A program made the translations under genes and the position numbers. Shown here one piece after another: positions 1 through 64,000 of a DNA stretch of 64,000 nt (position 1 is the stretch's first letter; every line of letters starts with the position of its first letter). The notes below the pieces were generated by a model. The model was given only the letters and a program-made list of their open reading frames with translations. It was not told where the DNA came from and searched no databases. The stretch lies in NCBI GenBank assembly GCA_022703425.1, contig JAKLDQ010000002.1, positions 12,876 through 76,875 of the forward strand, written 5' to 3'. The DNA is from Patescibacteria group bacterium. GTDB lineage: Bacteria; Patescibacteriota; Minisyncoccia; Minisyncoccales; Staskawiczbacteraceae.

Positions 1-411
1 TCGCAGATGCAAAGAATAAAAGAAATTCTTTTAAAAAGGCAGGAAGTCGCCCGTCTCTATGGGTCAAAATTAAAAAACATAAAAGGAATCGAGACTCCAT
101 ATATAAAGGAAGGCAATTATTTAAGCTGGTTTGTATATGTGATAAAACTGGAGGAGAAGAATGCCGGGAAAAAAAGAGACGGCATTATTAAAAAAATGGG
201 AGAAAAGGGGATACAGTGCGGTAATTATTTTCAAGCCATACATCTCCAGCCGCAGTTCCGGAGTTTGGGTTATAAAAAAGGAGATTTTCCGGTGGCAGAA
301 AATATAAGCAAAAGAACGTTGGCTTTGCCGTTTTATGGGAATTTAAAGGAGAGCGAAATTGATTTTGTCGTAAACACACTAAATAAAATTTTAAATGAAA
401 AATCCGTTTAA
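1..411 (+). CDS. DegT/DnrJ/EryC1/StrS-family sugar aminotransferase, C-terminal fragment (5' end outside window)
   Basis: The frame is open to the window edge. The C-terminal region (LSWFVYVIKL, GIQCGNYF, RTLALPFYGNL) is typical of the family. It overlaps the next sugar-pathway gene by 17 nt. Confidence 0.7.
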   Translation, partial: SQMQRIKEILLKRQEVARLYGSKLKNIKGIETPYIKEGNYLSWFVYVIKLEEKNAGKKRDGIIKKMGEKGIQCGNYFQAIHLQPQFRSLGYKKGDFPVAENISKRTLALPFYGNLKESEIDFVVNTLNKILNEKSV

Positions 412-2251
412 AAAAACAGCTTTTACAAGAACACTTTTTTTTGTCATTGCAGACATCGCTCTGCTGGCGTTTTCCATTTGGATGGCATTTTTTATCAGAT
501 TTGACGGGATCGTCCCGATGCAGTATTCCCAGGCAATATTGAAGGTTTGCATCCTGGCTTTTCTTATAATTATTCCGGTTTTTTATTTTTCAAAGCTTTA
601 CTCATTTTCATGGGCATATGTTTCTGCGAGCGATGCAATTGCTTTGTTCGAGGCGACCAGCGGCTCATTTCTTTTGCTGGGGCTTTTGGTATATGCTTTT
701 AAAATTTTTCCGGATTTTAACAACTTTCCCAGATCTGTTATTTTTATCAGTTTTTTTATCTTTTTTATCGGAACAGGGAGCATAAGATTTGCAAAAAGGG
801 TTTATGTGAGGGGTATTTTAAAAAGAAATAAAGGGTCTAAAACACGGACATTAATTGTGGGCGCGGGTGACGCCGGCGAACAAATTTTACGAAATATTCT
901 GCCCTCAAAAAGCAGTCCGTTTTTCCCGATCGGATTTGCAGATGACAGTCCGATGAAGCAAGGTATAATGATACACGGCTTTAAAGTTCTTGGAAAAATT
1001 TCCGAAATACCTGCCATTGTCAAAAAACACAGGGTCGAAGAATTAATTATTGCTCTTCCGACGGCCGGAAGTAGGACAATAAAAAATGCTGTTGATTTCG
1101 GGAGAAAAGCGGGAATTAAGAAAATTAAAATTGTTCCGCATATAAACGAAATAATTTCGGGAAAAATATCTTTAAAAACCCTGAAAGATGTTGAGGCAGA
1201 CGACCTTCTCGGCAGAGATCCGGTTTCTATCGACTCTAAAGAAATAGAAAATTTTATTAAAGGAAAAACAATTTTAGTTACGGGAGGGGCCGGATCCGTC
1301 GGATCGGAGCTTTGCCGGCAGATCATGAAGTTTGCTCCCAAAAATCTTTTAGTTTTGGATCAGGACGAAACAGGGATATTCAATATAATGAAAGAGCTTG
1401 AAGCGAAATTCAACGGAGACATAACTTCTTTCGTTTCCGACATTCGAGACAAGAAAAAGACAAAAGAGATTTTTCAGAAGTATAGGCCTAACATAATTTT
1501 TCATGCTGCCGCTTATAAACATGTTCCTCTTATGGAGGCGGATCCCGAAGAAGCGGTTAAGAATAATATTTTCGGCACAGAAATTCTTGCCGAGGCTGCA
1601 GTTGAGTTTGGAGCAGAAAAATTTATTTTTATTTCAACCGACAAAGCAGTTAATCCTACGTCAGTAATGGGCGCGACAAAAAGGATTTGCGAAATGGTTT
1701 GTCAAAGGTTTAACAGAGATGAGACGAAATTTATTTCCGTTCGTTTTGGAAATGTATTGGACAGCAGAGGAAGCGTTATCCCGATTTTTCGAGAACAAAT
1801 CAGAAAAGGGGGTCCGGTAACTGTTACTGATTCAAGAATGAAAAGATATTTTATGCTGATATCAGAGGCTTGCCTTTTAGTAATGCAGGCCGGAGCTATG
1901 GGAAAAGGCGGGGAAGTCTTCATTTTGGATATGGGAAAACCGGCGCATATTTTGGAACTTGCGAAAAAGATGATAAGCTTGTCTGGCCTGGAACCGGATA
2001 AAGATATTGCAATTGTGTTCAGCGGGCTGCGCCCCGGAGAAAAACTTTTCGAAGAAATACTCACTGCAGAAGAAGGAACGGTTGCAACAAAAAATCAAAA
2101 AATTTTTTCAGCGAAACTCTCAGATTCCAGTTCCGAAAGCCATTCGCAGAAGATGGAAAATTTAAGGACAGCTGTGTCTAACGGCGGTAAAGAAAAAATA
2201 ATATCTGCCCTCCGAGACCTTGTTCCTTGGTATTCTCCTGCGAAAGATTAA
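395..2251 (+). CDS. CapD/PglF/WbpM-like membrane-bound NDP-sugar dehydratase/epimerase (polysaccharide biosynthesis)
   Basis: Hydrophobic helices at the N-terminus. Two Rossmann motifs follow (LIVGAGDAGEQ and VTGGAGSVGSEL), plus AAAYKHVP catalytic region. 618 aa. Confidence 0.85.
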   Translation: MKNPFKKTAFTRTLFFVIADIALLAFSIWMAFFIRFDGIVPMQYSQAILKVCILAFLIIIPVFYFSKLYSFSWAYVSASDAIALFEATSGSFLLLGLLVYAFKIFPDFNNFPRSVIFISFFIFFIGTGSIRFAKRVYVRGILKRNKGSKTRTLIVGAGDAGEQILRNILPSKSSPFFPIGFADDSPMKQGIMIHGFKVLGKISEIPAIVKKHRVEELIIALPTAGSRTIKNAVDFGRKAGIKKIKIVPHINEIISGKISLKTLKDVEADDLLGRDPVSIDSKEIENFIKGKTILVTGGAGSVGSELCRQIMKFAPKNLLVLDQDETGIFNIMKELEAKFNGDITSFVSDIRDKKKTKEIFQKYRPNIIFHAAAYKHVPLMEADPEEAVKNNIFGTEILAEAAVEFGAEKFIFISTDKAVNPTSVMGATKRICEMVCQRFNRDETKFISVRFGNVLDSRGSVIPIFREQIRKGGPVTVTDSRMKRYFMLISEACLLVMQAGAMGKGGEVFILDMGKPAHILELAKKMISLSGLEPDKDIAIVFSGLRPGEKLFEEILTAEEGTVATKNQKIFSAKLSDSSSESHSQKMENLRTAVSNGGKEKIISALRDLVPWYSPAKD

Positions 2252-2316
2252 ACAAAGTCTTTTCTTTTTTCCACTTTTATATAAGATGGCGTTTGTGATA
2301 CAATAAAGCCAAATTT

Positions 2317-4032
2317 ATGAATAATAACCGAATTTACAAGAGAATCGCCCTGGCTTCGAGTGTTCTCCTTTTTTTATTGCTGGGGTGCGATGCCGGCGCG
2401 GCGATTGTGGGTGAAGCGGCAAATTTTTATGTTGACAGCAATTTTGACGCAAGTGAAAGAACTCAAGTTTCTGCAGTACTGTTGAAAAACAGCGGCCGGC
2501 TTTATTTTTATGTCGAGAAAGGATGGTGGGACTTACAACCCCAAGTTGAAAAAGACAAAATATCTGCAAACTTAGATGTTCTTGCCGGCGAGTTTGACAG
2601 CAAAATTTATCCGAGGCTTACGTCATTTTTTGGAAGCGAGTGGAAGCCCGGTGTTGATGGCGACAATAAAATAACAATTCTGTTTCACAACATGAAGGAG
2701 GACTCTGGCGGATATTTCAGGACAGCTGACGAATATGTAAAATTGCAGGTTCCGGATTCCAACGAAAGAGAAATGCTTTATCTCCCCGTAAATCAGGTTG
2801 GGAGTTTGCAGGTAAAAATTTTACTTGCCCACGAATTTGTTCATCTGATTACATTCAACCAGAAAAACAAAATTTCAGGTTCTGATGAAGAGGTTTGGTT
2901 AAATGAAATTCGAGCAGACTACTCGTCAACGATTCTTGGCTATGATGATATTTATTCCGGGAGCAATCTGCAAAAAAGGGTAAATGATTTTTTGCAGAAA
3001 CCGTCAGATCCCCTTACAGAATGGCAAAACACAAAATACGATTATGCTGTAATCAGTATGTTTGCCCATTATTTGGTGGACCATTATGGAATAAGTATTT
3101 TAACTGATTCGATTAAATTAAAATCAGCAGGAATAGAAAGTTTGAATGAAGTTTTGACAAGAAACGGCGCCGACGAAAAATTTGATGAAATCTACACAAA
3201 CTGGACGATAGCGCTTGTTGTAAATAATTGTTCAGGAGGAACCAAGTTTTGCTATCTTAGCGAGAACTTAAGCAAAATTAAAATAAATCCTGCAATAAAC
3301 TTTTTGCCAATGGTGGGAAGCAGCACCTTGTCTGTTGCGAATGTCGCAAAAAATTGGTCAGGTTCCTGGCAAAAATTTATTGGCGGCAGCGGTGATTTAA
3401 GGTTTGATTTTTCCAGTTTGAGCGCATTGAAATTCAAAGTCCCATACATAATTTTCGATAAAAATAACCAATACGCTGTCAAATATTTAGAACTGGATAA
3501 GGACTCAAAAGGAACTTTGGAAATCAAGAATTTTGGTTCTGAATACAGCTCGCTTGTAATAATTCCGACCCTTCAGACAAAAACATCCGGTTTTAACGGT
3601 TTAGAACTCACATATCCTTATACATTTACCGTTTCTGTCGCCGGAGGCACAAATCAGGAAGATCAAACTCTTATTGAAAAGCTGTTGGAACAGATAGATT
3701 CCCTAAAAAAACAGATAGCGCTTTTGCAGGCGCAGAAAGGGGGAAATGAAGAAAATGTTTGTTCTGAATTGAATAGAAATCTTTATATGGGAATAAACAA
3801 CAATAGCGATGTTCAATGTTTGCAGACATTTCTTAAGTTGCAGGGGCCTGATATCTATCCTGAGGGCCTGGTTACCGGCAATTTTGGTTCGCTTACCAGA
3901 AAAGCTGTTATGAAATTCCAGCAGAAGTATGCACCCGAGGTTTTGAAGCCGGCAGGGCTGTCGTATGCTACGGGATATGTTGGAGTTTTGACGAGAGCAA
4001 AAATTAATCAGCTTTTGAAAGGCGCTTTTTAG
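2317..4032 (+). CDS. Secreted/lipoprotein putative zinc metalloprotease with C-terminal peptidoglycan-binding domain
   Basis: Lipobox-like signal (LLFLLLGC) and an HExxH motif (AHEFVHL). A coiled-coil linker (LLEQIDSLKKQIALLQAQ) precedes a PG_binding_1-like C-terminus (GNFGSLTRKAVMKFQQKY). Confidence 0.55.
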   Translation: MNNNRIYKRIALASSVLLFLLLGCDAGAAIVGEAANFYVDSNFDASERTQVSAVLLKNSGRLYFYVEKGWWDLQPQVEKDKISANLDVLAGEFDSKIYPRLTSFFGSEWKPGVDGDNKITILFHNMKEDSGGYFRTADEYVKLQVPDSNEREMLYLPVNQVGSLQVKILLAHEFVHLITFNQKNKISGSDEEVWLNEIRADYSSTILGYDDIYSGSNLQKRVNDFLQKPSDPLTEWQNTKYDYAVISMFAHYLVDHYGISILTDSIKLKSAGIESLNEVLTRNGADEKFDEIYTNWTIALVVNNCSGGTKFCYLSENLSKIKINPAINFLPMVGSSTLSVANVAKNWSGSWQKFIGGSGDLRFDFSSLSALKFKVPYIIFDKNNQYAVKYLELDKDSKGTLEIKNFGSEYSSLVIIPTLQTKTSGFNGLELTYPYTFTVSVAGGTNQEDQTLIEKLLEQIDSLKKQIALLQAQKGGNEENVCSELNRNLYMGINNNSDVQCLQTFLKLQGPDIYPEGLVTGNFGSLTRKAVMKFQQKYAPEVLKPAGLSYATGYVGVLTRAKINQLLKGAF

Positions 4033-4033
4033 C

Positions 4034-5023
4034 ATGAAAGATAAAATTGCAGAGGAATTCAAAAAGAACTCTCTCGACGTCAAAAAAAGAGTCCTGCTAA
4101 AAAATTACACTACATATAAAATTGGCGGGCCCGCCAAATATTTTTTTGTTGCTACCGACAGAGATGATTTAATTAAAGCTTTGGAGATTGCAAAAGCATT
4201 TGGGATGCCTTTTTTTGTCATCGGAGGCGGGAGCAATATGCTTTTTTCAGATAAGGGATTCAGCGGGCTTGTCGTAAAAATCAGTTTTTCTGAGTTTAGA
4301 AAAGAAGGAAGCAAACTCATTACCGATGCAGGCTTTGAAATGACCAAACTGGCGTCTTATGCAGCAGAGGAAGGAATAAGCGGATTTGAGTGGATGGCGG
4401 GAATTCCGGCCGGAACAGTCGGAGGCGCTCTCTTCGGCCATGCACAGGCGTTCGGATATAGAATGTCTGATCTGCTGGAAAGCGTTGAGGTGCTGAATCT
4501 AAAAAATTTTAAAATTGAAAATCTTTCCAAAGAACAATGCAAGTTCGCTCTAAAAAACAGTGTATTTAAAAAGAACAGCAATCTGGTGATACTCTCGGCG
4601 ACTTTTAATGTTGAAAACGGAGAAAGTCAGAAGGTAGAAGAGCAAATGACAAATCTTCTTAGCTACAGAAGAAACAGCCATCCCCTAGATTATCCCTCCG
4701 CCGGCTCCGTTTTTATAAATCCAGAGAAAAAGATTAAAAACAAAAAACTGCTTAAGGATTTTCCAGAGCTTGCCAACTTCAATGAGAAGGGAATTATACC
4801 CGCAGGTTATCTGATTGATAAAGCCGGTTTGCGAGGCAAAAAAATCGGAGGGGCGCAGATTTCTGAAAAACACGCCAACTTTATAATCAACGTAAAAAAC
4901 GCCAAAGCCAGAGATGTTATTGCTCTGATAAAACTGGCGCAACGGAAAGTCAAAAAAATATTCGGCATTAATCTGGAAACAGAAATCCGTATGGTTGGTT
5001 TTAAAAGTGATATAATAAAGTAA
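4034..5023 (+). CDS. murB: UDP-N-acetylenolpyruvoylglucosamine reductase
   Basis: FAD-binding N-domain (YKIGGPAKYF, VIGGGSNML) and MurB C-terminal motifs (PSAGSVFINP, GGAQISEKHANFI). Confidence 0.85.
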   Translation: MKDKIAEEFKKNSLDVKKRVLLKNYTTYKIGGPAKYFFVATDRDDLIKALEIAKAFGMPFFVIGGGSNMLFSDKGFSGLVVKISFSEFRKEGSKLITDAGFEMTKLASYAAEEGISGFEWMAGIPAGTVGGALFGHAQAFGYRMSDLLESVEVLNLKNFKIENLSKEQCKFALKNSVFKKNSNLVILSATFNVENGESQKVEEQMTNLLSYRRNSHPLDYPSAGSVFINPEKKIKNKKLLKDFPELANFNEKGIIPAGYLIDKAGLRGKKIGGAQISEKHANFIINVKNAKARDVIALIKLAQRKVKKIFGINLETEIRMVGFKSDIIK

Positions 5024-5047
5024 GGCAATATTATTAATAAATAATTT

Positions 5048-5128
5048 ATGCCTCCAAAAAAGAAAAATAAAAAATCAGCACAAAAAAAGAAAACAGTAAA
5101 AAAGCCAAAATGTTGCGGATGTTGTTAA
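5048..5128 (+). CDS. Possible 26-aa polybasic peptide ending CCGCC (MPPKKKNKKSAQKKKTVKKPKCCGCC)
   Basis: ATG-to-TAA ORF too short for the ORF track. It is followed directly by the hairpin gcaatc-gttaa-gattgc plus a T-run. No clear Shine-Dalgarno sequence. Confidence 0.2.
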   Translation: MPPKKKNKKSAQKKKTVKKPKCCGCC

Positions 5129-5186
5129 GCAATCGTTAAGATTGCTTTTAAAAACTTTAATATCTGTAAAAATCGTATAAAAATAT

Positions 5187-5573
5187 ATGAAAATAATTCT
5201 TAAAGGAAAAAATCTGGAAGTTACCCCGTCTCTGCAGGAATTCACTGAAAAGAAGTTAAGCGATTTAAAAAAATATATAAATATTCTCAGAGAGGACCAA
5301 AATCCGGATTTATCGGCAAAAACCCTGGCGGAGGTCTTTGTCGAGGTGGGGAAAGAAACAAGGCATCACAGAAAAGGAGATGTTTTTTTTGCGGATGCCC
5401 AGCTTCAGCTTCCCGGCAAACTGATTGCCGCAAAAACAAATTCAGACGACCTGAACAAAGCAATCATCGAATTAAGGGACGAAATGAAGAGAGAAATAGA
5501 AAAATATAAGGTAAAAAAAATAGATTCTGTCCGCAGGGAACAAAGAAAGTCGAAAAGAGAGATAGATCTCTGA
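5187..5573 (+). CDS. hpf: Ribosome hibernation promoting factor / RaiA (S30AE family)
   Basis: The N-terminus MKIILKGKNLEVTPSLQEFTEKKL and the overall 128-aa layout match the S30AE family. Confidence 0.8.
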   Translation: MKIILKGKNLEVTPSLQEFTEKKLSDLKKYINILREDQNPDLSAKTLAEVFVEVGKETRHHRKGDVFFADAQLQLPGKLIAAKTNSDDLNKAIIELRDEMKREIEKYKVKKIDSVRREQRKSKREIDL

Positions 5574-5583
5574 CTTTAAAAAA

Positions 5584-5605
5584 CCGCCCCTGCCGGGCGG
5601 TTTTT
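5584..5605 (+). terminator. Rho-independent terminator after hpf
   Basis: ccgccc / gggcgg 6-bp GC stem, 5-nt loop, T5 run. Confidence 0.75.
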
Positions 5606-5684
5606 AATTTACAAAAGGCGTGTTTTTCTATAATATGAAACATAATCCTGAAAAGGGCAAGAAAACGTATTAATAAATATTAGG

Positions 5685-8099
5685 ATGTTTATTCTTACAA
5701 AAATTTTCGGCGACACAAACGACAAAATCATAAGCAGGCTGCAGCCGAAAGTGGAAAAAATAAATTCTTTGGAAGCCGATTTTGCAAAGCTTTCTGACGA
5801 CCAGCTCAAAGGGAAAACAGCGGAGCTTAAAGAAAGATATGCAAAAGGCGAAACTCTGGACGATATTCTTCCGGAGGCTTTTGCTTTGGTCCGCGAGGCG
5901 TCAAAAAGAAACTTGAATCAGCGCCATTTTGATGCCCAGCTTATCGGCGGAATGGTTTTGCACGAGGGAAGAATCGCCGAAATGAAAACCGGAGAAGGAA
6001 AAACTCTGGCGGCAACGCTTCCTGCCTTCCTGAATGCGCTCACAGGAAACGGCGTCCACATTGTCACTGTAAACGATTATCTGGCAAAGAGAGACATGGT
6101 CTGGATGGGGCAGATATACAGCGCCCTTGGGCTATCGGTAAGTTGTATTACAAATGAATCGGGCTATATTTACGACAAACAATATTCTGAAAAAGACGAA
6201 CAGCGCGATGCAACGGGTTCGTTCAGGGTTATTCAGGATTTTCTGAAGCCCTGCTCAAAACAGGAGGCTTATTCTGCCGACATCACATACGGAACCAACA
6301 ACGAGTTCGGTTTTGATTATCTGAGAGACAATATGGTTTATGAGGCAAAAGACAGGGTGCAGAGAGGATTTAATTTTGCAATTGTAGACGAAGTCGACTC
6401 GATCCTGATAGACGAAGCGCGCGTCCCCTTGATTATTTCGGGCGCGCAGGAGGAGGCAACAGACAAATATTATCAGTTCGCAAAAATCGTCGCCCCTTTG
6501 CAGAAAGAGGAGGATTATACGATGGACGAAAAAATGAAAGCAGTGATGTTTACAGACAAAGGGCAGGAAAAAGTCGTAAAGAGGCTTGGCTCTGATCCGT
6601 GGGCCGATAACGACATTACTGCAACACACCAGCTTGAATCAGCCCTAAGGGCGAAAGCACTTTTCTTAAAGGACAGGGATTATGTCGTCAAAGACGGCGA
6701 GGTGATGATTATAGACGAATTCACCGGAAGAATTTTGCCGGGCAGAAGATGGTCAGCCGGACTGCATCAGGCAGTCGAAGCAAAAGAAAATGTCAGGGTT
6801 CAGCCGGAATCAATTACTTTCGCAACAATTACATTTCAGAACTACTTCAGATTATACAAAAAGCTCTCGGGCATGACGGGCACGGCTTTGACTTCGGCAG
6901 AAGAAATGGACAAAGTTTACAAGCTTGAAGTTGTAACCATTCCCACAAACAGGCCAATGCAGAGAAAAGATTTTTCTGACAAGGTATTTAAAACAGAAAA
7001 CGGAAAATACATGGCCGTGGTCAAAGAAATAAAAGAGCTTCACGAGAAAGGCCAGCCCATACTTGTGGGAACAAGATCTGTGGAAAAGAACGAATATCTC
7101 GGAAAAGTTTTGGAAGTTCAGGGAATTCCCCACGAAATTTTAAATGCAAAGAACCATCAGCGTGAGGGAGAAATCATAGCTCAGGCAGGAAGAAGAGGCG
7201 CTGTTACAATCGCAACAAACATGGCGGGAAGAGGAGTTGATATTATTCTTGGCGGAAATCCGCCCGACCCCAAAGAGGCGGAAGAAATAAAAAATCTTGG
7301 CGGACTGCACGTAATCGGCACAGAAAGGCACGAGGCAAGAAGAATTGACAATCAGCTGAGGGGAAGATCGGGAAGACAGGGAGATCCGGGCTCAACCCAG
7401 TTTTTTGTTTCCCTTGAAGATGACCTGATGAGAATTTTCGGCGGAGACAGAATCAAGTCGCTGATGAACGCGCTGAATGTTCCGGAAGACGAGCCGATAC
7501 AGGCGAAAATGATTTCGGGGGCCATTGAATCTGCACAGGGAAAAATTGAGGGCTTTAACTTTGACGCCAGAAAACATTTGCTTGAATACGACGATGTAAT
7601 GAACAAGCACAGAGAGATTATATACAAGAGAAGGCGCGAGTTCCTCGAATCTGAAAATCTTAAAGAGAAAATACTGGAGATTGCCCAAAAAAGCGGAATC
7701 AGCTCCGAAGATTATGAAAAGAAGGAAAAAGAAGTCGGTTCAGAAGACATGCGTAAAATCGAAAAATACGCCAGCCTGCGGGTTCTGGATATGTTTTGGC
7801 AAAATCATCTTTCAGACATGGAGCATTTAAGAGACTCTGTAAGACTGCGCGCATACGGCGGAAAGGATCCTTTGATTGAATACAAAAACGAAGGGCACAG
7901 ATTGTTCCAGCAATTATTGCAGCTGATAGATGAAAATATCGCCCAATCCATTATGCACGCAATTTTGAACAAGCAGACAACACCGCCTCCTGCACCCCAG
8001 AAAAACGTTCAGAAGTCAGATTCCGGCGAACAAGTCGGGAGAAACGACCCATGTCCGTGCGGTTCGGGCAAAAAATTCAAAAAGTGCCATGGAAAATAG
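5685..8099 (+). CDS. secA: Preprotein translocase ATPase SecA
   Basis: Motor motifs MKTGEGKT, VDEVDSILIDEA and TNMAGRGVDI. C-terminal zinc finger CPCGSGKKFKKCHG. Confidence 0.95.
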   Translation: MFILTKIFGDTNDKIISRLQPKVEKINSLEADFAKLSDDQLKGKTAELKERYAKGETLDDILPEAFALVREASKRNLNQRHFDAQLIGGMVLHEGRIAEMKTGEGKTLAATLPAFLNALTGNGVHIVTVNDYLAKRDMVWMGQIYSALGLSVSCITNESGYIYDKQYSEKDEQRDATGSFRVIQDFLKPCSKQEAYSADITYGTNNEFGFDYLRDNMVYEAKDRVQRGFNFAIVDEVDSILIDEARVPLIISGAQEEATDKYYQFAKIVAPLQKEEDYTMDEKMKAVMFTDKGQEKVVKRLGSDPWADNDITATHQLESALRAKALFLKDRDYVVKDGEVMIIDEFTGRILPGRRWSAGLHQAVEAKENVRVQPESITFATITFQNYFRLYKKLSGMTGTALTSAEEMDKVYKLEVVTIPTNRPMQRKDFSDKVFKTENGKYMAVVKEIKELHEKGQPILVGTRSVEKNEYLGKVLEVQGIPHEILNAKNHQREGEIIAQAGRRGAVTIATNMAGRGVDIILGGNPPDPKEAEEIKNLGGLHVIGTERHEARRIDNQLRGRSGRQGDPGSTQFFVSLEDDLMRIFGGDRIKSLMNALNVPEDEPIQAKMISGAIESAQGKIEGFNFDARKHLLEYDDVMNKHREIIYKRRREFLESENLKEKILEIAQKSGISSEDYEKKEKEVGSEDMRKIEKYASLRVLDMFWQNHLSDMEHLRDSVRLRAYGGKDPLIEYKNEGHRLFQQLLQLIDENIAQSIMHAILNKQTTPPPAPQKNVQKSDSGEQVGRNDPCPCGSGKKFKKCHGK

Positions 8100-8688
8100 T
8101 GTCGATGAAATTTTAAAACAGATTAAAGAAGAGGTGATTAACTTAAAAGAATCTCCTCTTTATTCTATTAGGGTGCAAAACAAAGTTTTTCCTGTAATAG
8201 GGGAAGGAAATCATCAGGCAAAAATAATGTTTATCGGCGAGGCTCCCGGCAAAAACGAAGCTTTGACCGGGCGCCCTTTTTGCGGGGCTGCCGGAAGGAT
8301 TCTCACAGAAATGCTGGATTCAATAGGTCTGGACAGAAAAGACGTTTACATTACAAACATCGTAAAAGACAGGCCTCCGGATAACCGCGATCCTATGCCA
8401 AACGAAATAGCGCTTTATGCCCCTTTCTTAGACAGGCAGATAGACGCCATAAAGCCGAAAGTAATTGCCACATTGGGCAGATTTTCGATGGCATATATAA
8501 TGGAAAGGCTGGGTTTAAAGGACAGCTTAAGTTCCATAAGCCAGATGCACGGAAAAACATTCGGCGCAAAATCGACTTTTGGCGAAGTAAAAATTGTTCC
8601 TCTTTATCATCCGGCTGTGGCTCTCTATCAAAACAGCCTGAAAAAAGATCTGTTCGAGGATTTCAAGGCGATTAAGAATTTAATTTAA
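8089..8688 (+). CDS. Family-4 uracil-DNA glycosylase
   Basis: GEAPGKNE and GRPFCGAAG motifs, plus C-terminal LYHPA. Overlaps the secA stop by 11 nt. Confidence 0.8.
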   Translation: MENSVDEILKQIKEEVINLKESPLYSIRVQNKVFPVIGEGNHQAKIMFIGEAPGKNEALTGRPFCGAAGRILTEMLDSIGLDRKDVYITNIVKDRPPDNRDPMPNEIALYAPFLDRQIDAIKPKVIATLGRFSMAYIMERLGLKDSLSSISQMHGKTFGAKSTFGEVKIVPLYHPAVALYQNSLKKDLFEDFKAIKNLI

Positions 8689-8727
8689 TCCTCTTTCTGG
8701 CATCCATATCTAAGTGTATTATGTATT

Positions 8728-9801
8728 ATGAGAATCATTGCACACTTAGATATGGATGCTTTTTTTGCTTCTTTGGAAGAGAGCTATACGCCCGATTTTA
8801 AGGGAAAGCCGATTGTCGTGGGAGCAGAACCAAAGGACGGAAAAGGCAGAGGAGTTGTTTCAACGGCAAACTATAAAGCGCGCGAATACGGCATACGCTC
8901 CGCTTTGCCGATTTCGCGCGCGTGGCAGTTATCTGAAAAAGCAAAATCAGAAGGAAAAGAGCCGGCGATTTTTTTGCCCGTGGATTTTGAAAGATATGAA
9001 AAGGCGTCGGCCGAAATTTATGAAATAATAAAAAAATATTCACAAAGCGTAGAGCCTGCCAGCATAGACGAATTTTATTTCGACCTTTCGTTTGCGAAAA
9101 GCTATTCAAAGGCCGAAAAAATCTGCAAGGAGATAAAAAAGGACATAAAAGAAAAACTGAAAGTCACATGCTCTGTGGGCATTGCGCCAAACAAGCTGAT
9201 TGCAAAAATTTCGGCCGGAATGAAAAAACCCGACGGAATGAACATTGTTAAAGAAGAAGACGCAGAAAAATTTTTGGAGCCCCTGTCCATTAGGGAGATT
9301 CCCGGAATAGGGCCAAAAACAGAACAGCTGTTAAACGGGAGAGGGGTCAAAATAGTAAAGGATCTCAAAAAATTTTCAATCGAGCAGTTATATGAGGCAC
9401 TTGGCAAATGGGGCCAGGAGTTGTATTTTAAAGTAAGGGGGATTGATGACTCGCCCATTGTTGAGGATAGAGAAGTAAAATCAATCGGAGAGCAGGCAAC
9501 CTTCCAATACGATACGCTGGATGCGGTTTATGTGGGAGACGTTCTCGAAAAAATGTGCAGGCATGTTTTCAGAAGGTTTTCAAACAGCGGATTCAAAAGT
9601 TTTAAGACGGTCGCCATTTCTGTAAGATTTTCCGATTTCGAGACAAAGACATCCGCCAAAACTCTGAAAGACCGCACAAACAGCGAAAAAGTTTTTAAAA
9701 TAGAAGCGTTAAAGCTTCTCTTGCCATACCTGGACGCAAGAAAAAACCCGCGCAGAAAATTAATACGCCTTATCGGCGTCAGGCTCGAAAAATTTTTATG
9801 A
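8728..9801 (+). CDS. dinB: DNA polymerase IV (Y-family)
   Basis: HLDMDAFFASLE start, SIDEFYFD, and helix-hairpin-helix IPGIGPKT. Confidence 0.9.
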   Translation: MRIIAHLDMDAFFASLEESYTPDFKGKPIVVGAEPKDGKGRGVVSTANYKAREYGIRSALPISRAWQLSEKAKSEGKEPAIFLPVDFERYEKASAEIYEIIKKYSQSVEPASIDEFYFDLSFAKSYSKAEKICKEIKKDIKEKLKVTCSVGIAPNKLIAKISAGMKKPDGMNIVKEEDAEKFLEPLSIREIPGIGPKTEQLLNGRGVKIVKDLKKFSIEQLYEALGKWGQELYFKVRGIDDSPIVEDREVKSIGEQATFQYDTLDAVYVGDVLEKMCRHVFRRFSNSGFKSFKTVAISVRFSDFETKTSAKTLKDRTNSEKVFKIEALKLLLPYLDARKNPRRKLIRLIGVRLEKFL

Positions 9802-10685
9802 CAAAATATAAAATAGCGATTATTCCGACACTGATAATTCTGGCTCTTTTGGCCGGATTTTATTTTCGGGGAAACATTGTTGATATTTTTGACTCAGTGG
9901 GCATAAAGCTCGGAGAAAGCTTCAAAAACTTTAAAAAATTTGATTTTGAAAGCATTGTAAACGAAATTAAAAAAGAAATTCTTCTGCCTCCGCCTCTGCA
10001 AGTTGGAGGGCCGGCCAACGACGCCGTTCTGGTAAAAAGCAAGATAATTACAGAAACAAACCTGCAAAGGCAACAGAACGGACTGCCCGCGCTCACAGAA
10101 AACACTCAGCTGAATAATGCGGCTCTGGCAAAGGCAAACGACATGTTTAAAAACCAGTATTTCGAGCATGTTTCACCCACGGGCATAGATCCGGCAAAAC
10201 TTGTGACGAATTATGAATATAAATATATTGCCGTGGGCGAAAACCTGATACTGGGAAACTTTGCCAGTGAAAAAGAAATGGTTGAAAGCTGGATGAACAG
10301 CCAGGGGCACAGGGAGAATATTTTAAACAACAGATATACAGAAATCGGAGTTTCTGTGGTTAAGGGAACATATAAAGGAGACACTGTCTGGATTGCCGTC
10401 CAGGAATTCGGCCTTCCTCTTTCCACGTGCTCTGAACCGGACGCACAGCTAAAAAAACAGATAGACACAAATAAGATTGTTCTCGAAGAACTGTCTGCGC
10501 AGATCGACAGAAAAGAGGACGAAATCAGAAACACAAACCAAAAATCAAACGAATACAGGATCCTTGTTGAGTCATACAACGAAATGATTGCAAACTATAA
10601 CAAGCTTGCCGAGGAGACAAAATCAATGGTTGCCCGGTTTAACGCGCAGGTCTCAAAATATAACCAGTGCGTCTCGGGCTCATAA
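9798..10685 (+). CDS. Membrane-anchored CAP/SCP (YkwD-like) domain protein with C-terminal coiled coil
   Basis: N-terminal TM helix. CAP motifs YFEHVSPTG, GENL and MNSQGHRENIL. Confidence 0.7.
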   Translation: MTKYKIAIIPTLIILALLAGFYFRGNIVDIFDSVGIKLGESFKNFKKFDFESIVNEIKKEILLPPPLQVGGPANDAVLVKSKIITETNLQRQQNGLPALTENTQLNNAALAKANDMFKNQYFEHVSPTGIDPAKLVTNYEYKYIAVGENLILGNFASEKEMVESWMNSQGHRENILNNRYTEIGVSVVKGTYKGDTVWIAVQEFGLPLSTCSEPDAQLKKQIDTNKIVLEELSAQIDRKEDEIRNTNQKSNEYRILVESYNEMIANYNKLAEETKSMVARFNAQVSKYNQCVSGS

Positions 10686-10686
10686 C

Positions 10687-10905
10687 ATGGTTAAGCCGGG
10701 AAAATACGAGCATTTCAAAGGAAAACAGTACGAAGTCCTGTTTACCGCAAAAAATTCAGAAACTTTGGAAGATTTTGTTGTTTACAGGGCTCTTTATGGA
10801 AATAACGAAATTTGGATCCGTCCGCTGAAAATGTTCCAGGAGCAGGTTGAGCATAACGGAAAATTAATTCCGAGATTCAAATATATGGATGAAAATGGGG
10901 GTTGA
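10687..10905 (+). CDS. DUF1653-family small protein
   Basis: MVKPGKYEHFKGKQYEVL...VVYRALYG...WIRPLKMF matches the DUF1653 pattern. I chose the ATG at 10687, just after the upstream stop, not the 10588 track start. Confidence 0.7.
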   Translation: MVKPGKYEHFKGKQYEVLFTAKNSETLEDFVVYRALYGNNEIWIRPLKMFQEQVEHNGKLIPRFKYMDENGG

Positions 10906-10958
10906 GAAAAAGCCGGGGTTGGTGTATAAATAGCGAACTACTTAACGTATACAATTAG

Positions 10959-11453
10959 ATGAAGTTTGCGATAGTTTCAGACACACACGACAATATTGCC
11001 AATTTCACAAAAGTCATAAATTGGCTTAATAAAGAAGGAATAAAGTTGATTCTGCACTGCGGTGATATTTCAACGCAGGCGACAATAACAGAAGCAGAAA
11101 AAATTTTTGAGGGCGAAATAAAGTATGCGCGCGGAAACGCCGACTACGGCCTCGACGATATTCCCGATAAAAACGAGGTTGAGGTGGAATCAGGCAATCC
11201 TTCGGAAATCTCAGGGCGATTTTCGCGAAAAATCGCCATCTGCCATTTTCCGGATATGGCAAAAAAACTTTGCCAGTCGAAAAATTACGATTTGGTATTT
11301 TACGGGCACACGCACAAGCCATGGGCAGAAAATGAGAACGGATGCAAAATGATAAACCCGGGCGAAATGGCAGGGCAGTTTTACAGGCCTTCGTTCGCCG
11401 TATACGACACCGAAATGGACAATCTCGAGCTCAAAATAATCGACCAGTTATAA
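10959..11453 (+). CDS. YfcE/MJ0936-family metallophosphoesterase
   Basis: Motifs SDTHD, HCGD, GNADY and GHTHKP. Confidence 0.8.
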   Translation: MKFAIVSDTHDNIANFTKVINWLNKEGIKLILHCGDISTQATITEAEKIFEGEIKYARGNADYGLDDIPDKNEVEVESGNPSEISGRFSRKIAICHFPDMAKKLCQSKNYDLVFYGHTHKPWAENENGCKMINPGEMAGQFYRPSFAVYDTEMDNLELKIIDQL

Positions 11454-11466
11454 CTTGAATGCAAAA

Positions 11467-11501
11467 GGGGCATCTGTGGCGTCATCACAGGTGCCCCTTT
11501 T
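11467..11501 (+). terminator. Rho-independent terminator after metallophosphoesterase gene
   Basis: 12-bp stem ggggcatctgtg / cacaggtgcccc followed by a T-run. Confidence 0.75.
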
Positions 11502-11540
11502 GTTTAAAAGAGGGGAAAAAGCCGAAAAACCCAAAAAACC

Positions 11541-11570
11541 TGAACGGCTCACTCCGGAGTGAGCCGTTCA
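11541..11570. repeat. 30-bp perfect palindrome tgaacggctcactccggagtgagccgttca (left copy)
   Basis: Read directly. An identical copy lies at 19425-19454. It has no T-run, so it does not look like a simple terminator. Confidence 0.9.
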
Positions 11571-11600
11571 GGAAGTTGAGAAAACGCGTTTTTTCATTAT

Positions 11601-11628
11601 TTGCAAAATACCCAAAAAGTGGCATAAT
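11601..11628 (+). promoter_or_regulatory. Putative sigma70-type promoter of hsdM operon
   Basis: ttgcaa, 16 nt, then (tgg)cataat. It lies about 20 nt upstream of the hsdM ATG. Confidence 0.5.
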
Positions 11629-11647
11629 CAATAGAAATTAATATTTT

Positions 11648-13225
11648 ATGACAGAAGATCAAAAAAGAGTATTGGAGAGACAGCTTTGGGCAGTGGCAAA
11701 TATTTTGCGCGGCAAGATGAATGCCGATGAATACAAGAACTATATTCTTGGTTTTATTTTTTATAAATATCTTTCAGAAAAGCTAGAGCACTACTGTGAT
11801 GAAAAGCTCTTGAATAGAGATAAAATAAAATTTTCGGAAATCAAAGAAAACACAAACGAGGGTAAAGAAGTACTGGAAGAGGTTAAAAAAGCCTGTGTTG
11901 GGCATTTGGGATTTTTCCTAAAGCCAACACAGCTTTTTTCTTATATTGTAAGAAAGGGTAAGGGAGAGATAAAAAATCAAGACAAATTCATAATAGAGGA
12001 TTTAAAAAATATATTAGATTCCATCGAAAAAACTTCAATGGGTACTGCGAGCGAAGATGATTTTAAGGGTTTGTTTGATGACGTTGATTTAACTTCAACA
12101 AAGCTTGGTTCTCGCGAAAATCAAAAGAATGAAACGATAACAGAAGTTTTATCTGAATTAGCTGGTATAGACTTTAAACTTGAGGATTCAAAAAGTGATC
12201 TTTTGGGCGATGCATACGAATATCTAATCGGCGAATTTGCCGCCGGTGCAGGCAAAAAGGGAGGAGAATTTTATACTCCAGCTCAAGTCTCTCGTTTATT
12301 AGCTAGGATTGTTGTAGATGATAAAAAACGCATAAAATCTGCGTATGATCCCACTTGTGGTTCGGGTTCACTTTTACTTCGTTTGGGCGAATTTACAGAA
12401 GTGGTTAATTATTTTGGTCAGGAATTAAACCCAACCACCTATAATCTCGCAAGAATGAATATGATTTTGCATGGAGTTCGTTTTGATAAATTTAGAATCT
12501 TGCAAGGAGACACTTTAAGGGAAGATATGCATGCGGATCTTAAGGCAGAAGTTATTGTTGCAAATCCTCCTTTTTCTGCAGAGTGGAAAGGAGAAAGTGA
12601 TCCTCAGTTGGTACACGATGATAGGTTTTCTCAGTACGGTCGGTTGGCGCCAAAAAGTGTCGCAGATTATGCTTTTGTGACACACATGCTTTACCATTTG
12701 TCAGACAATGGAATAATGGCTGTCGTTTTGCCTCATGGAGCCTTGTTCCGTGGTGGAGCAGAGGGACATATAAGAAAATACATTATTGAAAAGCAGAATT
12801 ATCTTGATGCTGTGATTGGCTTGCCATCAAACTTGTTTTATGGAACCTCAATTCCAGCTACGGTTTTAGTGTTTAAAAAATGCAGAAAAGATGACGAAGA
12901 TATCTTGTTTATTGATGCCTCAAAGGAATTTGAAAAAGGTAAAAATCAAAACAGGCTGACAAGCGAAAACATAGAAAAGATTTTTGACACTTATAATAAT
13001 CGCAAAGAGATTAAAAAATATTCTCACATGGCCAGTTTGCCTGAAATAAAAGAAAACGAATTCAATTTGAATATTCCGCGTTATGTAGATACTTTCGAGG
13101 AGGAAGCAGAAATTGACGTTGAGGCGGTGGCAAAGCAGCTAAAAGAATTAAATAAAGAAGAAGCTGATTTGCAAAATAAGCTTGAAAAATTTTGCAACGA
13201 ATTAAAAATAAATAAACCATTTTAA
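11648..13225 (+). CDS. hsdM: Type I restriction-modification system methyltransferase subunit
   Basis: HsdM N-domain. SAM motif DPTCGSGSLL and catalytic NPPF (VIVANPPFSAEW). Confidence 0.9.
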   Translation: MTEDQKRVLERQLWAVANILRGKMNADEYKNYILGFIFYKYLSEKLEHYCDEKLLNRDKIKFSEIKENTNEGKEVLEEVKKACVGHLGFFLKPTQLFSYIVRKGKGEIKNQDKFIIEDLKNILDSIEKTSMGTASEDDFKGLFDDVDLTSTKLGSRENQKNETITEVLSELAGIDFKLEDSKSDLLGDAYEYLIGEFAAGAGKKGGEFYTPAQVSRLLARIVVDDKKRIKSAYDPTCGSGSLLLRLGEFTEVVNYFGQELNPTTYNLARMNMILHGVRFDKFRILQGDTLREDMHADLKAEVIVANPPFSAEWKGESDPQLVHDDRFSQYGRLAPKSVADYAFVTHMLYHLSDNGIMAVVLPHGALFRGGAEGHIRKYIIEKQNYLDAVIGLPSNLFYGTSIPATVLVFKKCRKDDEDILFIDASKEFEKGKNQNRLTSENIEKIFDTYNNRKEIKKYSHMASLPEIKENEFNLNIPRYVDTFEEEAEIDVEAVAKQLKELNKEEADLQNKLEKFCNELKINKPF

Positions 13226-13227
13226 GC

Positions 13228-13575
13228 GTGGAACTAAAACAATTTGTAAAAAACGTTTTAAAAGATATAACAGAGGCGGTCGAAGAAACACGAAAAGAGT
13301 CATCTAGAGATATGCATTTGGATAGCTCAAAGGATCAACGCACCGTTGAGTTTGATGTTGCCGTAACGGCCGAAGATGTAACATCGGCTACTGGTAAAGC
13401 CGGGGTGAAGGTTTTTTCTGTTTTGGAGGGAGGAGGCGAAGTGGGGAAAGAGGTAAAAAGTTCATCGGTGAGCAGGATTAAATTTGGAGTTTCAGTAGAT
13501 AGATGGACTAAACAAGAAAATGCCGGTTTTCAAAATCAATTTCATCAATTAGACGATAGAAATAGTGCTAAATAA
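13228..13575 (+). CDS. Small protein resembling the trypco2 conflict-system domain
   Basis: GTG start 2 nt after the hsdM stop; its TAA overlaps the hsdS ATG (TAATG). The pattern is helix, then VEFDVAVTA, GKAGVKVFSVLEGGGEVGKE and SRIKFGVSV. Confidence 0.45.
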   Translation: MELKQFVKNVLKDITEAVEETRKESSRDMHLDSSKDQRTVEFDVAVTAEDVTSATGKAGVKVFSVLEGGGEVGKEVKSSSVSRIKFGVSVDRWTKQENAGFQNQFHQLDDRNSAK

Positions 13576-14852
13576 TGCCAACAAAGACTCCTATAAAATT
13601 AGAAACAAAAAAAGTCCCGAAACTCCGATTTCCGGGTTTTTCTGATTCATGGCAAAAGAAAAAGCTAAAAGATATTTTAGTTGAGCATAAGGCAAGAAAC
13701 GTCGGTAATAAATATGTTGAGGTATTTTCTGTCGCCAAAGAAAAGGGCGTTATAAATCAAATAGAACACCTCGGAAGATCATTTGCAGCAAAAAATTTAA
13801 CAAATTACAAAGTTGTTTTTCCAGACGATGTTATATATACGAAAAGTCCAACAGCCAATTTCCCCTATGGAATTATTAAGCAAAACAGGACCAACCGGAT
13901 TGGTATTGTGTCGACGCTCTACGCAGTTTATCGGCCACAAAATAAATACATAGGATATTTAATACACGAATATTTTTTATCTTGGGTACACACATATAAT
14001 TACTTGGTGCCATTGGTTCAAAAGGGAGCGAAAAACACCATTAATATTAGTAATAATGATTTCTTGAATGGCTCAATATTGTGTTTGCCGCTATCTGAAA
14101 AAGAGCAACAAAAGATTGCGGGGTTTTTGATTGTGGTGGATGAATGGATTGAGAATTTGAGGGAACAAAAAGAAACGCTGGAGCAATATAAAAAAGGAAT
14201 GATGCAAAATATCTTTTCTCAAAAAATCCGCTTCAAAGACGATAACGGTAAAGATTTCCCAAAATGGGAAGAGAAAAAAATAAAAGAAGTTGGGAAAATC
14301 TGCAACAGTAGTGTTGATAAAAAGATAATAGATGGGCAAGAGCTAGTTCTGTTGCTAAACTATATGGATGTCTATAAAAGAAACCGAATTTACAGTAAAG
14401 ATAAATTCCAAGAGGTCTCTGCAACACCTTTGCAAGTAAAATCATGCGATCTAATAGAGGGTGATATTTTATTTACACCAACCTCGGAAACTCCTGATGA
14501 TATAGGACATTCCGCTGTCGTAATGGAAAATTTAAACAAAGTATTATTTAGTTATCATCTGATTCGTTTAAGACCCGAGTCTATTGTCTTAAACAAAGAC
14601 TTTTCCGCTTATGCTTTCCATAATTTTTCATTTTATAAAAAATTATGGAGAATAGCGCAGGGAGCCACAAGATTTGTGTTGCCAAAAGATGGTTTTGAAA
14701 AAACTACAATAAATATTCCAAAATCCAGGGAGGAGCAGAAGAAAATCGCAGAGTTTTTGACTTCAATTGATAAAATAATAGAATCAAGGCAACAACAAAT
14801 CACCCAAGCCAAACAATGGAAAAAAGGCTTGATGCAACAGTTGTTTGTGTAA
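13575..14852 (+). CDS. hsdS: Type I restriction-modification specificity subunit
   Basis: Two target-recognition halves. Each ends in a conserved helical spacer (LREQKETLEQYKKGMMQNIFSQKIRF and QQQITQAKQWKKGLMQQLF). Confidence 0.85.
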   Translation: MPTKTPIKLETKKVPKLRFPGFSDSWQKKKLKDILVEHKARNVGNKYVEVFSVAKEKGVINQIEHLGRSFAAKNLTNYKVVFPDDVIYTKSPTANFPYGIIKQNRTNRIGIVSTLYAVYRPQNKYIGYLIHEYFLSWVHTYNYLVPLVQKGAKNTINISNNDFLNGSILCLPLSEKEQQKIAGFLIVVDEWIENLREQKETLEQYKKGMMQNIFSQKIRFKDDNGKDFPKWEEKKIKEVGKICNSSVDKKIIDGQELVLLLNYMDVYKRNRIYSKDKFQEVSATPLQVKSCDLIEGDILFTPTSETPDDIGHSAVVMENLNKVLFSYHLIRLRPESIVLNKDFSAYAFHNFSFYKKLWRIAQGATRFVLPKDGFEKTTINIPKSREEQKKIAEFLTSIDKIIESRQQQITQAKQWKKGLMQQLFV

Positions 14853-14854
14853 AT

Positions 14855-16258
14855 ATGTTTATTAAAGAACTTAAGATTAAAAATTTTAGATTATTTCCGA
14901 GTGATAGTGATTTTTCAATAGAAAATGTCAATGTCCCAGATTTACAAAATGAAGGAAGCGGTTTAAATTTATTTGTCGGTGAAAATGGATGCGGAAAAAC
15001 AACTCTGCTAGATGCTTTCGCTTTGCCTTTACTCCAATACAAAGCAGATAGTTTTTCTATTAATGACTTTAATAATCCCCAAGACAAATGCTATCTAAGT
15101 ATCTTATCTGAAGAGAATTTTACCGTCGCTAAAACCGTTCCAAGAAGTTATTTTGAGGCAAAAGGATTTTCGTTCGATGGCCGTGTTAGATCTAGGGAAA
15201 ATAGGATATATTTGTCATCCATTGTAGTTACAAATCAAGAATTTATACCAACAAACCCGGAAAGTTTTAAAGAGAATAGTCCTGACTTGAGAATAAAAGT
15301 CGATAATCCATGGGCGGGACCTAGATTTACCGAAAATGATATTGTTGTTTTAGACAAAAATCGAATAAACCAAACTCGTTCGGGAGTTTATAATTCCACA
15401 AGATTTGATCGGCTCTTGGAAGATTTTGATTTTCAATATATCAAGAACGGCAATATTGATGATTTGTGTGAAACTATAAAAAAATCTATACAGGGGGTAG
15501 AAAACGAATTTCTCAAAAAAGCGATGGTCAAATTTGAAGAAATTAGTAGGGAAAAAATTTCTTTGAATTATATAGATAATTGGCGACCACATAGCAAAGC
15601 TTTTCTAGGGACGCAAAAAGAAAACAAGCAACTTATACCTCTTAGTATGCTAGGTTCTGGATACGAAATGATTTTTTCTCTTATTTATTCTTTTTATCTT
15701 TCCCAGCAAAGCGGAAAACAGCTCATAATTTTAATCGATGAACCCGAATTGCATCTCCACCCTAAGATACAAGAAGATTTTGTCAAAATTTTATTAGAAT
15801 TTTCAAAGACTGCTCAGATTATTTTGACAACTCAATCTCCGCTTTTAGTAAAGCAGGTCATGTACAACGATAAGGCGAAAGTCAGTGTAATAAAGAAAGA
15901 TGTTAATAGGGTCTACATTTCTCCGCTAGACGATCGGCTTTTACCATATGTATCTGCTAACGAAATTAACTTCATAGCTTATGATTTTGCAACAGAAGAA
16001 TATCATAATGAACTTTACGAAGAATTGCAAATTAGAGAAAACAATAAGCGAGCCGCGCCATTATGCTTAAAGGATTTTGATCTACATTTTTTTCAAAAAG
16101 AAAAAGGGGAGATAGCAGATCGTCCGTACAACGGGAGTAGTAACCAAGTTAGTATTCACACGCATTTAAGAACCCAAATTCATCATCGGGGAACTTCTGG
16201 AAGACCAGATGCTGCAGAAATAGAAGCGTCAATAAAAAAAATGAGAACATACTTTTAG
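14855..16258 (+). CDS. ABC/SMC-like (AAA_15/21-type) ATPase with uncharacterised C-terminal domain, embedded between hsdS and hsdR
   Basis: Walker A GENGCGKTT, signature-like LSMLGSGYE, Walker B LIILIDEPELHLHP. The C-terminus contains SIHTHLRTQIHHRG. ATG at 14855, 2 nt after the hsdS stop. Confidence 0.75.
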   Translation: MFIKELKIKNFRLFPSDSDFSIENVNVPDLQNEGSGLNLFVGENGCGKTTLLDAFALPLLQYKADSFSINDFNNPQDKCYLSILSEENFTVAKTVPRSYFEAKGFSFDGRVRSRENRIYLSSIVVTNQEFIPTNPESFKENSPDLRIKVDNPWAGPRFTENDIVVLDKNRINQTRSGVYNSTRFDRLLEDFDFQYIKNGNIDDLCETIKKSIQGVENEFLKKAMVKFEEISREKISLNYIDNWRPHSKAFLGTQKENKQLIPLSMLGSGYEMIFSLIYSFYLSQQSGKQLIILIDEPELHLHPKIQEDFVKILLEFSKTAQIILTTQSPLLVKQVMYNDKAKVSVIKKDVNRVYISPLDDRLLPYVSANEINFIAYDFATEEYHNELYEELQIRENNKRAAPLCLKDFDLHFFQKEKGEIADRPYNGSSNQVSIHTHLRTQIHHRGTSGRPDAAEIEASIKKMRTYF

Positions 16259-16260
16259 CT

Positions 16261-19068
16261 ATGACGCATCAAAGCGAACAACAACTTGAGAAAGTTTTAA
16301 TCAGTCAGCTGCAGAGGCTGGGTTTTTCGGTTGTTGAAATTAAAGATTCCGACAAATTGATTTCTAATCTACGTGGGCAGTTGGAAAAATTTAATCAAAC
16401 AAAGTTTTCTGATGACGAATTCCTAAAAATTTTAAATCACTTAAATAAGGGCGATAGATTTGAAAAAGCCAAAACTTTGCGTGATAGGTTTGTATTGAAA
16501 AGAGATGACGGAACCGACTTTTGGGTTAGGTTTTTTAATATGGATCAGTGGTGTAAAAATGAATATCAGGTGACTAATCAAATTACTCAGGTGGGAAGAT
16601 ATGAAAACCGATATGATGTGACCTTATTGATAAATGGATTACCATTGGTGCAAATAGAGCTCAAACGCCGCGGAGTGGAAATGAAAGAAGCATTCAATCA
16701 AATACAAAGGTACCAAAAACACACATATTCGGGAACGCTTTTTGAATATATTCAAATGTTTGTTATATCTAATGGGGTAAATACAAAGTATTTTTCCAAC
16801 AATCCAAAACAAACATTCGAACAGACTTTTTATTGGACTGACGTAAATAACAAAAAAATAACAAAATTAGACGAATTTGCAAATGAATTTTTGGCAAAAT
16901 GTAATGTTTCTGAAATGATTGCTGAGTTTATTGTCTTGGCTGAATATTACAAAATTCCAATGATAATGAGGCCATATCAGTACTATGCGGTGAAGGCTAT
17001 TGAGGAAAGAGTAAAGGAGTCAGGTAAAAATGGATATATCTGGCACACAACTGGCTCAGGTAAAACTTTAACATCTTTTAAAACTAGCCAAGTGCTTTCA
17101 AGAATCCCCGAAGTTAAGAAGGTGCTTTTTGTGGTAGATAGAAAGGACCTCGATATTCAAACAACAAAGGAATTCAATTCTTTTTCCGATGGTTCCGTTG
17201 ACGGCACAGACAATACTCACCACTTAGTCGACCAATTGAAAGATAAGAGAAAAACAAAACTGATTGTAACAACAATACAAAAATTAGATATAGCTATCAG
17301 CAGAGAGTCTTATATCAAACAATTTAAGTATTTAGAAAACGAGAAGGTTATAATCATCTTTGATGAATGTCATCGAAGTCAATTTGGGCAAACACACGCA
17401 AGAATTAAGTCATTTTTCAAGGGTGCGCAACTTTTTGGATTCACCGGAACCCCAATTTTTGCTGATAATAATGTTGGTGGTGTTACAACAAAAGACGTTT
17501 TTGGGGATTGCCTACACAAATACATAATAACAAACGCAATTTCTGATAATAATGTGCTTGGGTTTGCGGTGGAATATGTTGGAAAATACAGACAAAAAGC
17601 GCCAGATACTCTGGATGCAGATATATTTGCTGACGAATTGGTCGAAAACATTAACCGAGAAGAAATTTTTGCAAGCGATGATCGCCTAAATAAAATTGCA
17701 GATTATATTTTGGCAGATTGGAAGAGGAAAACAAAAAACGGCAAGTTTAATGCCATTTTTGCAGTTTCAAGTATTGATGTTTTAAAAAAGTATTATACTC
17801 TGCTAAAAAGCAAGAAATCAGAAAATTTCAGAATTGCTACAATTTTTACTTATCACGCCAACGAAGATGAGAGTTCAGACATGCTTGATATTGATGTGTT
17901 TGCAGACGAGGGGAAACCAGAAAATAAGTATTCGAGGGAATTTTTAGAAGATTGTATTAAGGACTACAATAAGCTCTATTCTACAAACTATTCTACAGAA
18001 CGTTTTTATGATTATTACAAAAATTTACAAAAAAGGATTAAGGATAAAGAAGTTGATTTGGTGCTGGTGGTAAATATGTTTTTGACCGGCTTTGATAGTC
18101 CAAGACTGAATACATTGTATGTAGACAAAAATCTGAGATATCACGGATTAATTCAAGCATATTCAAGAACAAACAGGCTTTTAAATTCAGATAAACCTCA
18201 CGGGAACATAATTTCTTTTAGAAATTTAAAGCAAGCAACTGACAAAGCCTTGGCTCTTTTTGGTGACGAAAATGCAAAAGAAGTCGTTTTTAAGAAGCCA
18301 TACGAAGATCAAAAGAGGGATTTTGAAAATAAGTTGAGGGAATTAAGAGAAAAAGTTCCTACTGTAGATTCTGTTGACAGCCTGCAGGGCGAAGAAGAAC
18401 GTGCAGAATTTGTTAAAACCTTTAGAGATTTATTACGCATTAAGGCTTCTTTAGAAACTTTTGCAGAGTTTTCCTTCAGCGACTTAGGTATTTCAGAACA
18501 GGAATTCTACGACTATCAAAGTAAATATTTAGATATTTACGAGGAAAGGAAAAATCATGATCGAGAGAAAGAATCTATTTTAGACCAAATTGATTTTGAG
18601 CTTGAATTAACAATCCGCGACGTTATTGATTATGATTATATCATACGATTAATAGCTGGGCTTAAAAACATTAGTTCCAAAGCTCTTCGAGAAAAGAAAA
18701 CGGAAGAAATTTTGCGGTTGTTTGATAGGGATGCAAAATTACGCAAGAAGAAGGATTTGATTAGAAAATTTATTGAAGAAAATCTTCCCAAAATTGGCAA
18801 AGCCGATGATGTTGAAAAAGCATTTGGCGAGTTTTGGGAAAGTGAACGTTCGAAAAATTTAAAAGATTTAGCAAAATCAGAAAGTATTCCGGTTGAAAGT
18901 ATAGAAAAGTTAATTGGAGAATATCTATATACACAAAAAATTCCTCATGGAGACGACATCATAGAAATGTTGCCAGAAGAAAAACGACCCAGAATTATGC
19001 AAAGGCAAGGAGTTGTTGACCGTATCAGGAAAGCAATTAGAAATATAATAGATATATTTGAGTGGTAA
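16261..19068 (+). CDS. hsdR: Type I restriction enzyme endonuclease/translocase subunit
   Basis: Walker A TTGSGKT, DEAD box FDECHRSQ, helicase C-domain; 935 aa. Confidence 0.9.
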   Translation: MTHQSEQQLEKVLISQLQRLGFSVVEIKDSDKLISNLRGQLEKFNQTKFSDDEFLKILNHLNKGDRFEKAKTLRDRFVLKRDDGTDFWVRFFNMDQWCKNEYQVTNQITQVGRYENRYDVTLLINGLPLVQIELKRRGVEMKEAFNQIQRYQKHTYSGTLFEYIQMFVISNGVNTKYFSNNPKQTFEQTFYWTDVNNKKITKLDEFANEFLAKCNVSEMIAEFIVLAEYYKIPMIMRPYQYYAVKAIEERVKESGKNGYIWHTTGSGKTLTSFKTSQVLSRIPEVKKVLFVVDRKDLDIQTTKEFNSFSDGSVDGTDNTHHLVDQLKDKRKTKLIVTTIQKLDIAISRESYIKQFKYLENEKVIIIFDECHRSQFGQTHARIKSFFKGAQLFGFTGTPIFADNNVGGVTTKDVFGDCLHKYIITNAISDNNVLGFAVEYVGKYRQKAPDTLDADIFADELVENINREEIFASDDRLNKIADYILADWKRKTKNGKFNAIFAVSSIDVLKKYYTLLKSKKSENFRIATIFTYHANEDESSDMLDIDVFADEGKPENKYSREFLEDCIKDYNKLYSTNYSTERFYDYYKNLQKRIKDKEVDLVLVVNMFLTGFDSPRLNTLYVDKNLRYHGLIQAYSRTNRLLNSDKPHGNIISFRNLKQATDKALALFGDENAKEVVFKKPYEDQKRDFENKLRELREKVPTVDSVDSLQGEEERAEFVKTFRDLLRIKASLETFAEFSFSDLGISEQEFYDYQSKYLDIYEERKNHDREKESILDQIDFELELTIRDVIDYDYIIRLIAGLKNISSKALREKKTEEILRLFDRDAKLRKKKDLIRKFIEENLPKIGKADDVEKAFGEFWESERSKNLKDLAKSESIPVESIEKLIGEYLYTQKIPHGDDIIEMLPEEKRPRIMQRQGVVDRIRKAIRNIIDIFEW

Positions 19069-19096
19069 TTAAAAATTTGTTAAATAATTTTTTAAT

Positions 19097-19399
19097 ATGG
19101 ACCAAATTGTTTATTTTATAATCGGAGGAGTTGTGGGGATTGTTGCGGGGTATTTCTCTGCAAAAATGCTCAAAGACCAAAGCAATGAAAGGAAACCGCG
19201 GGTGGAACTGAAGGAAAAGAATAAGGAAAAAATTTTAAAACAGTTGAACGAGAGGAACAAGATCTCCAACGATGATGTTGAGAGGTTGCTTGGCGTGGCG
19301 GATTCTTCGGCAACGCGGTATTTAGAAGAACTGGAGAAAGAGGGGAAGATAAAGCAGGTTGGCAGAACCGGCCAGAGCGTTTTCTACCAAAAAAAGTAA
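19097..19399 (+). CDS. Small protein with N-terminal TM helix and C-terminal winged-HTH
   Basis: VYFIIGGVVGIVAGYFSA TM segment. wHTH-like SATRYLEELEKEGKIKQVGRTGQSVFY. Confidence 0.5.
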   Translation: MDQIVYFIIGGVVGIVAGYFSAKMLKDQSNERKPRVELKEKNKEKILKQLNERNKISNDDVERLLGVADSSATRYLEELEKEGKIKQVGRTGQSVFYQKK

Positions 19400-19403
19400 A
19401 AAT

Positions 19404-19417
19404 CTGAACGGCTCACT
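19404..19417. repeat. Partial (half) copy of the 30-bp palindrome
   Basis: ctgaacggctcact matches the left arm, 7 nt upstream of the full right copy. Confidence 0.8.
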
Positions 19418-19424
19418 AAAATCA

Positions 19425-19454
19425 TGAACGGCTCACTCCGGAGTGAGCCGTTCA
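19425..19454. repeat. 30-bp perfect palindrome tgaacggctcactccggagtgagccgttca (right copy)
   Basis: Identical to 11541-11570. The adjacent aggggaaaa...acccaaaaaa string also recurs next to the left copy. Confidence 0.9.
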
Positions 19455-19489
19455 GCTAAGGGGAAAATCCGGTTTTAGAACCCAAAAAA

Positions 19490-19511
19490 GCGCCTGAAAA
19501 AGGCGCTTTTT
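19490..19511 (+). terminator. Rho-independent terminator
   Basis: gcgcct-gaaaa-aggcgc followed by T5. Confidence 0.75.
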
Positions 19512-19567
19512 GTTTGCATACTTTTCGTAAGCTGGCCAAGGACCTGTCCTGAGCTTGTCGAAGGAGA

Positions 19568-19596
19568 TTGACTATTTTGGAATAAGAGATATAATA
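19568..19596 (+). promoter_or_regulatory. Putative promoter of secD
   Basis: ttgact, 17 nt, ataata. Confidence 0.45.
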
Positions 19597-19627
19597 ATCA
19601 TATTAATTTAATTGAATCTCTTTTTTT

Positions 19628-21049
19628 ATGGCGCAGAAATACTATATATTTATCGGTGTTTTGATATTAGCCGTAGTTGCGGGCATATTTGCTTATCCGA
19701 ACTATTTTAACAAAGGAGTAGATTTCTTAAATCAAAAATTCTCTTTCACGCTTCCGCACTTTCCTGACAGGCCTTATGTTTTGGGGCTTGATCTTCAGGG
19801 AGGTGTTAATTTGGTTTATCAGGCGGATTTGTCCAGCGTGCAGGATAAATCGGGGGCAATGGCTGGACTTCGCGATGTCATTGAAAGAAGGGTAAACACA
19901 TTCGGAGTTACAGAGCCGGTTGTCCAGATCCAGGGAGAAGACAGACTGCTTGTGGAACTGCCCGGAGTGACAGATGTCCAACAGGCGATTCAGATGATCG
20001 GGCAGACTCCGTATCTTGAATTTAGCGAACAGAGAACAGAGGACGAAACAAAACAAATTTTAGACAAGATGAAAGAGATACAGGATGCGCAGACAAAGAA
20101 AGAGGACATTTCAAAAATAAAAGACTGGCAGATTGCATTTCAGAATCCTTATTTCAAGCCGACAGATCTCACGGGAAAATATCTTTCGCGCGCGACAGTT
20201 GTGTTTGACCAGACAACTTACAAACCGCAGATCGAACTGCAGTTTAATTCGGACGGCGCAAAAGTTTTTGAAGAGCTGACAGCAAGAAACATTAAAAAAC
20301 CGATTGCGATATTTTTGGACGGATATTCCATTATAGACACGAGCGGAGACCAGAAGATTGATAATTCGGATATGTACGCTCCGATTGTGCAGGATAAAAT
20401 CACAGGAGGAAAAGCTGTCATTACAGGAGACATGAGCACAAAGGTTGCAAATGACATTGCAAGGAGGCTGAACTCCGGAGCATTGCCGGTTAAAATCGGC
20501 GCGCCGATTTCGCAGGAGACAGTCGGGCCAACTCTGGGCGCGTCTTCACTGCAGAAATCTTTAATCGCCGGTTTATTTGGACTTTTGGGAATTGTAATCT
20601 TTATGATTGCGTTTTACAGATTGCCCGGACTTCTGGCATCTGTTGCCCTGGTTATTTATGTTGCCATTACGCTGGCATTATTCAAGCTGATTCCTGTTAC
20701 TCTGACATTGGCCGGAATCGGCGGATTTATTCTTTCGATTGGAATGGCGGTGGACGCAAACATTTTGATTTTCGCCAGAATGAAAGAAGAATTGAAACAG
20801 GGAAAGGGAACTGCAGAAGCGATTGACGAAGGGTTCAAAAGAGCATGGCCGTCGATCCGCGACAGCAACCTGAACTCTCTGATTGTCTGCGCTATTCTGT
20901 TTACTTTTGCAACATCGTTTATCAAAGGTTTTGCGCTGACTTTGAGCCTGGGTATTATTGTAAGCATGCTTTCTGCTATCTTTATTACAAGGATTTTCCT
21001 GCAGGTGTTTGTGGGCAGATGGGCTGAAAAAATAAAGTGGATATTGTAG
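19628..21049 (+). CDS. secD: Protein-export membrane protein SecD
   Basis: N-terminal TM, periplasmic domain (LGLDLQGGV) and C-terminal 5-TM block with GMAVDANILIFARMKEE. Confidence 0.9.
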   Translation: MAQKYYIFIGVLILAVVAGIFAYPNYFNKGVDFLNQKFSFTLPHFPDRPYVLGLDLQGGVNLVYQADLSSVQDKSGAMAGLRDVIERRVNTFGVTEPVVQIQGEDRLLVELPGVTDVQQAIQMIGQTPYLEFSEQRTEDETKQILDKMKEIQDAQTKKEDISKIKDWQIAFQNPYFKPTDLTGKYLSRATVVFDQTTYKPQIELQFNSDGAKVFEELTARNIKKPIAIFLDGYSIIDTSGDQKIDNSDMYAPIVQDKITGGKAVITGDMSTKVANDIARRLNSGALPVKIGAPISQETVGPTLGASSLQKSLIAGLFGLLGIVIFMIAFYRLPGLLASVALVIYVAITLALFKLIPVTLTLAGIGGFILSIGMAVDANILIFARMKEELKQGKGTAEAIDEGFKRAWPSIRDSNLNSLIVCAILFTFATSFIKGFALTLSLGIIVSMLSAIFITRIFLQVFVGRWAEKIKWIL

Positions 21050-21050
21050 C

Positions 21051-21083
21051 TACGAAATACGAAATGATACGAATATACGAATA
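21051..21083. repeat. Array of 4 x TACGAA (left arm of inverted repeat flanking GxxExxY gene)
   Basis: tacgaaatacgaaatgatacgaatatacgaata. Motif offsets are 0, 7, 17 and 25. Confidence 0.85.
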
Positions 21084-21103
21084 AAAATTGTAGCAAAATT
21101 ATT

Positions 21104-21505
21104 ATGAAAAGCTTAGTCAGAAAAGATTTAATTTATCCTGAACTATGCTATCAGATAATTGGAAAATTATTCGTTGTTTGGGGAAAACTGGGTTTTGGGC
21201 ATAAGGAAAAAATTTACCAGAATGCGATTGAACAGGAGTTGAAAGATTCTGAAATTAATTATGAAAGGGAGCTGCCAGTCAGGATCAAATACAATGATAA
21301 TCTGATTGGAATGTATTACTTTGATTTTCTGGTTGAAAATAAAATAGTACTGGAAACAAAAGTTAGAAATTACTTTGCTAAAAAAGATATTGAGCAGTTA
21401 TATTCCTATCTTAAGGCAAAGAATTTAAAGCTTGGAATAATCGCGCATTTCACAAATAGCGGAGTAAAGTTCAAGAGAATTGTAAATATTAATAATAATT
21501 CGTAA
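21104..21505 (+). CDS. GxxExxY-family protein (PD-(D/E)XK nuclease-like fold)
   Basis: GHKEKIY motif within GFGHKEKIYQNAIEQEL. DFLVENKIVLETK core. 133 aa. Confidence 0.75.
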   Translation: MKSLVRKDLIYPELCYQIIGKLFVVWGKLGFGHKEKIYQNAIEQELKDSEINYERELPVRIKYNDNLIGMYYFDFLVENKIVLETKVRNYFAKKDIEQLYSYLKAKNLKLGIIAHFTNSGVKFKRIVNINNNS

Positions 21506-21531
21506 ATTCGTAAAAAATTCGTAATTCGTAT
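21499..21531. repeat. Array of 4 x TTCGTA (right arm, reverse complement of left array)
   Basis: ttcgtaaattcgtaaaaaattcgtaattcgta. After reverse complement the motif offsets are 0, 7, 18 and 26, mirroring the left arm. Confidence 0.85.
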
Positions 21532-21535
21532 AAAC

Positions 21536-22438
21536 ATGAATTTTCAATTTACAAAGTATTCAAAGATCTACTATATTATTTCGGGGGTTCTCATGGCCGT
21601 TTCGATTGCCGCTTTGGTTATGTATGGCCTGAAATTTGGAATCGAATTCAACGGCGGAAGCAATATGCAGGTTGAATTTGAAAACAGGCCGACAAACGAG
21701 GCAATCAGGGAAAAACTTTCGGGCATCGACCTTGGCGAAGTGATTGTAAAACCTACGGGAGAAAAAGGCGCTGTATTGCAGTTTCGCGGAGTTGAAGAAT
21801 CCACGCACCAGCAGATTTTGTCAAAACTGAACGAGCTTTCCGCCACTACCGAAAAGAGCTTTCAGTTTATCGGCCCCTCGATCGGGCAGGAATTGAGAAA
21901 TAAGACAATTATTGCAATTGCTTTGGCCTTACTGGCGATTACCTTATATATAGCGTTTGCCTTTAGAAAGGTTTCGAAGCCCGTTGCTTCGTGGAAATAC
22001 GGAATTACCTCTCTTATTGCTTTGGTGCATGACATTGTTATCCCTTTGGGGGTGTTTGCCGTATTGGGCAAATTTTATGATGCCGAAATCACAATCCCGA
22101 TTATTGCCGCTTTGCTGACAGTGCTCGGATTTTCGGTGCACGATACTATTGTTATTTTCGACAGAATCAGGGAAAACATTTTAAGAAGGGGAATGGGCAA
22201 CTTTTCGGAAACGGTTGACTGGAGCTTGAACCAGACAATCGGCAGATCGTTAAGCACCGTTTTCAGCACGTTGCTTGCCCTTCTTGCAATATTCTTCTTC
22301 GGCGGAGAAACTCTTAAATACTTTTCTTTGGCGCTGATTATTGGTATTACATCCGGAGCTTATTCTTCGATATTCATAGCTAGCCCCCTGCTTGTCTCGT
22401 GGCGGGCGTGGGACGAGAGAAAGTCCTCAAAAAAGTAG
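21536..22438 (+). CDS. secF: Protein-export membrane protein SecF
   Basis: SecF layout: N-terminal TM, small periplasmic domain, 5-TM block with HDTIVIFDRIREN. Confidence 0.9.
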   Translation: MNFQFTKYSKIYYIISGVLMAVSIAALVMYGLKFGIEFNGGSNMQVEFENRPTNEAIREKLSGIDLGEVIVKPTGEKGAVLQFRGVEESTHQQILSKLNELSATTEKSFQFIGPSIGQELRNKTIIAIALALLAITLYIAFAFRKVSKPVASWKYGITSLIALVHDIVIPLGVFAVLGKFYDAEITIPIIAALLTVLGFSVHDTIVIFDRIRENILRRGMGNFSETVDWSLNQTIGRSLSTVFSTLLALLAIFFFGGETLKYFSLALIIGITSGAYSSIFIASPLLVSWRAWDERKSSKK

Positions 22439-22542
22439 GCATTTTTGGCTGTTTTCTGGGAGATTGCTTGACCTCTTGACATCGATATATAATTATGTTA
22501 AGATAAATAAAGTAACCAATGCTCCTCAAAAGGGGCAAATCT

Positions 22543-23019
22543 ATGCAGAAAATAAACTACTCACAATTATATACGAAGCTTACCAAAGGTCTTCCCCAGA
22601 AAACCAGGGATATTTTTGACCGCAGATTTGGCGTAAAATCGGGAATTGCCGAAACGCTTGAAGCCATCGGCAAAGACCTTGGCATTACGAGGGAAAGAGT
22701 CCGCCAGATCGAGGAAGCCGGTTTTAACTTTGTAAGAAAACAGAACAAAGATGCTCTCGAAAAAATCTTTGCCGACTTTGCTTCTTACTTTAAAAACAGC
22801 GGAGGATTTAAAAAGGAGGAAACAGCTTTAGAAGAGCTCGGAGGCAAAAATGCAAAGCCGTATATTTTGTTTCTTTTGACTCTCGGAGACCAGTTTAAGA
22901 GAGTTTGTGAAAAGAAAGATTTTTATTCTTTCTGGTCTGTTTTGGAATCTCCCGAGCAGAAAGTAAAAGATACGCTGGCTTCATTGGTTGCAAATATCGA
23001 AGATCACGGAAGCTTTTAA
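22543..23019 (+). CDS. Sigma-70 region-4-like HTH protein (apparent N-terminal part of a split gene)
   Basis: LEAIGKDLGITRERVRQIEEAGF is a region 4.2-type HTH. ATG at 22543 follows aaagggg. It ends at a TAA inside a T4-A3 run. Confidence 0.6.
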   Translation: MQKINYSQLYTKLTKGLPQKTRDIFDRRFGVKSGIAETLEAIGKDLGITRERVRQIEEAGFNFVRKQNKDALEKIFADFASYFKNSGGFKKEETALEELGGKNAKPYILFLLTLGDQFKRVCEKKDFYSFWSVLESPEQKVKDTLASLVANIEDHGSF

Positions 23020-23066
23020 ACAAAGAAGATTTTTATGCCAAGTTCGCCTCTTATGACGGAAATTCT

Positions 23067-23561
23067 TTGGATTCATATTTTGAAGTTTCAAAGAAAATCC
23101 AGGAAAACAAAGACGGTGAAATCGGACTTGCCGACTGGCCTGAAATAAAACCGAGGGGAGTGAAAGACAAGGCATATCTGGTTTTCAGAAAACACGGAAA
23201 ACCTTTGCACTTTACAAAAGTTGCAGGGTTAATCGATGAACTGGAATACAATCAGCCGAACAAAAAAACATATCCGCAGACAGTTCACAACGAGCTTATC
23301 AAAGACAACAGGTTTGTTTTGGTGGGCAGAGGAACTTACGCTTTGTCAGAATGGGGATATGTTCCGGGAACTATCAAAGATATAATCGTCAAAGTTTTGT
23401 CTGACAAAAATTCAGCTTTAAACAAGGATGAAATCGTGAAAGAAGTGCTTTCACAGAGAATGGTTGCCAAAAACACCGTATTGATGAATCTTAATAACAG
23501 AAACTACTTTATTAGAGATAACGAAGGCAATTACCTTTTAAAGAAAACTCAGACAGCTTAA
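23067..23561 (+). CDS. HARE-HTH domain protein (apparent C-terminal part of a split gene)
   Basis: KAYLVFRKHGKPLHFTKVAGLI...TVHNELIKDNRFVLVGRGTYALSEWGY matches HARE-HTH (RpoE-delta-like). The track start is TTG. This frame stays open upstream across the stop of the previous ORF. Confidence 0.6.
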   Translation: MDSYFEVSKKIQENKDGEIGLADWPEIKPRGVKDKAYLVFRKHGKPLHFTKVAGLIDELEYNQPNKKTYPQTVHNELIKDNRFVLVGRGTYALSEWGYVPGTIKDIIVKVLSDKNSALNKDEIVKEVLSQRMVAKNTVLMNLNNRNYFIRDNEGNYLLKKTQTA

Positions 23562-23570
23562 TTTTAAAAA

Positions 23571-23591
23571 GCGCCCGAAAGGGCGCTTTTT
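23571..23591 (+). terminator. Rho-independent terminator
   Basis: gcgccc-gaaa-gggcgc followed by T5. Confidence 0.8.
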
Positions 23592-23635
23592 GCGTGTTGC
23601 TTTTGGCGTTTGCAGGGGTTATAATTATTTAAATT

Positions 23636-23857
23636 ATGGAAATATTTACATCATTATTAATTGCCCTAATTGTTGCAACGATTCTCTTTTATATTGTGTT
23701 TCTTTCGCTTGTATATTATTGGCATGAAACAAAGACAACTCTGCTTGTTGTTCCGCTGATTTTTACCTTTGATTTTTTTGCGACGGGTTTTTTCATAATT
23801 GCGATCGTTTCTTTGCTGGTGGAATATCTGCCCGAAATAATTAACTTTTTCGTATAA
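23636..23857 (+). CDS. Small 2-TM membrane protein
   Basis: Two long hydrophobic segments. It ends 5 nt upstream of the next gene. Confidence 0.55.
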   Translation: MEIFTSLLIALIVATILFYIVFLSLVYYWHETKTTLLVVPLIFTFDFFATGFFIIAIVSLLVEYLPEIINFFV

Positions 23858-23862
23858 CTTTT

Positions 23863-25257
23863 ATGGCAACGAAACTTCCTCCATGGCTATTTTGGATAGA
23901 GTGGGTCAAAAAAGTCGGATGGGTGCCCTTCTGGTGGGTTTATGCTTTCATAATTATTTTATGGATTCCATTTTTGCGTCCATGGTGGTGGGTGTTTTTG
24001 CCGATCATGCTCGTTTCCCAGCTTAAGGTTTTGTATTTATGGTGGATCGGCTGGGATTATTCTTATGCAAGCTCAAAATGGATTTATCTTGAACTGGTTC
24101 CTCCAAAAGAAGTGCTTACTCCTATTAAGGCAATGGAAGACGTCTTTGCTGTAATATGGCCGATTTATGACAGCGGAAACTGGAGAGAAAGGTGGATGGA
24201 GGGGGAATTAAACAACACTCCCTTCTGGATGTCGTGGGAAATTGTAAGCATCGAGGGAAGGATACATTTTTATCTGAGAATTCTAACTTCTCATAGGGGA
24301 GCAATTGAGACTGCGATTTACGGAGCGTATCCCGACATTGAAATAAGAGAAGTTACAGATTCCTTCAAGCTTGTTCCAAAAAATATTCCAAACGAAGAAT
24401 GGGATTTGTACGGCGAAGACTTTGTTTTGGCAAGGCCCGCGGCTTATCCTTTAAAAACATACGAGAAATTCTTCGAACCTCAGGGAGAAAGAATTTCTGC
24501 AGAAGAAAAAAGAATTGATCCGATGAGTTCTTTGCTTGAACTGATGGCGCGCCTGGGTCCCGGAGAAAATTTCTGGTTGCAGTACATTTTAATGCCGATT
24601 CTTGATTATGATGAACCCGAATGGAGAAAAGAGGGAGCAGCGATTGTCACAAAACTTTCAAAACGTCCGGAGAAAAAAGAGCCCACATTCCTGGAGGATC
24701 TTGGTTATGTTTTTAGACAGCTAATTATGGGGCCGGACAAAGAGGGATCGGGAGAGGGCGCAAAATACAGCTGGACGCCGATTGCAAAAACGGAAACTGG
24801 AGAAAGAGAAATGGTGCTGACGCCGGGAGAAAGGGAAATGATAACTGAAATAGAAAATAAAATGAGAAAGCCCGCTTACCGTGTAAACATCAGGGGCTTG
24901 TATATTGCAAAAAGAGAAAACTGGAAACCTTCAAACAGGGTTTTGTCCAGATCATATTTCGCACACTTTGGACTGGATAATTTAAATCGTCTTGGATTTA
25001 GCGGGTTAACAAGGCCAAAAGTGCACTACATAATGAGAAAGAGGAGGGCATTTTTGAGAGCAAGAAGAATGCTGAGAAATGCAGTATTAAGATTTCCGCC
25101 CATGTTTCCTGACAGGAAAAGCGTTTGCGCGATATTGAACTCTGAAGAACTTGCAACATTGATTCACTTCCCGATCAAGATGACGGGCGTTGCCGGACCG
25201 ACTGTCGGCAGGATTGAGTCCAAGAAAGCCGGACCTCCGCCAAATTTGCCCACTTAG
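23863..25257 (+). CDS. Trp-rich N-terminal membrane protein, function unknown (partner of VirD4-like ATPase)
   Basis: N-terminus WLFWIEWVKKVGWVPFWWVYAFIIILWIPFLRPWWWVFLPIML gives 2-3 TM helices. A soluble domain follows, ending ELATLIHFP...GPPPNLP. Confidence 0.6.
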   Translation: MATKLPPWLFWIEWVKKVGWVPFWWVYAFIIILWIPFLRPWWWVFLPIMLVSQLKVLYLWWIGWDYSYASSKWIYLELVPPKEVLTPIKAMEDVFAVIWPIYDSGNWRERWMEGELNNTPFWMSWEIVSIEGRIHFYLRILTSHRGAIETAIYGAYPDIEIREVTDSFKLVPKNIPNEEWDLYGEDFVLARPAAYPLKTYEKFFEPQGERISAEEKRIDPMSSLLELMARLGPGENFWLQYILMPILDYDEPEWRKEGAAIVTKLSKRPEKKEPTFLEDLGYVFRQLIMGPDKEGSGEGAKYSWTPIAKTETGEREMVLTPGEREMITEIENKMRKPAYRVNIRGLYIAKRENWKPSNRVLSRSYFAHFGLDNLNRLGFSGLTRPKVHYIMRKRRAFLRARRMLRNAVLRFPPMFPDRKSVCAILNSEELATLIHFPIKMTGVAGPTVGRIESKKAGPPPNLPT

Positions 25258-25271
25258 CGTATTAATAACTC

Positions 25272-27203
25272 ATGGCAGAAAACAACGATATAGCATATTT
25301 CGGACTTACATCTTTCCGAAATCAAAAACAAAAATTTGGAATAAGACCCGACGACAGGCGGAGGCATTTTTATTGCATTGGAAAAACCGGAATGGGAAAA
25401 TCAAACCTGATGGAAAATATGGCAATTCAGGATATACAGGCGGGAAGAGGAATTGCTTATATAGATCCGCACGGAGAGGGAGCAGAAAAGCTTCTGGACT
25501 TTGTGCCTTCAAACAGAATAAATGATGTTGTGTTTTTTAATCCCGCTGACATTGACTATCCCATTGCATTTAACGTAATGGAAAAAGTTGATTTCAGATT
25601 TCGTCATTTGGTTGCCGGCGGGCTGATGGGAGTTTTCAAAAAAGTCTGGCCCGATGTCTGGTCTGCCAGAATGGAATATATTTTAAACAATTCAATTTTG
25701 GCGTTGCTTGAATATCCCGATGCCACGCTTCTCGGCGTGAACAGGATGCTTGCCGATGTTGAATACAGGCAGAAAGTTGTGGACAAAATCACAGATCCGA
25801 TTGTAAAATCTTTTTGGACGACAGAATATGCAAGATATACGCAAAGGTACGAAATCGAGGCAACAGCCGCCATCCAGAATAAAGTCGGGCAGTTCATTTC
25901 AAATCCGCTTATCAGAAATATTATCGGCCAGACCAAGTCTACAATAAATATGAGAGATATAATGGACAAGGGAAAAATATTTATTATGGATCTTTCAAAA
26001 GGAAGAATAGGAGAAGACAACTCGAGACTGCTTGGCGCGTTGCTTATTACAAAACTTCAGCTGGCCGCCATGTCGCGCGTTGATGTTCCGGAAGATGAAA
26101 GAAAAGATTTTTATATGTATGTTGATGAGTTCCAGAATTTTGCCACCGAATCTTTTGCAAACATTTTGTCTGAGGCGAGAAAATACAGATTAAATCTGAC
26201 TCTTGGGCATCAGTATATAAACCAGATGGACGAAATTGTCAGAGACGCGGTTTTTGGAAACGTTGGCACGCTGGTTGTTTTCAGGGTTGGCGCAGAAGAT
26301 GCAGAATTTCTGGAAAGGGAATTTTCACCCGAATTCACCGCAGAAGATTTGGTGAATCTGCCAAAGTATAATGTTTATTTAAAGCTGATGATAGACGGCA
26401 TAGCCGGTCATCCTTTTTCTGCTGAAACTCTGCCTCCGCCCGCTCCGTCGGAAAAATCCAACAGAGATAAAATTATCAAAGCTTCCCGGGAAAGATATGG
26501 AGTTTCGCGGGATATCGTGGAAGAAAAAATCACCCGCTGGACAGGGTTGGGAGAAAAGGAAGAAGGTGACTCTGTTAGAAAAGAGGCAAGGCCTGCGCAA
26601 TCGCGTTCGCAAGTGATGCGTCCTCAAAACAATTTAGACGGCCAGGCAACCCTGCATGAAGCGATTTGCTCAAGTTGCGGAAAGCAGACAAAAGTTATAT
26701 TTGAACCTGAAAAAGGCAGGCCTGTCTTTTGCAAGTCATGTCTCAAAAAAATGAAAGGCGAGTCAGAACAAAAAAATGAAGAGCATGCCAATGCAACAGT
26801 CTCACAGCCGTCAAAAATCGAAAACATTCCTTTTCACGTTCCAAAAACCAGAAACGAACAACCACATCACGAGAAAAAGAGAAAAGAAATCAACCTTTCG
26901 GATTTGAGAAAAGCGCTTGAAGAATCCCTTGAAAAAAAGGACGCAAAAGAGGACGAAGAACAAGAAGAAGAAATTGGAGAGAGCCCGGTAAAGCAGGAGG
27001 TCTCCGAAAAAAAATTGCCCGAACCTCCAAAGCCGGGTAAAGAGAACAACAAGTCTACAAATGAGGAATTGCAAAAAATAATTGAACAGGAAAAAATAGC
27101 AGACGAAGTTCAAAAACAGGAACCGGTTGAAGACGCTCAAAATAAAAACAACGGTAACGCCAAAAAAGGTGTTATAAAGCCGGGAGAAAGAATAAAATTT
27201 TAA
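25272..27203 (+). CDS. VirD4/TraD/TraG-like (type IV coupling protein-like) P-loop ATPase with C-terminal zinc ribbon and acidic/basic tail
   Basis: Walker A GKTGMGKS, Walker B-like FYMYVDEFQNF, ARKYRLNLTLGHQY. Zinc ribbon CSSCGKQTKVIFEPEKGRPVFCKSC. K/E-rich tail. Confidence 0.7.
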   Translation: MAENNDIAYFGLTSFRNQKQKFGIRPDDRRRHFYCIGKTGMGKSNLMENMAIQDIQAGRGIAYIDPHGEGAEKLLDFVPSNRINDVVFFNPADIDYPIAFNVMEKVDFRFRHLVAGGLMGVFKKVWPDVWSARMEYILNNSILALLEYPDATLLGVNRMLADVEYRQKVVDKITDPIVKSFWTTEYARYTQRYEIEATAAIQNKVGQFISNPLIRNIIGQTKSTINMRDIMDKGKIFIMDLSKGRIGEDNSRLLGALLITKLQLAAMSRVDVPEDERKDFYMYVDEFQNFATESFANILSEARKYRLNLTLGHQYINQMDEIVRDAVFGNVGTLVVFRVGAEDAEFLEREFSPEFTAEDLVNLPKYNVYLKLMIDGIAGHPFSAETLPPPAPSEKSNRDKIIKASRERYGVSRDIVEEKITRWTGLGEKEEGDSVRKEARPAQSRSQVMRPQNNLDGQATLHEAICSSCGKQTKVIFEPEKGRPVFCKSCLKKMKGESEQKNEEHANATVSQPSKIENIPFHVPKTRNEQPHHEKKRKEINLSDLRKALEESLEKKDAKEDEEQEEEIGESPVKQEVSEKKLPEPPKPGKENNKSTNEELQKIIEQEKIADEVQKQEPVEDAQNKNNGNAKKGVIKPGERIKF

Positions 27204-27204
27204 T

Positions 27205-28239
27205 ATGAAAACAATAAAAGACGCAGACGTCACAGGCAAGAAAGTTTTAGTGAGATGCGATTTCAATGTTCCCTTGGACGAAAACGGGAACATTTTAGAT
27301 AATTTCAGAATAAAAGAAACCGCTCCGACAATAAATTATTTAGCCGATAAAGGCGCACGAGTCATTTTAATGTCTCACCTTGGAGATCCGGAGGGATTTT
27401 CTGTGAATCTCACTTTAGACAAGGTAAAAGAATCTTTGTCGCAAATCCTTGGCAGAGAAATAAAAAAAGCAAATGACTGCACGGGCGAGGAGGTAAAAAA
27501 GATGACTCAATCCCTGCTGGATGGAGAGATTTTAATTTTAGAGAACTTGAGATTTAACAAAGAAGAGGCCGAAAACAATCAGGAATTTGCAAAACAGCTT
27601 GCCGGTCTTGCCGATATTTATATAAACGAGGCGTTTTCTGTCTGCCACAGAGAACATGCCTCAATTGCCAGTGTTCCTTTCTATTTGCCTGCATATGCAG
27701 GTTTTTTGCTTGAGAAAGAGATTGTAAGCCTGGAAAGAGTTTACAAAGATCCGGAAAAGCCCATGATTGCCATAATCGGAGGGAAAAAAGTTGAAACAAA
27801 AATAAAAGTCATAGACAGGTTGTCAGAAAGATCAACTTTTGTTATAATTAGCGGCCTGATAAAAAAAGAGGCAGATGAAAAGAAAATCCCTTTTATTCTT
27901 CCCGAAAAAATTGTCGCTCCAACAGGAAATTTATCAGATTTTGATATCAGCGATGAAACAATTGAATTATTCAAAGAAAAAATATTGACAGCTAAAACCG
28001 TATTATGGAACGGGCCTTTTGGAAAGACAGAAGATGAGCAGTATTGCAAAGGCACGCTTGCTATTGCCAATGCTATTGTCGAGAGCGGGGCGTTTTCTTT
28101 GGCAGGAGGGGGAGAAACAATTGAATTTCTGGACAGGCACGGACTTACTGAAAAATTTTCGCATGTATCAACGGGTGGAGGCGCAATGCTGTCATTTTTA
28201 GCCGGGGAAGAACTGCCAGGATTGAAGGCATTAAATTAA
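27205..28239 (+). CDS. pgk: Phosphoglycerate kinase (short form, 344 aa)
   Basis: VRCDFNVP, SHLGDP and STGGGAMLSFL motifs. Confidence 0.85.
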   Translation: MKTIKDADVTGKKVLVRCDFNVPLDENGNILDNFRIKETAPTINYLADKGARVILMSHLGDPEGFSVNLTLDKVKESLSQILGREIKKANDCTGEEVKKMTQSLLDGEILILENLRFNKEEAENNQEFAKQLAGLADIYINEAFSVCHREHASIASVPFYLPAYAGFLLEKEIVSLERVYKDPEKPMIAIIGGKKVETKIKVIDRLSERSTFVIISGLIKKEADEKKIPFILPEKIVAPTGNLSDFDISDETIELFKEKILTAKTVLWNGPFGKTEDEQYCKGTLAIANAIVESGAFSLAGGGETIEFLDRHGLTEKFSHVSTGGGAMLSFLAGEELPGLKALN

Positions 28240-28242
28240 CTT

Positions 28243-29394
28243 ATGTATAAGATAAAAAACATTGAGAAGGCCGCCGAGAGAATCAGGCAGGCCGTTAATA
28301 ATAATGAAAGGATAATAATTTACGGCGATTCGGATTTGGACGGAATTTCATCTGCTGTAATAGTTGAAGAAGCAATTAAAAATTTGGGCGGGCAGGTGTG
28401 CCGCGTCTTTTTCCCTGACAGGGAAAAAGACGGCTACGGGGTAAATCTCAAAGCGCTGGAGCTTTTAAAAAAAGATGCTCCGGCTCTTTTTATAACTTTG
28501 GATCTGGGTATCGGAAATGTAAAAGAAGCCGAGCTTGCAAAAAAAATCGGATTTGAAATGATAATCGTTGACCATCACGAGCCTCTCGACGGAGTTCCTG
28601 ATGTTTACACAATAGTTGATCCAAAGCAAAAAGACGACCCTTATCCTTTCAAACAGTTCGCAAACGTTGGAATTGCCTTCCGGCTCTGCGAAGAACTGCT
28701 CGGCAAAAATATGTCGCCCACGTTAAGAAACAGCTTTTTGGAGCTTGCCGCACTGGGAACAATTGCCGACATGGTTCCCCAAATCGAAGAAAACCAAAAA
28801 ATAATAGAAGAAGGGCTAAGGTCATTAAAGAATACATTCAGGCCGGGATTAAAAGTTTTTTGGGATATATTCGGCAAAGGCGCGATATTGGACGGTTCGC
28901 TGTTAAAAATAATTTCTGCGTTAAATGCCTCAGAGAGCGAAACATTTGAAAATGATTCTTATATGCTGTTAACCAGCGGCTCTGCAGAAAGATGCCGTGA
29001 GCTTGCCCAAAAGCTCGTTGATAAAAACCAGTACAAACAACAGCAGGTTAAAAATATAGTCCATGAAATAGAAAGAAGAATTTCACAAAAACCAAAGGAG
29101 CCGATTATTTTTGAGGGCGATCCGGCATGGCGCCTGACTCTTGCGGGTTCTGTCGCCTCGATTATTTCGCAAAAATATGAAAAGCCCACATTTGTTTTTA
29201 AAAAGGGCGACTCGGAATCATGCGGTTCTGTAAGAAATCCGAAACATACAAATTCGGTTGAGGCGATGAAAACCTGCGATGGAATTTTAATAACATACGG
29301 CGGACACACGCAGGCATCGGGCTTCCGGATAAAAAATGAAAATCTCGAAGAATTTAAAAAAGGGTTAAGCCGGTATTTTCAAAAGAAAAAGTAA
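28243..29394 (+). CDS. DHH-family phosphoesterase (RecJ/NrnA-like)
   Basis: DHH motifs YGDSDLDGISS, DLG, VDHHEP and GGHTQASG. Confidence 0.75.
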   Translation: MYKIKNIEKAAERIRQAVNNNERIIIYGDSDLDGISSAVIVEEAIKNLGGQVCRVFFPDREKDGYGVNLKALELLKKDAPALFITLDLGIGNVKEAELAKKIGFEMIIVDHHEPLDGVPDVYTIVDPKQKDDPYPFKQFANVGIAFRLCEELLGKNMSPTLRNSFLELAALGTIADMVPQIEENQKIIEEGLRSLKNTFRPGLKVFWDIFGKGAILDGSLLKIISALNASESETFENDSYMLLTSGSAERCRELAQKLVDKNQYKQQQVKNIVHEIERRISQKPKEPIIFEGDPAWRLTLAGSVASIISQKYEKPTFVFKKGDSESCGSVRNPKHTNSVEAMKTCDGILITYGGHTQASGFRIKNENLEEFKKGLSRYFQKKK

Positions 29395-29409
29395 AATGAA
29401 ACTAAAAAA

Positions 29410-29435
29410 GCCCCGCGTTCGCGCGCGGGGCTTTT
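29410..29435. terminator. Bidirectional rho-independent terminator
   Basis: gccccgcg / cgcggggc 8-bp GC stem with an A-run upstream and a T-run downstream. It sits between convergent genes. Confidence 0.8.
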
Positions 29436-29438
29436 ATT

Positions 29439-29804
29439 TTATTTCAACGGCTGATTATGCCCTCCAAACATGCTTTCAATACTGTAATAAAATGTTTCCT
29501 GATATTCAGGAATGCTGTTATAAATTTTTGGATCCATCGTTCGCGCGAATTCCTCCTTGTTTGTTTTATGCAAATCGTCTTTGTCTTTTATACATTTTCT
29601 GGTGCAATCCAGTTTTGATTCGTAGAAATCATCATTATATTGCCAGACGCTTCCGTAAATATTTTCGCAATCGTAAAACTCGCATTGCATTTTTATAACC
29701 GTATTTCTTTTTCCGTTCTGAAATGCAAAAACAGCCCCGTAAATAATCCCAAATAGAACAACAAACAATAACAAAGTAAATTTTATAAAACCTTTTGACT
29801 CCAT
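29439..29804 (-). CDS. Membrane-anchored Cys-containing hypothetical protein
   Basis: N-terminal TM (FIKFTLLLFVVLFGIIYGAVFAF). I preferred it to the antisense ORF at 29396-29698, which starts inside the terminator. Confidence 0.5.
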   Translation of the reverse strand: MESKGFIKFTLLLFVVLFGIIYGAVFAFQNGKRNTVIKMQCEFYDCENIYGSVWQYNDDFYESKLDCTRKCIKDKDDLHKTNKEEFARTMDPKIYNSIPEYQETFYYSIESMFGGHNQPLK

Positions 29805-29869
29805 ATTAGTAAATTATATACCAAATTTGAACAAACAAAAAACAGGGCCTTAAACCCTGTCCTTTGGTG

Positions 29870-30252
29870 CCTCAGCAAGACCATAAGCCGAATTCTGTTT
29901 TATGTGATCATCTGTCTGTCCTCGGCATTACTGCCGGAATCAAGCGAACTACTTTTAACCCTTCAACAAGCTTCAAGGCAAGCAACCAATTGGTTTTTTG
30001 TTTACCCTGAGCTTGCCGAAGGGCTTTGTTCTTGCGCCCGATAAGGATTTAGCCGTTTCATTTTTACATTGCTGTAAAACTATTCCCTGAAGGAATGCCA
30101 GGCCTTTCAGCCTGTGCCGTTTCTGTTCGCACCTCGCGCATTACTGCGGACGGCTGTTAGCCGCTATCTTTTTAGATCCCTTGCGGGAAATGGGTGTTCG
30201 GACTTTCCTCCCTGCCTACATTACATAGGAGAGCGATCACTCATCTTGCTAA
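29870..30252 (-). ncRNA. rnpB: RNase P RNA (bacterial type A-like)
   Basis: The reverse complement reads AGCAAGATGAG...GGGAGGAAAGTCCGAACACC...ACAGAATTCGGCTTATGGTCTTGCT. This covers the conserved P4 strands and P1 pairing (AGCAAGA/TCTTGCT). A terminator hairpin follows at about 29838-29866. Ends are approximate. Confidence 0.85.
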
Positions 30253-30262
30253 GGCATTTTCA

Positions 30263-30291
30263 TAATATAATGCAAAACTGCTTTTTGTCAA
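30263..30291 (-). promoter_or_regulatory. Promoter of rnpB
   Basis: On the minus strand: ttgaca, 17 nt, atatta. It is placed about 10 nt upstream of the predicted RNA 5' end. Confidence 0.65.
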
Positions 30292-30350
30292 GATTAGTGC
30301 CTGTTTATTCGAGAATTGCCAATCAAAAATAAAAAGATTAATATAAAATA

Positions 30351-31049
30351 ATGGATTTAGAGCCAAATAAAGGTAAAAACCTGGCTATCAGCGTTGACGG
30401 AAAGATCTACGCAAGGTACCCGGTAAAGACAAAATTAATCACTCCTGAAGACAAAGATATCAGCGAAATAGCCGAGCAATATGCAAAAAAATATCTTGAA
30501 AATGAAGATATTGTTTTTATTTCCGAGAAGGCAGTCGCAGTAACCCAAGGCAGGTCATATCCCTTAAATGAAATCAAACCCTCAAAACTGGCGGTGTTTT
30601 TGTCGGGCAAAGTTACCAAAACGCCCGTGGGTATCGGGCTGGGAAGTCCGCAAACTATGCAACTCGCAATTGAGGAAGTCGGGGTTTTAAGAATACTTTT
30701 GGCTTCTTTCATCGGAGCGGTCGGAAAACTATTCGGGGTAAGAGGGCTTTTTTATATTGTTGCAGGCGATAAGGCGCGCTCGATTGACGGAGCTGTCGAA
30801 TATGCAATTCCGCCTTATAACAATTATGTTTCAAAAGGGCCGGTAAATCCGGACGATGTTGCCAGAAAAGTTTCACAAAAATTAAATGCAAAAGTGGCCA
30901 TTGTAGATGCGAACGATTTGGGCGTTAATATTTTGGGTGCTTCGGAAGGCGTTGATAAAAAATTCGTTGCGAGAGCAATAAAGGACAATCCGCTCGGCCA
31001 GACAGACGAATGCACGCCGATCGGAATTATCCGGAAAATTTCTACATAA
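30351..31049 (+). CDS. CofE/F420-0:gamma-glutamyl ligase-like domain protein
   Basis: DIVFISEKAVAVTQGR and the later IVDANDLG region resemble the F420_ligase fold. This is a by-eye call only. Confidence 0.45.
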   Translation: MDLEPNKGKNLAISVDGKIYARYPVKTKLITPEDKDISEIAEQYAKKYLENEDIVFISEKAVAVTQGRSYPLNEIKPSKLAVFLSGKVTKTPVGIGLGSPQTMQLAIEEVGVLRILLASFIGAVGKLFGVRGLFYIVAGDKARSIDGAVEYAIPPYNNYVSKGPVNPDDVARKVSQKLNAKVAIVDANDLGVNILGASEGVDKKFVARAIKDNPLGQTDECTPIGIIRKIST

Positions 31050-31056
31050 TTTTTTT

Positions 31057-32724
31057 ATGATTGATAAATTTTTTAAAAAGATCTCAAATCACACTACAGA
31101 AAAAATAAGCGCCGCAGCACTGATAATTTCGATTGCATCATTTTTAAGCTTTTTGCTGGGCTTGTTGAGAGACAGGCTTCTTACCGCTACATTCGGCGCA
31201 GGAAACACTTTGGATGTCTATTATACCGCCTTCAGGATTCCGGACTTTGTTGCGATGGTCTTAATGCTCGGGGCGATCAGCGTCGCCGTAATTCCGATTT
31301 TTACACAAAATCTGGTGAAGGACAAAGAAAAAGCTTTTTATTATTTTGCAAACATTTTAAATCTTTTTTTGGTTTCACTGATAATTGTGTGCGCAGTCTT
31401 GTTTATTTTCACCCCCCAGCTCATTTCGCTCATAGCCCCAGGGTTTTCTGCAGAAAAAAAAGAAACAACAATTCTGCTTACACGGATAATGTTTTTAAGT
31501 CCGATTCTTATGGGGCTGAGCAACATGATTTCAGCCATACTGATGGTCTTCAAGAGATTTCTGATTACCTCTGTTTCTCCGATACTTTACAATCTGGGAA
31601 GCATCATTGGTATTGTCTTTTTTGTTCCCAAAATGGGAATTCACGGGCTGGCATGGGGTATAGTCCTGGGCGCAATAATGCACCTCCTGGTGCAGATTCC
31701 GGCGCTGTTTAAGATTGGTTTTAAATTCAAGCCGATTTTTAATTTTTTGGATAAAGATTTTTTGCTCACGCTGGAGCTTACTGTTCCGCGGGCAATCGGC
31801 CTTACTGCAACCCAGATTAACCTTATTATCGTAACAGCCATCGGCTCTACCCTTGTGGCCGGATCTGTTAGCGTTTTCAGCCTGGCAAATGATTTGTCCG
31901 CCCCCATAATCGGCTTGATAGCCATCCCTTTTGCGACAGCTGTTTTTCCGGCGCTCTCATTGGCAATTTCAAAAAACGACGAAAAGGATTTTCTTGAAAA
32001 ATTTAATTCCAGCCTCAGGCAGATACTGTTTTTGATAATTCCGGCCTCCGGCCTTTGTTTCATATTAAGAGCACACTTGGTGAGAATTGTTTTTGGTGCC
32101 GGAGCTTTTGACTGGACAGCGACAAAGCTGACGGCCGCCTGTTTTGGCGTTTTTATGTTTTCACTTTTTGCGCAGGGATTGATTTATCTTGTTTCGAAAG
32201 CTTTTTATGCAATGAAAAACACCTGGATTCCCGCCACAGTCAGCATTATCAGCATTGCTGTCCTTCCGTTGCTTGCATACACTTTTGTCCATTATCTTTC
32301 ATTTCCAAACGCTTTTTCAGATTTTATTTCACTTGCGCTTAAAATCGACCGGGTCAAAAACATGGCTGTAATCGGCCTGCCTCTTGCTGTTTCAATTGAC
32401 GCAATTGTCCAGATTACTTTGCTTATGATTTTTTTCAGATTGAAAAACAAGGGCTTTCATTTCAGAAATCTGTTTGTCTTCTTCTGCAAAGTTTTGTCGG
32501 CAACAATTATTGCGACGTTTGCTACGTACGGGATCCGCCAAATTTTCGGCGGATTTCTCGGAAGCGAAACACTTTTGGTTTTGTTTTTCCAGACGGCAAT
32601 TGTGGGAATTCTCGGATTGCTAATGTATCTTTTAATCGCGTTGATTATGAAAATTGAAGAGGTCAAACACCTTAGAGCATACATTATTTCCCAAACGGGA
32701 ACTCTATTAAACGGAAGAAAATAG
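31057..32724 (+). CDS. murJ: Lipid II flippase MurJ/MviN
   Basis: About 14 TM segments. The conserved N-terminus reads LLGLLRDRLLTATFGAGNTLDVYYTAFRIP. Confidence 0.85.
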   Translation: MIDKFFKKISNHTTEKISAAALIISIASFLSFLLGLLRDRLLTATFGAGNTLDVYYTAFRIPDFVAMVLMLGAISVAVIPIFTQNLVKDKEKAFYYFANILNLFLVSLIIVCAVLFIFTPQLISLIAPGFSAEKKETTILLTRIMFLSPILMGLSNMISAILMVFKRFLITSVSPILYNLGSIIGIVFFVPKMGIHGLAWGIVLGAIMHLLVQIPALFKIGFKFKPIFNFLDKDFLLTLELTVPRAIGLTATQINLIIVTAIGSTLVAGSVSVFSLANDLSAPIIGLIAIPFATAVFPALSLAISKNDEKDFLEKFNSSLRQILFLIIPASGLCFILRAHLVRIVFGAGAFDWTATKLTAACFGVFMFSLFAQGLIYLVSKAFYAMKNTWIPATVSIISIAVLPLLAYTFVHYLSFPNAFSDFISLALKIDRVKNMAVIGLPLAVSIDAIVQITLLMIFFRLKNKGFHFRNLFVFFCKVLSATIIATFATYGIRQIFGGFLGSETLLVLFFQTAIVGILGLLMYLLIALIMKIEEVKHLRAYIISQTGTLLNGRK

Positions 32725-32735
32725 TTTTAATAAAA

Positions 32736-32975
32736 ATGGACGGGGGTTTTAGGGAAAAAATTTCGATAGGAATGGAAGTGGATATTGTGTTGAAGAAAGA
32801 CCAGCCGACAGGAAAACTGACGCACGGGAAAGTGATGCGTATTTTGACCAGTAAGAAAATCCACCCGAGAGGAATAAAAGTTATGCTTGAAGACGGGCAG
32901 GTCGGGCGCGTGCAAAAGGTGTATCCCAAATTTCCCAAAATTAACGGCCAGGAATATCAGGAGGGCCTCACATAG
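32736..32975 (+). CDS. YwbE-family small protein (DUF2196)
   Basis: GMEVDIVLKKDQPTGKLTHGKV...HPRGIKVMLEDGQVGRVQKV. Confidence 0.7.
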   Translation: MDGGFREKISIGMEVDIVLKKDQPTGKLTHGKVMRILTSKKIHPRGIKVMLEDGQVGRVQKVYPKFPKINGQEYQEGLT

Positions 32976-33055
32976 TCGCTGAAAAGGCGATTTTTTGGTA
33001 GAATGATTGAATATTATTTTAATATAATATTAATAAAATATTATTAGTGTAAAGT

Positions 33056-34189
33056 ATGGCTAAAAAAATTTTTGCGCTGGCGCTTGTGGCAGTGTTGCTG
33101 TCTCCGCTCTCAGCGTACGGAGCCGTTTTCCAAGGGGGTGAAACATATTACCTGCAGTCTGGAACTACGGTAGATGATAATTTATATGCCGGAGGCGGAA
33201 CCGTCGGGATAAACGGGGCGGTTAACGGCGATTTGATGGCAGGCGGAGGAAGTGTCAGTATTTTGGGGCCGGTTTCCGGAGATGTTGCGCTGGCCGGAGG
33301 GCAAATCAGTGTTAATTCTCAAATCGGGGGTGATGTCAGAATTGCAGGAGGAAATATTACAGTTATGAAATCTGTCGCGGGAGATCTGGTTATAGCCGGG
33401 GGGCAGATCAGCGTTTTGCCGGACTCTTCAATCGGCAAGGACGCAAAAATTTTTGGAGGAACTATTAATTATTCCGCAAGCACTGCCGGGAATCTTGAGA
33501 TAAGAGGAGGCGTGGTTCTTGTTGACGGCCCTGTTGCAGGCAATCTTTCTGTTTATGCAGAGGATGTAAAGCTCGGCCCGAATGCAAAAATCAGCGGAAA
33601 TTTCGATTATTATTCGCAAAAGCAGGCAATCCTGGAACAAGGAGCTTCTGTAAGCGGACAGACAAACTTTCACAAAACAACAGTTCCGGCGAGGCAGGAA
33701 TCAAAGAAAGCATTTGCCGGTTTTCTGACCGGCTGGTGGCTTATTAAATCATTGGCTTTGATTATCGCCGGCTTAATACTCATATATGTTTTTGGCTCTG
33801 TGACAAAGGCGGTTGTGGAGGAATCTGCAAAAAATTTCTGGAAAGAGGCGCTTTTGGGTTTTGCGATTTTGGTTGCCGTTCCGTTTGCAATTATAATTTC
33901 GTTTTTCTCGGTGGTCGGAATTTTCCTCGGATTTCTTTTAATTCCGATTTATATTGCGCACATTTTGATTGCTGCGGTAATCGCCCCGATGACTTTTGCC
34001 CGTCTGGCGCTGAAATATGTTTTTAGAAAAGAAAATTTTGAAATTAACTGGTGGGTGCTTGCGGTGTCGGTATTGGCCTTTGGATTGATTTCGATGATTC
34101 CTGTTATCGGCTGGCTGTTCGGATTTGTAATATTCCTTTCAGCATTTGGAAGCGTGTCTTCTTATATATACAGGCGCGCGCGGGGATAA
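33056..34189 (+). CDS. Secreted/membrane protein with bactofilin-like (polymer-forming cytoskeletal-like) Gly-rich repeats and C-terminal multi-TM domain
   Basis: Signal peptide. Repeated GDxxxAGGxISV units. 4-5 TM helices at the C-terminus. Confidence 0.55.
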   Translation: MAKKIFALALVAVLLSPLSAYGAVFQGGETYYLQSGTTVDDNLYAGGGTVGINGAVNGDLMAGGGSVSILGPVSGDVALAGGQISVNSQIGGDVRIAGGNITVMKSVAGDLVIAGGQISVLPDSSIGKDAKIFGGTINYSASTAGNLEIRGGVVLVDGPVAGNLSVYAEDVKLGPNAKISGNFDYYSQKQAILEQGASVSGQTNFHKTTVPARQESKKAFAGFLTGWWLIKSLALIIAGLILIYVFGSVTKAVVEESAKNFWKEALLGFAILVAVPFAIIISFFSVVGIFLGFLLIPIYIAHILIAAVIAPMTFARLALKYVFRKENFEINWWVLAVSVLAFGLISMIPVIGWLFGFVIFLSAFGSVSSYIYRRARG

Positions 34190-34208
34190 AATTATTTTTT
34201 AAAAAATT

Positions 34209-34421
34209 ATGGCAGAAGGAGAAACAACAAACGTAAAATGTAAATGCAATTGTAACGCAAGTGCTGCGGGAGGGGGAATTTACGGGCTGGCATTTATCGG
34301 CGCTTTGGTGTATTATCTTCAGCATTCGGCGACTTTCGTTGACGGAGTCTGGGGATTTTTAAAGGCGCTCGTCTGGCCGGCGATAATGGCATTTAAATTT
34401 TTGGAATTTTTGTACAGATGA
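34209..34421 (+). CDS. Small 2-TM membrane protein
   Basis: GGGIYGLAFIGALVYYL and ALVWPAIMAF hydrophobic segments. ATGA overlap with the next gene. Confidence 0.5.
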   Translation: MAEGETTNVKCKCNCNASAAGGGIYGLAFIGALVYYLQHSATFVDGVWGFLKALVWPAIMAFKFLEFLYR

Positions 34422-34906
34422 ACAAAACAGCGGCAATAATTATTTTGGCGGTGGTGGTTGCGTTTTCCACTTTTGTGTGGCTTTCGTCCGAAAGGTATGA
34501 CCTGTATTTTCCAAAGGGCGTGAACGCGGAGATCTTTCTGAACCTGAGCGGAAAAAATTTAAGCAGAATTCCCGAATATGTGTTTTCACGGACGGAACTG
34601 CAGGAATTGGATGTCTCAAACAACAAACTGACCGGTGCAATCCAGGCAGAAATAAGGCATTTAAAAAATTTGAAAATATTGCGCGCCGGCAACAATGAAA
34701 TGACAGGAGTGCCTGCCGAAATCGGACAGCTGCAAAAACTGGAAATTTTGGACCTTTCCAATAATCTGCTCACCGGCCTTCCGCAGGAGCTCGGAAATCT
34801 GAAAAATTTAAAAATTTTAAATTTATCAGGAAATCAGTACTCGCAACAGGATCTGAATTACATAAGAAGCAGGCTTCCGGCGACGACGCAAATTATTACA
34901 AAATAA
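34418..34906 (+). CDS. Membrane-anchored leucine-rich-repeat protein
   Basis: N-terminal TM. About five LRRs follow (LxxLxLSNNxLTGxP). Confidence 0.75.
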   Translation: MNKTAAIIILAVVVAFSTFVWLSSERYDLYFPKGVNAEIFLNLSGKNLSRIPEYVFSRTELQELDVSNNKLTGAIQAEIRHLKNLKILRAGNNEMTGVPAEIGQLQKLEILDLSNNLLTGLPQELGNLKNLKILNLSGNQYSQQDLNYIRSRLPATTQIITK

Positions 34907-34910
34907 AAAA

Positions 34911-34939
34911 ACCGCGCCTTTGTGGGGCGTGGTTTTTTA
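34911..34939 (+). terminator. Rho-independent terminator
   Basis: accgcgcc / ggcgtggt stem followed by T6. Confidence 0.7.
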
Positions 34940-35011
34940 TTTGACGCAATCTCAAAAAGGAGTAGAATGGCTCAAACGGCTCCTTTAAAAGTTTCTCAGA
35001 AAGGAGGCAAA

Positions 35012-35086
35012 ATGAAGCCAAAAACCTTGTTTTTGATATTGGTCTTTCTGCTTCTGCTTTTTGTTCTGATTCCGGCTTTGTTCTAA
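35012..35086 (+). CDS. Possible 24-aa hydrophobic peptide (MKPKTLFLILVFLLLLFVLIPALF)
   Basis: Strong SD aaaggagg 5 nt upstream of the ATG. Not in the ORF track because it is under 60 aa. Confidence 0.4.
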   Translation: MKPKTLFLILVFLLLLFVLIPALF

Positions 35087-35110
35087 CCCGCAAAAACCGA
35101 GAGGTGATTT

Positions 35111-35311
35111 ATGTCGAGCTCTGCCGATTTTGTGCCTCTCACGAGGAGGCAAAGAGACGCTGTGTGGTCTGCAATTTCAAAAAACATGGATGACGATGAC
35201 AGAGATCCGCATGAGGTGATCAGGGAGGATTTCAACGGCAACGAAGACGCCTATTTGCGTAGAATGGCCAGATGGCACGAAGTGAATCTCAACGAGGTTG
35301 AGGGAGAATAA
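35111..35311 (+). CDS. Acidic 66-aa hypothetical protein
   Basis: SD-like gagaggtga upstream. The strong palindromic terminator at 35318-35349 follows. Confidence 0.55.
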   Translation: MSSSADFVPLTRRQRDAVWSAISKNMDDDDRDPHEVIREDFNGNEDAYLRRMARWHEVNLNEVEGE

Positions 35312-35317
35312 TTTTTT

Positions 35318-35349
35318 GCGCGCGGTTCCGCGGAACCGCGCGCTTTTTT
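35318..35349 (+). terminator. Rho-independent terminator
   Basis: gcgcgcggttc / gaaccgcgcgc stem followed by T6. Confidence 0.85.
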
Positions 35350-35411
35350 GTTTGAAAAATTTTTGTCTGCGCAAGTCAGTATTATTTTATTACTATTTAA
35401 ATTTTAAAAAT

Positions 35412-35705
35412 ATGTTAATTGTGCGAGAGACGTTTATTGCAAAACCCGGGCACGCCGGCCATTTTGCAAAAATGATGCGCGAGGAAATGAACAAATGGGG
35501 AGGATTTAAAGGATATGTGATGCTCGACTATGTTGCGCGTTATAATAAAATTGTAGTTGAATACGAATTAAGCAATCTGGCTGACTTTGAAAAAATGATG
35601 GATGATTACAAAAAAGAGCAGTCGCAAAAAGAATCAAAAGAACCCCCCGAATATACGCAATATTATTTAACGGGCAAGCGCGAGATTTATAAAATAGTTG
35701 AGTAA
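35412..35705 (+). CDS. 97-aa hypothetical protein (possibly a dimeric alpha/beta-barrel-like fold)
   Basis: I chose the ATG at 35412, downstream of the terminator. The track start at 35298 would read through that terminator. Confidence 0.5.
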   Translation: MLIVRETFIAKPGHAGHFAKMMREEMNKWGGFKGYVMLDYVARYNKIVVEYELSNLADFEKMMDDYKKEQSQKESKEPPEYTQYYLTGKREIYKIVE

Positions 35706-35767
35706 GACGGTCGTATAACTGGTGGCTGGCATGAAGTTGGTCAGATTTTCAATCCGGGAGAAAAGTC

Positions 35768-35980
35768 ATGGTTATTCTGGGATTAAGATGTCCGAAGTGC
35801 GGAGGAAACTCGATTGAGTGTACAAGAAGTTCCGGTCGCGGAGTGCTTGTTTTAAACAGATTCAAACACAAATGCAAGAAACGCGGATGCGGATTTGAAA
35901 CTGTTTACGCAAGCAATCATCGTGCAGTTTTTGGGCGTCCCGCCTTTTGCCCTCTTTGCAGCAGTCTTCACGAGCAATAG
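35768..35980 (+). CDS. Small multi-Cys zinc-ribbon protein, paralog 1
   Basis: GLRCPKCGGNSIEC...HKCKKRGCG...FCPLCSS. Confidence 0.6.
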   Translation: MVILGLRCPKCGGNSIECTRSSGRGVLVLNRFKHKCKKRGCGFETVYASNHRAVFGRPAFCPLCSSLHEQ

Positions 35981-36032
35981 CGTCTTTGCGGGGATTGGGC
36001 AGTGGATTTGTCCTTTACGGGAGGAGATCACG

Positions 36033-36251
36033 ATGATTTCAGGATTAAGATGTCCGATGTGCGGCGAAAACACCGTGGAGTGCGAAAGAAAATCTGTCTT
36101 TATGGGCTTTGCTGTTTATGACAGTTTTATACATGTATGCAAAAATCCTGGATGCAGACACATTGTTGAGTCAAACTGTCATTACGGAGGCCTGCTCGGT
36201 CATGCATTCTGCCCGATGTGCAGACAAACGCACGTTATTGGCAGAGAATAG
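36033..36251 (+). CDS. Small multi-Cys zinc-ribbon protein, paralog 2
   Basis: GLRCPMCGENTVEC...HVCKNPGCR...FCPMCRQ. SD ggaggag upstream of the ATG at 36033. Same Cys spacing as paralog 1. Confidence 0.6.
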   Translation: MISGLRCPMCGENTVECERKSVFMGFAVYDSFIHVCKNPGCRHIVESNCHYGGLLGHAFCPMCRQTHVIGRE

Positions 36252-36255
36252 AGTT

Positions 36256-36290
36256 CGGCCCCGGAGTATGTTGTCTATCCGGGGCCTTTT
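36256..36290 (+). terminator. Rho-independent terminator
   Basis: ggccccgga / tccggggcc stem followed by a T-run. Confidence 0.7.
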
Positions 36291-36297
36291 CGGTAGG

Positions 36298-36326
36298 TTG
36301 ACTTATTTAATATTTTATTTTATACT
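36298..36326 (+). promoter_or_regulatory. Near-consensus promoter of ClpP-like gene
   Basis: ttgact, 17 nt, tatact. Confidence 0.6.
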
Positions 36327-36370
36327 TTAGAATTCGCACCTTTAATTCCCATGCCAGCGAAGGAGAACAC

Positions 36371-36919
36371 ATGTGGAAGAATAACTTTCTGGATCAGCTT
36401 AATTCCAGTCTTCTGGAAAAAAACATTGTAGTAATCGGCGGAGATGTCGACGGCGATATGGTAATGCAGATGCGGGAAGCTTTTCTCCGTTTGACTGCAA
36501 AAGGGAGTCCGCCGGTAAACATCCACATTACCAGTCCGGGAGGAGGCGTTGATGTCGGGCTGGATGTCTGCGATATTATCCGGTCTTATGCCGGGGAAAC
36601 AACGGGAATCGTATTTGGATATGCAAACTCCATGGCTGCGGTTATCCTGCAGGTTTGCACCAAAAGGGTCGCAATGAAACATGCGCACATTCTGGTGCAC
36701 CATATTTCCAAAAGGCAGATAAGTTTGGACGTTCTGCGGAGCAGGAAGAAAACTGAGCAAATGAAGGAGGATCTCGAAAAAAGCCAGAAAATGATTTACA
36801 AAATTCTGATGCAGAAAACCGGACAGACTTTGACGAAAATCAAGGCGGCTTGCGCGAGGGATTTGCCCATGGATGCGCGTGAGGCGCTGCTTTTCGGACT
36901 GATCGATGAAATCTGGTGA
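36371..36919 (+). CDS. ClpP-family serine protease (182 aa)
   Basis: ITSPGGGV, GYANSMAAVIL (catalytic Ser context), ILVHH, ARDLPMDAREALLFGLIDEI. SD aaggag upstream. Confidence 0.7.
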   Translation: MWKNNFLDQLNSSLLEKNIVVIGGDVDGDMVMQMREAFLRLTAKGSPPVNIHITSPGGGVDVGLDVCDIIRSYAGETTGIVFGYANSMAAVILQVCTKRVAMKHAHILVHHISKRQISLDVLRSRKKTEQMKEDLEKSQKMIYKILMQKTGQTLTKIKAACARDLPMDAREALLFGLIDEIW

Positions 36920-37025
36920 AACCTTTCAGGATTTTGTTCCGCCGCACTCGGATGAGGGCGGCTTTTTTTATGCTTGATTTTTGGGCAAAAAACAGGCAAA
37001 ATATACAAATTAAGTGTATTAATAT

Positions 37026-37130
37026 ATGCTTTCGATAACAATTTTAATCGGCGGAATCTTGTTTGTCGCCCTGGTTGTTGGCGGATTGATTTGGGCGGTA
37101 AAAGAGGATTCAAAAGACAGCAAAAAATAA
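37026..37130 (+). CDS. Possible 34-aa single-TM peptide (MLSITILIGGILFVALVVGGLIWAVKEDSKDSKK)
   Basis: Short ORF whose TAA overlaps the lepA ATG (TAATG). Not in the ORF track. Confidence 0.35.
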   Translation: MLSITILIGGILFVALVVGGLIWAVKEDSKDSKK

Positions 37131-38929
37131 TGGAGAATATCAGAAATTTTTGTATTATTTCGCATATCGATCACGGGAAGTCTACGCTGGCTGACCGGCT
37201 TTTGGAGCTCACAAAGACGATTGATCCGAAAAAAATGACTCCGCAGTTTTTGGATTCCATGGACTTGGAAAGAGAAAAAGGAATCACAATAAAACTGAAA
37301 CCCGTGCGCATGAATTACAATTTTCAGGGCAAAGATTATATTTTAAATTTGGTTGATACCCCCGGGCACGTGGATTTTTCTTATGAGGTTTCCAGGTCTT
37401 TGGCGGCTGTCGAAGGCGCTGTTTTGTTAATTGATGCAACACAGGGAATTCAGGCGCAGACTCTCGCAAATCTTGAATTAGCAAAAAAACAGAATCTGGC
37501 AATTATTCCTGTTGTAAATAAAATCGATTCTCCGCAAGCGAAAGTTGAGGAGGCAGTTGAAGAAATGTCTAATTTATTAAATGTAATGCCGGATGAAATT
37601 TTACAAATTTCTGCAAAGAACGGAACAAACGTTGAACAAGTCTTGCACGCTGTAATTGAAAAAGTGCCTGCTCCGAAACATGAAGAAAATAAAAATGATT
37701 TTCGTGCGTTGATTTTTGACTCTGAATTTGATTCGTTTAAAGGAGTGATTGCATTCGTCCGCGTAATCGACGGGGAAATAAACGACAGGGAAAAAATTGA
37801 ATTGTTTGCTGCAAAGACTCCGGCCGAGGTAAAAGAAATCGGATATTTAAATCCCACATTTTCTGCAAAGCAAAAACTGTCAAAAGGGGAAATCGGATAT
37901 ATCGCAACCGGAATAAAAGAGCCCGGAAAAGTGCGGGCGGGAGACACAATTATAAAATGGCATGGGCCGAATGTTAAAACGCAAATTGAACCGTTGCCTG
38001 GATATCAGGAGCCAAGACCTATGGTTTTTGCCAGCTTGTATCCTGAAAATCCGGATGATTTTGATTTGCTGAAAGTTGCTTTATCAAAATTAAAATTAAA
38101 CGATCCGGCTTTGGTGTTTGAACCGGAAATGAAGGAAGCATTGGGCAGAGGATTTAATTGCGGATTTTTGGGAACACTGCATATTGAAATTGTTTCTGAA
38201 AGATTGGAAAGGGAATTCGGTTTGGATTTGGTAATTTCCACTCCGTCTGTTGTTTATAAAATTTTTGACCAGAAAGATGTTGAAACGCCGATTTACTCTG
38301 CAGCCGACTGGCCGGAACAATCATCAATAAGAAGAACCGAGGAGCCATGGGTTTCTCTGGAAGTAATTGCACCGTCATCGCACATGGGAAAGCTGATGGA
38401 AATTTTAAAAGATTTGAGAGGCAATTATGTTGAAACAAATTATCTTACTCCCGAAAGGGCGATTATAATTTTTGAAACTCCTTTGAGGGGAATAATCGCA
38501 AATCTTTATGACAAAATAAAAACAGCGAGCCAGGGATATGCATCGATGAATTATAAAATGCTGGGATTCAGGCCGGGCAAACTGGTGAAAATGGAAATAT
38601 GGATTGCCGGCCACAAGGAGGAAGCGTTTTCAAGGATTGTTGCAGAAGACGAAGCATATCAGGAGGGAAAGAAAATTGTTGAAAAATTAAAAGATGTTTT
38701 GCCGGCCGAACAATTTTCTGTTGCTTTGCAGGCAATAATCGGCGGAAAGGTTATTGCCAGAGAAACAATCAAGGCAAGGAGGAAAGACGTTACAGGATAT
38801 TTATATGGAGGAGATGTTACAAGAAAAAGGAAGCTTTTGGAAAAACAAAAAAGGGGAAAGAAATTGATGAAGCAAAAAGGAAGTGTGAATATCCCTTCAA
38901 AGGCATTTTTGGAGATTTTTAGGACATAA
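37130..38929 (+). CDS. lepA: Elongation factor 4 (LepA)
   Basis: MENIRNFCIISHIDHGKSTLADRLL start, DTPGHVDF, NKID, and the LepA-specific C-terminus. I chose the ATG at 37130, not the 36974 track start. Confidence 0.9.
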   Translation: MENIRNFCIISHIDHGKSTLADRLLELTKTIDPKKMTPQFLDSMDLEREKGITIKLKPVRMNYNFQGKDYILNLVDTPGHVDFSYEVSRSLAAVEGAVLLIDATQGIQAQTLANLELAKKQNLAIIPVVNKIDSPQAKVEEAVEEMSNLLNVMPDEILQISAKNGTNVEQVLHAVIEKVPAPKHEENKNDFRALIFDSEFDSFKGVIAFVRVIDGEINDREKIELFAAKTPAEVKEIGYLNPTFSAKQKLSKGEIGYIATGIKEPGKVRAGDTIIKWHGPNVKTQIEPLPGYQEPRPMVFASLYPENPDDFDLLKVALSKLKLNDPALVFEPEMKEALGRGFNCGFLGTLHIEIVSERLEREFGLDLVISTPSVVYKIFDQKDVETPIYSAADWPEQSSIRRTEEPWVSLEVIAPSSHMGKLMEILKDLRGNYVETNYLTPERAIIIFETPLRGIIANLYDKIKTASQGYASMNYKMLGFRPGKLVKMEIWIAGHKEEAFSRIVAEDEAYQEGKKIVEKLKDVLPAEQFSVALQAIIGGKVIARETIKARRKDVTGYLYGGDVTRKRKLLEKQKRGKKLMKQKGSVNIPSKAFLEIFRT

Positions 38930-38952
38930 TTTAAATTCAAAATAGCAAAATT

Positions 38953-38975
38953 GCCCCTTTTAGAAAGGGGCTTTT
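38953..38975 (+). terminator. Rho-independent terminator after lepA
   Basis: gccccttt / aaaggggc stem followed by T4. Confidence 0.75.
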
Positions 38976-39062
38976 GTTTTCCACAGGGTTGGCGACCATT
39001 TACTTTCCAAAAAATGCTATAATATATGAATTTATTCATAATATTCATATTTTCTACTATAT

Positions 39063-42000
39063 ATGAAGTTTAAGCTATTCATCACCATTGGTTTGGCAGT
39101 TGTTTTGTTGTGTTCTGCACTGGGTGCAAGCGCCATGACAGATGCCGAACGACAGGCATTTATTGCGCAATTGCAGGCGCAAATAGTGCAATTACAGCAA
39201 CAGCTTACTCAGTTGTTGGCACAGCCAACGCAGGTTTCTGCGACACCTCAGACAACAACGACGGCCGATGATTCCTGGTGTTACACGTTCAGATACAATC
39301 TTGGCACGACAAACACGGGTTTTGGTGTAACAAACCTAAAAATTGCTCTGCAAAGGGAGGGATTCAGCACGGCCGGAGATGAACAGGGCGTTTATGGCAC
39401 CGCAACGATAGCAGCAGTAAAGGCATTCCAGGAAAAATATTCTTCTGAAATTCTGAGGCCATATGGATTAACCGTGGGAACAGGATATTTTGGAACTTCA
39501 TCAAGGACAAAAATGAATACGCTGTACGCTTGTGCAGATGATCCGATAGCCCCTGTTATTACAGACGGCACATGCGGATGGGAATGCGGAGTGTGGAGCG
39601 CTTGCGCGGGCGGACAGCAGACGAGAACCTGCACAAAGATCAGAGACTGTGCAACGGGAGCTACACCAAGTCCTGCAACTCAGCAATCATGCAGGCCTGC
39701 TGAACAAAACTGCACTCCATACTGGACATGCCAGGCATGGAGCACTTGTGTCGGCGGATCACAGACACGTCTTTGCTACGACTCACAGATGTGCGGAACA
39801 ACATCAGGAAAACCTGTTACAGAAAGAAGTTGCGAGGCTCCGAGATCTTGTTCTCCAAGCTGGACATGCGGAGCGTGGAGTGCTTGCAACACAAACGGAT
39901 TGCAAACAAGAACTTGTACTGACTCAAACGGATGCGGAACGACTTTGGGCAAGCCGGCAGTTTCACAGGCGTGCGGATCAACAACTCCAAATAATGAAAT
40001 TGTTATCTCAAATTGCAATTGGGATTGCGGAGCATGGAGCGCTTGCGCGAGCGGAAGGCAGACAAGAACATGCGTAGCTTCTATGCCAGCTTATACTTCT
40101 GGAGGGCAGGTAAATTGGTTAACAGACGGTAATTGCTATGATGAAACAGGCCATCTTATAAGGGCTGTTGTTACAAGAGAATGCGGGGCGTCGTGCACTT
40201 CAAAATGGATGTGTTCGCAGTGGGGTGTATGTTCTGGAAACTATGGAAACGAATCAAAGAGCAGAGTTTGTATGGACTTGAACGGATGTGATACTCCTAC
40301 AAATCCGCCCGCAACTACAACAAGAGAGGGATGCACATATAACTGTGCGCCGAACTGGCAGTGCACAGGGTGGTCATCATGCAATGGCGGACAACAAACA
40401 AGAATTTGTACGGATTTAAATAATTGTGGAGGAACACAGCAAAGGCCTGAAACAACGCAGTCATGTTCAACATCATGCACTCCAAGCTGGCAGTGTTCGG
40501 GATGGGGAACATGCGGAAATATCGATACAACGGCAACAAGTTCGTTTCAGGGCATCGGCACTCAATCAAGAGTTTGTTATGATTCAAGCAATTGCGGAAT
40601 TACTACTAACAAGCCGCACACTTTGCAGAGTTGCACCGCAAGCTGTACGCCTGTATGGGTCTGTTCGAATTGGAGCACTTGCACATATGGATCACAAAGC
40701 AGAAGCTGTACCGACACATCACATTGTTCAGATGCGAGAGCAGGATATTTCTTGTCAAAACCCGCGACATCACGATCATGCGGAGGATCTGTTGTGGTTG
40801 ATCCCGTCTGCACTCCAAACTGGCAGTGCGGAATATGGGGAAATTGCATAAATAATCAGCAAACGAGAACATGCACTGATGCAAGCGGATGCGGAGTTTC
40901 AACGGGCGCTCCGTCGTTAACCAGGTCTTGCACAGCATGCGTTCCTGATTGGAGATGCGGAGACTGGACACAATGCATAAACGGAAGGCGGTCAAGAATC
41001 TGCACTGACGCAAATAGTTGCAATACAACAGAGGGCAGGCCAGCGACTGATGATCTTTCCTGCGCATCATGCACACCCAATTGGGTTTGTACAAATTGGT
41101 CTTCCTGTGTTTACGGACAGCAGACAAGAACATGCACGGACTCAAATCATTGCGGATATAACACGGGCAAACCTGCAGAAGCGCAGGGATGCGCTTTGTC
41201 ATGCACTCCAAACTGGCAGTGCACAGGATGGACTTCCTGCAGCAATAATCAGCAAACGAGAACATGCACTGATGCAAGCGGATGCGGAACGACTTTTGGG
41301 AAACCGATTGAGAGTCAATCATGCTCAACAACAAGCTGTGTTCCTACATGGCAATGTACGAATTGGTCTGCCTGTTCGAGCGGCGCAGAAAGAAGAACGT
41401 GTACAGATATCAATCATTGCGGAGGAACAGAAAACAAACCGTCTGAAGTTCGTACGTGCACGGCAGCTGGAACTTGCAGCAGAGACTGGAGATGCAGTTT
41501 GTGGAGTCCTTGCATAAACAATCAGCAGACAAGAACTTGCACACCAAATAATTATTGTCCTCCGCTAAGTATCATTACAGATCCGACCTCGCCTAACACC
41601 ACACAGTCTTGTTCGGTAAACTGCAATCCTTTGTGGCAATGCAGTGCATGGTCAGGGTGTTCCTCTAGCAATCAGCAGACAAGAACATGCACAGATTATT
41701 ATCACTGCGGAGTTGATACTTCGATCCCTCCGCTGGTGCAATCATGCTGCACTCCAAACTGGCAGTGCACAGGGTGGGGAACTTGTATTAACGGAAACCA
41801 GACAAGAACATGCACGGATTTGAGCGGATGCCCGAATGCAACAAGGCCGGCAACAACTCAAACCTGCGGATCCACCTGTATTCCAAACTGGCAGTGCGGA
41901 GCGTGGAATAATTGTTTCGCAAATCAGCAGACAAGAACTTGCACAGACACAAATAATTGCGGTGTTACAACAAACAGGCCGGCATTGTCGCAGTCGTGCA

Positions 42001-43037
42001 CGGTTTCACAAAACTGCACTCCAAATTGGAATTGCGGAGCATGGACAACATGTTCAAATTACAGCCAGACGAGAATCTGCAACGATTCAAACAACTGCGG
42101 AATAACAGAAAACAGGCCTATTACAACACAGTCCTGCACAAACAGCTGTACTCCAAATTGGCTTTGTGGAGCTTGGAGTTCCTGTGTAAACACAATACAA
42201 ACGAGATCGTGCCAGGATTATAACGGATGTGGGATAATTACAGGAACTATGATGGGAAATGGAACGCGCGCGGTAGTTCCTGCAGACAGGCAAAGCTGTA
42301 CGACAGGCCAGGGTCTTCCGACAGCGGACATAAAAGCAAACGGATCTGACGGAGCTGTAACATTTTTATCTACCGGCACAGGAAACACAGTTTCTTTGAA
42401 TCTTGCGTGGACTTCGGCAAATGCGCTTTCCTGTCAGGCTTCGTTTGAAACAATTTCGGGAGTGACATATTCGCACTCGCTTTGGAACGGAAGTGTGCCA
42501 TTAACCGGCACAAGAGAAATTTCGGGAATTGCTGTACCAAAAGAAACAGAAACTCTTGTTTTCAAAATTGTATGCACCGGAAATGCCGGAATTGCAACTG
42601 ATACTGTGAAAATAATAGTTTTGCCCGTGATGAATTTGAACGGATTTGCCTGTCCTACAACTTATGGCACATTCAGCTGGCAGGCAAATGATTTGTCGAG
42701 GGTCCCCGGAACTGTTGATATGTATCCGAACGGTTACACTGGTACAGGACTCTATATGCCGGTCTACGTAGGAATTATCACAGTTAATGATGCGTCTTCA
42801 TTGGGAACTGTAACGCGCGGAAACGTTATCACACAGTCACTGCAAAGCGGAGGAACTTTTGGAAGGGGATCGACAACATTCTCGCATGAACAGTGTGCCA
42901 GCGCGGACGGACCGCAGGGTGTGGCCGGAATGAATCCGGATAAATATCTGGTTGCCGCAGTAAGCGTTCCGCAAAAAGATGCCAGCGGAAACGAAACCAG
43001 CCAGATGGTGGTAATTTCCTCGAGAAGACTTTATTAA
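39063..43037 (+). CDS. Giant secreted protein: signal peptide, Q-rich coiled coil, PG-binding-like domain, about 19 Cys/Trp-rich repeats, C-terminal beta-rich domains
   Basis: Signal MKFKLFITIGLAVVLLCSALGASA. Coiled coil QAFIAQLQAQIVQLQQQLTQLL. PG-binding-like GTATIAAVKAFQEKY. Repeat unit CTPNWQCxxWSxCxxxQQTRTCTDxxxCGxxxxxPxxxQSC. Confidence 0.85.
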   Translation: MKFKLFITIGLAVVLLCSALGASAMTDAERQAFIAQLQAQIVQLQQQLTQLLAQPTQVSATPQTTTTADDSWCYTFRYNLGTTNTGFGVTNLKIALQREGFSTAGDEQGVYGTATIAAVKAFQEKYSSEILRPYGLTVGTGYFGTSSRTKMNTLYACADDPIAPVITDGTCGWECGVWSACAGGQQTRTCTKIRDCATGATPSPATQQSCRPAEQNCTPYWTCQAWSTCVGGSQTRLCYDSQMCGTTSGKPVTERSCEAPRSCSPSWTCGAWSACNTNGLQTRTCTDSNGCGTTLGKPAVSQACGSTTPNNEIVISNCNWDCGAWSACASGRQTRTCVASMPAYTSGGQVNWLTDGNCYDETGHLIRAVVTRECGASCTSKWMCSQWGVCSGNYGNESKSRVCMDLNGCDTPTNPPATTTREGCTYNCAPNWQCTGWSSCNGGQQTRICTDLNNCGGTQQRPETTQSCSTSCTPSWQCSGWGTCGNIDTTATSSFQGIGTQSRVCYDSSNCGITTNKPHTLQSCTASCTPVWVCSNWSTCTYGSQSRSCTDTSHCSDARAGYFLSKPATSRSCGGSVVVDPVCTPNWQCGIWGNCINNQQTRTCTDASGCGVSTGAPSLTRSCTACVPDWRCGDWTQCINGRRSRICTDANSCNTTEGRPATDDLSCASCTPNWVCTNWSSCVYGQQTRTCTDSNHCGYNTGKPAEAQGCALSCTPNWQCTGWTSCSNNQQTRTCTDASGCGTTFGKPIESQSCSTTSCVPTWQCTNWSACSSGAERRTCTDINHCGGTENKPSEVRTCTAAGTCSRDWRCSLWSPCINNQQTRTCTPNNYCPPLSIITDPTSPNTTQSCSVNCNPLWQCSAWSGCSSSNQQTRTCTDYYHCGVDTSIPPLVQSCCTPNWQCTGWGTCINGNQTRTCTDLSGCPNATRPATTQTCGSTCIPNWQCGAWNNCFANQQTRTCTDTNNCGVTTNRPALSQSCTVSQNCTPNWNCGAWTTCSNYSQTRICNDSNNCGITENRPITTQSCTNSCTPNWLCGAWSSCVNTIQTRSCQDYNGCGIITGTMMGNGTRAVVPADRQSCTTGQGLPTADIKANGSDGAVTFLSTGTGNTVSLNLAWTSANALSCQASFETISGVTYSHSLWNGSVPLTGTREISGIAVPKETETLVFKIVCTGNAGIATDTVKIIVLPVMNLNGFACPTTYGTFSWQANDLSRVPGTVDMYPNGYTGTGLYMPVYVGIITVNDASSLGTVTRGNVITQSLQSGGTFGRGSTTFSHEQCASADGPQGVAGMNPDKYLVAAVSVPQKDASGNETSQMVVISSRRLY
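39564..42300 (+). repeat. Tandem array of about 19 coding repeats (about 43-60 codons each) inside the giant gene
   Basis: I counted CxPxWxC...QTRxC units in the translation. Several stretches are identical at the DNA level, for example 40851-40895 = 41244-41288. Confidence 0.85.
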
Positions 43038-43050
43038 GGCGGGATAATAA

Positions 43051-43076
43051 AGCTCCGGCAAGTGCCGGAGCTTTTT
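43051..43076 (+). terminator. Rho-independent terminator after giant gene
   Basis: agctccggc / gccggagct stem followed by T5. Confidence 0.8.
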
Positions 43077-43222
43077 AATTATTCATGCACGTTACTAAAA
43101 CGGCTCAATAAAAGTTTGAGTCGTTTATTTTTGTACAAAAAAAGAAATTTTTTTTAATTGCGTAGTACAAGCATAAAGGTCGATTCATTAAAAATTCATT
43201 AAGGAAAATCATTAACGGTTTG

Positions 43223-44428
43223 ATGTCTAAAAAGTTAGCGATTTTATCTTCAGTTGTCCTTGCTGCAACAGTTTTGGCAGTGGGTTCGGTTTCCGCAGCT
43301 ACAATTTCTGTAGGAAATGATACTTCTGCAAGAACAGGCTTGGATACAGCGCAGAATTTTACAATCATCGACAAAAACAATCCGGCGACAGCGGATGGAA
43401 ATTTGACTCAGTTCAAATACTACGCTTCGAATACAAGCCCATTCCGGTTTGTTCTCGTTGATGGCTCCAGCGTTGTAAGATGGGTATCGTCCCAGATTAC
43501 ACCGCAGACAACAGGAGTTAACACATATGTTCCTTCCAGCCCGATCCAGGTTCAGGCAGGATGGAATGTTGGTTTGTATTTCGTGTCGCAAGGAACAATT
43601 CCATTTGAGCTTTCCGGCCAGCCCGCTTATTACACAAGCGCAAATTCCGGAGTGCCATCGGTAAATTCAACTCTCAACTTTGCGGGAAACGGCGCAAGAA
43701 AATATTCTTTCGTCGCAACCGGCGAAACACCTTCAACACAGAAGCCTGCAAAATTCTATGTTGGAAACAGCGCAACGCAAAGGACACAGGTTGATAACTA
43801 CTCAAACTTTACAATTATCGATTCAAACAATCCTGCAACGGATTCGGGAAAGCTGACAAAATTCAAATATTATGCAGCAAATACCAATTCATTCAGATTT
43901 TTGGTTGTTGATACAGATAATATTGTAAAGTGGATTTCTCCAAAAATTACACCTCGCTCAACAGGAGCAAACACTTATATACCGGCAACTCCGGTAAAAG
44001 TGAAAAAGGATTGGAGAGTTGGAATGTACTTTGCTTCAACAGGAACAATTCCTTTCGAACAAACAGGTCAGCCGGCTTATTACACAAATAATAACAACGG
44101 CAAACCATCTGTCGGTTCAAAATTAAATTTTGCCGGAAACAGCAACAGAATATATTCATTCGTTGCTACCGGAGAAAAAGACAGAAATGGACGGAATAAC
44201 GGAAACAGCTGCGATAGAAACAGAAATGAAAACAGAAACGGATACGGGTATGGAAATGGAAACTGCGATAGGAATGAAAACAGAAACGGTTATGGAAACG
44301 GAAACGGTCATGGAAACGAAAACTGTGGCAATTCCAATAATGTTCCAAAGTGGCGGTTTAATTACTTTCCATTCTGGAACTGGAACGCAATGCACCAGCA
44401 GCAGCAAAACCAGAATTGCGATCAGTAA
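43223..44428 (+). CDS. Secreted protein with two tandem 141-aa domain copies and an N/G/R-rich low-complexity tail
   Basis: Signal peptide. 43304-43726 and 43754-44176 are paralogous copies, both ending YSFVATGE. The tail reads NRNENRNGYGYGNGNCDRNENRNGYGNGNGHGNENCG. Confidence 0.75.
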   Translation: MSKKLAILSSVVLAATVLAVGSVSAATISVGNDTSARTGLDTAQNFTIIDKNNPATADGNLTQFKYYASNTSPFRFVLVDGSSVVRWVSSQITPQTTGVNTYVPSSPIQVQAGWNVGLYFVSQGTIPFELSGQPAYYTSANSGVPSVNSTLNFAGNGARKYSFVATGETPSTQKPAKFYVGNSATQRTQVDNYSNFTIIDSNNPATDSGKLTKFKYYAANTNSFRFLVVDTDNIVKWISPKITPRSTGANTYIPATPVKVKKDWRVGMYFASTGTIPFEQTGQPAYYTNNNNGKPSVGSKLNFAGNSNRIYSFVATGEKDRNGRNNGNSCDRNRNENRNGYGYGNGNCDRNENRNGYGNGNGHGNENCGNSNNVPKWRFNYFPFWNWNAMHQQQQNQNCDQ

Positions 44429-44558
44429 TTGTAAAAGCTTAGCATTTTGTCTTTTAAACAGCCCCGGTTCTCACAAACCGCGGGCTGTTTTTTTACTTGC
44501 CTTTAAGTATTTTTTATGTTAAAGTTACCATATCCAAAAGAAAAAAAATTTGGATTAT

Positions 44559-44629
44559 CGCGCCTTGGAGGAGTAGTACCTCGACAGTCTCATAAGCTGT
44601 AGGCCCCCGTGCAATTCGGGGAGGCGCAA
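44559..44629 (+). tRNA. Atypical tRNA-like gene, anticodon CAT, initiator-like C1:A72 acceptor end
   Basis: Hand-folded: acceptor CGCGCCT/AGGCGCA with a C1-A72 mismatch. D stem GAGG/CCTC, anticodon arm ACAGT-CTCATAA-GCTGT, T arm CCCCG-TGCAATT-CGGGG. The D loop lacks GG, the T loop is TGC rather than TTC, and there is no encoded CCA. Confidence 0.4.
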
Positions 44630-44639
44630 CATAAAATCT

Positions 44640-44716
44640 GCCGGGGTAGCTCAGTTGGTAAGAGCGTCGCACTCATAACGCGAAGGTCGAGAGTTCGATT
44701 CTCTCCCTCGGCACCA
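44640..44716 (+). tRNA. tRNA with CAT anticodon (elongator Met, or Ile2 if lysidine-modified), CCA encoded
   Basis: GCCGGGGTAGCTCAGTTGGTAAGAGC...CTCATAA...GGTCGAGAGTTCGATTCTCTCCCTCGGCACCA folds as a canonical cloverleaf. Confidence 0.9.
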
Positions 44717-44717
44717 T

Positions 44718-44793
44718 GCGGGCATAGTCCAGCCTGGTTTAAGACGCCTCCCTGTCACGGAGGAGATCGGGGGTTCAAATCCCCCTGCCCGCG
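44718..44793 (+). tRNA. tRNA-Asp (GTC)
   Basis: GCGGGCATAGTCCAGCCTGGT...CCTCCCTGTCACGGAGG...GGGGGTTCAAATCCCCCTGCCCGCG. No encoded CCA. Confidence 0.9.
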
Positions 44794-44933
44794 CAACGTA
44801 AGAAATTGCAAGCAATTTCAACGTTGCTGAGGCGTTTAATTTCTAAGAGAAATTATTACGCCTCGCCAACGATAAGATGTAGCTGAAACGTTCCCCGCTT
44901 GCGGGACTACGTCTCGCCATGAATTAAATACAG

Positions 44934-44953
44934 AGCCCCGAAGGGGGCTTTTG
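44934..44953 (+). terminator. Rho-independent terminator
   Basis: agcccc-gaa-ggggct followed by T4. Confidence 0.7.
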
Positions 44954-45074
44954 TATTTCTACTATGGGATTTGAAGGCCGGAGCAAAGCTCGAGTTTGAG
45001 CGAAGCGAAAGGCGAGAGCTGTGAGGCCTGGTCCGGAGGCAATTTCCGTTAGGAAATTGACCGAAGGAAAATCT

Positions 45075-45088
45075 CCCTGCCCGCGCAA
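45075..45088 (+). repeat. Direct repeat of the tRNA-Asp 3' end (ccctgcccgcgcaa)
   Basis: The identical 14-mer occurs at 44783-44796, spanning the tRNA-Asp acceptor 3' strand and the first downstream bases. Confidence 0.8.
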
Positions 45089-45097
45089 AAATACAAA

Positions 45098-45128
45098 AAA
45101 CCGCCTTTTAATAGGGGCGGTTTTTTGG
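45098..45128 (+). terminator. Rho-independent terminator
   Basis: aaaaaaccgcc...ggcggtttttt stem-loop with flanking A and T runs. Confidence 0.7.
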
Positions 45129-45156
45129 TAAGGTAATAATATATCGTTCACAAATT

Positions 45157-45891
45157 ATGGAGGAAAATAAAATAAAAAAAATTGTAAAAGACGCTTATAA
45201 AGAAATAGCAACTTCTGGCTGCGGCTGCAGCTGTGGCTGCAATAGCGCCAAAAATATCTCAAAGAGCATCGGATATTCAGATGAGGAATTAAAAATAGTG
45301 GGCGAGGCGAATTTAGGATTGGGGTGCGGCAATCCTTTGGCTTTTGGAAGAATAAAAGAGGGCGATGTGGTTTTGGATCTGGGCTCCGGAGCCGGGATCG
45401 ATGCCATTCTAGCTGCAAAAAAAGTTGGCGGAAAAGGAAAAGTTATCGGAGTTGACATGACAAAGGAAATGATTGAGAAGGCAAAAGAAAATGCCAAAAA
45501 GCAAGGAGTTGATAATGCGGACTTTTTGCTGGGGGAAATTGAAAATTTGCCATTGGAAGATAATTCCGTAGATACAATTATTACAAACTGTGTTATAAAT
45601 CTAACTCCAGATAAAGCAAAAACATTCAGCGAAGCATACAGGGTTTTAAAACCCGGAGGAAAAATTTACCTCTCAGACATTGTTTTACTAAAAGAGCTGA
45701 CTGAAGAGCAGAGGAACGACAAGGAATTGATTTCGGGTTGCGTAGCGGGAGCCTTATTGAGAGATGATTATTTAAAGAAGATAAAAGGGGCTGGGTTTAG
45801 TGTGAAAGTGCTTTACGAGAATACCGGCATAAGCAAACAGCAGTATAACGGAATGCCGCTTGAGAGCATAATGGTTGAATTAACTAAATAA
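45157..45891 (+). CDS. arsM: Arsenite S-adenosylmethionine methyltransferase-like protein
   Basis: N-terminal Cys cluster SGCGCSCGCN, GLGCGNP, SAM motif VLDLGSGAGID, and NCVINL. Confidence 0.75.
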   Translation: MEENKIKKIVKDAYKEIATSGCGCSCGCNSAKNISKSIGYSDEELKIVGEANLGLGCGNPLAFGRIKEGDVVLDLGSGAGIDAILAAKKVGGKGKVIGVDMTKEMIEKAKENAKKQGVDNADFLLGEIENLPLEDNSVDTIITNCVINLTPDKAKTFSEAYRVLKPGGKIYLSDIVLLKELTEEQRNDKELISGCVAGALLRDDYLKKIKGAGFSVKVLYENTGISKQQYNGMPLESIMVELTK

Positions 45892-46165
45892 GACACAAGT
45901 TATACATTTCTGCTTTCATTATTTGCTAGTCAATTATTCTGAAAGCATCAGCAGGCTGAGACGTTTCCAACTTGCGGGACTGGGGGAGCCTTTTTATGAT
46001 TTTGGGAGCCTCTTCTGTCGGCGCAAAATTTTTAGGCAGAGTTATAAATTATACTGAAGATAAAACAATTACAGTTGCTACAGGTTACATCACCTTTCTG
46101 ATGGGGCTGGCCACTGTTGTTGCTCACAATGTTTGGGTTGCTGGGATCGGCTTTTAGTTATAAAA

Positions 46166-46199
46166 AACGGCTCAACCTGCGTTGAGCCGTTTTGTTTTT
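46166..46199. terminator. Bidirectional terminator
   Basis: aacggctcaac / gttgagccgtt stem with an A-run before and a T-run after. Confidence 0.75.
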
Positions 46200-46209
46200 A
46201 CCAAAACAA

Positions 46210-46641
46210 TCAATAATTGTAAGGATATCTGTAATTTGTGCCGAAATTCGCGCCATTAAAATTCTGACCATAAGCAGAGCCATAGCCTGCGCTGTAACCA
46301 GCGCCGTTGTAGTCTGTGCCAAAATTTTCGCCGTAACTCGCATATTCACCGTGGTTTGTTTGGTAGAAGTTATTTCCGTTAAAGGAGTAATTATTATTAA
46401 ACTGGCCGGGGTACGCGCGCGCTATATAATCTAAAAATGTGTAGTAATTGTAATAATTCGGATTTGGATAATTGGGCATCGGTTCTCCCGTGAAAGAGTT
46501 GATCTCAAAATCAGGCTGTTGGAAATAGTAACCGTTTGGATAATATCCTGCGTTGACTTCCGTTGCCGGAGCCAGCGCCAACGCCGAAGCCAAAAAGCCA
46601 AAAATAAAAATCGTTTTGGCAATTAAATTTTGTTTCTGCAT
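46210..46641 (-). CDS. Secreted Tyr/Asn/Gly-rich low-complexity protein
   Basis: I chose MQKQNLIAKTIFIFGFLASALALAPA (signal peptide) as the start. The mature part is dominated by Y, N, G and F (NYPNPNYYNYY, GAGYSAGYGSAYGQNFNG). Confidence 0.65.
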   Translation of the reverse strand: MQKQNLIAKTIFIFGFLASALALAPATEVNAGYYPNGYYFQQPDFEINSFTGEPMPNYPNPNYYNYYTFLDYIARAYPGQFNNNYSFNGNNFYQTNHGEYASYGENFGTDYNGAGYSAGYGSAYGQNFNGANFGTNYRYPYNY

Positions 46642-46758
46642 GCATTTGTACTTTTTAGTTTTCTCGACCTTTATAAAAAGGTATACGTAAATATGTGCAA
46701 AGCAGCACAATAGCTTTAATATATTTTTAATTTATGCAATTATTAGTGAATAATTAAT

Positions 46759-47757
46759 ATGGAAAACAAAGCAAGGGTGGTCTCTGAATACAAGGGCGCC
46801 TATAAGGTAAAAAATGAAAATGGCGAGTTTTTGGCGAAGGTAACCGGAAAGCAGATTTTTAATGCTGCATCAAGGGAGGACTTTCCTGCGGTGGGTGATT
46901 GGGTGGTAATAGACGAACTTCCAGAAAATAATGCAGTTATAAGAGAAATCCTGACCAGAAAAACCATAATTAAGAAAAAGTACAGCAGCGGAAGAAATGA
47001 TGTCCAGATTGTTGCAACAAATGTTGATGTTGCTTTTGTTGTGGAATCTGTCGGCAGAGATTATAACTTAAACAGATTTGAAAGATATTTTTCAATTGCT
47101 CGCGCCGGAGGAATAAAACCTGCGATTATTATTAATAAAATTGATTTAATATCCGCTGAAGAGCTGGAGAACAAATTAACCGAAATTAAGGAAAGATTTC
47201 CCGATACAGATGTTATTTGCTCGAGCACGCTGAAAGAGAGCGGACTTGCAGAATTGAAAAAGTATATTGAAAACGGCAAAACCTACTGTTTTCTTGGATC
47301 CTCCGGCGTCGGAAAATCTTCACTCATAAATATGTTGCTTGGCAGGGATTTTATTAAAACAGATGAAATCAGCTCATATTCAGAAAGAGGAAAGCACATA
47401 ACAACAAGAAGACAGATGTATTTTTTGGAAAATGGAGGAATTGTTATTGATAATCCCGGAATGCGGGAAGTTGGGATGGCAGATACAATTGAGGGGATAG
47501 ACGATTTGTTTGACGAGATTATAAAGCTTTCAGAAAACTGCAAATTTAAGGACTGTACGCACACGCACGAAAGCAGATGCGAAGTTTTAAGCGCGGTTAA
47601 CTCCGGAAAAATCGACAAGGAAAAATTTGAAAACTATTTGAGACTGAAAAAAGAATCAGATTATTACGAGATGTCTGAAATAGAAAAAAAAGAGAAAGAC
47701 CGCAGTTTCGGAAAGTTTTTAAAAAATGCCAAAAAAGAATTCAAAAAATACAAATAA
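46759..47757 (+). CDS. rsgA: Ribosome small-subunit-dependent GTPase A
   Basis: Circularly permuted GTPase motifs NKIDL, GSSGVGKSSLIN and DNPGMRE. Zinc motif CKFKDCTHTHESRC. Confidence 0.9.
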   Translation: MENKARVVSEYKGAYKVKNENGEFLAKVTGKQIFNAASREDFPAVGDWVVIDELPENNAVIREILTRKTIIKKKYSSGRNDVQIVATNVDVAFVVESVGRDYNLNRFERYFSIARAGGIKPAIIINKIDLISAEELENKLTEIKERFPDTDVICSSTLKESGLAELKKYIENGKTYCFLGSSGVGKSSLINMLLGRDFIKTDEISSYSERGKHITTRRQMYFLENGGIVIDNPGMREVGMADTIEGIDDLFDEIIKLSENCKFKDCTHTHESRCEVLSAVNSGKIDKEKFENYLRLKKESDYYEMSEIEKKEKDRSFGKFLKNAKKEFKKYK

Positions 47758-47852
47758 CTTTATGCCAGAAAACTGAAATTTAATTTTGAATTTGCGTATT
47801 AGTTAGATAGTTCCTTTGAAAAAGAAATCTCTTTAGAAAACGGAGGCATATC

Positions 47853-48791
47853 ATGCTACGTTTTGCGAATCTTGCGCTGGCGTTTGTTTTGTCTCTTGCT
47901 GTCGGTTTTGCAGACGGCAAGGAAGAAAAATCCAAAAAAGAAAAAGAGACAGAGAGGGTCATGAAAAAAGTGGCAGAAAAAGCGCTTGAACAGGGAGTAG
48001 AAGGTACTGCCTCAAAAGAAGTAAAAAAAGCACACGAAAAGCTTGAGAGCAGAAAAGCAGAAGCTCGCGAGGCGAAAAAAGACGCAAAAAACGCCGAAGG
48101 CAGGGCAAAATCCGCTGAAGCAAAACAGAAATCTGCCGAACGCGATCTGAGGACAAAATCACGCAAGGCGGAATCTGCCAAAGCAAAGTATGAAAAAATG
48201 CAGGCGGCGAAGGCTAACGGGGAAAAGGTTTCCAAAAAGTCTCTTGATAAAGCAACTAAAGACCTTGCAAATGCACAAGCCCAACAGAAAGCTGCTGAAT
48301 CTGCGCTTCGTAAGGCGGCAGATAAAACAGCCAGGTCCCAATCAAAGGTGAAAACCGCAAGAGAAGTGGCTGAGAAAGCCGTAAAAGAAGTCGCAAAGTA
48401 TGCAGGAAAACTTGAAGCAAAGGTTTTCATTGAAGCTGCGCTTAAAATCGGCATGAAAGTCAGCGTTATTGCAGACATACTCGGAGATGCCGAAACCACA
48501 GGCAAAGAAGCAGATCTCGAGACGTATGCAAAAAACCATCCCGAAGAAATGGAAAAGATTATGAAAGCATATGAAAAAGGCCTCAAGGAAAAAGAAAAAC
48601 GGGAGAGAGAAGAAAGAGAAAGGTCCGCCAATTCTTCCGGAAAGACAGAAAGAAGGGAGACTACGTACCGTGACGTGAATCCGGCTTCTGATACAAGGCT
48701 GGGGCCAGACCGTGCAAAAATGGACAAGGGGAATTCACAGGATAACGACAGCGGCTTCGGCGTGGATGCCAGAGGCTGGACGGAGTCTTGA
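47853..48791 (+). CDS. Secreted Lys/Ala/Glu-rich coiled-coil protein
   Basis: SD acggagg upstream. Signal peptide MLRFANLALAFVLSLAVGFA. A long K/A/E heptad-like region follows, and the terminator at 48803-48835 closes it. Confidence 0.65.
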   Translation: MLRFANLALAFVLSLAVGFADGKEEKSKKEKETERVMKKVAEKALEQGVEGTASKEVKKAHEKLESRKAEAREAKKDAKNAEGRAKSAEAKQKSAERDLRTKSRKAESAKAKYEKMQAAKANGEKVSKKSLDKATKDLANAQAQQKAAESALRKAADKTARSQSKVKTAREVAEKAVKEVAKYAGKLEAKVFIEAALKIGMKVSVIADILGDAETTGKEADLETYAKNHPEEMEKIMKAYEKGLKEKEKREREERERSANSSGKTERRETTYRDVNPASDTRLGPDRAKMDKGNSQDNDSGFGVDARGWTES

Positions 48792-48802
48792 AATCCAGAG
48801 TC

Positions 48803-48835
48803 ATGCTCTGCAACACGAAGTTGCAGAGCATTTTA
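48803..48835 (+). terminator. Rho-independent terminator
   Basis: 12-bp stem atgctctgcaac / gttgcagagcat followed by T4. Confidence 0.8.
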
Positions 48836-48874
48836 TTTATCGCCATAGAGGCGATTTTTTGTTAAAATTAGGAA

Positions 48875-49870
48875 ATGGCAAAGAAAAATCAGAAAAAACA
48901 GAAGAGCAAAAAAAAGCTAAAGAAATTTAATTTATTTAAATCTGTTTTTTCATGGATTTTGTCTGTTTGTTTTTTTGCACTGCTCTTTGTGTTTTTCTGG
49001 AAAGCAGGTTCAATTCCTCAGCATCAGATCAGCATATCCAGCGATAATTTTGAGCAGGGAGATACGATTGTTTTGAAAGTAAGCGGGAAATATCCGTGGG
49101 TGAACGGTTTATATAATGAAGAAAGCATTCCGTTCTTTCGCAAAGGAGAAAGTTCGGACTGGTCTGCAATTTTAGGAATAGATATAAATGAGAAACCCGG
49201 CCTCAATAAAATTTTTATTGATGCGTACGGCGAAAAATTGGAAAAAGAAGTTGTTATAAATGAAAAAGAATTTCCGTCAAAACAAATGGCTCTTTCCAAA
49301 CAACTGGATGAGAAAGGATATACGAAGGAAAAAATAATCGAGAACGTTGTTAATACTGATAATCCCGCCTTAAATGAAGTTCTTACAAAGTTCACTCCCG
49401 AGGCATATTTTGATGGTTCGTTTGCTTACCCGCTTGATAATATTAAAAAAGCTGGTTTTGGATTTGGAGATTTTATCAGAAGCGGCACTGATTTTTTAAG
49501 GCATTTCGGAGTTGATTTGAAGGCGTCAGACGAGACCAGAGTTTACGCTATCAATGACGGAAAAGTTGTTCTTGTAAAAAACCTTTCAAATTACGGCAAA
49601 ACAATTGTAATAGACCACGGAGTGGGGATTTATTCGTTATATTTGCATTTAAGTTCATTTGATGTTTCTTTAAACCAGCAAGTCAAAAAGAAGCAGCAAA
49701 TAGCCCTTTCTGGAAGCACCGGCTACTCAACGGGTCCTCATCTGCATTTTTCAATCCGCGACAACAAAGCTAGAGTTGATCCCGTTTTGTTTATTGAGAG
49801 AACAAAAGACATGGATTACGGGCTGAATTTTGCGAATATCTCAAAAGCTTTTTTAAACGTATTCAGATGA
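48875..49870 (+). CDS. Membrane-anchored M23/LytM-family metallopeptidase
   Basis: HFGVDL (HxxxD) and GPHLHFS (HxH) motifs. N-terminal basic stretch plus a TM helix. Confidence 0.8.
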   Translation: MAKKNQKKQKSKKKLKKFNLFKSVFSWILSVCFFALLFVFFWKAGSIPQHQISISSDNFEQGDTIVLKVSGKYPWVNGLYNEESIPFFRKGESSDWSAILGIDINEKPGLNKIFIDAYGEKLEKEVVINEKEFPSKQMALSKQLDEKGYTKEKIIENVVNTDNPALNEVLTKFTPEAYFDGSFAYPLDNIKKAGFGFGDFIRSGTDFLRHFGVDLKASDETRVYAINDGKVVLVKNLSNYGKTIVIDHGVGIYSLYLHLSSFDVSLNQQVKKKQQIALSGSTGYSTGPHLHFSIRDNKARVDPVLFIERTKDMDYGLNFANISKAFLNVFR

Positions 49871-52374
49871 AATTCAAAAGTTTAAGTCAAAATGAGGTAA
49901 AACAAAGGCAGGCGAAATATGGGCGTAATTCTCTTCCTGAAGAGAAGGTGGCATCCGGATTTAGGATTTTTTTATCGCAGTTTGCTAATCCGCTTGTTTA
50001 TATCTTGCTTGTGGCAGGGCTTATTTCCGTTTTCTCAAAAAAATATATAGACATTTTGCTTATTTTTTCTGTTGTTTTGGTAAATGCAGCAATGGGATTT
50101 TTTCAGGAATATAAAACACAAAAAACACTTTCTGCCTTGAAAAAACTTATCAAACCGGCGGCAAAGGTTCTTAGGGGAGGGAAAAAACAAAGTATCTCAG
50201 CTATTGATATTGTTCCGGGTGATGTTGTATTTTTGGGATCAGGAGACAGAGTGCCCGCCGACGGTAGAATATTGGAATCTGTTTCTTTCCTTGTGAACGA
50301 ATCTGTTCTGACGGGTGAGAGTGAAGCGGTAAACAAGAAAAAAAATGATGAAGTGTTTATGGGAACTATTGTATTGTCGGGAAGGGCGATATTTGAGGTG
50401 ACAAAAATCGGATTAAAAACTAAAGTGGGAGAGATCGCTCGTTCAGTTAAGGAAACAATCCAGCCGGAGACCACACTTCAGCTCCGGCTAAAAAAACTGA
50501 CTCATTCGCTGATATCGATATCTCTTCTTTTATGCCTGTTAATCTTTTTCTTCGGTTTTTTTGTTGGGAGAGATTTTTGGCAGATGTTGGAGCTTTCAGC
50601 CGTTCTTTTGGTGGCTGTCATACCCGAGGCGCTTCTTATTGTTATTACCCTGATTCTTGTTTCAGCGATGCGGGACAGTTTAAAAAGAAATGCGCTGATA
50701 AGGAAAATTCTTGCAGTTGAAACGCTGGGATCCGTGACAACAATATGCATGGATAAAACCGGAACGCTGACTGAGGGCAAAATGAAGATTGCAGAAACGC
50801 ATTTTATAAATGAAAGAAACAGTTTTTTAACAATGTGTTTGTGCAACGATATAAACGATACGGTGGAAATAGCGCTTTGGGAATATTTGAAAAAGCTGAA
50901 AGGATTTGATCAGCAATCCATTTATGATTCAAATGAGAGGGTTTTTGAAATTTCCTTTGCATCAGAGCACAAATTTATGGCTACGGTAAATTCTGAAAAT
51001 AATAACGACGGACGATATGTTTTATATGTTAAGGGTGCACCAGAGATAATTTTATCTATGTGTAAAATTTCTGCAGCGGAGAAGAATATAGCAGAGAAAA
51101 AAATAAATGAATGGGCGGAGAAGGGGTTAAAAGTTCTCGGACTTGCCTCAAAAAAAATATCAAAAAAAGATATTGAAAAAATTTCTGCAAAAGAAATTTC
51201 GGGGCTTGCCTGGAACGGGATGCTTGGAATATGGGATCCTCCCAGAAAGGAAGTAAAAGAAACTCTTGCGATAGCTCAAAGGTCAGGATTAAGTCTAAAG
51301 GTTGTAACTGGAGATTTTTATAAAACTGCGGAGAAGGTTCTGGCACATCTGGGAATGGAGCTTTCCCCGAATGAAATTTTGGAAGGACGGAAATTAAATG
51401 ATATGTCGGACGGACAATTAAAAAAGATCGTGGATAAAATTGTGCTGTTTGCCCGCGTGACGCCGAACCAAAAGTTAAGAATAGTGAATGCGCTACAGGA
51501 GAAAGGCGAGATCGTTGCCATGACGGGAGATGGAGTGAATGATGCGCCGGCTCTTAAAAAATCAAACATCGGTATCGTTGTTGGCGAAGCATCTGAGGTG
51601 GCAAAAGAGACTGCCGATATGATTCTTTTGGACAGTAACTTCAAAACAATAGTTTCCGCTGTTGAGGTTGGCCGTTTGGTCTTTGAAAATATTAAAAAAA
51701 TTATTTTATTTATATTATCCAATTCTTTTGCCGAGGTGGTTGTTATTCTGGGGGCATTGCTTATGGGATGGCCTTTCCCGCTTTCTGCGGTACAGATTCT
51801 TTGGCTCCATTTATTATGCGATGGTCCCGAGGATTTTATTTTGGGATTTGAGCCGAAGGAAAAGGAAACAATGCTTGAAGGCCCAAAAAGAATGAACGAA
51901 CCCATCCTGGACAAGCTTGGTATTTTTTTGATTTTTGTAATATCCATTCTGTCGGGTCTTATTTCTTTGGGTTTTTTCTGGTATTTCGGATTATATAAAG
52001 GGGACCTCATTCTTGGACAGACGATGTCATTTATGTCTTTGGCATTCAGCTCTGTTACCTATATTTTCTCCTGCCGGACACTAAGAAAACCTTTTTGGAA
52101 GTACGAAAACTTCTGGTCAAATAAGTGGCTTTTTGCTGTTGTGCTTTTTAGTTTGTCTTTGGCAGTTGTAATTACTTACTGGCCAGTCACACAAAACATT
52201 CTTGATATTACGCCATTGAGCGTCCTTCACTGGAGTCTTCTGATCGCTAAGGCAGTTTTATTGGTGGGAATAATTGAAACGGCAAAATATTTTTATCGAA
52301 ATGGAAAAATAAAAATAGAAACAAACAAAAACAAAGTGATATCTGGTATCGAAGGAAAACCTGTTTGGAATTAA
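49867..52374 (+). CDS. P-type cation-transporting ATPase (type II, Ca2+/Mg2+-like)
   Basis: TGES, phosphorylation site CMDKTGTLT, and hinge TGDGVNDAPALK. 835 aa with about 10 TM helices. Confidence 0.85.
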   Translation: MKFKSLSQNEVKQRQAKYGRNSLPEEKVASGFRIFLSQFANPLVYILLVAGLISVFSKKYIDILLIFSVVLVNAAMGFFQEYKTQKTLSALKKLIKPAAKVLRGGKKQSISAIDIVPGDVVFLGSGDRVPADGRILESVSFLVNESVLTGESEAVNKKKNDEVFMGTIVLSGRAIFEVTKIGLKTKVGEIARSVKETIQPETTLQLRLKKLTHSLISISLLLCLLIFFFGFFVGRDFWQMLELSAVLLVAVIPEALLIVITLILVSAMRDSLKRNALIRKILAVETLGSVTTICMDKTGTLTEGKMKIAETHFINERNSFLTMCLCNDINDTVEIALWEYLKKLKGFDQQSIYDSNERVFEISFASEHKFMATVNSENNNDGRYVLYVKGAPEIILSMCKISAAEKNIAEKKINEWAEKGLKVLGLASKKISKKDIEKISAKEISGLAWNGMLGIWDPPRKEVKETLAIAQRSGLSLKVVTGDFYKTAEKVLAHLGMELSPNEILEGRKLNDMSDGQLKKIVDKIVLFARVTPNQKLRIVNALQEKGEIVAMTGDGVNDAPALKKSNIGIVVGEASEVAKETADMILLDSNFKTIVSAVEVGRLVFENIKKIILFILSNSFAEVVVILGALLMGWPFPLSAVQILWLHLLCDGPEDFILGFEPKEKETMLEGPKRMNEPILDKLGIFLIFVISILSGLISLGFFWYFGLYKGDLILGQTMSFMSLAFSSVTYIFSCRTLRKPFWKYENFWSNKWLFAVVLFSLSLAVVITYWPVTQNILDITPLSVLHWSLLIAKAVLLVGIIETAKYFYRNGKIKIETNKNKVISGIEGKPVWN

Positions 52375-52448
52375 GAAAGCTTTTATTTTTTCTTTTTTAT
52401 GCTAACATTGAAAAAGATTGCCTAGCTGGCAATCTTTTATCTTTATTT

Positions 52449-53804
52449 ATGAAAATCAATTTTTTAAATTTTATTCTGGTCTCTGTATTATTTGTTGGTT
52501 CTTTTTGCTTTGCCTCCGGTTCTGCTGTTTCAAGCCAGCACGAAATTACATCGACTCTTCTCTGGATAGTGATAATACTAATTTCCGCGAAAATATCCAG
52601 CTTGATTGAAAGATTTGGCCAGCCGGCGGTTCTGGGCGAACTTATTACCGGTGTACTGTTAGGAAATGTCGCACTTTTGGGAATAAGTTTTCTTGAGCCG
52701 ATGAAAAACAGCCAACTTCTCGCTTTTTTATCGGAACTTGGGGTAATCATACTGTTGTTCCAGGTAGGGCTTGAATCAAATATTTCCCAGATGAGGAAAG
52801 TGGGCTTTCGGGCTTTATTGGTTGCTGTTGTGGGGGTTGTTTGTCCTTTTGTTTTGGGGGCTTATTTAGTCGGACCCTGGCTGTTTCCTGGCCTGGCGGC
52901 AAACGCATATTTATTTTTAGGTGCGGCTTTAACAGCAACATCTGTCGGGATTACTGCAAGAGTATTTAAGGATTTAAATACTCTGAAAACATCCGAAGCA
53001 CAGATTGTTTTGGGAGCAGCGGTGATTGATGATGTAATTGGGCTTGTTATTCTTGCTGTGGTTTCCGCTATTGCGACAGTCGGAGCTGTCAGTCTGGCGG
53101 GGGTCGTTGCGATTCTTTTCAAGGCAATTGCATTTCTTACAGGTTCTGTATTTTTTGGGCACCTTCTTGCTCCTATGCTTGGAAAAGTTCTTTCAAAAAT
53201 TCACACCGGTATTGGGATGAAATTTGCACTTGCTCTTTCATTTGCATTAATTTTCTCATTCCTAGCGGGAGAAATGGGGCTGGCTCCGATCGTCGGAGCA
53301 TTTGCAGCTGGCCTTGTGTTGGATCCAGTTCATTTTAAATATTTTAAAAAACCAAAAATTTCCGAGGAGCTCGAAAAAGTTAGAAATATTCCCGGAAGGA
53401 TGGAGATACAAAAAATCGCAAGTTTATACACAGAGAAGCATGTAGAGGATTTAATCGAACCCCTGGCTCACTTTCTTGTTCCGGTTTTCTTTGTTATGAC
53501 CGGAATGAACGTTCAAATACAAACACTTTTCAATCCAAAAGTTCTTCTCGTTTCATTAGGAATTCTTGTTGTTGCTATTGCAGGCAAATATGTCTCTGGG
53601 TGCTTCGCAGGAAAAGTTAACAGAAATATAGTTGGCTTCGGGATGGTTCCGAGAGGGGAGGTGGGCCTGATTTTTGCTTCAATTGGGAGCGGCCTTGGAG
53701 TTATAAACCACGAAATTTTTTCGGTGATTGTAATCATGGTAATTTTTACAACTCTTTTTACTCCTCCGATTTTGACATATCTTATAAAAAAGGAACGCTC
53801 CTAG
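52449..53804 (+). CDS. Cation:proton antiporter (CPA2/Kef-NapA-like)
   Basis: About 12 TM helices. Reads QPAVLGELITGVLLGN. I chose the ATG at 52449, downstream of a hairpin that follows the ATPase stop. Confidence 0.75.
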   Translation: MKINFLNFILVSVLFVGSFCFASGSAVSSQHEITSTLLWIVIILISAKISSLIERFGQPAVLGELITGVLLGNVALLGISFLEPMKNSQLLAFLSELGVIILLFQVGLESNISQMRKVGFRALLVAVVGVVCPFVLGAYLVGPWLFPGLAANAYLFLGAALTATSVGITARVFKDLNTLKTSEAQIVLGAAVIDDVIGLVILAVVSAIATVGAVSLAGVVAILFKAIAFLTGSVFFGHLLAPMLGKVLSKIHTGIGMKFALALSFALIFSFLAGEMGLAPIVGAFAAGLVLDPVHFKYFKKPKISEELEKVRNIPGRMEIQKIASLYTEKHVEDLIEPLAHFLVPVFFVMTGMNVQIQTLFNPKVLLVSLGILVVAIAGKYVSGCFAGKVNRNIVGFGMVPRGEVGLIFASIGSGLGVINHEIFSVIVIMVIFTTLFTPPILTYLIKKERS

Positions 53805-54148
53805 TCTTGTGCAGCTTCCATTTCCCGGCAGGACGCAGCACATTCTCTGCAAATTTTTGCACACTCTTTCATCTGGGCATCTTCTTTGCCGATAGCGTCA
53901 CAGCTTTCTGCGCATTTGTCACACACCTCTGCGCATTCTTCGCAGAATTCGGCAGAATTGGGCGACATCCGAAGCATCAGGTTTTGCGAAATCTTGCATG
54001 CTTCCGCGCAATCCATGAGAACACCTATGTGTTCTGAACTGGCGTGTTCACCCCCCATTTTTAAGCAATGGGCAATTGTTTTGATGCATTCTTCATAGCA
54101 CTTTGAACAATCTTCTATGCATTTTTTTGTTGTTTTGTCGTATTCCAT
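53801..54148 (-). CDS. Four-helix-bundle Cys-rich metal-binding protein (DUF326 / Csp-like)
   Basis: Repeated CxxxCxxC spacing (CAEACKIS, CEECAEVCDKCAESC, CAKICRECAASC). Confidence 0.75.
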   Translation of the reverse strand: MEYDKTTKKCIEDCSKCYEECIKTIAHCLKMGGEHASSEHIGVLMDCAEACKISQNLMLRMSPNSAEFCEECAEVCDKCAESCDAIGKEDAQMKECAKICRECAASCREMEAAQD

Positions 54149-54215
54149 ATAAATTATACAAAAAATAGCCAGTTCATCTTTGCAGGCTATTGACAGACGG
54201 TTTTGGATATAATAT

Positions 54216-54237
54216 CATTCAAATATACATTTGAATG
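54216..54237. promoter_or_regulatory. Candidate ArsR/SmtB operator (9-4-9 perfect inverted repeat)
   Basis: CATTCAAAT-atac-ATTTGAATG lies immediately upstream of the arsR-like ATG, in the divergent intergenic region. Confidence 0.55.
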
Positions 54238-54238
54238 T

Positions 54239-54532
54239 ATGAAAAAGACACTATTGCCGGAAAAAACAAGCAGGCTCGCAAAGTTTTTGCGGGTTGCGGG
54301 AGACGAAAACAGAATCAGAATCATGTGTCTGCTTTTTAAACGTAAAAAAATTTGCGTGTCAGACATAGCTGAGGAGCTTTCAATAAGTGTGGCAATATCG
54401 TCACATCATCTGCAGGAATTGTTGAAGGCAGGTATTGTTCTCAGCGAAAGAAACGGAAAAGAAATATGTTACTTTCTTGCAAAGTCTGCGCTTGTGTCTG
54501 ATTTCAAAAAATTTATTTGTAAATATAAATAA
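54239..54532 (+). CDS. ArsR/SmtB-family metalloregulator
   Basis: wHTH LRVAGDENRIRIMCLL...ICVSDIAEELSISVAISSHHLQELLKAGIV. Confidence 0.8.
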   Translation: MKKTLLPEKTSRLAKFLRVAGDENRIRIMCLLFKRKKICVSDIAEELSISVAISSHHLQELLKAGIVLSERNGKEICYFLAKSALVSDFKKFICKYK

Positions 54533-54545
54533 AACAAAAATAGAT

Positions 54546-54767
54546 ATGGTTACAATATATTCAACACCAACATGCCCTTATTGCGTAATGGCAAAAGATT
54601 ATTTTAATCAAAATAGCATTCCTTATAAGGATATAAACGTTGCCGAGGATCACAACGGTGCGAGGGAAATGATTGAAAAGAGCGGACAAATGGGTGTCCC
54701 CGTAATTGAAATAAACGGCAAGATTATTGTAGGATTCAATCCCGGAGAGATAAAAAAGCACTTGTAA
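54546..54767 (+). CDS. Glutaredoxin-like protein (NrdH/YruB-type)
   Basis: TIYSTPTCPYCVMAKDYF...GVPVIEING. Confidence 0.8.
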   Translation: MVTIYSTPTCPYCVMAKDYFNQNSIPYKDINVAEDHNGAREMIEKSGQMGVPVIEINGKIIVGFNPGEIKKHL

Positions 54768-54796
54768 AAAATTTTTCTTCTGTTTCGTATTAATGT

Positions 54797-55297
54797 ATGG
54801 AAAACGAAACAGAAAAAACCGCGGAGGAGAGCCTTACAATAGAAAGGACTTTCAGTGCTCCGCGCGCTGAAGTTTGGAAAGCTTTTACCGATCCAAAACT
54901 TGTAAAGCAGTGGTGGGGGCCGAAAGGATTTACTTCGCCTTTCTGCAGTGTTGATTTGTATGTCGGAGGAAAATATCTTTTTTGCATGCGTTCACCCGAC
55001 GGAAAAGACTATTGGAGCACGGGAGTATATACGGAAATAAATGAACCGGAAGTGATTGTATGTTCCGACAGCTTCTCTGACGAAAAAGGAAACATTGTGC
55101 CCGCGGCGCATTATGGAATGAACCCTGACTTTCCGCTCGAGATGATGCTTTATGTAAAACTGGAAGAAATGGACGGAAAAACAAAACTGACGTTAAAACA
55201 TTCGGGACTGCCGGAGGGCAAAGACAGGGAAATGGCAAAACAGGGCTGGGAAGAGTCCTTGGATAAGCTTGAAAAAATATTTTCAGAAAAAAAATAA
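54797..55297 (+). CDS. SRPBCC/AHSA1-domain protein
   Basis: LTIERTFSAPRAEVWKAFTDPKLVKQWWGP is typical of AHSA1-like proteins. Confidence 0.75.
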   Translation: MENETEKTAEESLTIERTFSAPRAEVWKAFTDPKLVKQWWGPKGFTSPFCSVDLYVGGKYLFCMRSPDGKDYWSTGVYTEINEPEVIVCSDSFSDEKGNIVPAAHYGMNPDFPLEMMLYVKLEEMDGKTKLTLKHSGLPEGKDREMAKQGWEESLDKLEKIFSEKK

Positions 55298-55319
55298 AAC
55301 CGCACGGGTGCGGTTTTTT
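55298..55319. terminator. Bidirectional terminator
   Basis: aaccgca-cggg-tgcggtt with an A-run and a T-run, between convergent units. Confidence 0.8.
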
Positions 55320-55333
55320 GCTGACTGGGAAAT

Positions 55334-55531
55334 TTAAAAGATGTCCAAGTCGTCTGCGGGGACGTTGATAAACGTCTCGCGCCCGTCAAAAATGACGGGC
55401 ACACAGCCGGGGAAAACGTCCTTGATTGCCGCTTCGCTTATCGTTACAAGGAATCGCTCCTTATAAATAGCGATGTCGCCTGCCCGATATCCTTTCGCCC
55501 AGGATTTACATAATTTGTTTGTTTCTGACAT
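55334..55531 (-). CDS. 65-aa hypothetical protein (second gene of a two-gene minus-strand unit)
   Basis: Starts 4 nt after the stop of the upstream gene. No motif recognised. Confidence 0.5.
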   Translation of the reverse strand: MSETNKLCKSWAKGYRAGDIAIYKERFLVTISEAAIKDVFPGCVPVIFDGRETFINVPADDLDIF

Positions 55532-55535
55532 TTTA

Positions 55536-55874
55536 TTATCCTTCGAGCTGAGTTGCCAATCGGATTGCAGTTCTTCTGATTGGTCTGCCCATCAGAATTG
55601 CGGTTTTTCCTACAAACAGGAAGGTCTTTTTTCTTATTTTTCCGTTGTTGCCCTCCCGGCCGTAAATTTCAAAATCGATATCTTCATTCTTGAAATAGCT
55701 TCTTGCGATGTATCTGACATCTTCGAGATCGCACGGCCAAAGATTGCGGATGCCATCCTCGCATTTTACACCGGTCATCGGCTCAATAAATTTCTGTGAC
55801 AGATATTCTCCAATTACGTCATTGGAGTGGCTGTCCTTGGGTTCAACAAACCATTGATAATTTCTGCTTCTCAT
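55536..55874 (-). CDS. 112-aa hypothetical protein
   Basis: SD-like cagggggaaag sits upstream. A minus-strand ttgaca-17-tatttt promoter-like element lies further upstream at about 55915-55943. Confidence 0.55.
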   Translation of the reverse strand: MRSRNYQWFVEPKDSHSNDVIGEYLSQKFIEPMTGVKCEDGIRNLWPCDLEDVRYIARSYFKNEDIDFEIYGREGNNGKIRKKTFLFVGKTAILMGRPIRRTAIRLATQLEG

Positions 55875-56025
55875 GGCTTTCCCCCTGAGTTTTTAAGGAT
55901 CAAATTATATTCAAAATAATACATTTATAACACCTTGTCAACCCAAAAATGCACAATTTTTGGTGTTGCTTTTTGGTCTTTTTTAGGGTAAAATGGATAA
56001 ATATAGAGGTATTCAAAGACTTAAA

Positions 56026-57171
56026 ATGAACAATAATATTGTCATAAAAGACGAGAATGAAGCTGTGCTGATTTCGGAACTCGAAAAAAGGAGCGATATT
56101 AAAGCAGAAAGGATAAAAAGACTTCTTAATCTTCCAGATCTTACAAAAAAAGAAAACTCTCCTGTTAAGATAATTATTGACCAGATTATCAAACTGCCGT
56201 CGTTTAGCGATTTTGACATAGTTGATTTTCCCAGAATAGTCACGGTAGAGGAGAATTTCGACGTTCTTAACGCGGCCAAAGATCATCCGAGCAGAAAAGA
56301 AACAGACACATATTATCTGGACGAGAAAAACATTTTGAGGACGCAGACGACAGCAATGTGGCCTTTTTATCTTAGAAATGAGGATGTTCTTGAAAAGCTG
56401 AAGAATGAAGGCTGTGTAAAAGCTCTTTCCCATGGAATAGTTTTCAGAAAAGACGAAATTGACAGGCATCATTTCCCGGCATTCCACCAGATAGACGGCT
56501 TGTACATCTGCAAAAGAGACCAAAAATTAATAACACTGAAAGACCTGGAGGATATACAGGTTGAGATTGCAAAAAGCATTTTCGGCGAAGATGTCGAATA
56601 TAAATTTTTAGTGGATTCTTTTCCGTTTACGGATCCTTCCGTAGAGCTTGATGTGATGTTTAATGGCGAGTGGATGGAAGTGACCGGAGCAGGATTGGTT
56701 CATTCGCAGGTCCTCAAGAATTTCGGATTGGATCCCGAAGTTTATAATGGATGGGCATTCGGATTTGGTGTAGACAGATTGGCAATGGTAAAAATGGAAA
56801 TTCCAGATATCAGGATATTGTGGTCAGACGACCCGAGAATCACGAGCCAGTTTGAAGACATTAACAGCAAATATAAAGAGGTAAGCAAATATCCCGAAAC
56901 TTCAAGGGACATATCTTTTATAATTGACAAGAATATAAACCTGAATAATTATTATGAAATTGTCAGAGATTTTGCTGATAACCTGATAGAAGAAGTTAAG
57001 CTTGTTGATGAATACGAAGATGAAAAAAAATTCGGCGCAGATAAAAAAAGCTATACGTTCAGAATAGTTTACCGCTCGCCGGAAAGAACTTTAACCAACG
57101 AGGAGATCAATAAAATACAGGATGATATTCGCGAAAAAACGAAGCAAGATCTAAATGCGGTTTTGCGCTAA
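56026..57171 (+). CDS. pheS: Phenylalanine--tRNA ligase, catalytic (alpha-type) core fused to C-terminal FDX-ACB domain (mitochondrial-type architecture)
   Basis: Class II motif 2 FRKDEIDRHHFPAFHQIDG and motif 3 GWAFGFGVDRLAM. The C-terminus DISFIID...LIEEVKLVDEY...YTFRIVYRSPERTLTNEEIN aligns by eye with the FDX-ACB domain. Confidence 0.85.
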   Translation: MNNNIVIKDENEAVLISELEKRSDIKAERIKRLLNLPDLTKKENSPVKIIIDQIIKLPSFSDFDIVDFPRIVTVEENFDVLNAAKDHPSRKETDTYYLDEKNILRTQTTAMWPFYLRNEDVLEKLKNEGCVKALSHGIVFRKDEIDRHHFPAFHQIDGLYICKRDQKLITLKDLEDIQVEIAKSIFGEDVEYKFLVDSFPFTDPSVELDVMFNGEWMEVTGAGLVHSQVLKNFGLDPEVYNGWAFGFGVDRLAMVKMEIPDIRILWSDDPRITSQFEDINSKYKEVSKYPETSRDISFIIDKNINLNNYYEIVRDFADNLIEEVKLVDEYEDEKKFGADKKSYTFRIVYRSPERTLTNEEINKIQDDIREKTKQDLNAVLR

Positions 57172-57195
57172 TTCAAAAGATAATTTCTATATAAA

Positions 57196-59346
57196 ATGAA
57201 AATAAATATAAAAGAAATCGACGAGGAAAAGGCAGAGCCCGTTCGGCCATCTCAGGGCAAAAAAACGGTTTCCGCAAAGCCAAATCCAAAACCCAAGGCA
57301 GAAAGAAAAACTGCTGTTGTTAAGGCAAAACCGGAAAAAGTGAAAAAAGAAAAACCGGTGAAGGAAACAAAGGTTAATGCAGCTGAGGAGATAAAGCAAA
57401 CTGTTTCTGAGCAGATTGCTGCGAAAAAGGGAAAGGCGCGCAAAGAAGGAGAATATACAGCAAAAGATATTTATGTTTTGAAGGGCTTGGAGCCCGTAAG
57501 AATGAGGCCGGGAATGTATATCGGAGGCACAGGGCTGGACGGATTGCATCATTTGATATGGGAAGTTCTGGACAATTGTCTTGATGAAGCAATGGCAGGG
57601 CACGCAAAAAACATCGAAGTTGTTTTGTTGCCAAACAACAGAGTAAAAATATCAGACGACGGAAGAGGAATTCCGGTTGAAAAACATCCCGATACGGGCA
57701 AATCGACTTTGGAAACTGTTTTAACAACCTTGCATGCGGGGGGAAAATTTGGCGGAGAAGCTTATAAAGTTTCGGGCGGTTTGCACGGAGTGGGTATTTC
57801 GGTTGTCTGCGCCCTTTCAACATTTATGCTTTCGGAAGTTCACAGAGATGGAGGAGTTTATCAGCAGGAATATTTTAGGGGTGCTCCAAAAACTTCTGTA
57901 AAAAAAGTCGGCGAAACAAAGAGAACCGGAACTACTCAGACATTCGAAGCCGATCCGCAAATATTTTCAGAAATAAAATATGATGCAAAAAGAATTTTAA
58001 CTCATATCCGCCAGCAGGCATATCTCACGAAGGGAGTAAGAATAACCTTCAAAGACGAAAGAGAGAAGGGCAAAGAGACAAGTTATACATTTTATTTTGA
58101 AGGAGGCGTAAGTTCATATGTAAAATATTTGGTTTTGGGGAACACGCCAAGACATGACAACATTTTTTCGACAGCAATAGATAAAAATGGAATTTATGTT
58201 GAAGCGGCATTTCAGTACACGCAAGAAATGGAATGCACAGAACAGAGTTTCGCAAATAATATTTACACACCAGAAGGCGGAACACATATTTCCGGATTTA
58301 GAACAGCTTTAACAAGATGCCTAAATGATTATGCGAGAAGGGAGGGATTTTTAAAGGAGAAAGATGAAAACTTCACAGGAGACGATGTGCGGGAAGGATT
58401 GACCGCGGTGATTTCTGTTAAAATCAGAACGCCACAATTTGAAGGACAGACAAAAGCAAAACTTGGAAATCCTGAGGCAAAGAATGCGGTTGAGGCGGCA
58501 ACATCAGAAGGGCTGTCAGATTATTTGGAAAGATATCCGCAAGATGCGAAGGGTATTATTGAAAATTGCATGCTTGCATCAAAAGCAAGGATTGCAGCAA
58601 AAGCTGCAAGGCAGACTGTTTTGAGAAAAGGAGCATTAGAGGGGCTGGCTTTACCGGGAAAATTAGCGGACTGCCTTTCAAGAAAACCCGAAGAATCAGA
58701 ACTTTACATTGTTGAGGGAGATTCCGCCGGCGGTTCTTCAAAGCAGGCAAGGGACAGAAGGTTCCAGGCAATTCTGCCGTTAAGGGGAAAAATTTTAAAT
58801 GTGGAAAGAGCCAGACTGGACAAAATGCTTTCATCAAAGGAAATCAAGGCATTGATTATTGCAATGGGAACGGGTATCGGAGAAGATTTTAATATTGAAA
58901 AATTAAGATACCACAGAATTGTAATCATGACAGATGCCGACGTTGACGGCGCTCACATAAGAACTCTTTTGCTGACATTTTTTTACAGGCATTTCAAGCA
59001 AATAGTGGAAAATGGGCACATATTTATTGCGCAGCCGCCCCTGTATAAAATACAGTCCGGAAAAACTGCCGAGTATGCATATTCAGACGATCAGAGAGAT
59101 AAAATTGTAAAGCAAATTGGAAAAACATCTGTTTCTATACAGAGGTATAAGGGTCTTGGCGAAATGAATCCCGATCAGCTTTGGGAAACAACAATGAATC
59201 CGGAAAACAGAACATTGTTGCAGGTAGCAGTTGAGGAGGCGCACGAGGCCGATAAAACATTTGATATATTAATGGGGGAGGAAGTGGAACCAAGAAAGAA
59301 GTTTATTCAGACACACGCCAAAGCGGCAAAGAACATTGATGTGTAA
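57196..59346 (+). CDS. gyrB: DNA gyrase subunit B with about 90-aa Lys-rich N-terminal extension
   Basis: GHKL ATPase motifs (LHHLIWEVLDNCLDEA, DDGRGIP, GGLHGVG). Toprim motifs (EGDSAGG, PLRGKILNV, IMTDADVDGAHI). The canonical start (YVLKGLEPVRMRPGMYIG) begins at about residue 92. Confidence 0.9.
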   Translation: MKINIKEIDEEKAEPVRPSQGKKTVSAKPNPKPKAERKTAVVKAKPEKVKKEKPVKETKVNAAEEIKQTVSEQIAAKKGKARKEGEYTAKDIYVLKGLEPVRMRPGMYIGGTGLDGLHHLIWEVLDNCLDEAMAGHAKNIEVVLLPNNRVKISDDGRGIPVEKHPDTGKSTLETVLTTLHAGGKFGGEAYKVSGGLHGVGISVVCALSTFMLSEVHRDGGVYQQEYFRGAPKTSVKKVGETKRTGTTQTFEADPQIFSEIKYDAKRILTHIRQQAYLTKGVRITFKDEREKGKETSYTFYFEGGVSSYVKYLVLGNTPRHDNIFSTAIDKNGIYVEAAFQYTQEMECTEQSFANNIYTPEGGTHISGFRTALTRCLNDYARREGFLKEKDENFTGDDVREGLTAVISVKIRTPQFEGQTKAKLGNPEAKNAVEAATSEGLSDYLERYPQDAKGIIENCMLASKARIAAKAARQTVLRKGALEGLALPGKLADCLSRKPEESELYIVEGDSAGGSSKQARDRRFQAILPLRGKILNVERARLDKMLSSKEIKALIIAMGTGIGEDFNIEKLRYHRIVIMTDADVDGAHIRTLLLTFFYRHFKQIVENGHIFIAQPPLYKIQSGKTAEYAYSDDQRDKIVKQIGKTSVSIQRYKGLGEMNPDQLWETTMNPENRTLLQVAVEEAHEADKTFDILMGEEVEPRKKFIQTHAKAAKNIDV

Positions 59347-59410
59347 TAACATTCCGACCCCATTCAAGGAGGGTCGGAATGAAGTGGAGCCTGTCTGAGC
59401 AGGCACAGGG

Positions 59411-59440
59411 AAACGGCCCAGCAATTGCTGGGCCGTTTCA
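59411..59440 (+). terminator. Hairpin terminator after gyrB
   Basis: aaacggcccagc / gctgggccgttt long stem, then a T-rich tail. Confidence 0.6.
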
Positions 59441-59443
59441 TAT

Positions 59444-59472
59444 TTGACAAAAAATAATTTTCCGTATATATT
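59444..59472 (+). promoter_or_regulatory. Near-consensus promoter
   Basis: ttgaca, 17 nt, tatatt. Confidence 0.6.
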
Positions 59473-59520
59473 ATAAACGTAGCTCTTTCTGGAAATTTAA
59501 TTCTGAAAGGGAGTGCAGAA

Positions 59521-59784
59521 ATGTGCGACATATCTCAGGAAGAAATTGGAACATCTCTTAATGGGAAAATACTTGGAAAAATGCCCAGCAGAGAAAGGCA
59601 ATTTTTTCTGGACCTTCTTTCGGAATTCAACGCGCTGATAAGACAAAGATATCAAGACGGCTTCGAGCCGCCCTTTGCTCCGTCTCCGTCGTTGAGAGAA
59701 AAATTTCGCAAAGCCGTTGGCTTGTATAACGGCACAAAATATAAACAGGTGAGAGATCTTGCCGGACTTTTTTTGTTTGAATAA
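59521..59784 (+). CDS. 87-aa hypothetical protein
   Basis: SD aagggag upstream. The terminator ggcccga/tcgggcc follows at about 59798-59825. Confidence 0.55.
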   Translation: MCDISQEEIGTSLNGKILGKMPSRERQFFLDLLSEFNALIRQRYQDGFEPPFAPSPSLREKFRKAVGLYNGTKYKQVRDLAGLFLFE

Positions 59785-59896
59785 AAACCTGTTATATCGG
59801 CCCGAAAAATATCGGGCCTTTTGTTTTGACAATTCACCATTTTGGGTGTAAATGTAAAATAAATTTGTTCATTGACTTGTAAAACGGAGAAAAACC

Positions 59897-60208
59897 ATGG
59901 CAAACCAGCAAAATATGGTTTGTGTCAGGGTTGATTGCAAGTGCGCCTACGGGCCAGATTTTAATTTTTTTCCTTTGGGAATCGAAGGCATACATCGTAT
60001 TTCAAAAAATGATGCGCGGGCGAGAGTCGGCGCATATTGGACAAAGAGGACGTCGGTTTGCCCCGGCAAACTTTTTTACCCTTTTTGTCTTCTGGAAAAT
60101 TGCTGCGCGGAGGGCGTGGTAGAGCAAGTCGTTGAAACCTGCGAGAATTGCAGGTTTGCGATTCTAAAGGATTGTCCGCTCAATAGGACCGACAGGATTT
60201 CTGCATAA
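59897..60208 (+). CDS. 103-aa Cys-rich hypothetical protein
   Basis: SD acggag upstream. 10 Cys, including CVRVDCKC and CENC...C. Confidence 0.55.
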   Translation: MANQQNMVCVRVDCKCAYGPDFNFFPLGIEGIHRISKNDARARVGAYWTKRTSVCPGKLFYPFCLLENCCAEGVVEQVVETCENCRFAILKDCPLNRTDRISA

Positions 60209-60218
60209 GGAGCATGCT

Positions 60219-60530
60219 ATGTATTTTCCAAGAACAATTGAAGAGCTTGAAAAAAAGTTTGAAGGGTTTTGCAGATTAAATTCAAAGGAAGCGGCCGAAG
60301 CCGCATTTGCGCTCGGAGCGCATTATTTTAAAACCCGGCATCCTGCCAAGGGAAGATTCTATCTCGCAAAATGCCTTCAGCTTTTGGGAACGGAAACAGA
60401 GACCTTGGAGGAATGCCAGGCAATTAACCAGCGAATCTGCGGAATCGAAATCCCAGAGCTTTTCCATGAAGGTGTGGTCGCGTTTCGCCTTCAACAGTGG
60501 GAGGAAAAAGCCTCCCCGGCAGCCGCCTGA
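60219..60530 (+). CDS. 103-aa helical (TPR-like) hypothetical protein
   Basis: SD aaggag upstream, 10 nt after the previous stop. AAFALGAHYFKTRHPAKGRFYLAKCLQLL resembles a TPR helix pair. Confidence 0.55.
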   Translation: MYFPRTIEELEKKFEGFCRLNSKEAAEAAFALGAHYFKTRHPAKGRFYLAKCLQLLGTETETLEECQAINQRICGIEIPELFHEGVVAFRLQQWEEKASPAAA

Positions 60531-60540
60531 AACGGAAAAC

Positions 60541-60570
60541 GGCCAAAGCCTATCGCTTTGGCTTTTATTT
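60541..60570 (+). terminator. Rho-independent terminator
   Basis: gccaaagc-ctatc-gctttggc followed by a T-run. Confidence 0.75.
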
Positions 60571-60586
60571 TAAATGAAGAGGGAAC

Positions 60587-60615
60587 TTGACACGAAATTA
60601 TATATGTGCTATAAT
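60587..60615 (+). promoter_or_regulatory. Consensus sigma70 promoter
   Basis: ttgaca, 17 nt, tataat (perfect hexamers). Confidence 0.7.
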
Positions 60616-60661
60616 TAAGAAAGAGTACATTTTAACCCTGTTCTGGAAAGGAGTTCCTAAA

Positions 60662-61126
60662 ATGAGGATGTTGACAATCGAAAGGATTCGAGCATTTGAT
60701 AGGATGCCAGAGTTGGCGGACCTGGCAGAGCAGGCGAAGCTTGCAAGCATGGAACACGAGGATTGTCGTGAGGCAATCCTCTATCTGGCATTCAAGCTTC
60801 GGATTCCTGTTCCGGAGCTGTCATCGTACATCTGGTTGAAAGCTTACATCGCTGAGCTTTCGCTTTCATACGATGAAGTGCCAGATCCGGAAATTGTTGC
60901 CCAACAATTCGGAATTAACTGGGATGACTTCCAGGTTTACTTGGACGAGCAAGCCATGCTTCTCGGTCAGAAATTGGAAGAAATTCCGGATCGGAACGGT
61001 GACTTCGGAGTTTGCTCCGAGGTTCTGGATCGATCCGGCGATCTTGCCTTCTTCAGTGATGAAGAGGAGGCATATCTTGCCGACCTTCAGGAAGAGGCCG
61101 GCGACCTCCCTTACGGGAGTTTCTGA
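60662..61126 (+). CDS. 154-aa acidic hypothetical protein, paralog A
   Basis: SD aaaggag upstream. I chose the ATG at 60662. It shares an N-terminal motif and central region with 61241-61699. Confidence 0.6.
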   Translation: MRMLTIERIRAFDRMPELADLAEQAKLASMEHEDCREAILYLAFKLRIPVPELSSYIWLKAYIAELSLSYDEVPDPEIVAQQFGINWDDFQVYLDEQAMLLGQKLEEIPDRNGDFGVCSEVLDRSGDLAFFSDEEEAYLADLQEEAGDLPYGSF

Positions 61127-61130
61127 TTTA

Positions 61131-61160
61131 TGCCCTGCGACGCGCGCGTCGCAGGGCTTT
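61131..61160 (+). terminator. Rho-independent terminator
   Basis: gccctgcgacgcg / cgcgtcgcagggc stem followed by T5. Confidence 0.85.
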
Positions 61161-61164
61161 TTGT

Positions 61165-61193
61165 TTGACATGAAAAATTTAATATGCTCAAAT
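61165..61193 (+). promoter_or_regulatory. Near-consensus promoter
   Basis: ttgaca, 17 nt, tcaaat. Confidence 0.55.
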
Positions 61194-61240
61194 CAAGTTA
61201 GCTCATTGTATCCCGGCTTCTCTTTGCAAAGGAGTTTGAA

Positions 61241-61699
61241 ATGGGACGGATTCGTACGGTTAAACCAATTTCGATTGATAGGATTCGTGTTATAGATGCC
61301 ATTGGCGAAAGGGAACTCCGCCTTTTTATTTGTCTTGGCGACGCTTATGGGGCGCCTCCTCCATTTTTTTTGCGCGACGAACACGTTGATAAAATCGATC
61401 TTATTAACCTTTCGATGAAATGGAACGTTCCTCTTGAGGAATTTTTCACGTACGTTGCTGTCCAGAGATATATTCACGCTTATATAAGAGAAACAACCGG
61501 AGATATTCCGCTTCCAGAAGATATTGCAGACAGGCTCGATATTCCGGCAGATGAGTTTCTGAAATATATAAAAGAAAAAAAGGAGGAGCTTCTTCAGGCG
61601 CACACTGCCAAACATGCCGAAGATAATTGGCGAGAGGGAATTCAGGATGAACTGCAGGATATACACGATTCAATTGCGGAGGAGCAGGATGCGCAATAA
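61241..61699 (+). CDS. 152-aa acidic hypothetical protein, paralog B
   Basis: SD aaaggag upstream. SIDRIRVIDAI aligns with TIERIRAFDRM of paralog A, and WNVPLEEFFTYVAVQRYI aligns with LRIPVPELSSYIWLKAYI. Confidence 0.6.
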   Translation: MGRIRTVKPISIDRIRVIDAIGERELRLFICLGDAYGAPPPFFLRDEHVDKIDLINLSMKWNVPLEEFFTYVAVQRYIHAYIRETTGDIPLPEDIADRLDIPADEFLKYIKEKKEELLQAHTAKHAEDNWREGIQDELQDIHDSIAEEQDAQ

Positions 61700-61818
61700 A
61701 TCAGCCCGGGCTTTGCCAGGGCTTTTCTTTTTAATTGAAATAGGAACAGATTTGTGTTATTATTCATGTCAGCGCCTTGAAAACTTTTTGTGTGGTTTTG
61801 AGGAGAAGGAGATTCTCA

Positions 61819-62523
61819 ATGCTCGGGGAACTGCTGGGTTATGCTGTTTTTTTGAGGCACGGCCAAACAGAGTACACAGATAAATTTCCGGATTTGACGC
61901 CGGAAGGTATTGAAACAATAGAAAGAAGTTCCTCGTTAATTAAAACAATAATTGATTCGCTTGGGAACCAATGTGGCCCTCTGGCGATTACGTGTTCAGA
62001 GGCCCCCAGGGCATGCGGATCCGCGTCCATTATCGCAAAGGAATTAAAGTATGAGGTCACTCCCATACAATCTTCTTTGCTAAACCCGGCAAAAGTGCTG
62101 GATACGATCGTTGGCCTTGAGATGTATAACCGGTATATGAGAAACGGCGGAATGCGCTCATTGTGCGTGGCATTTTCCACTGATCCGCGGTTTGAAGAAG
62201 GCGGATTTATGGAGCCGCGCTCTGCGTGTAAAAAGAGATTTTTCAGCTATCTTGGCATGCTTGTAAGGAATCTGATAGCATCCGGCAATCACAGTTTTGT
62301 GGTGAGCGTTTCGCACTATGAGACGCTTTGCCATTTGGTTGAGCAGATATTTATGCTCGATTACGAACTTGATGAGCCGCTTTGGCACGGTGAAATCATC
62401 CAGATTTCCATTTACGAGTGGGTAAGGGATTTTGTGGAAATGAAAATAACTTTCAGAAACCGAACGGCTGGCCGAATCTTGTTTAACCACAGAACAAACC
62501 ACATTTTGACAGGTCCTGCATAG
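61819..62523 (+). CDS. Histidine phosphatase (phosphoglycerate-mutase-like) superfamily protein
   Basis: RHG motif (AVFLRHGQTEYT) and a later SHYETL His. I chose the ATG at 61819, after the SD gaggagaaggag. Confidence 0.6.
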   Translation: MLGELLGYAVFLRHGQTEYTDKFPDLTPEGIETIERSSSLIKTIIDSLGNQCGPLAITCSEAPRACGSASIIAKELKYEVTPIQSSLLNPAKVLDTIVGLEMYNRYMRNGGMRSLCVAFSTDPRFEEGGFMEPRSACKKRFFSYLGMLVRNLIASGNHSFVVSVSHYETLCHLVEQIFMLDYELDEPLWHGEIIQISIYEWVRDFVEMKITFRNRTAGRILFNHRTNHILTGPA

Positions 62524-62569
62524 CAGGATTTTTTTTGTTATAATAAAAAAAGAGATCTAAAAAGCGCCC

Positions 62570-62598
62570 TTGACTAATCGCTAATAATCGGCTATCAT
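62570..62598 (+). promoter_or_regulatory. Putative promoter upstream of secE-nusG
   Basis: ttgact, 17 nt, tatcat. Confidence 0.5.
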
Positions 62599-62658
62599 AT
62601 AGAAAAGATGGCCGCCAAGGCCGTTTTTTAAAACATCGATATTCAAATCAAATATATT

Positions 62659-62853
62659 ATGACAATAACTCAAAAAGTTAACGTATTTTTCAAGGAAGTC
62701 TGGGTTGAAATGAGAAAAGTGAGCTGGCTTTCAAGAAAGGAAGTTGTAAGATACACGCTTATTGTGCTTGCTGTAACATTTGCGGTTTCTGCTTTTCTGG
62801 GAGGGCTGGACTTTATTTTTACAGAGATTTTAAAGAGAATAGTTCTCAAATAA
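62659..62853 (+). CDS. secE: Preprotein translocase subunit SecE
   Basis: 64 aa with a single TM. FFKEVWVEMRKVSWLSRKEVVRYT. Conserved position upstream of nusG. Confidence 0.85.
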   Translation: MTITQKVNVFFKEVWVEMRKVSWLSRKEVVRYTLIVLAVTFAVSAFLGGLDFIFTEILKRIVLK

Positions 62854-62901
62854 ACTGCGGTTTGAATACGTAAAATTTTTGGATATTAAAACTTTAAAAA
62901 T

Positions 62902-63450
62902 ATGCCAAAACAGCAAATAGAACAAGACAGAAACTGGTATGTTATTCATACATACTCGGGTTACGAAGACGCGGTTGCAAAGAACCTCAAACAGAGGATC
63001 GAGTCTTTGGGCATGGAAGACAAAATTTTTAATGTAATTGTTCCCAAGGAAAAGAAGATAAAAATAAAAAACGGAAAAAGAAAAACCGCCGAGGAAAAGA
63101 TTTATCCCGGATACGTTCTTGTTGAGATGATTGTTACTGATGAATCCTGGTATGTTGTAAGAAATACTCCGCGAGTTACCGGATTTTTGGGAGCAGGAAC
63201 AACGCCAATTCCAGTTTCAAAAAACGATATAGATGATTTGATGAAAAGAATGGAAGTGGGCGAACCGGAATTTAAGGTGGATGTTGCAGTCGGAGAATCT
63301 GTAAAGGTTACCGATGGACCGTTCAAAGGATTTGAAGGAAAAGTTTCTGAAATCGATGAAGCCAGAGGAAAAATCAAAGTTCTGGTTAATATGTTCGGAA
63401 GAGATACGCCCGTTGAACTGGATTCATTGCAAATACAAAAAGTAAGTTAA
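62902..63450 (+). CDS. nusG: Transcription termination/antitermination factor NusG
   Basis: NGN domain WYVIHTYSGYE. KOW motif GESVKVTDGPFKGFEGKV. Confidence 0.9.
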   Translation: MPKQQIEQDRNWYVIHTYSGYEDAVAKNLKQRIESLGMEDKIFNVIVPKEKKIKIKNGKRKTAEEKIYPGYVLVEMIVTDESWYVVRNTPRVTGFLGAGTTPIPVSKNDIDDLMKRMEVGEPEFKVDVAVGESVKVTDGPFKGFEGKVSEIDEARGKIKVLVNMFGRDTPVELDSLQIQKVS

Positions 63451-63515
63451 AAAGAGTGATAGTTGCAGAGGAATTTATTTATAATATCTTTTGCTAACTT
63501 GTAGCTCTAAATAAA

Positions 63516-63941
63516 ATGGCAAAAAAAATTAAAGCCGTAGTGAAGATACAAATTCCTGCGGGAAAAGCAACACCAGCGCCCCCAATAGGACCGGCACTGG
63601 CTCAGCACGGATTGAACATCGCCGAATTCTGCCAGAGATTTAACGCAGACACAAAGGACAAGGCAGGTTTTACAATTCCGGCAGAGGTTACAATTTTTGA
63701 GGACAGGTCATACACGTATAAACTTAAAACACCTTTGGCGTCAGAGCTTTTAAAGAAAGCCGCCGGAATCGAAAAAGGATCCGGAAATCCCAACAAAACG
63801 AAAGTCGGAAAGGTTACCAAGGCACAGTTGAAGGAAATTGCTGAGAAAAAGCTTGAAGATCTGAACACAAAAGATATCGAGCAGGCAATGAAAATTATTG
63901 CCGGTACCGCCAAAAATATGGGGATAGAAGTCGTGAATTAG
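63516..63941 (+). CDS. rplK: 50S ribosomal protein L11
   Basis: [27 protein letters not shown] is the conserved L11 N-terminus. Confidence 0.95.
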
Positions 63942-63964
63942 CAGTCCTGAAATAACTAATTAGA

Positions 63965-63996
63965 ACACCGCTATTGCAAATAGCGGTGTTTTTTTG
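63965..63996 (+). terminator. Rho-independent terminator after rplK
   Basis: acaccgctatt / aatagcggtgt stem followed by T7. Confidence 0.8.
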
Positions 63997-64000
63997 TTGC

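Follow-up and report, generated by a model that had tools for sequence, protein, structure and literature searches.

A small gene nested between hsdM and hsdS of a Type I restriction-modification (R-M) operon in a Patescibacteria group bacterium encodes, in the reading that we favour with somewhat better than even confidence, a divergent Trypco2/Pepco protein that would ride as optional cargo in a horizontally acquired Type I R-M cassette and serve as a latent pore-forming effector of abortive infection. Unrelated Type I R-M operons, and other defence-type modules as well, repeatedly harbour members of the same subfamily. Embedded defence genes, such as PrrC, TgvAB and the candidates of Payne et al., and protease-gated pore effectors are already known; the protease-less Type I R-M operon is an undescribed setting for the Trypco2/Pepco family. 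Throughout the text, the window denotes the whole stretch of 64,000 nucleotides that was analysed.

Trypco2 owes its name to the trypsin-like peptidases alongside which it occurs in NTP-dependent conflict systems, the systems in its first definition being of the vWA-MoxR and STAND types (Kaur et al., eLife 2020, PMC7159879), and has been called an effector-associated domain in one later paper. Trypco1/2 has since been renamed Pepco by Evans et al. (bioRxiv 10.1101/2025.11.14.688446), whose study is the only one to have examined the family experimentally. In this work SsPepco, a protein of 117 aa from Streptomyces subrutilus, was found to form a constitutive, SDS-resistant 9-10-mer beta-barrel, to be cut behind Ile97 by the adjacently encoded Avs4 (SsAvs4) through its trypsin-like domain and, upon removal of the C-terminal tail by the protease, to permeabilise membranes as a death effector. 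Truncated SsPepco alone kills E. coli, and toxicity needs the amphipathic N-terminal helix together with amphipathic strands (Evans et al., 10.1101/2025.11.14.688446). Among the protease-associated effector families of prokaryotes, Pepco/Trypco2 is reportedly the most abundant.

A conserved gene coupled to restriction-modification subunits

The small open reading frame (ORF) for a protein of 115 aa occupies positions 13228-13575 on the plus strand and starts with GTG. Upstream, the TAA stop codon of hsdM (13223-13225) is followed by the dinucleotide 'gc' and then by the GTG at 13228; downstream, the junction reads TAATG, the TAA of the small ORF (13573-13575) giving its last A to the ATG of hsdS (13575-13577). 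A preliminary description of this DNA, made by a model, had proposed a 115-aa ORF with a GTG 2 nt past the hsdM stop and a TAATG overlap with hsdS; coordinates and junction sequence agree with it, and the four peptide segments that it quoted are all found in the translation.

Homologues of the small ORF were recovered as 82 protein clusters with 34-100% identity in a word-indexed search. Nearly all of these clusters are about 110-125 aa long and begin with M-E-L-K-x-F, which validates the GTG start. A profile search among 1.84 billion representatives gave 4,784 matches at E<=1e-3, of which 1,760 reach E<=1e-10, almost entirely stand-alone proteins of 90-130 aa. One apparent exception in length, the 3,614-aa protein P0206 with its 24 'matches', was discarded as an Ig-like repeat adhesin and a false positive from summed weak repeat scores. 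Given these homologues and the tight junctions that are seen again in related loci, the small ORF is a real, conserved gene and no chance ORF.

Every gene of the operon, the small ORF included, lacks a Shine-Dalgarno sequence, so that the 2-nt and overlapping junctions look like termination-reinitiation couplings, through which the small ORF would be transcribed and translated together with the R-M genes. Translational coupling with the R-M subunits had been suggested before and is supported by operon and junction geometry. From hsdM to the small ORF, a search for an internal promoter or terminator gave weak consensus matches only, with no enrichment over shuffles. The relatives embedded in Type I R-M operons are also tightly packed, with junction gaps of -17 to +19 nt.

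The host cassette and its second cargo gene

The Type I R-M operon is intact, with hsdM, hsdS and hsdR all recognised by Pfam and all on the plus strand. The gene of the methyltransferase subunit, hsdM (11648-13225), encodes HsdM_N and N6_Mtase domains (E 1.9e-109); the gene of the specificity subunit, hsdS (13575-14852), matches Methylase_S (E 2.2e-15); and the gene of the restriction subunit, hsdR (16261-19068), combines HSDR_N, SWI2_SNF2 and T1R_D3-like domains with EcoR124_C, an EcoR124-like C-terminus. No STAND, MoxR or vWA gene was detected in the operon by Pfam.

The cassette differs from its surroundings in composition, with a GC3 of 0.27-0.33 versus 0.43-0.53 in flanking core genes, and the GC3 of the small ORF (0.29) matches the cassette. 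It lies between two copies of a 59-nt direct repeat that contains the perfect 30-nt palindromic core CTGAACGGCTCACTCCGGAGTGAGCCGTTCAG. The left copy lies at 11534-11592 and the right copy, 80% identical overall with an identical palindromic core, at 19418-19476, with a half-copy at 19403-19417. Two copies of the repeat are present in the whole 64 kb window versus 0 expected by chance. Low GC3 and bracketing repeats are best read as signs of horizontal acquisition of the R-M cassette.

A second cargo gene, absent from the preliminary description, is located between hsdS and hsdR (14855-16258, plus strand) and encodes an ABC-type ATPase with AAA_15/AAA_21 domains that is AriA/PtuA/GajA-like according to Pfam, PADLOC and PDB comparisons. 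The longest ORF runs from 14816; the likely true start is the ATG at 14855 (MFIKELKIKNF...), 2 nt past the hsdS stop, and the stop codon lies 2 nt before hsdR. The ATPase matches AriA of PADLOC at 9.7e-27 and OLD/AriA/PtuA structures in the PDB at 4e-8 to 2e-7 (AriA 2.3e-7). In spite of the AriA match, assignment to PARIS (AriA-AriB) was rejected, as neither an AriB-type TOPRIM/DUF4435 domain nor a nuclease partner gene was detected in the operon by Pfam. Homologues of the ATPase sit in the same slot at two loci (L199, 52% identity; L232, 48% identity). The ATPase is missing from the other R-M-embedded Trypco2 loci, one of which (L047) has an unrelated OLD-family protein.

Family membership and predicted structure

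The Pfam family Trypco2 (PF19631) is the sole family matched by the window protein, at E 2.7e-5 and 24.8 bits, which is a margin of 0.6 bits over the gathering score of 24.2, and the alignment places residues 1-86 on model positions 1-74 of 78. Equally, Trypco2 is the sole model matched by 40/45 relatives (best E 3.4e-7), about a dozen homologues carry a precomputed PF19631 mark and a 60%-identical homologue has been named 'trypco2 family protein' by NCBI. SsPepco itself scores 65.6 bits on PF19631. The trypco2 call of the preliminary description, for which a Pfam search had been proposed, is thereby borne out just above the gathering score.

Profile-profile alignment and fold search came out negative. 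When the subfamily profile, built from 45 or 230 sequences, was aligned to the Streptomyces clade with hhalign, the probability was 0.2-1% and E 0.05-0.28, which is not significant, and Foldseek of the AlphaFold2 monomer against the PDB gave no match below E = 2. Furthermore, SsPepco was not detected by the subfamily HMM in hmmsearch, and within the sequences compared jackhmmer found no bridge between the window subfamily and the Streptomyces set. The PF19631 match combined with the failed profile-profile tests makes the window protein a probable member of the Trypco2 Pfam family with a marginal score, and the kinship of its subfamily to the characterised Streptomyces Pepco is treated as remote. 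No model for the small protein was found in PADLOC, NCBIfam or PHROGs, and tblastn against curated phage and plasmid collections gave no match.

The AlphaFold2 monomer of the window protein consists of a helix at residues 3-24, strands at 27-32 and 39-47, a low-confidence Gly-loop region and a strand at 81-94. The corresponding monomer of a 91%-identical relative of SsPepco has a helix at 6-23, strands at 36-46 and 52-56, a low-confidence loop and a strand at 73-83, so that the order of secondary-structure elements agrees between the two predictions. Helix 3-24 of the window protein is strongly amphipathic (muH 0.57-0.64), and its strands 27-32, 39-47 and 81-94 are amphipathic as well, with alternating hydrophobic and charged residues. 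In the alignment of homologues, positions L3, F6, K8, L11 and V18 of the N-terminal amphipathic helix are invariant or near-invariant, and further conserved blocks comprise an EFDVAV strand, a GKAG-strand-EGGGE loop and a SRIKFGV strand. The last of these is followed by I/V90, the subfamily-specific motif T94-K95-x-E97 and then a variable tail. I/V90, at the end of the last strand, is present in 54/58 relatives. Past residue 97 there is no conserved Ile, and the variable C-terminal tail is Q/N-rich and predicted to be helical. Ala99-Gly100 was considered as an S24 (LexA-type) cleavage site and ruled out, Gly100 being present in 5/58 relatives only.

The small protein is devoid of a DNA-binding or enzymatic domain. 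A sequence search of the PDB with the family profile returned chance matches to ribosomal uL24 only (E 0.006), and PDB sequence and fold searches together provided no solved structure for comparison with the window protein.

An optional passenger of a hypervariable slot

Occupancy of the slot within the window's own R-M lineage was assessed in 80 metagenome loci, selected as the closest HsdM relatives (63-84% identity), with the sequence of the window (L174) included; in 65 of them the downstream sequence was long enough to be informative. The Trypco2 gene is present in 1/65 informative loci, the window's own copy. As 64/65 informative loci are without it, the gene is optional cargo rather than an R-M subunit, and a role as fixed subunit of this R-M lineage is ruled out. 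Another insert of at least 200 nt is found between hsdM and hsdS in 27/52 loci, and between hsdS and hsdR there is an insert in 31/40 loci, with very diverse contents. The small gene is a sporadic passenger in one of two hypervariable slots. The wording of the preliminary description, which saw a module 'recruited into' the Type I R-M operon, does not fit this single occurrence, nor the presence of about 70%-identical proteins in non-R-M contexts.

Genomic contexts of the relatives

The neighbourhoods of relatives were compared at 80 genome loci, in which ORFs were called and neighbours typed by tblastn, jackhmmer and Pfam; 51 loci with at least 39% identity constitute the close set and 29 relatives the distant set. 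The hosts of the close loci are mostly Patescibacteria/CPR and Omnitrophota, with some DPANN. Embedding in a Type I R-M operon was observed in 15/51 close loci, the other 36/51 being without Type I R-M, versus 0/29 distant relatives (Fisher p = 6.6e-4). Compared to a Type I R-M background of 5-10%, which is an assumed value, 15/51 corresponds to p 1e-8 to 1e-4. Three further R-M-embedded metagenome relatives (P0004, P0014, P0027) were identified by exact-protein look-up, and Type I R-M embedding recurs in about 18-19 loci besides the window. Adjacency to hsdM and hsdS, which the preliminary description had wished to see surveyed among homologues, is thus recurrent.

In the embedded loci, the gene occupies either the hsdM-hsdS slot, in some cases preceded by a Bro-N or RhuM gene, or the hsdS-hsdR slot; the direct order hsdM-small gene-hsdS is seen in the window and in L001, L014, L087 and L094. 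The HsdM proteins of these loci belong to three lineages with 73-80%, 37-41% and about 27% identity to HsdM of the window. On a rough neighbour-joining tree the contexts are intermixed, with Type I R-M in 12/17 members of the window clade. Other links to R-M consist of MmeI (L031), N6_N4 methylases (L034, L041, L042) and, for a distant member, a PstI-like enzyme (L079), and another relative (P0007) resides in a methyltransferase/Bro-N/zeta-toxin island.

The genes embedded together with the Trypco2 relatives, namely RhuM/PDC-S05, Bro-N/PDC-S13, PDC-S32, PDC-M36A, Fic, HEPN-AbiU2, PIN_12 and NYN, are phage-defence candidates. An all-vs-all phmmer comparison of the 27 proteins co-inserted in R-M-embedded loci revealed no conserved partner except for one NYN pair, and the idea of a two-gene cassette was therefore rejected. 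Bro-N proteins are common but not constant neighbours (L002, L007, L039, L090, L092).

Beyond R-M, the subfamily is found in modules of a MazG-like protein and a Schlafen-group-3 (SLFN/Nhi/AbiO-like) helicase fused to an S24 peptidase (L003, L004, L030), and the Trypco2 proteins of L003 and L004 in this non-R-M context are 69-70% identical to the window protein. Two loci (L051, L083) have an SLFN-type helicase without S24, and in L083 a gene for trypsin lies at a distance of 4 kb. No recognisable defence context surrounds about half of the close loci, among the neighbours of which are dnaK (5 loci), gyrA, RNR and ECF sigma factor genes; in five loci from different candidate phyla the gene is positioned directly downstream of a housekeeping-type grpE-dnaK operon. 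Distant relatives adjoin sucAB, recJ and kdpD. On IMG/VR contigs, CI-like HTH-S24 repressors adjoin distant relatives (<=38% identity) in 17/63 loci, in prophage regions.

When the 64-kb window was searched by tblastn, with trypsin, the SsAvs4 protease and S24 as seeds, no trypsin-like or S24 protease was found; no protease was detected in the operon by Pfam and none was found in the loci of R-M-embedded relatives. Equally, MazG, SLFN helicase and DnaK were not found in the window. With no protease encoded beside the gene, the activator would have to be supplied in trans as a host or phage protease, or activation would be non-proteolytic in this clade.

Comparison with known systems

The SsPepco-SsAvs4 pair is the closest point of reference. 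The two small proteins are assigned to the same Pfam family PF19631, are of nearly equal size (115 aa in the window vs 117 aa) and have an element order in common, from the helix through strands and a Gly-rich loop to a long last strand and a tail of about 20-25 residues. In both cases a stand-alone small gene is found in defence contexts, and close relatives of the window protein do adjoin a peptidase, the S24 domain fused to the SLFN-type helicase. On the other hand, the window gene has neither an adjacent protease nor a STAND/Avs sensor and is located inside a Type I R-M operon. Its Q/N-rich tail is predicted to be helical, whereas the tail of SsPepco is rich in Pro and charged residues and disordered; the Ile of the cleavage site is not recognisable in the window subfamily, in which the T-K-x-E motif is conserved instead. 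Furthermore, the window subfamily is tied to the characterised clade through the Pfam HMM only, its hosts belong for the most part to Patescibacteria (CPR), Omnitrophota and DPANN rather than to actinomycetes or cyanobacteria, and the peptidase linked to it is of the S24 (LexA/UmuD) type and not a trypsin or caspase.

With respect to its location, the gene resembles PrrC in the Type Ic system EcoprrI, where a suicide-type effector gene, here a putative one, is likewise nested among hsd genes and co-expressed with them; a back-up for restriction is a plausible logic for such an arrangement. PrrC is, however, an ABC-ATPase/RNase that is almost exclusively R-M-linked, with shown physical association and T4 Stp as trigger, in contrast to the 115-aa, non-enzymatic Trypco2 protein, which is R-M-linked in about 30% of close loci. 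Cargo between hsd genes has likewise been described for embedded defence genes (Payne et al., 2024, 10.1101/2024.01.29.577857) and for TgvAB in a Type I R-M system of Vibrio cholerae (PMC11411939). The candidates PDC-S05 (RhuM), PDC-S13 (Bro-N), PDC-S32 and PDC-M36A occur in the same operons as Trypco2 relatives; the survey of Payne et al. covered RefSeq genomes, whereas the Trypco2 clade is almost confined to uncultured CPR-type metagenome-assembled genomes.

The exclusion genes rexAB of phage lambda are situated beside cI in the prophage immunity region. Distant Trypco2 relatives (<=38% identity) on viral contigs likewise adjoin CI-like HTH-S24 repressors; this likeness applies to the distant branch and not to the window gene, and there is no sequence kinship to RexA/B.

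Mechanism and alternative readings

By homology to the Streptomyces Pepco, several copies of the small protein might assemble into a small beta-barrel, their amphipathic N-terminal helices forming a ring, and this barrel would stay latent until the C-terminal segment is removed or displaced. The activated barrel would then permeabilise the membrane and abort the infection. Such a pore effector would represent a second line of defence riding on expression of the R-M operon, with a protease acting in trans, of host or phage origin, as a candidate trigger. The S24-helicase fusions in sister loci suggest that the window clade can be protease-gated.

In analogy to PrrC, the HsdM2HsdS core could hold the protein latent, and inhibition of the Type I enzyme by Ocr, ArdA or Stp-like proteins would provoke suicide by pore formation without a protease. 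In three unrelated Type I lineages the gene lies within the operon and not just next to it, with junctions that are always coupled, it is positioned directly between hsdM and hsdS in the window and the four loci with the same order and it comes without a protease or other conserved partner, all of which points towards such a guard relationship, as do the AriA-like ATPase of the same operon and the precedents of PrrC in EcoprrI and of PARIS sensing Ocr (PMC1484252, PMC10802454). The sporadic nature of the R-M linkage argues against it: in contrast to PrrC, linkage is non-obligatory, as seen in the 36 close loci without Type I R-M, in the 69-70%-identical proteins of MazG-SLFN-S24 modules and in the R-M lineage of the window, where only the window's own locus among 65 has the gene. 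In addition, the slot varies between M-S and S-R, the R-M partners differ too much to have a conserved interface in common and most embedded systems tested to date work independently of their host system. We regard a PrrC-like guard as unlikely, if conceivable. A more specific version for this clade, which we consider quite improbable, has the Pepco pore-former made stoichiometrically with HsdM and HsdS as an inert, protease-independent guardian of restriction, a tripwire released by phage anti-restriction proteins that disable the Type I complex, or else by a phage (e.g. prohead) or stress protease that clips the C-terminal helix.

Alternatively, the protein might not be a toxin at all but a small oligomeric stress- or chaperone-linked protein, or a factor for establishment or regulation of R-M, that has the Trypco2 fold and hitch-hikes in a permissive slot. 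The five grpE-dnaK loci from different candidate phyla and the housekeeping neighbourhoods of many close and distant relatives are in line with this interpretation, the tie to the characterised toxin clade consists of one marginal HMM score and R-M slots take very diverse cargo. We nevertheless consider a non-toxic role rather improbable, since the pore-former's combination of amphipathic helix, amphipathic strands and Gly-rich loop is conserved, the gene is strongly enriched in R-M and defence modules, distant relatives occupy prophage immunity regions beside CI-like repressors, a classic site of exclusion genes, and a DNA-binding or enzymatic domain is missing.

The preliminary description had taken the protein for a module of NTP-dependent conflict systems that was recruited into R-M as an adaptor or sensor; as such it would bridge sensor and effector and not be the effector itself. 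The first definition of Trypco2, based on its presence alongside trypsin-like peptidases in vWA-MoxR and STAND systems, the later designation as effector-associated domain and the ABC ATPase in the same operon would speak for this role. It conflicts with the experiments on the family, in which Pepco/Trypco2 itself is the effector and the truncated protein alone kills E. coli (Evans et al., 10.1101/2025.11.14.688446). Moreover, the ATPase is no conserved partner, being missing elsewhere save for the unrelated OLD-family protein of L047, and the operon is without STAND, MoxR and vWA genes. An adaptor or sensor function is thus very improbable, and a death effector carried as cargo remains the reading that we favour.

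Significance for the family and its hosts

The preliminary description had not known this context to be described, and the literature agrees with it as far as searched: no paper tying Trypco2/Pepco to restriction-modification was found and PADLOC v2.0.0 has no Trypco2 model. The guilt-by-embedding survey (10.1101/2024.01.29.577857) does not include Trypco2 in its text or in those supplements that were accessible, and restriction, S24 peptidases and helicases are not mentioned in connection with Pepco by Evans et al. (10.1101/2025.11.14.688446).

In the only known logic of Pepco, a linked protease cuts the tail and the pore opens. The window clade departs from this logic, as its genes lie time and again within Type I R-M operons with no linked protease, and the linked peptidase, if there is any, is an S24 domain with a Schlafen-like helicase. 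The tripwire reading, if true, would amount to a one-gene abortive-infection module that dispenses with a dedicated sensor in minimal CPR genomes. What the clade would reveal is either that a pore-forming immune effector can be activated by a new route or that restriction has a new type of back-up. Equally, it adds a candidate defence gene for Patescibacteria/CPR, the immune repertoire of which is poorly known and missed by RefSeq-based surveys.

Cargo slots and repeats of the R-M operon

In the R-M lineage of the window, the junctions on either side of hsdS are hypervariable cargo slots. Among metagenomic loci encoding relatives of the window's HsdM (L175-L253), inserts of at least 200 nt are present at the hsdM-hsdS junction, the position of the Trypco2-like gene (13228-13575), in 27 of 52 loci and at the hsdS-hsdR junction in 31 of 40. 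The content of both junctions is highly varied and largely without annotation, as exemplified by an unrelated 115-aa ORF of L177 (7583-7930).

In the window, the hsdS-hsdR slot is occupied by an ABC-type AAA_15/AAA_21 ATPase (14855-16258, plus strand) with AriA of PARIS, PtuA, GajA and OLD as closest matches. No TOPRIM or nuclease accompanies this ATPase, neither as a domain nor as a partner, and its approximately 130 C-terminal residues gave no domain match. Homologs reside in the same slot in two other loci of the lineage, L199 (52% identity) and L232 (48%). Directly after hsdR, a 100-aa protein combining an N-terminal transmembrane-like helix with a winged-helix DNA-binding domain (19097-19399, plus strand) may be a regulator; its homologs are found near related R-M operons in five loci (L002, L039, L046, L188 and L210).

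The entire block from hsdM to hsdR, including the winged-helix gene, is flanked on both sides by a 59-nt direct repeat (left copy 11534-11592, right copy 19418-19476, with a half copy at 19403-19417), which occurs only twice in the whole 64 kb. A perfect 30-nt palindromic core, CTGAACGGCTCACTCCGGAGTGAGCCGTTCAG, is common to both copies, whose overall identity is 80%. GC3 is 0.27-0.33 in the hsd genes versus 0.43-0.53 in the flanks. The winged-helix gene has a host-like GC3 of 0.535. The repeats look like the edges of an inserted cassette or, alternatively, like a duplicated terminator hairpin.

Alternative genomic contexts of the Trypco2-like gene

Five loci belonging to different candidate phyla (L006 6039-8360, L013 2528-4850, L015 1681-4010, L016 6050-8321 and L024 5991-8400) carry a Trypco2-like gene 24-59 nt 3' of a full-length DnaK gene; in L015, a NUDIX-GrpE fusion is additionally present upstream. 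This linkage may be tied to the reported EACC1-protease-DnaK fusions or may reflect an integration hotspot.

The distant relatives on IMG/VR contigs (L096-L173), with at most 38% identity and mostly from one gut-type sample set, are located in prophage regions (for example, L113 6001-7243). A CI-like repressor with HTH and S24 domains is encoded two genes from the relative in 17 of 63 such loci; others have genes for an HNH endonuclease and for terminase close by. Family size has to be counted with caution, as P0206, a 3,614-aa match to the family profile (E 2.4e-19), was rejected as a false positive: it is a giant Ig-like repeat adhesin whose score is composed of 24 weak repeat matches.

LexA and S24 peptidase genes near Trypco2, and a probable pseudogene

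A Trypco2-containing R-M operon in L009 (4919-9736) has a gene for a canonical LexA (LexA_DNA_bind and S24) immediately 5' of its hsdM. The ORF uniting LexA domains with an N6_N4 methylase that adjoins the Trypco2-like gene of L041 (6214-7707) may be an ORF-calling artefact. The Trypco2 gene of L047 (8001-8296), which is followed downstream by a gene for an OLD-family ATPase-TOPRIM protein and by a Type I R-M operon, is likely a pseudogene, seemingly frameshifted with two tblastn segments covering residues 1-63 and 62-99.

A three-gene module of L003 (8001-10760), L004 (8001-10753) and L030 (5346-8360) joins the Trypco2-like protein with a MazG-like pyrophosphatase and a Schlafen-group-3 helicase, Nhi/AbiO-like and fused at its C-terminus to an S24 (LexA/UmuD-type) peptidase. 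The module is a candidate protease-effector pairing, with S24 being a peptidase type hitherto unreported for Pepco.

Follow-up and report, generated by a model that had tools for sequence, protein, structure and literature searches.

A GxxExxY nuclease gene between inverted hexamer arrays at the secD/secF junction of a Patescibacteria group bacterium: a likely copy of a miniature mobile element family

Positions 21049 to 21532 of the stretch of DNA analysed here (64,000 nucleotides, referred to as the window) probably represent a member of a miniature mobile element family, in which a promoter-less gene for a PD-(D/E)XK protein of ~130 aa is enclosed by inverted hexamer arms. Movement of the element as well as binding and cleavage of its ends by the encoded protein are inferred. 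As far as can be read from the sequences, each element possesses two inverted arms of ~33 nt, each of them composed of four clade-specific hexamers (H) in the layout H-N1-H-N3-6-H-N2-H. In the window, the element separates secD from secF. The features of this locus, all of them on the forward strand, are the following:

19568..19595, + strand: strong promoter-like site 5' of secD, TTGACT-16-TATAAT (11/12)
19628..21049, + strand: secD, the upstream host gene, 473 aa; Pfam SecD_1st, SecDF_P1_head and SecD_SecF_C
21047-21049, + strand: secD stop codon TAG, the G of which is common to the terminal GC of the element
21049..21532, + strand: whole inserted element, ~484 bp
21049..21081, + strand: left arm, GC + TACGAA-A-TACGAA-ATGA-TACGAA-TA-TACGAA
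21082..21103, + strand: leader of 22 nt from the left arm to the ATG, TAAAAATTGTAGCAAAATTATT
21104..21505, + strand: GxxExxY/PDDEXK_3 nuclease gene, 133 aa; motif G32-H-K-E35-K-I-Y38, catalytic D74, E84 and K86
21499..21532, + strand: right arm, TTCGTA-AA-TTCGTA-AAAAA-TTCGTA-A-TTCGTA-TA, mirroring the left arm
21536..22438, + strand: secF, the downstream host gene, 300 aa; SecD_SecF_C (E 3.8e-55) and Sec_GG

The gap between secD and secF comprises 486 nt with a single ORF, and the ATG of secF follows 3 nt beyond the end of the element. A first-pass annotation of this DNA had placed the end of secD at 21049 and the start of secF at 21536 and had recognised a 133-aa GxxExxY gene in a gap of 486 bp, with which gene coordinates and Pfam assignments agree. 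The junction reads ...atattgTAG[C TACGAA ... TTCGTA TA]aacATGaattttcaa; in most of the relatives shown the stop codon of secD is TAA. The left arm, whose TACGAA motifs start at 21051, 21058, 21068 and 21076, exactly matches the family consensus, and its offsets of 0/7/17/25 had been given correctly before. The right arm is slightly decayed, as both of its short spacers are off consensus and TA takes the place of the terminal GC. For this arm the annotation had rightly reported four TTCGTA motifs and their overlap with the stop codon of the gene (the first right hexamer spans TCG TAA), but the offsets it gave (0/7/18/26) have to be replaced by 0/8/19/26 (starts 21499, 21507, 21518 and 21525). 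The last hexamer ends 5 nt before the ATG of secF, or 3 nt if the trailing TA is included; the annotation had given 4 nt for the array. The leader harbours no Shine-Dalgarno-like motif, while TTGTAGCAAAATTATT within it is similar to the right end and start context of other elements (compared with L008, described below). In a scan, the segment from the secD stop to the ATG of the cassette lacked any promoter-like site, and no terminator-like site was seen between secD and secF.

The 133-aa protein matches PF13366 (PDDEXK_3; E 6.6e-28, 97.9 bits at a curated cut-off of 22) as well as TIGR04256 (GxxExxY; E 4.8e-29, 101.1 bits at a curated cut-off of 35). In 24 sequences with a mean identity of ~65%, G32-x-x-E35-x-x-Y38 and the residues D74, E84 and K86 (D...ExK) are invariant; altogether the alignment of GxxExxY sequences contains 30 invariant columns, by which measure the ORF is clearly under purifying selection. 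No solved structure is detectable by sequence for the family. The AlphaFold model of the window protein (pLDDT 89.9) has its nearest matches of solved structure in Cas4 SSO0001, lambda-exonuclease-like enzymes, Hjc and EndA/tRNA-splicing endonucleases. These structural neighbours identify the modelled protein as a minimal PD-(D/E)XK nuclease fold, from which nuclease activity is inferred. The family is very large; among cluster representatives at 50% identity, 12,454 match at E <= 1e-3 and 3,104 still do so at E <= 1e-10. A survey of PD-(D/E)XK proteins from 2012 lists its function as 'Unknown' and reports multiple transfers between lineages (PMC3424549). About 20 of the best 150 family members are tandem two-domain proteins of ~250-280 aa, which suggests that the GxxExxY unit acts as a dimer. 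The PADLOC defence search returned solely noise-level matches to Csn2 and the PHROGs search solely one family of unknown function and a weak match to 'endonuclease'; in phage records no homologue was found. The PDDEXK_3 gene is the only ORF of the cassette, in which no recognised transposase (DDE, HUH, serine or tyrosine recombinase) is present. Specifically, the Y1 HUH tyrosine transposase by which REP/RAYT systems are recognised is absent, the cassette protein being of the PD-(D/E)XK type. We know of no stand-alone PD-(D/E)XK protein which is an established transposase.

Within the left arm the hexamers follow each other at spacings of 7/10/8 and within the right arm, read as its reverse complement, at 7/11/8, so that the two arrays form a genuine, in-register inverted repeat. 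As a word, TACGAA shows no enrichment over the window as a whole (31 matches; 25.8 +/- 4.9 expected). Eight of these 31 matches, however, fall inside the two arrays. Outside them, no 34-nt segment of the window contains a non-trivial hexamer in four or more copies that do not overlap. Such a cluster appeared in just one of 300 dinucleotide-matched simulated windows. A chance origin of the arrays is excluded. Elsewhere in the 64-kb window there is no other GxxExxY gene, no other TACGAA array or comparable long inverted repeat and no gene-less copy of the element; as it is present in single copy, recent activity in this genome is not shown. Readings of the arrays as CRISPR, TIGR, iteron, integron cassette or type III toxin-antitoxin were rejected, since the units measure 6 nt with spacers of 1-6 nt, each arm is complementary to the other arm and not a palindrome in itself, and a partner gene is missing; with respect to the integron cassette, neither attC nor an integrase was found. 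A search of Rfam gave no match in 20800-21800.

That the cassette was inserted between secD and secF follows from the corresponding junctions in relatives, the comparison of which had been proposed along with the first-pass annotation. A metagenome scan with the window SecF yielded 15 loci holding both secD and secF, with identities to the window of 54-83% for SecD and 44-77% for SecF. In all 15 of them the site is empty: secD and secF are ~2-45 nt apart, with neither array nor GxxExxY gene in between (for example L107, ...gtgcttTAAttATGaattttcaa). A protein identical to that of the window is encoded on six metagenome contigs, where the arrays are present as far as each contig extends and the fully covered neighbours are secD upstream and/or secF downstream. 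Data sets in which the identical element is found are JGI 3300010429 and 3300009776 and ENA ERZ27257455, ERZ27257456, ERZ795054 and ERZ761563. Taken together, the empty sites and these contigs indicate that the insertion is fixed in this lineage and absent from the sampled relatives.

The window protein has hundreds of homologues, the closest of which are 58-71% identical and, as far as they are named, labelled Patescibacteria or Liptonbacteria with the exception of one 'Woesearchaeota'. Since the nearest homologue shares just 71% of its residues with the window protein, no recent donor or second copy is known. Homologous GxxExxY genes of 45–71% identity are located at at least 15 other operon junctions and share the architecture (GC)-H-N1-H-N3-6-H-TA-H, gene, mirror image. 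One of them (L008) lies between the genes of the T2SSE ATPase and T2SSF and is flanked by gcTACGAAaTACGAAtttttTACGAAtaTACGAAtaTACGAA and TTCGTAtaTTCGTAttttTTCGTAtTTCGTAgc. Another one (L007), which has an NADH-dehydrogenase 51K-type gene on one side and an Fe-hydrogenase gene on the other, contains two ORFs within its arms, namely that of an unknown 137-aa protein and GxxExxY. The arms of both read GCTACGAAATACGAA-N5-TACGAATATACGAA plus mirror image, and their proteins are 67-68% identical to that of the window.

To put these observations into numbers, we scanned one genome per species, which gave 186 confirmed relatives; the best 80 were kept, almost all of which look patescibacterial by record title or context. 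An array was scored if two or more copies of one hexamer lie within 90 nt upstream and two or more copies of its reverse complement downstream. Such inverted arrays are found around 53 of the 66 free-standing homologues for which both flanks were available, compared with 5 of 1,320 control placements taken from these loci; in 33 of the 66 the hexamer is present at least three times. A total of 119 arms can be parsed into one layout, consisting of a terminal extension of 2-4 nt followed by H-N1-H-N3-6-H-N2-H, with one nucleotide, A or T, as first spacer and an inner spacer that reads TA in 79 of the 119. The inverted repeat thus reaches 2-4 nt past the hexamers (GC/GC, CTC/GAG, TCTT/AAGA). The question raised by the first-pass annotation, whether such arrays recur elsewhere, is hereby answered: arrays of TACGAA or closely related hexamers flank homologous GxxExxY genes at many loci. 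Its proposal of a compact mobile or selfish cassette with terminal inverted repeats of iterated hexamers gains support both from these arrays and from the empty sites.

The copies lie downstream of one gene's stop codon and upstream of the following start codon, typically at 33-70 nt from each, and they share the strand of both neighbours in nearly all cases. Junctions assigned by Pfam or precomputed domains comprise ribosomal protein S7|EF-G, PheS|PheT, the small and large subunits of NiFe-hydrogenase, T2SSE|T2SSF, an unidentified gene|fructose-bisphosphate aldolase and secD|secF; the protein clade of the window alone (at least 52% identity) occupies at least 15 different junctions. Copies with 80-89% identical proteins reside at different junctions (for example L050/L056, L043/L047 and L032/L038); their similarity equals or exceeds that of copies which occupy one and the same junction in different genomes. 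This indicates, on comparison of the sequences alone, that copies have moved and that vertical descent is not sufficient to explain their distribution. The annotation had also considered a homing-type element. Strict homing, which implies one conserved target, is not supported, as insertion has occurred at many sites which are unrelated to one another. A target-site duplication was not found: the 46 paired elements inspected for it lack a consistent direct repeat at their flanks. A duplication of TA would fit the site in the window but was rejected as a general rule because it would fuse the genes flanking L007. In viral contigs the pattern TACGAAATACGAA-N3-8-TACGAA retrieved only (TACGAAA)n heptamer microsatellites without a GxxExxY gene, which are unrelated. 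Plasmid records contain four distant homologues. Their flanks (a paired CGCGGAT array in Gemmatirosa, a single inverted repeat of 11-12 nt in Treponema or direct repeats in Fusobacteria) are suggestive, but they do not have this architecture.

A sister lineage of the element is inserted in frame in RecG, GatB, transketolase and other proteins. In these copies the reading frame remains open through arms and gene, so that a whole nuclease domain is present along with 'linkers' translated from the arms. Such elements may explain 'insertion domains' in RecG, GatB, transketolase and translation GTPases of Patescibacteria. For annotation this is of practical relevance, since in-frame copies inflate protein lengths and the arrays are easily mis-called as low-complexity sequence.

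In addition, the family includes copies without a gene. A pilus operon on a Staskawiczbacteria contig (L024/L120) has arm-loop-arm elements of ~80-85 nt in four spacers next to one another; the spacer adjacent to these contains a GxxExxY gene with identical arms, and further spacers carry hairpins with hexamers of a different type. Gene-less pairs are also observed in L033, L039, L055 and L071; those of L033, L055 and L071 have the ends of the gene-bearing element in their genome. According to the predictions, gene-less copies fold into hairpins of at least 30 bp with -37 to -55 kcal/mol (z about -10), and in the window the two arms close the minimum-free-energy fold of the 506-nt transcript (z -4.2).

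The hexamers fall into several types: TACGAA, with two subtypes differing in their terminal extensions, TACAAA, TACTAA, TACGGA and TACAGA; GC-richer forms are seen as well (ACAGAC/GCGGAC). TACAAA, TACTAA and both TACGAA types map onto protein subclades, and for TACGAA-I, TACAAA, TACTAA and TACGAA-II protein identity is higher within than between types, while the TACGGA type is not monophyletic. Hexamer identity thus tends to follow the protein subclade in the sequences compared. Two elements of different type, L047 with TACTAA and L059 with TACGAA, occur in the genome UBA12116. Their proteins share 58% identity, whereas with same-type proteins of other genomes they share 81% and 77%, respectively. 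The presence of two types in one genome, each with its own type of protein, argues for a hexamer reader encoded by the element rather than by the host. The main argument for a reader acting in trans on the repeat units is that a helix alone would not force four identical units per arm which change in concert. Some of the co-variation between arm and protein is to be expected from simple linked descent, which explains part of the signal. A role of the hexamers as binding sites of the protein encoded between them is not shown and, like cleavage, is inferred; the idea receives indirect support from the tendency of the hexamer type to track the protein subclade and from the two types in one genome.

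We propose that the nuclease, which probably works in dimeric or higher oligomeric form, binds to the hexamers in both of the arms, be it on synapsed duplex ends or on a hairpin or cruciform which the arms can form. The DNA breaks it makes would then allow the element to be moved or copied, host repair or replication completing the process; excision, repair-mediated copying and homing of the gene into hairpins are not distinguished as routes of movement. Gene-less copies would be mobilised in trans, parallel to the dependence on RAYT proposed for REP/REPIN sequences. Lack of a promoter-like site of its own and co-orientation with the operon point to expression of the nuclease gene by read-through, with the promoter-like site ahead of secD as the likely source of transcription; expression itself is inferred. 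Through pairing of the arms in the mRNA, the stop of secD and the start of secF would come to lie side by side, by which polar effects on the operon may be kept small. The copy in the window, with an intact and conserved ORF but a decayed right arm, may be ageing in place: as the right arm lacks the terminal GC and its short spacers are off consensus, this copy may no longer be mobile.

Several other explanations have to be weighed against this mobile-element reading. That the arrays are chance low-complexity intergenic sequence has nothing in its favour, and its probability is close to nil. It is refuted by the word counts (8 of the 31 TACGAA matches lying within the arrays), by the simulations (1 of 300) and by the flank statistics of the homologues (53 of 66 as opposed to 5 of 1,320 controls), and the arrays at other GxxExxY loci together with the empty sites refute it likewise. 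It could be argued, too, that the GxxExxY gene has been domesticated by the host and encodes a nuclease for housekeeping or defence, the arrays being operators for a host regulator. The clear purifying selection on the ORF, with its 30 invariant columns, and the size of the family of 12,454 cluster representatives (E <= 1e-3) would be in line with such a role. Yet the gene is absent at secD|secF in relatives, it occurs at many unrelated junctions and even inside coding genes, and different hexamer types coexist within one genome; moreover, the PADLOC match does not rise above noise, and an operator would find no promoter-like site to act on. The evidence refuting this explanation is largely at hand already, and we hold it to be very unlikely.

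More serious are two explanations which concern the nature of the arms. According to the one, the gene homes into a pre-existing repeat: the gene-less hairpin would be primary, the nuclease would cut hairpins and the gene would be copied into their loops by repair, the 33-nt arms providing homology. The L024/L120 contig, where the gene occupies the exact place of the loop of 16-28 nt found in four gene-less neighbours with identical arms, is well compatible with this scenario, as is the degenerate right-end-like motif in the leader of the window copy. It leaves, however, the spread of the hairpins themselves unexplained, and no hairpin is found at secD|secF in any of the 15 relatives, meaning that arms and gene came together or in quick succession at this site. 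We consider it unlikely without wishing to discard it. According to the other, the arms are mainly an RNA device, that is, an mRNA stem for release by RNase III, for coupling of secD and secF or for intron-like excision by an RNA endonuclease, and the hexamers are not DNA sites at all. The strong long-range stem predicted for the window, the strong hairpins of gene-less copies, the strict co-orientation with the host operon, the lack of a promoter-like site from the secD stop to the ATG and the tRNA-splicing endonucleases among the structural neighbours all lend themselves to such an interpretation. On the other hand, a helix merely requires pairwise complementarity, which does not account for four identical and jointly changing hexamers per arm, and the central spacers of 3-6 nt are often non-complementary. 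The invariant D...ExK is, from general knowledge, a signature of metal-dependent DNA nucleases and does not correspond to the catalytic set of EndA. An open frame through arms and gene, as seen in the in-frame copies, would be needless if the insert were spliced out; furthermore, no Rfam match exists and the dispersal to many loci remains unexplained. As the main function of the arms we therefore regard an RNA role as rather improbable, but it can coexist with the mobile-element explanation.

If the nuclease does mobilise the arms, this would amount to a new enzymatic class of bacterial mobile element and a second, independent life-style of the REP/RAYT kind; the family would be the PD-(D/E)XK counterpart of REP/RAYT and include the first stand-alone PD-(D/E)XK 'transposase'. 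A reproducible cognate DNA partner provides a concrete hypothesis for PF13366/TIGR04256, namely specific binding and cleavage of TACGAA-type arrays. In Patescibacteria, with their reduced genomes and tiny spacers between genes, many of the intergenic hairpins may go back to such elements. The generalisation that GxxExxY/PDDEXK_3 proteins are the dedicated nucleases of unrecognised, very widespread miniature mobile elements of prokaryotes, with clade-specific hexamer ends, colonisation of operon junctions, REP-like gene-less hairpins and an in-frame sister lineage, is put forward only tentatively, as doubt still slightly outweighs confidence here. Literature on GxxExxY, PDDEXK_3, PF13366 and TIGR04256, as far as available as open-access text, contains incidental mentions only and does not describe the architecture. 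Nor was it found in open-access text on CPR/Patescibacteria in conjunction with MITE, REP or nuclease, which does not exclude an earlier description.

Among known systems, REP/RAYT (REPtrons, and TIRtrons with TIRYT) resemble the cassette in that a single nuclease-type gene lies within its own cognate inverted repeats, short gene-less palindromic derivatives, probably transcribed as hairpins, occupy operon spacers and the repeat sequence co-varies with the enzyme clade. The likeness is one of functional analogy only. While RAYT is a Y1 HUH transposase, the enzyme of the cassette is predicted to be a PD-(D/E)XK nuclease of ~130 aa; a REP is one palindrome tagged with GTAG, whereas the arms of the cassette are four-hexamer arrays in a 7/10-11/8 register; and the hosts of the cassette are Patescibacteria. 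REPs are also found inside genes, and the RAYT logic has been proposed for the mobilisation of REP (PMC3733652). Like intragenic REPs, Rickettsia palindromic elements (RPE) are selfish palindromes tolerated in frame within housekeeping proteins, a feature which recurs in the sister lineage. RPE, however, possess no gene and no known dedicated enzyme, in contrast to the whole nuclease domain inserted by the sister lineage.

Several inverted copies of one short motif per end are known from the ends of Tn7 and Mu and from the AAACGG hexamers of maize Ac/Ds, and transposons whose terminal inverted repeats carry iterated subterminal sites give rise to non-autonomous deletion derivatives (MITEs). 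The cassette family shares with them iterated inverted motifs at both ends as well as gene-less derivatives. It differs by the absence of a DDE, serine, tyrosine or HUH transposase, by the lack of any target-site duplication in the copies seen, by its small size (~0.45-0.5 kb) and by the absence of a promoter-like site from the upstream stop to the ATG. Free-standing homing genes, such as seg and mob of phage T4 ('intronless homing'), are small endonuclease ORFs between conserved adjacent genes, present or absent among relatives, and PD-(D/E)XK is a known fold of homing enzymes (I-Ssp6803I). The cassette, too, is a small nuclease ORF between conserved neighbours which is absent in relatives; unlike a homing gene, which has one conserved target and no terminal repeat arrays, it is inserted at many unrelated sites and its arms travel with the gene. 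ORF-carrying intervening sequences of rRNA and hairpin MITEs of the Correia/ERIC type surround a transcript insert with a long stem, with likely sensitivity to RNase III and effects on the expression of neighbours. A predicted long stem likewise encloses the insert of the cassette, which, in contrast to these, is located at mRNA operon junctions, has arms made up of hexamer arrays and carries a PD-(D/E)XK gene. The general logic of a nuclease gene between cognate inverted repeats together with non-autonomous derivatives is already known, while the enzyme family, the architecture of the arms and the in-frame sister lineage are new.

A series of housekeeping proteins carry, as an in-frame insert, a GxxExxY nuclease domain belonging to a sister clade.

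In-frame GxxExxY inserts, loci: L084-L087, L090-L096 and L099 (e.g. L085, ORF 1178-3757)
In-frame GxxExxY inserts, proteins: P0263, P0267, P0249, P0246, P0211, P0252 and P0226

In RecG the insert is located between helicase motifs II and III; the other host proteins comprise GatB, transketolase, an EF-Tu-type GTPase, GT1 and GT2 glycosyltransferases and an alpha/beta hydrolase. The inserted domain is accompanied by T-Q-T-D/N-A-D repeats on its N side and by S-A-x-S-Q-R repeats on its C side, and these peptide repeats are the translation of inverted arrays (ACAGAC/GCGGAC upstream, GTCCGC downstream). In addition, the following arrays are present in coding sequences from which the nuclease domain is absent, where they encode peptides of the TNAD/THAD type:

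L048, 1876-1950: single direct array of about four ACGCGGA(C) units, in frame, inside PheS
L028, 2067-2159: single direct array of about four ACGCGGA(C) units, in frame, inside EF-G

These direct arrays may represent scars or in-frame gene-less copies.

Gene-less elements are found on a Staskawiczbacteria contig (L120), where the copies at 8807-8892 and 11682-11765 share identical arms and nearly identical loops. The internal 4-5-nt spacers of this pair are wholly unlike on both arms, reading TTTTT/CTTGA in the one versus TAGT/GGTAA in the other, a difference for which point mutation does not readily account. The divergent spacers may mark a point of cleavage or rejoining.

The surroundings of the window copy at the secD/secF junction comprise the following features, the two genes being taken from precomputed Pfam matches on the identical contig L001:

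Window 16261-19068: type I restriction enzyme R subunit (HsdR-like, 935 aa)
Window 19097-19399: small HTH protein
Window 21047-21050: secD stop codon plus the terminal GC of the element
Window 21088-21103: leader ahead of the GxxExxY ATG, TTGTAGCAAAATTATT+ATG

The HsdR-like gene and the HTH gene lie directly upstream of secD, outside the element, of which they are not part. The leader is similar to the right end of other elements taken together with their start context, such as TTCGTAGCAAAATT+ATG in the element between T2SSE and T2SSF (L008), and may be left over from an earlier arm or from recombination between elements. At the left ends of type-I elements, the stop codon of the upstream gene is TAG in most cases and abuts or overlaps the GC at the element terminus (TAGC or TAG-GC); in most of the window relatives shown, secD ends with TAA. 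The element may create or supply the stop codon of the upstream gene.

The element between the NADH-dehydrogenase 51K and Fe-hydrogenase genes (L007) harbours an extra ORF of 137 aa (2603-3016) between its left arm and the GxxExxY gene, which indicates that the arms can carry cargo. Its product has a hydrophobic N-terminus and no match in Pfam or PHROG. Among the 150 best family representatives, about 20 (e.g. P0136 and P0148) contain two GxxExxY domains within some 250-280 aa, suggesting that the domain works as a dimer.

On contigs labelled "Woesearchaeota archaeon" there are elements that match patescibacterial ones completely or almost completely (L028 versus L030; L025 versus L029). L030, which also has S7 and EF-G genes of bacterial type, is identical to a contig from Jorgensenbacteria. 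The archaeal labels look like the outcome of faulty binning rather than evidence of transfer between domains. Outside Patescibacteria, repeats with an ACGGA/ACGAA-like core likewise lie close to distant GxxExxY genes:

L083: Methylomirabilis
L117: Fusobacteria plasmid
L118: Treponema plasmid
L119: Gemmatirosa plasmid

Among these repeats are TACGAA/TACGGA arrays, direct repeats on the Fusobacteria plasmid, a single CACACGGATTCG inverted repeat on the Treponema plasmid and a paired CGCGGAT array on the Gemmatirosa plasmid. The association of gene and repeat may extend to the GxxExxY family as a whole.

Follow-up and report, generated by a model that had tools for sequence, protein, structure and literature searches.

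The whole 64-kb stretch of patescibacterial DNA that was analysed is referred to here as the window. At the locus described, three open reading frames occupy nucleotides 23636–23857 (73 aa), 23863–25257 (464 aa) and 25272–27203 (643 aa), with 5 and 14 nt between them; these and all other features given with coordinates below are on the + strand. The module is preceded by an intrinsic terminator-like hairpin (23565–23592; GCGCCC-GAAA-GGGCGC within a 12-bp stem containing 6 GC pairs, followed by a T-run) which closes the upstream gene. The latter, spanning 22519–23561, specifies sigma-70 region 4 (Sigma70_r4, 2.6e-10) and HARE-HTH (1.5e-12) Pfam domains and is frameshifted here into 22519–23019 and 23067–23561. 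The coordinates, gaps, preceding terminator and motifs given in the original prediction all hold, but its unit ended with the ATPase gene (27203), and this boundary does not hold. Within 27205–29394, pgk (27205–28239; Pfam PGK) begins 1 nt past the ATPase stop codon, a DHH/DHHA1 phosphoesterase gene (28243–29394; Pfam DHH) lies 3 nt past pgk, and this strand has no further strong terminator until 29406–29435. These two genes, which follow in the same order in approximately 25 related loci, are probably co-transcribed with the module. The GC content of the module (0.40–0.42) is similar to that of the remaining window, and a type I restriction-modification system is located 4.5 kb upstream.

Conservation and genomic neighborhood

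At least 548 species genomes matched. The genes for the 464-aa protein, a member of the DUF8128 family, and the 643-aa ATPase lie next to each other in 76 of the 80 informative loci, which were drawn from these genomes, and in all 76 they are separate genes; in the other four the ATPase gene is not next after that of DUF8128. Among diverse Patescibacteria the ATPase retains 49–70% identity. The recurrent gene order is secD-secF-sigma4/HARE-HTH-DUF8128-T4CP (type IV coupling protein), with pgk next, and in 66 loci the sigma4/HARE-HTH gene is intact and immediately 5' of DUF8128, at a median distance of 26 nt. Across the 80 related loci the annotated recurrent neighbors are housekeeping genes, several neighbor families being unannotated, and a scan of viral contigs gave one weak partial match only. 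The context of the pair is thus housekeeping and not mobile. When almost every ORF of 150 aa or longer in the window was annotated with Pfam, neither VirB4, VirB6, VirB8 nor a relaxase was detected, although the few ORFs without a Pfam match could hide divergent components; this bears out the earlier claim that no type IV secretion system (T4SS) genes lie near the ATPase.

The 73-aa product (23636–23857) contains two strongly hydrophobic segments and is predicted to form a two-TM hairpin. It has only six detectable homologs, one of which, Staskawiczbacteria A2904_02065, stands beside an orthologous pair. Of 82 loci, about 6 have a positional analog, and only those in L002–L004, L006 and L008 share its W-x-E loop and YTFxF motif. 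The protein is a recent, lineage-specific accessory of a narrow subclade. The original prediction had treated the three genes as one module, and had named beforehand a lack of conservation of the triad as grounds for refuting it; the triad is not conserved, and conservation belongs to the DUF8128-ATPase pair. A second proposal, which linked the ATPase to the 464-aa membrane protein upstream, agrees with the adjacency of the two genes; their products appear to be functionally tied and may interact physically.

The ATPase and its probable membrane-anchored partner

The 643-aa product (25272–27203) was assigned to the soluble T4CP-type ATPases (VirD4/TrwB/TraG family) using Pfam, hhalign and phrog_5156. 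Its Pfam matches, all past their thresholds, are TrwB_AAD_bind (9.6e-8; 31.7 bits against a cut-off of 20.5), DUF87 (1.6e-6; 28.9 bits) and TraG-D_C (8e-6; 26.2 bits against 22). TrwB and DotL are the best sequence matches in the PDB. Using hhalign the protein aligns with TrwB over 269 columns (probability 94%, E-value 1.1e-7, identity approximately 22%), whereas with VirB4/TrwK the P-loop alone aligns (probability 3%), and there is no Pfam match to the VirB4-type domains AAA_10 or CagE_TrbE_VirB. The AF2 model of the ATPase is poor (pLDDT 56), which renders its Foldseek ranking only indicative; DotL, Cag-beta, HerA and TrwB are at the top, HerA structures lie below the T4CPs, and VirB4 (4ag5) is 33rd.

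The Walker A motif, GKTGMGKS (aa 37–44; 25380–25403), has G37, K38, G40, G42 and K43 invariant among 35 diverse orthologs. In the Walker B region, YVDEFQNF (aa 283–290; 26118–26141), D285, E286, F287 and Q288 are invariant in the same orthologs, and this region aligns with the Walker B of TrwB. An LGHQY motif is found at aa 311. Between the core strands, approximately residues 96–232 are all-helical in the low-confidence model, and the alignment to TrwB runs through them with weak similarity; this stretch may correspond to the all-alpha domain which the classical T4CPs have inserted in their nucleotide-binding domain. The polypeptide lacks a TM domain, Walker A starting at residue 37 with no hydrophobic segment present.

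A treble-clef zinc ribbon (aa 466–490; 26667–26741) of the form CSSC-x17-CKSC (general pattern CxxC-x17-CxxC), including the RPVFC signature, was identified with zf_Tbcl_2 of Pfam (1.4e-13) and TIGR04272 (6.6e-14), and is the sole such motif within the window. Roughly 60% of the orthologs carry it by the strict pattern and others by Pfam, while a fraction are without it; it suggests nucleic-acid binding. The protein ends in a 148-residue low-complexity tail (aa 496–643; 26757–27200) rich in glutamate (20%) and lysine (16%), with pLDDT below 50 across most of its length and a length that varies among orthologs.

The motifs had been taken to mark both the T4CPs and the FtsK/HerA clade. The T4CP assignment stands, on the Pfam thresholds and the TrwB alignment. 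Neither Pfam nor NCBIfam matched an FtsK_SpoIIIE motor or gamma domain in the ATPase, and no FtsK structure was among the fold matches. With respect to HerA, only the central ATPase domain (DUF87) matches, with no HAS barrel in the protein and no NurA nearby. PADLOC matches to mad8 (7e-16) and HerA (3.5e-8) reflect general ATPase similarity. CedD of the archaeal Ced import system was considered and rejected, since the protein scored 28.4 bits where the model requires 600 and matched over the P-loop region (residues 12–83) only.

The 464-aa protein (23863–25257) belongs to a family whose members carry PF26449 (DUF8128) and which comprises 1309 clusters at 50% identity; no mention of DUF8128 was found in the literature searched. 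Its AF2 model has a pLDDT of 81.7. Hydropathy peaks delimit a Trp-rich transmembrane hairpin at approximately aa 18–63 (23914–24051), with 13 Trp among residues 1–70, and the model renders residues 7–70 as one long helix. Since family members carry basic residues C-terminal to the hairpin, the hydropathy and charge distribution suggest that the soluble domain is cytoplasmic. This alpha/beta domain (aa 70–464; 24070–25254) contains C-terminal ELATxxHFP and PPxNLP motifs.

In a Foldseek search of the PDB the top six matches of the DUF8128 model were to TrwK/VirB4 (probability 0.90–0.99), with a TM-score of only 0.32 and all six representing one protein; a further match of the model was to gp155 of phage G, whose AAA_10/P-loop_TraG domains are of the VirB4 type. 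VirB4 (TrwK of R388) has the same overall plan, its ATPase coming after an N-terminal alpha/beta domain in a protein of approximately 820 aa, and in some systems its link to the membrane is VirB3, a small protein with two TM segments. Its N-domain may resemble DUF8128 at the level of the fold, with no sequence or profile similarity found, and its ATPase domain differs from the T4CP-like one described here.

Fused homologs in Bacillus plasmids and phages

The two products each match one half of a set of single plasmid and phage polypeptides. Positions 79–288 of phrog_5156, an 824-position profile, match DUF8128 residues 123–350 (E-value 1.2e-8) and its positions 406–805 match ATPase residues 25–421 (E-value 1.3e-63). 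The DUF8128 profile A1 aligned, using hhalign, with residues 29–320 of phage G gp156 (98.1%, E-value 1.3e-13) and with residues 53–313 of an 833-aa protein of plasmid pBM69 (WP_003349917; 98.7%, E-value 3.3e-16), and the DUF8128 model matched the predicted structure of gp156 in BFVD (Foldseek, E-value 6e-18). The C-terminal halves of both proteins match the ATPase, tblastn with gp156 giving 27.7% identity (E-value 6e-41). CP-51 gp91 and 0305phi8-36 orf201 / SPO1 gp27.4 belong to the same group of proteins, which are homologous over both halves and have the same domain order. On this evidence the two large genes are best read as a split version of one coupling ATPase of approximately 820 aa, and the 464-aa protein as its detached N-terminal domain with a membrane anchor of its own. 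The idea that the 464-aa protein is an independent channel partner was rejected, the protein being homologous to the N-domain fused to the same type of ATPase in plasmids and phages.

The two arrangements also differ. The phrog_5156-type proteins are single polypeptides of 825–911 aa, whereas here a stop codon and 14 nt intervene between two ORFs, the split falling within the inter-domain linker; a TM hairpin is found on the N-terminal piece, and a zinc ribbon and a charged tail on the motor. The orf201 product of phage 0305phi8-36 has been described as a TM-less coupling ATPase encoded in a relaxase/translocase operon, its N-domain reportedly being without a TM helix (PMC3357382). Genes of this type adjoin Replic_Relax relaxases, and in pBM69 also T4SS genes, while the genes described here lie among chromosomal core genes with no relaxase nearby. 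In pBM69 the fused gene is followed by those for a replication-relaxation protein, conjugal transfer proteins, an 860-aa ATP-binding protein and a cell-wall hydrolase; the 860-aa protein, annotated solely as ATP-binding, may be VirB4 as judged by its size and position. In phage CP-51 a Replic_Relax gene follows, and a profile of the upstream sigma70_r4 and HARE-HTH protein showed no similarity to its product.

Classical T4CPs (TrwB of R388, VirD4, TraD, TraG, DotL and Cag-beta) possess the same type of nucleotide-binding domain, with Walker A and B motifs, and fall in the same Pfam families. In them an N-terminal TM domain is part of the same polypeptide and a DUF8128-like domain is lacking, whereas here the TM hairpin resides on a separate DUF8128 protein; they are also encoded with relaxase and/or T4SS genes, none of which was detected in the window. 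The present ATPase is very probably among the orphan VirD4-like T4CP homologs of Quinonero-Coronel et al. 2025 (PMC12102498), which are similarly VirD4-type, near-universal in the phylum (present in 2,918 of the 3,035 genomes of Patescibacteria) and seldom encoded close to virB4 (only 148 of 5,713 homologs). The same paper reports that a T4CP homolog of Southlakia epibionticum, a possible ortholog of the present pair, is non-essential for epibiotic growth; no mention of a DUF8128 partner, the split architecture, the plasmid and phage fusion or the secDF synteny was found in its accessible text.

A proposed split coupling-type motor and its alternatives

We regard it as reasonably probable that the 464- and 643-aa products constitute one coupling-protein-type (VirD4/TrwB/TraG family) hexameric ATPase, split into two polypeptides. 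Weighing against this reading are the four loci in which the ATPase gene does not follow, the orthologs without a zinc ribbon and the non-essential homolog of Southlakia epibionticum. An alternative, put forward in the original prediction with a possible role at a host-symbiont interface, is a self-sufficient minimal translocon, in which the TM segments of the 73- and 464-aa proteins form a channel and the ATPase drives DNA or protein through it independently of a T4SS. The tight spacing of the three genes and the failure to detect T4SS genes across 64 kb are consistent with this, and six DUF8128 hairpins could form a 12-helix ring, such as has been proposed for the TM domain of TrwB. More Patescibacteria genomes, moreover, contain T4CP homologs (2,918) than VirB4 (2,417; PMC12102498). 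Most loci with the pair are, however, without the 73-aa protein, and in plasmids and phages the soluble part of DUF8128 forms one domain within TM-less cytoplasmic ATPases, hence would not be a channel protein. No two-helix anchor is known to conduct substrates by itself, and such a translocon appears unlikely. Slightly less probable again is a cytoplasmic or membrane-proximal motor handling the chromosome (segregation, division or repair) in the manner of FtsK or HerA, perhaps with the upstream sigma4/HARE-HTH protein. The very high conservation and housekeeping synteny, the DNA-binding-type gene immediately 5' in 66 loci, the DUF87/HerA matches and the possible nucleic-acid binding by the zinc ribbon would all fit such a role, but the ATPase showed neither an FtsK_SpoIIIE motor nor a gamma domain or HAS barrel, no NurA partner was found nearby, the coupling proteins of conjugation are its nearest relatives by sequence and by fold, and the upstream gene looks RNA polymerase-related and not segregation-related. 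Also against this role, TM7x transcriptome papers mention FtsK, which at least some Patescibacteria reportedly possess.

The fold matches to six TrwK/VirB4 entries and to gp155, together with the length of the fused homologs (approximately 825 aa against 823 aa for TrwK), raise the question of whether DUF8128 is the VirB4 N-domain and the pair a second VirB4-like ATPase energizing pilus or T4SS assembly, as opposed to a substrate receptor. This is very improbable: the TM-score is low and the six entries are all one protein, neither sequence nor profile comparison gave a signal for VirB4, the ATPase domain fits TrwB and not TrwK, with 4ag5 far down the fold ranking, and the separate 860-aa protein in the pBM69 cluster may be the VirB4. 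Least credible of all, and already contradicted by the conservation pattern of the pair, is the view that the pair has no host function and is left over from an integrated conjugative element, a prophage or a defense island, for which one might cite the residence of the fused relatives in plasmids and phages, the PADLOC scores for mad8 and HerA and the nearby restriction-modification system. Against it stand the number of genomes, the ATPase identity with catalytic residues all intact, the fixed housekeeping neighborhood, the lack of a detected integrase or relaxase or of any compositional shift, and the general ATPase similarity that the PADLOC scores reflect.

The split coupling-protein pair would be a membrane-tethered, probably nucleic-acid-handling hexameric motor. 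In the arrangement that we infer, the two polypeptides would bind one another and assemble as a hexamer with the soluble parts in the cytoplasm; the cargo and direction of transport are likewise predictions, and the presumed cargo and channel are conjecture, since annotation of the window turned up neither a relaxase nor VirB4 or VirB6. The Trp-rich hairpin would supply the membrane anchor which classical T4CPs have in their own N-terminus, with DUF8128 as the tether that keeps the ATPase ring on the cytoplasmic side of the membrane. Using ATP, the ring would bind a polymer and drive it along, nucleic acid being the likeliest candidate; this polymer may be handed to a T4SS encoded elsewhere in most such genomes, or the ring may act alone.

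The locus and its probable transcription unit

All three ORFs of the original prediction, with their coordinates and quoted motifs, are present in the window and run co-directionally on the forward strand. A terminator-like hairpin (GCGCCC-GAAA-GGGCGC, then a T-run; 23565–23592) is followed by a 73-aa ORF (23636–23857), a 464-aa ORF that starts 5 nt after it (23863–25257) and, 14 nt further on, the 643-aa ATPase ORF (25272–27203). The probable transcription unit runs on beyond 27203: pgk starts 1 nt past the ATPase stop, the gene for a DHH/DHHA1 phosphoesterase (RecJ/NrnA-like) starts 3 nt past pgk, the two occupying 27205–29394, and the next strong same-strand terminator lies after the DHH gene (29406–29435). 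This last hairpin is bidirectional; past it a class A bacterial RNase P RNA (109 bits) is encoded on the minus strand (29868–30252), accompanied by a promoter-like site near consensus (30291–30262). In related loci L006–L031 an RNase H gene joins the pgk/DHH run, the genes being spaced 1–3 nt apart, and since this order is repeated in about 25 loci, nucleic-acid-degrading enzymes appear to be co-transcribed with the motor in that subgroup.

Upstream of the first hairpin lies a gene of about 330 codons specifying sigma-70 region 4 and HARE-HTH domains, which is divided into two segments (22519–23019 and 23067–23561) by an apparent 1-nt frameshift near 23010–23020. In 66 related loci the gene is intact (320–390 aa, typically about 340) and directly precedes that of the 464-aa protein family, at a median gap of 26 nt; in the window, the terminator and the small ORF stand between them. 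The N-terminal domain matches region 4 structures of RpoD/SigA at 1e-19, the C-terminal domain weakly resembles the N-domain of the RNA polymerase delta subunit, and the protein may be a Patescibacteria-specific RNA-polymerase-associated factor. It was also considered as the equivalent of a relaxase or accessory protein, an idea that was dropped as it shows no similarity to the Replic_Relax relaxase of phage CP-51.

Nearly all genes of the window are on one strand, and the annotated neighbors are housekeeping genes (SecA, MurB, SecD, SecF, PGK, MurJ, ClpP, LepA, RsgA, PheS, GyrB and NusG), with closest named homologs in Candidatus Staskawiczbacteria and other Patescibacteria. There is also a type I restriction-modification system (hsdM, hsdS, hsdR; 11648–19068) with a gene for an AAA_15/AAA_21 (AbiEii-like) ATPase between hsdS and hsdR. 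Two large proteins of 1324 and 571 aa (39063–43037 and 2317–4032) possess PG_binding_1, a peptidoglycan-binding domain, as their only recognizable domain. Genes for VirB4, VirB6, VirB8 or a relaxase were not detected within the 64 kb, in which a few ORFs are without a Pfam match, in agreement with the original prediction that no type IV secretion system (T4SS) genes occur nearby.

The ATPase, its DUF8128 partner and their fused relatives

Judged by its sequence, the 643-aa protein is an active-looking ATPase of the type IV coupling protein (T4CP) type. It contains the motifs GKTGMGKS (aa 37), YVDEFQNF (aa 283) and LGHQY (aa 311), a CSSC-x17-CKSC element with RPVFC inside it (aa 466–490), and a 148-aa tail of 20% Glu and 16% Lys. 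Because Walker A begins at residue 37, the protein has no transmembrane (TM) domain. It exceeds the Pfam thresholds for TrwB_AAD_bind, DUF87, TraG-D_C and the zf_Tbcl_2 zinc finger; NCBIfam recognizes the CxxC-x17-CxxC domain, its TraD and CedD matches being weak and limited to the P-loop. TrwB and DotL are the top solved-structure relatives by sequence. A profile of 35 diverse orthologs aligned to TrwB across 269 columns (94% probability), starting ahead of Walker A and ending past Walker B; against VirB4/TrwK the alignment was confined to the P-loop. The AlphaFold2 (AF2) model, built on a shallow alignment, is poor (pLDDT 56), and its best fold matches are DotL, Cag-beta, TrwB and HerA, with the VirB4 C-domain ranked far lower. 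Many positions, those of Walker A and B included, are invariant among the orthologs, which share 49–70% identity. A defence-system reading (PADLOC mad8/HerA) was rejected given the conservation and context of the gene. The closest non-Patescibacterial relative found is a 395-aa stand-alone domain with 40% identity on a plasmid of Sulfitobacter mediterraneus (NZ_CP081110.1, 99994–101181). It sits among transposases on this alphaproteobacterial plasmid and may reflect horizontal transfer; as a lone domain in such surroundings it was dropped as an informative relative.

Homologs of the 464-aa protein are annotated as DUF8128 (PF26449), a family of 1309 clusters at 50% identity that a full-text search found mentioned in no paper. 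Residues 1–70 include 13 tryptophans, and the AF2 model, which is good (pLDDT 81.7), has a long N-terminal helix (7–70) followed by alpha/beta domains. Neither the single sequence nor a profile of 38 members (A1) matched any solved structure by sequence, and screening those 38 sequences against a copy of Pfam lacking PF26449, with a cutoff of E = 10, returned only scattered noise. The Trp-rich hydrophobic hairpin is followed in many family members by basic residues, which, taken with the fact that the fused homologs described below are cytoplasmic, suggests that the soluble domain faces the cytoplasm. A conserved PPxNLP motif closes the proteins (at about 25230–25254 in the window); its place at the very end is kept even where a long variable linker precedes it, suggesting a tethered docking peptide.

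The decisive result for the identity of DUF8128 came from PHROGs, in which a single family, phrog_5156 (824 positions), matches both proteins: DUF8128 at positions 79–288 (E-value=1.2e-8) and the ATPase at 406–805 (E-value=1.3e-63). Its members are single proteins, namely phage G gp156 (825 aa), CP-51 gp91 (911 aa) and ORF201 of phage 0305phi8-36, and a further one is found on plasmid pBM69 of Bacillus methanolicus (833 aa). The DUF8128 profile aligned to the N-terminal regions of gp156 (98.1%, E-value=1.3e-13) and the pBM69 protein (98.7%, E-value=3.3e-16), both alignments spanning the signature ELATxxHFP, and the DUF8128 model matched the predicted structure of gp156 (E-value=6e-18). This homology is visible at the profile level only, a tblastn search of plasmids with the soluble domain giving nothing at E up to 0.01. 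Since both members of the pair match one fused family, they are, on the strength of these comparisons, two halves of one ancestral protein divided in the inter-domain linker, the hairpin being an extra on the Patescibacterial N-terminal piece. Rather than as an independent channel partner, the 464-aa protein is better described as the N-terminal half of the same ancestral ATPase protein.

On pBM69 the fused gene is followed by genes for a replication-relaxation protein, conjugal transfer proteins, an 860-aa ATP-binding protein and a lytic transglycosylase/peptidase, which is a Gram-positive conjugation cluster. In CP-51 an actin-like partition gene precedes the fused gene and a Replic_Relax gene follows it. 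In phage 0305phi8-36 a "DNA translocation operon" has been described, with orf200 as its relaxase and orf201 as its TM-less coupling ATPase; membrane attachment would need a separate protein, and deletion of the operon was without effect in the laboratory (Pathria et al. 2012, PMC3357382). These plasmid and phage contexts tie the fused family to DNA transfer. In its intact form the protein is the coupling ATPase found on conjugative plasmids of Bacillus and in phage translocation operons; the Patescibacterial version consists of two proteins. Plasmid pLS20 was set aside as the nearest plasmid system, its T4CP (gene 48) having two N-terminal TM segments and no adjacent relaxase gene.

Conservation of the pair

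In a scan using one genome per species, at least 548 genomes encode DUF8128, and those with informative names are Patescibacteria, for example Nealson-, Gribaldo-, Moran-, Terry-, Portnoy-, Lipton-, Niyogi-, Magasanik-, Uhr- and Buchananbacteria. The ATPase gene lies directly 3' of DUF8128 in 76 of the 82 loci examined; two others are cut off by the contig end, and in four (L003, L004, L062 and L078) a different gene comes next, which is pgk in L003 and a Cys-rich 204-aa ORF in L004. Some genomes therefore carry the two genes apart or have lost the ATPase. The 73-aa protein has only six detectable homologs, with positional analogs in about six loci. The original interpretation is partly supported: it stands as to ATPase family and the lack of T4SS neighbors, but the conserved unit is the pair and not the triad, and a role of the 464-aa protein as an independent channel partner is not supported. 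The recurrent order is secD, secF, sigma4/HARE-HTH, DUF8128 and T4CP, continuing in one large subgroup with pgk, DHH and RNase H. In seven loci (L032, L034, L042, L043, L045, L067 and L070) a ComEC gene (Competence and DUF4131 domains) occurs two or three genes past the T4CP, about 4–6 kb downstream of DUF8128 and after a minus-strand gene and mnmA.

Proposed function and significance

Patescibacteria account for much of bacterial diversity and obtain nucleotides, lipids and amino acids from their hosts. Most likely, a hexameric T4CP-type motor is held at the cytoplasmic membrane by DUF8128, whose anchor takes the place of the TM domain built into classical T4CPs. Helped by its zinc ribbon and charged tail, this motor would bind nucleic acid or a nucleoprotein and move it; it may hand its cargo to a T4SS whose genes lie elsewhere, cooperate with a different channel or operate unaided.

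Among the rivals to this tethered motor, the most plausible is a self-contained translocon, with which the failure to detect T4SS genes in the window is consistent. Next comes a chromosome-handling motor, to be weighed between the HerA fold match and housekeeping neighbors on one side and the closer sequence and fold similarity to conjugative coupling proteins on the other.

Less plausible still is a VirB4-like assembly ATPase. The six best PDB fold matches of the DUF8128 model are all TrwK/VirB4 (probability 0.90–0.99, but TM only 0.32); hhalign found no match between A1 and the TrwK/VirB4 sequence, and the link is therefore one of fold. Phage G gp155 (L085, 1196–2845), encoded directly upstream of gp156, is a VirB4-type ATPase (AAA_10, P-loop_TraG), and its predicted structure also matches the DUF8128 model (E-value=5e-6). 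VirB4 has a similar plan of N-domain plus ATPase in about 820 aa, but the Patescibacterial motor is VirD4-like, and we treat the possible DUF8128–VirB4 relationship as a lead, not a result. A mobile-element remnant is least plausible: fused relatives occur on plasmids and phages, but the pair behaves as a vertically inherited core or housekeeping locus. Base composition at the locus is unremarkable, and a scan of viral contigs found the family essentially absent, with one weak C-terminal fragment.

A more specific role for the tethered motor seems to us improbable: that it serves the phylum as its core motor of the cytoplasmic membrane for the import of RNA or DNA from the host, pulling the polymer from a T4SS or pilus into the cell, with the zinc ribbon as grip and the DHH phosphoesterase and RNase H processing the cargo. 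If true, it would account for the entry of host nucleic acid into the cell, a step left open in a 2026 preprint on host-RNA feeding (10.64898/2026.06.21.733656).

A total of 5,713 VirD4-type T4CP homologs have been reported, spread over 2,918 of 3,035 Patescibacteria genomes; only 148 of them are near virB4, and VirB4 occurs in 2,417 genomes. It was proposed that these T4CPs may be exapted, their role being left open, and the searched parts of that paper do not mention a partner protein (Quinonero-Coronel et al. 2025, PMC12102498). The main text of Wang et al. 2023 (PMC10633639) mentions neither VirD4, T4CP nor FtsK. What is added here is a constant partner, DUF8128, for this orphan ATPase and its orthologs across no fewer than 548 species genomes: it is the N-terminal domain of the ancestral protein from which the ATPase also derives, detached and now bearing a membrane anchor. 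We classify the two proteins as a coupling ATPase that has been split and anchored in the membrane and whose two genes are a fixed part of the Patescibacterial core genome. A DUF family thereby gains a concrete structural role, a core pair of the phylum is tied to DNA-transfer machinery, and a two-protein target becomes available for the study of nucleic-acid acquisition or export in Patescibacteria.
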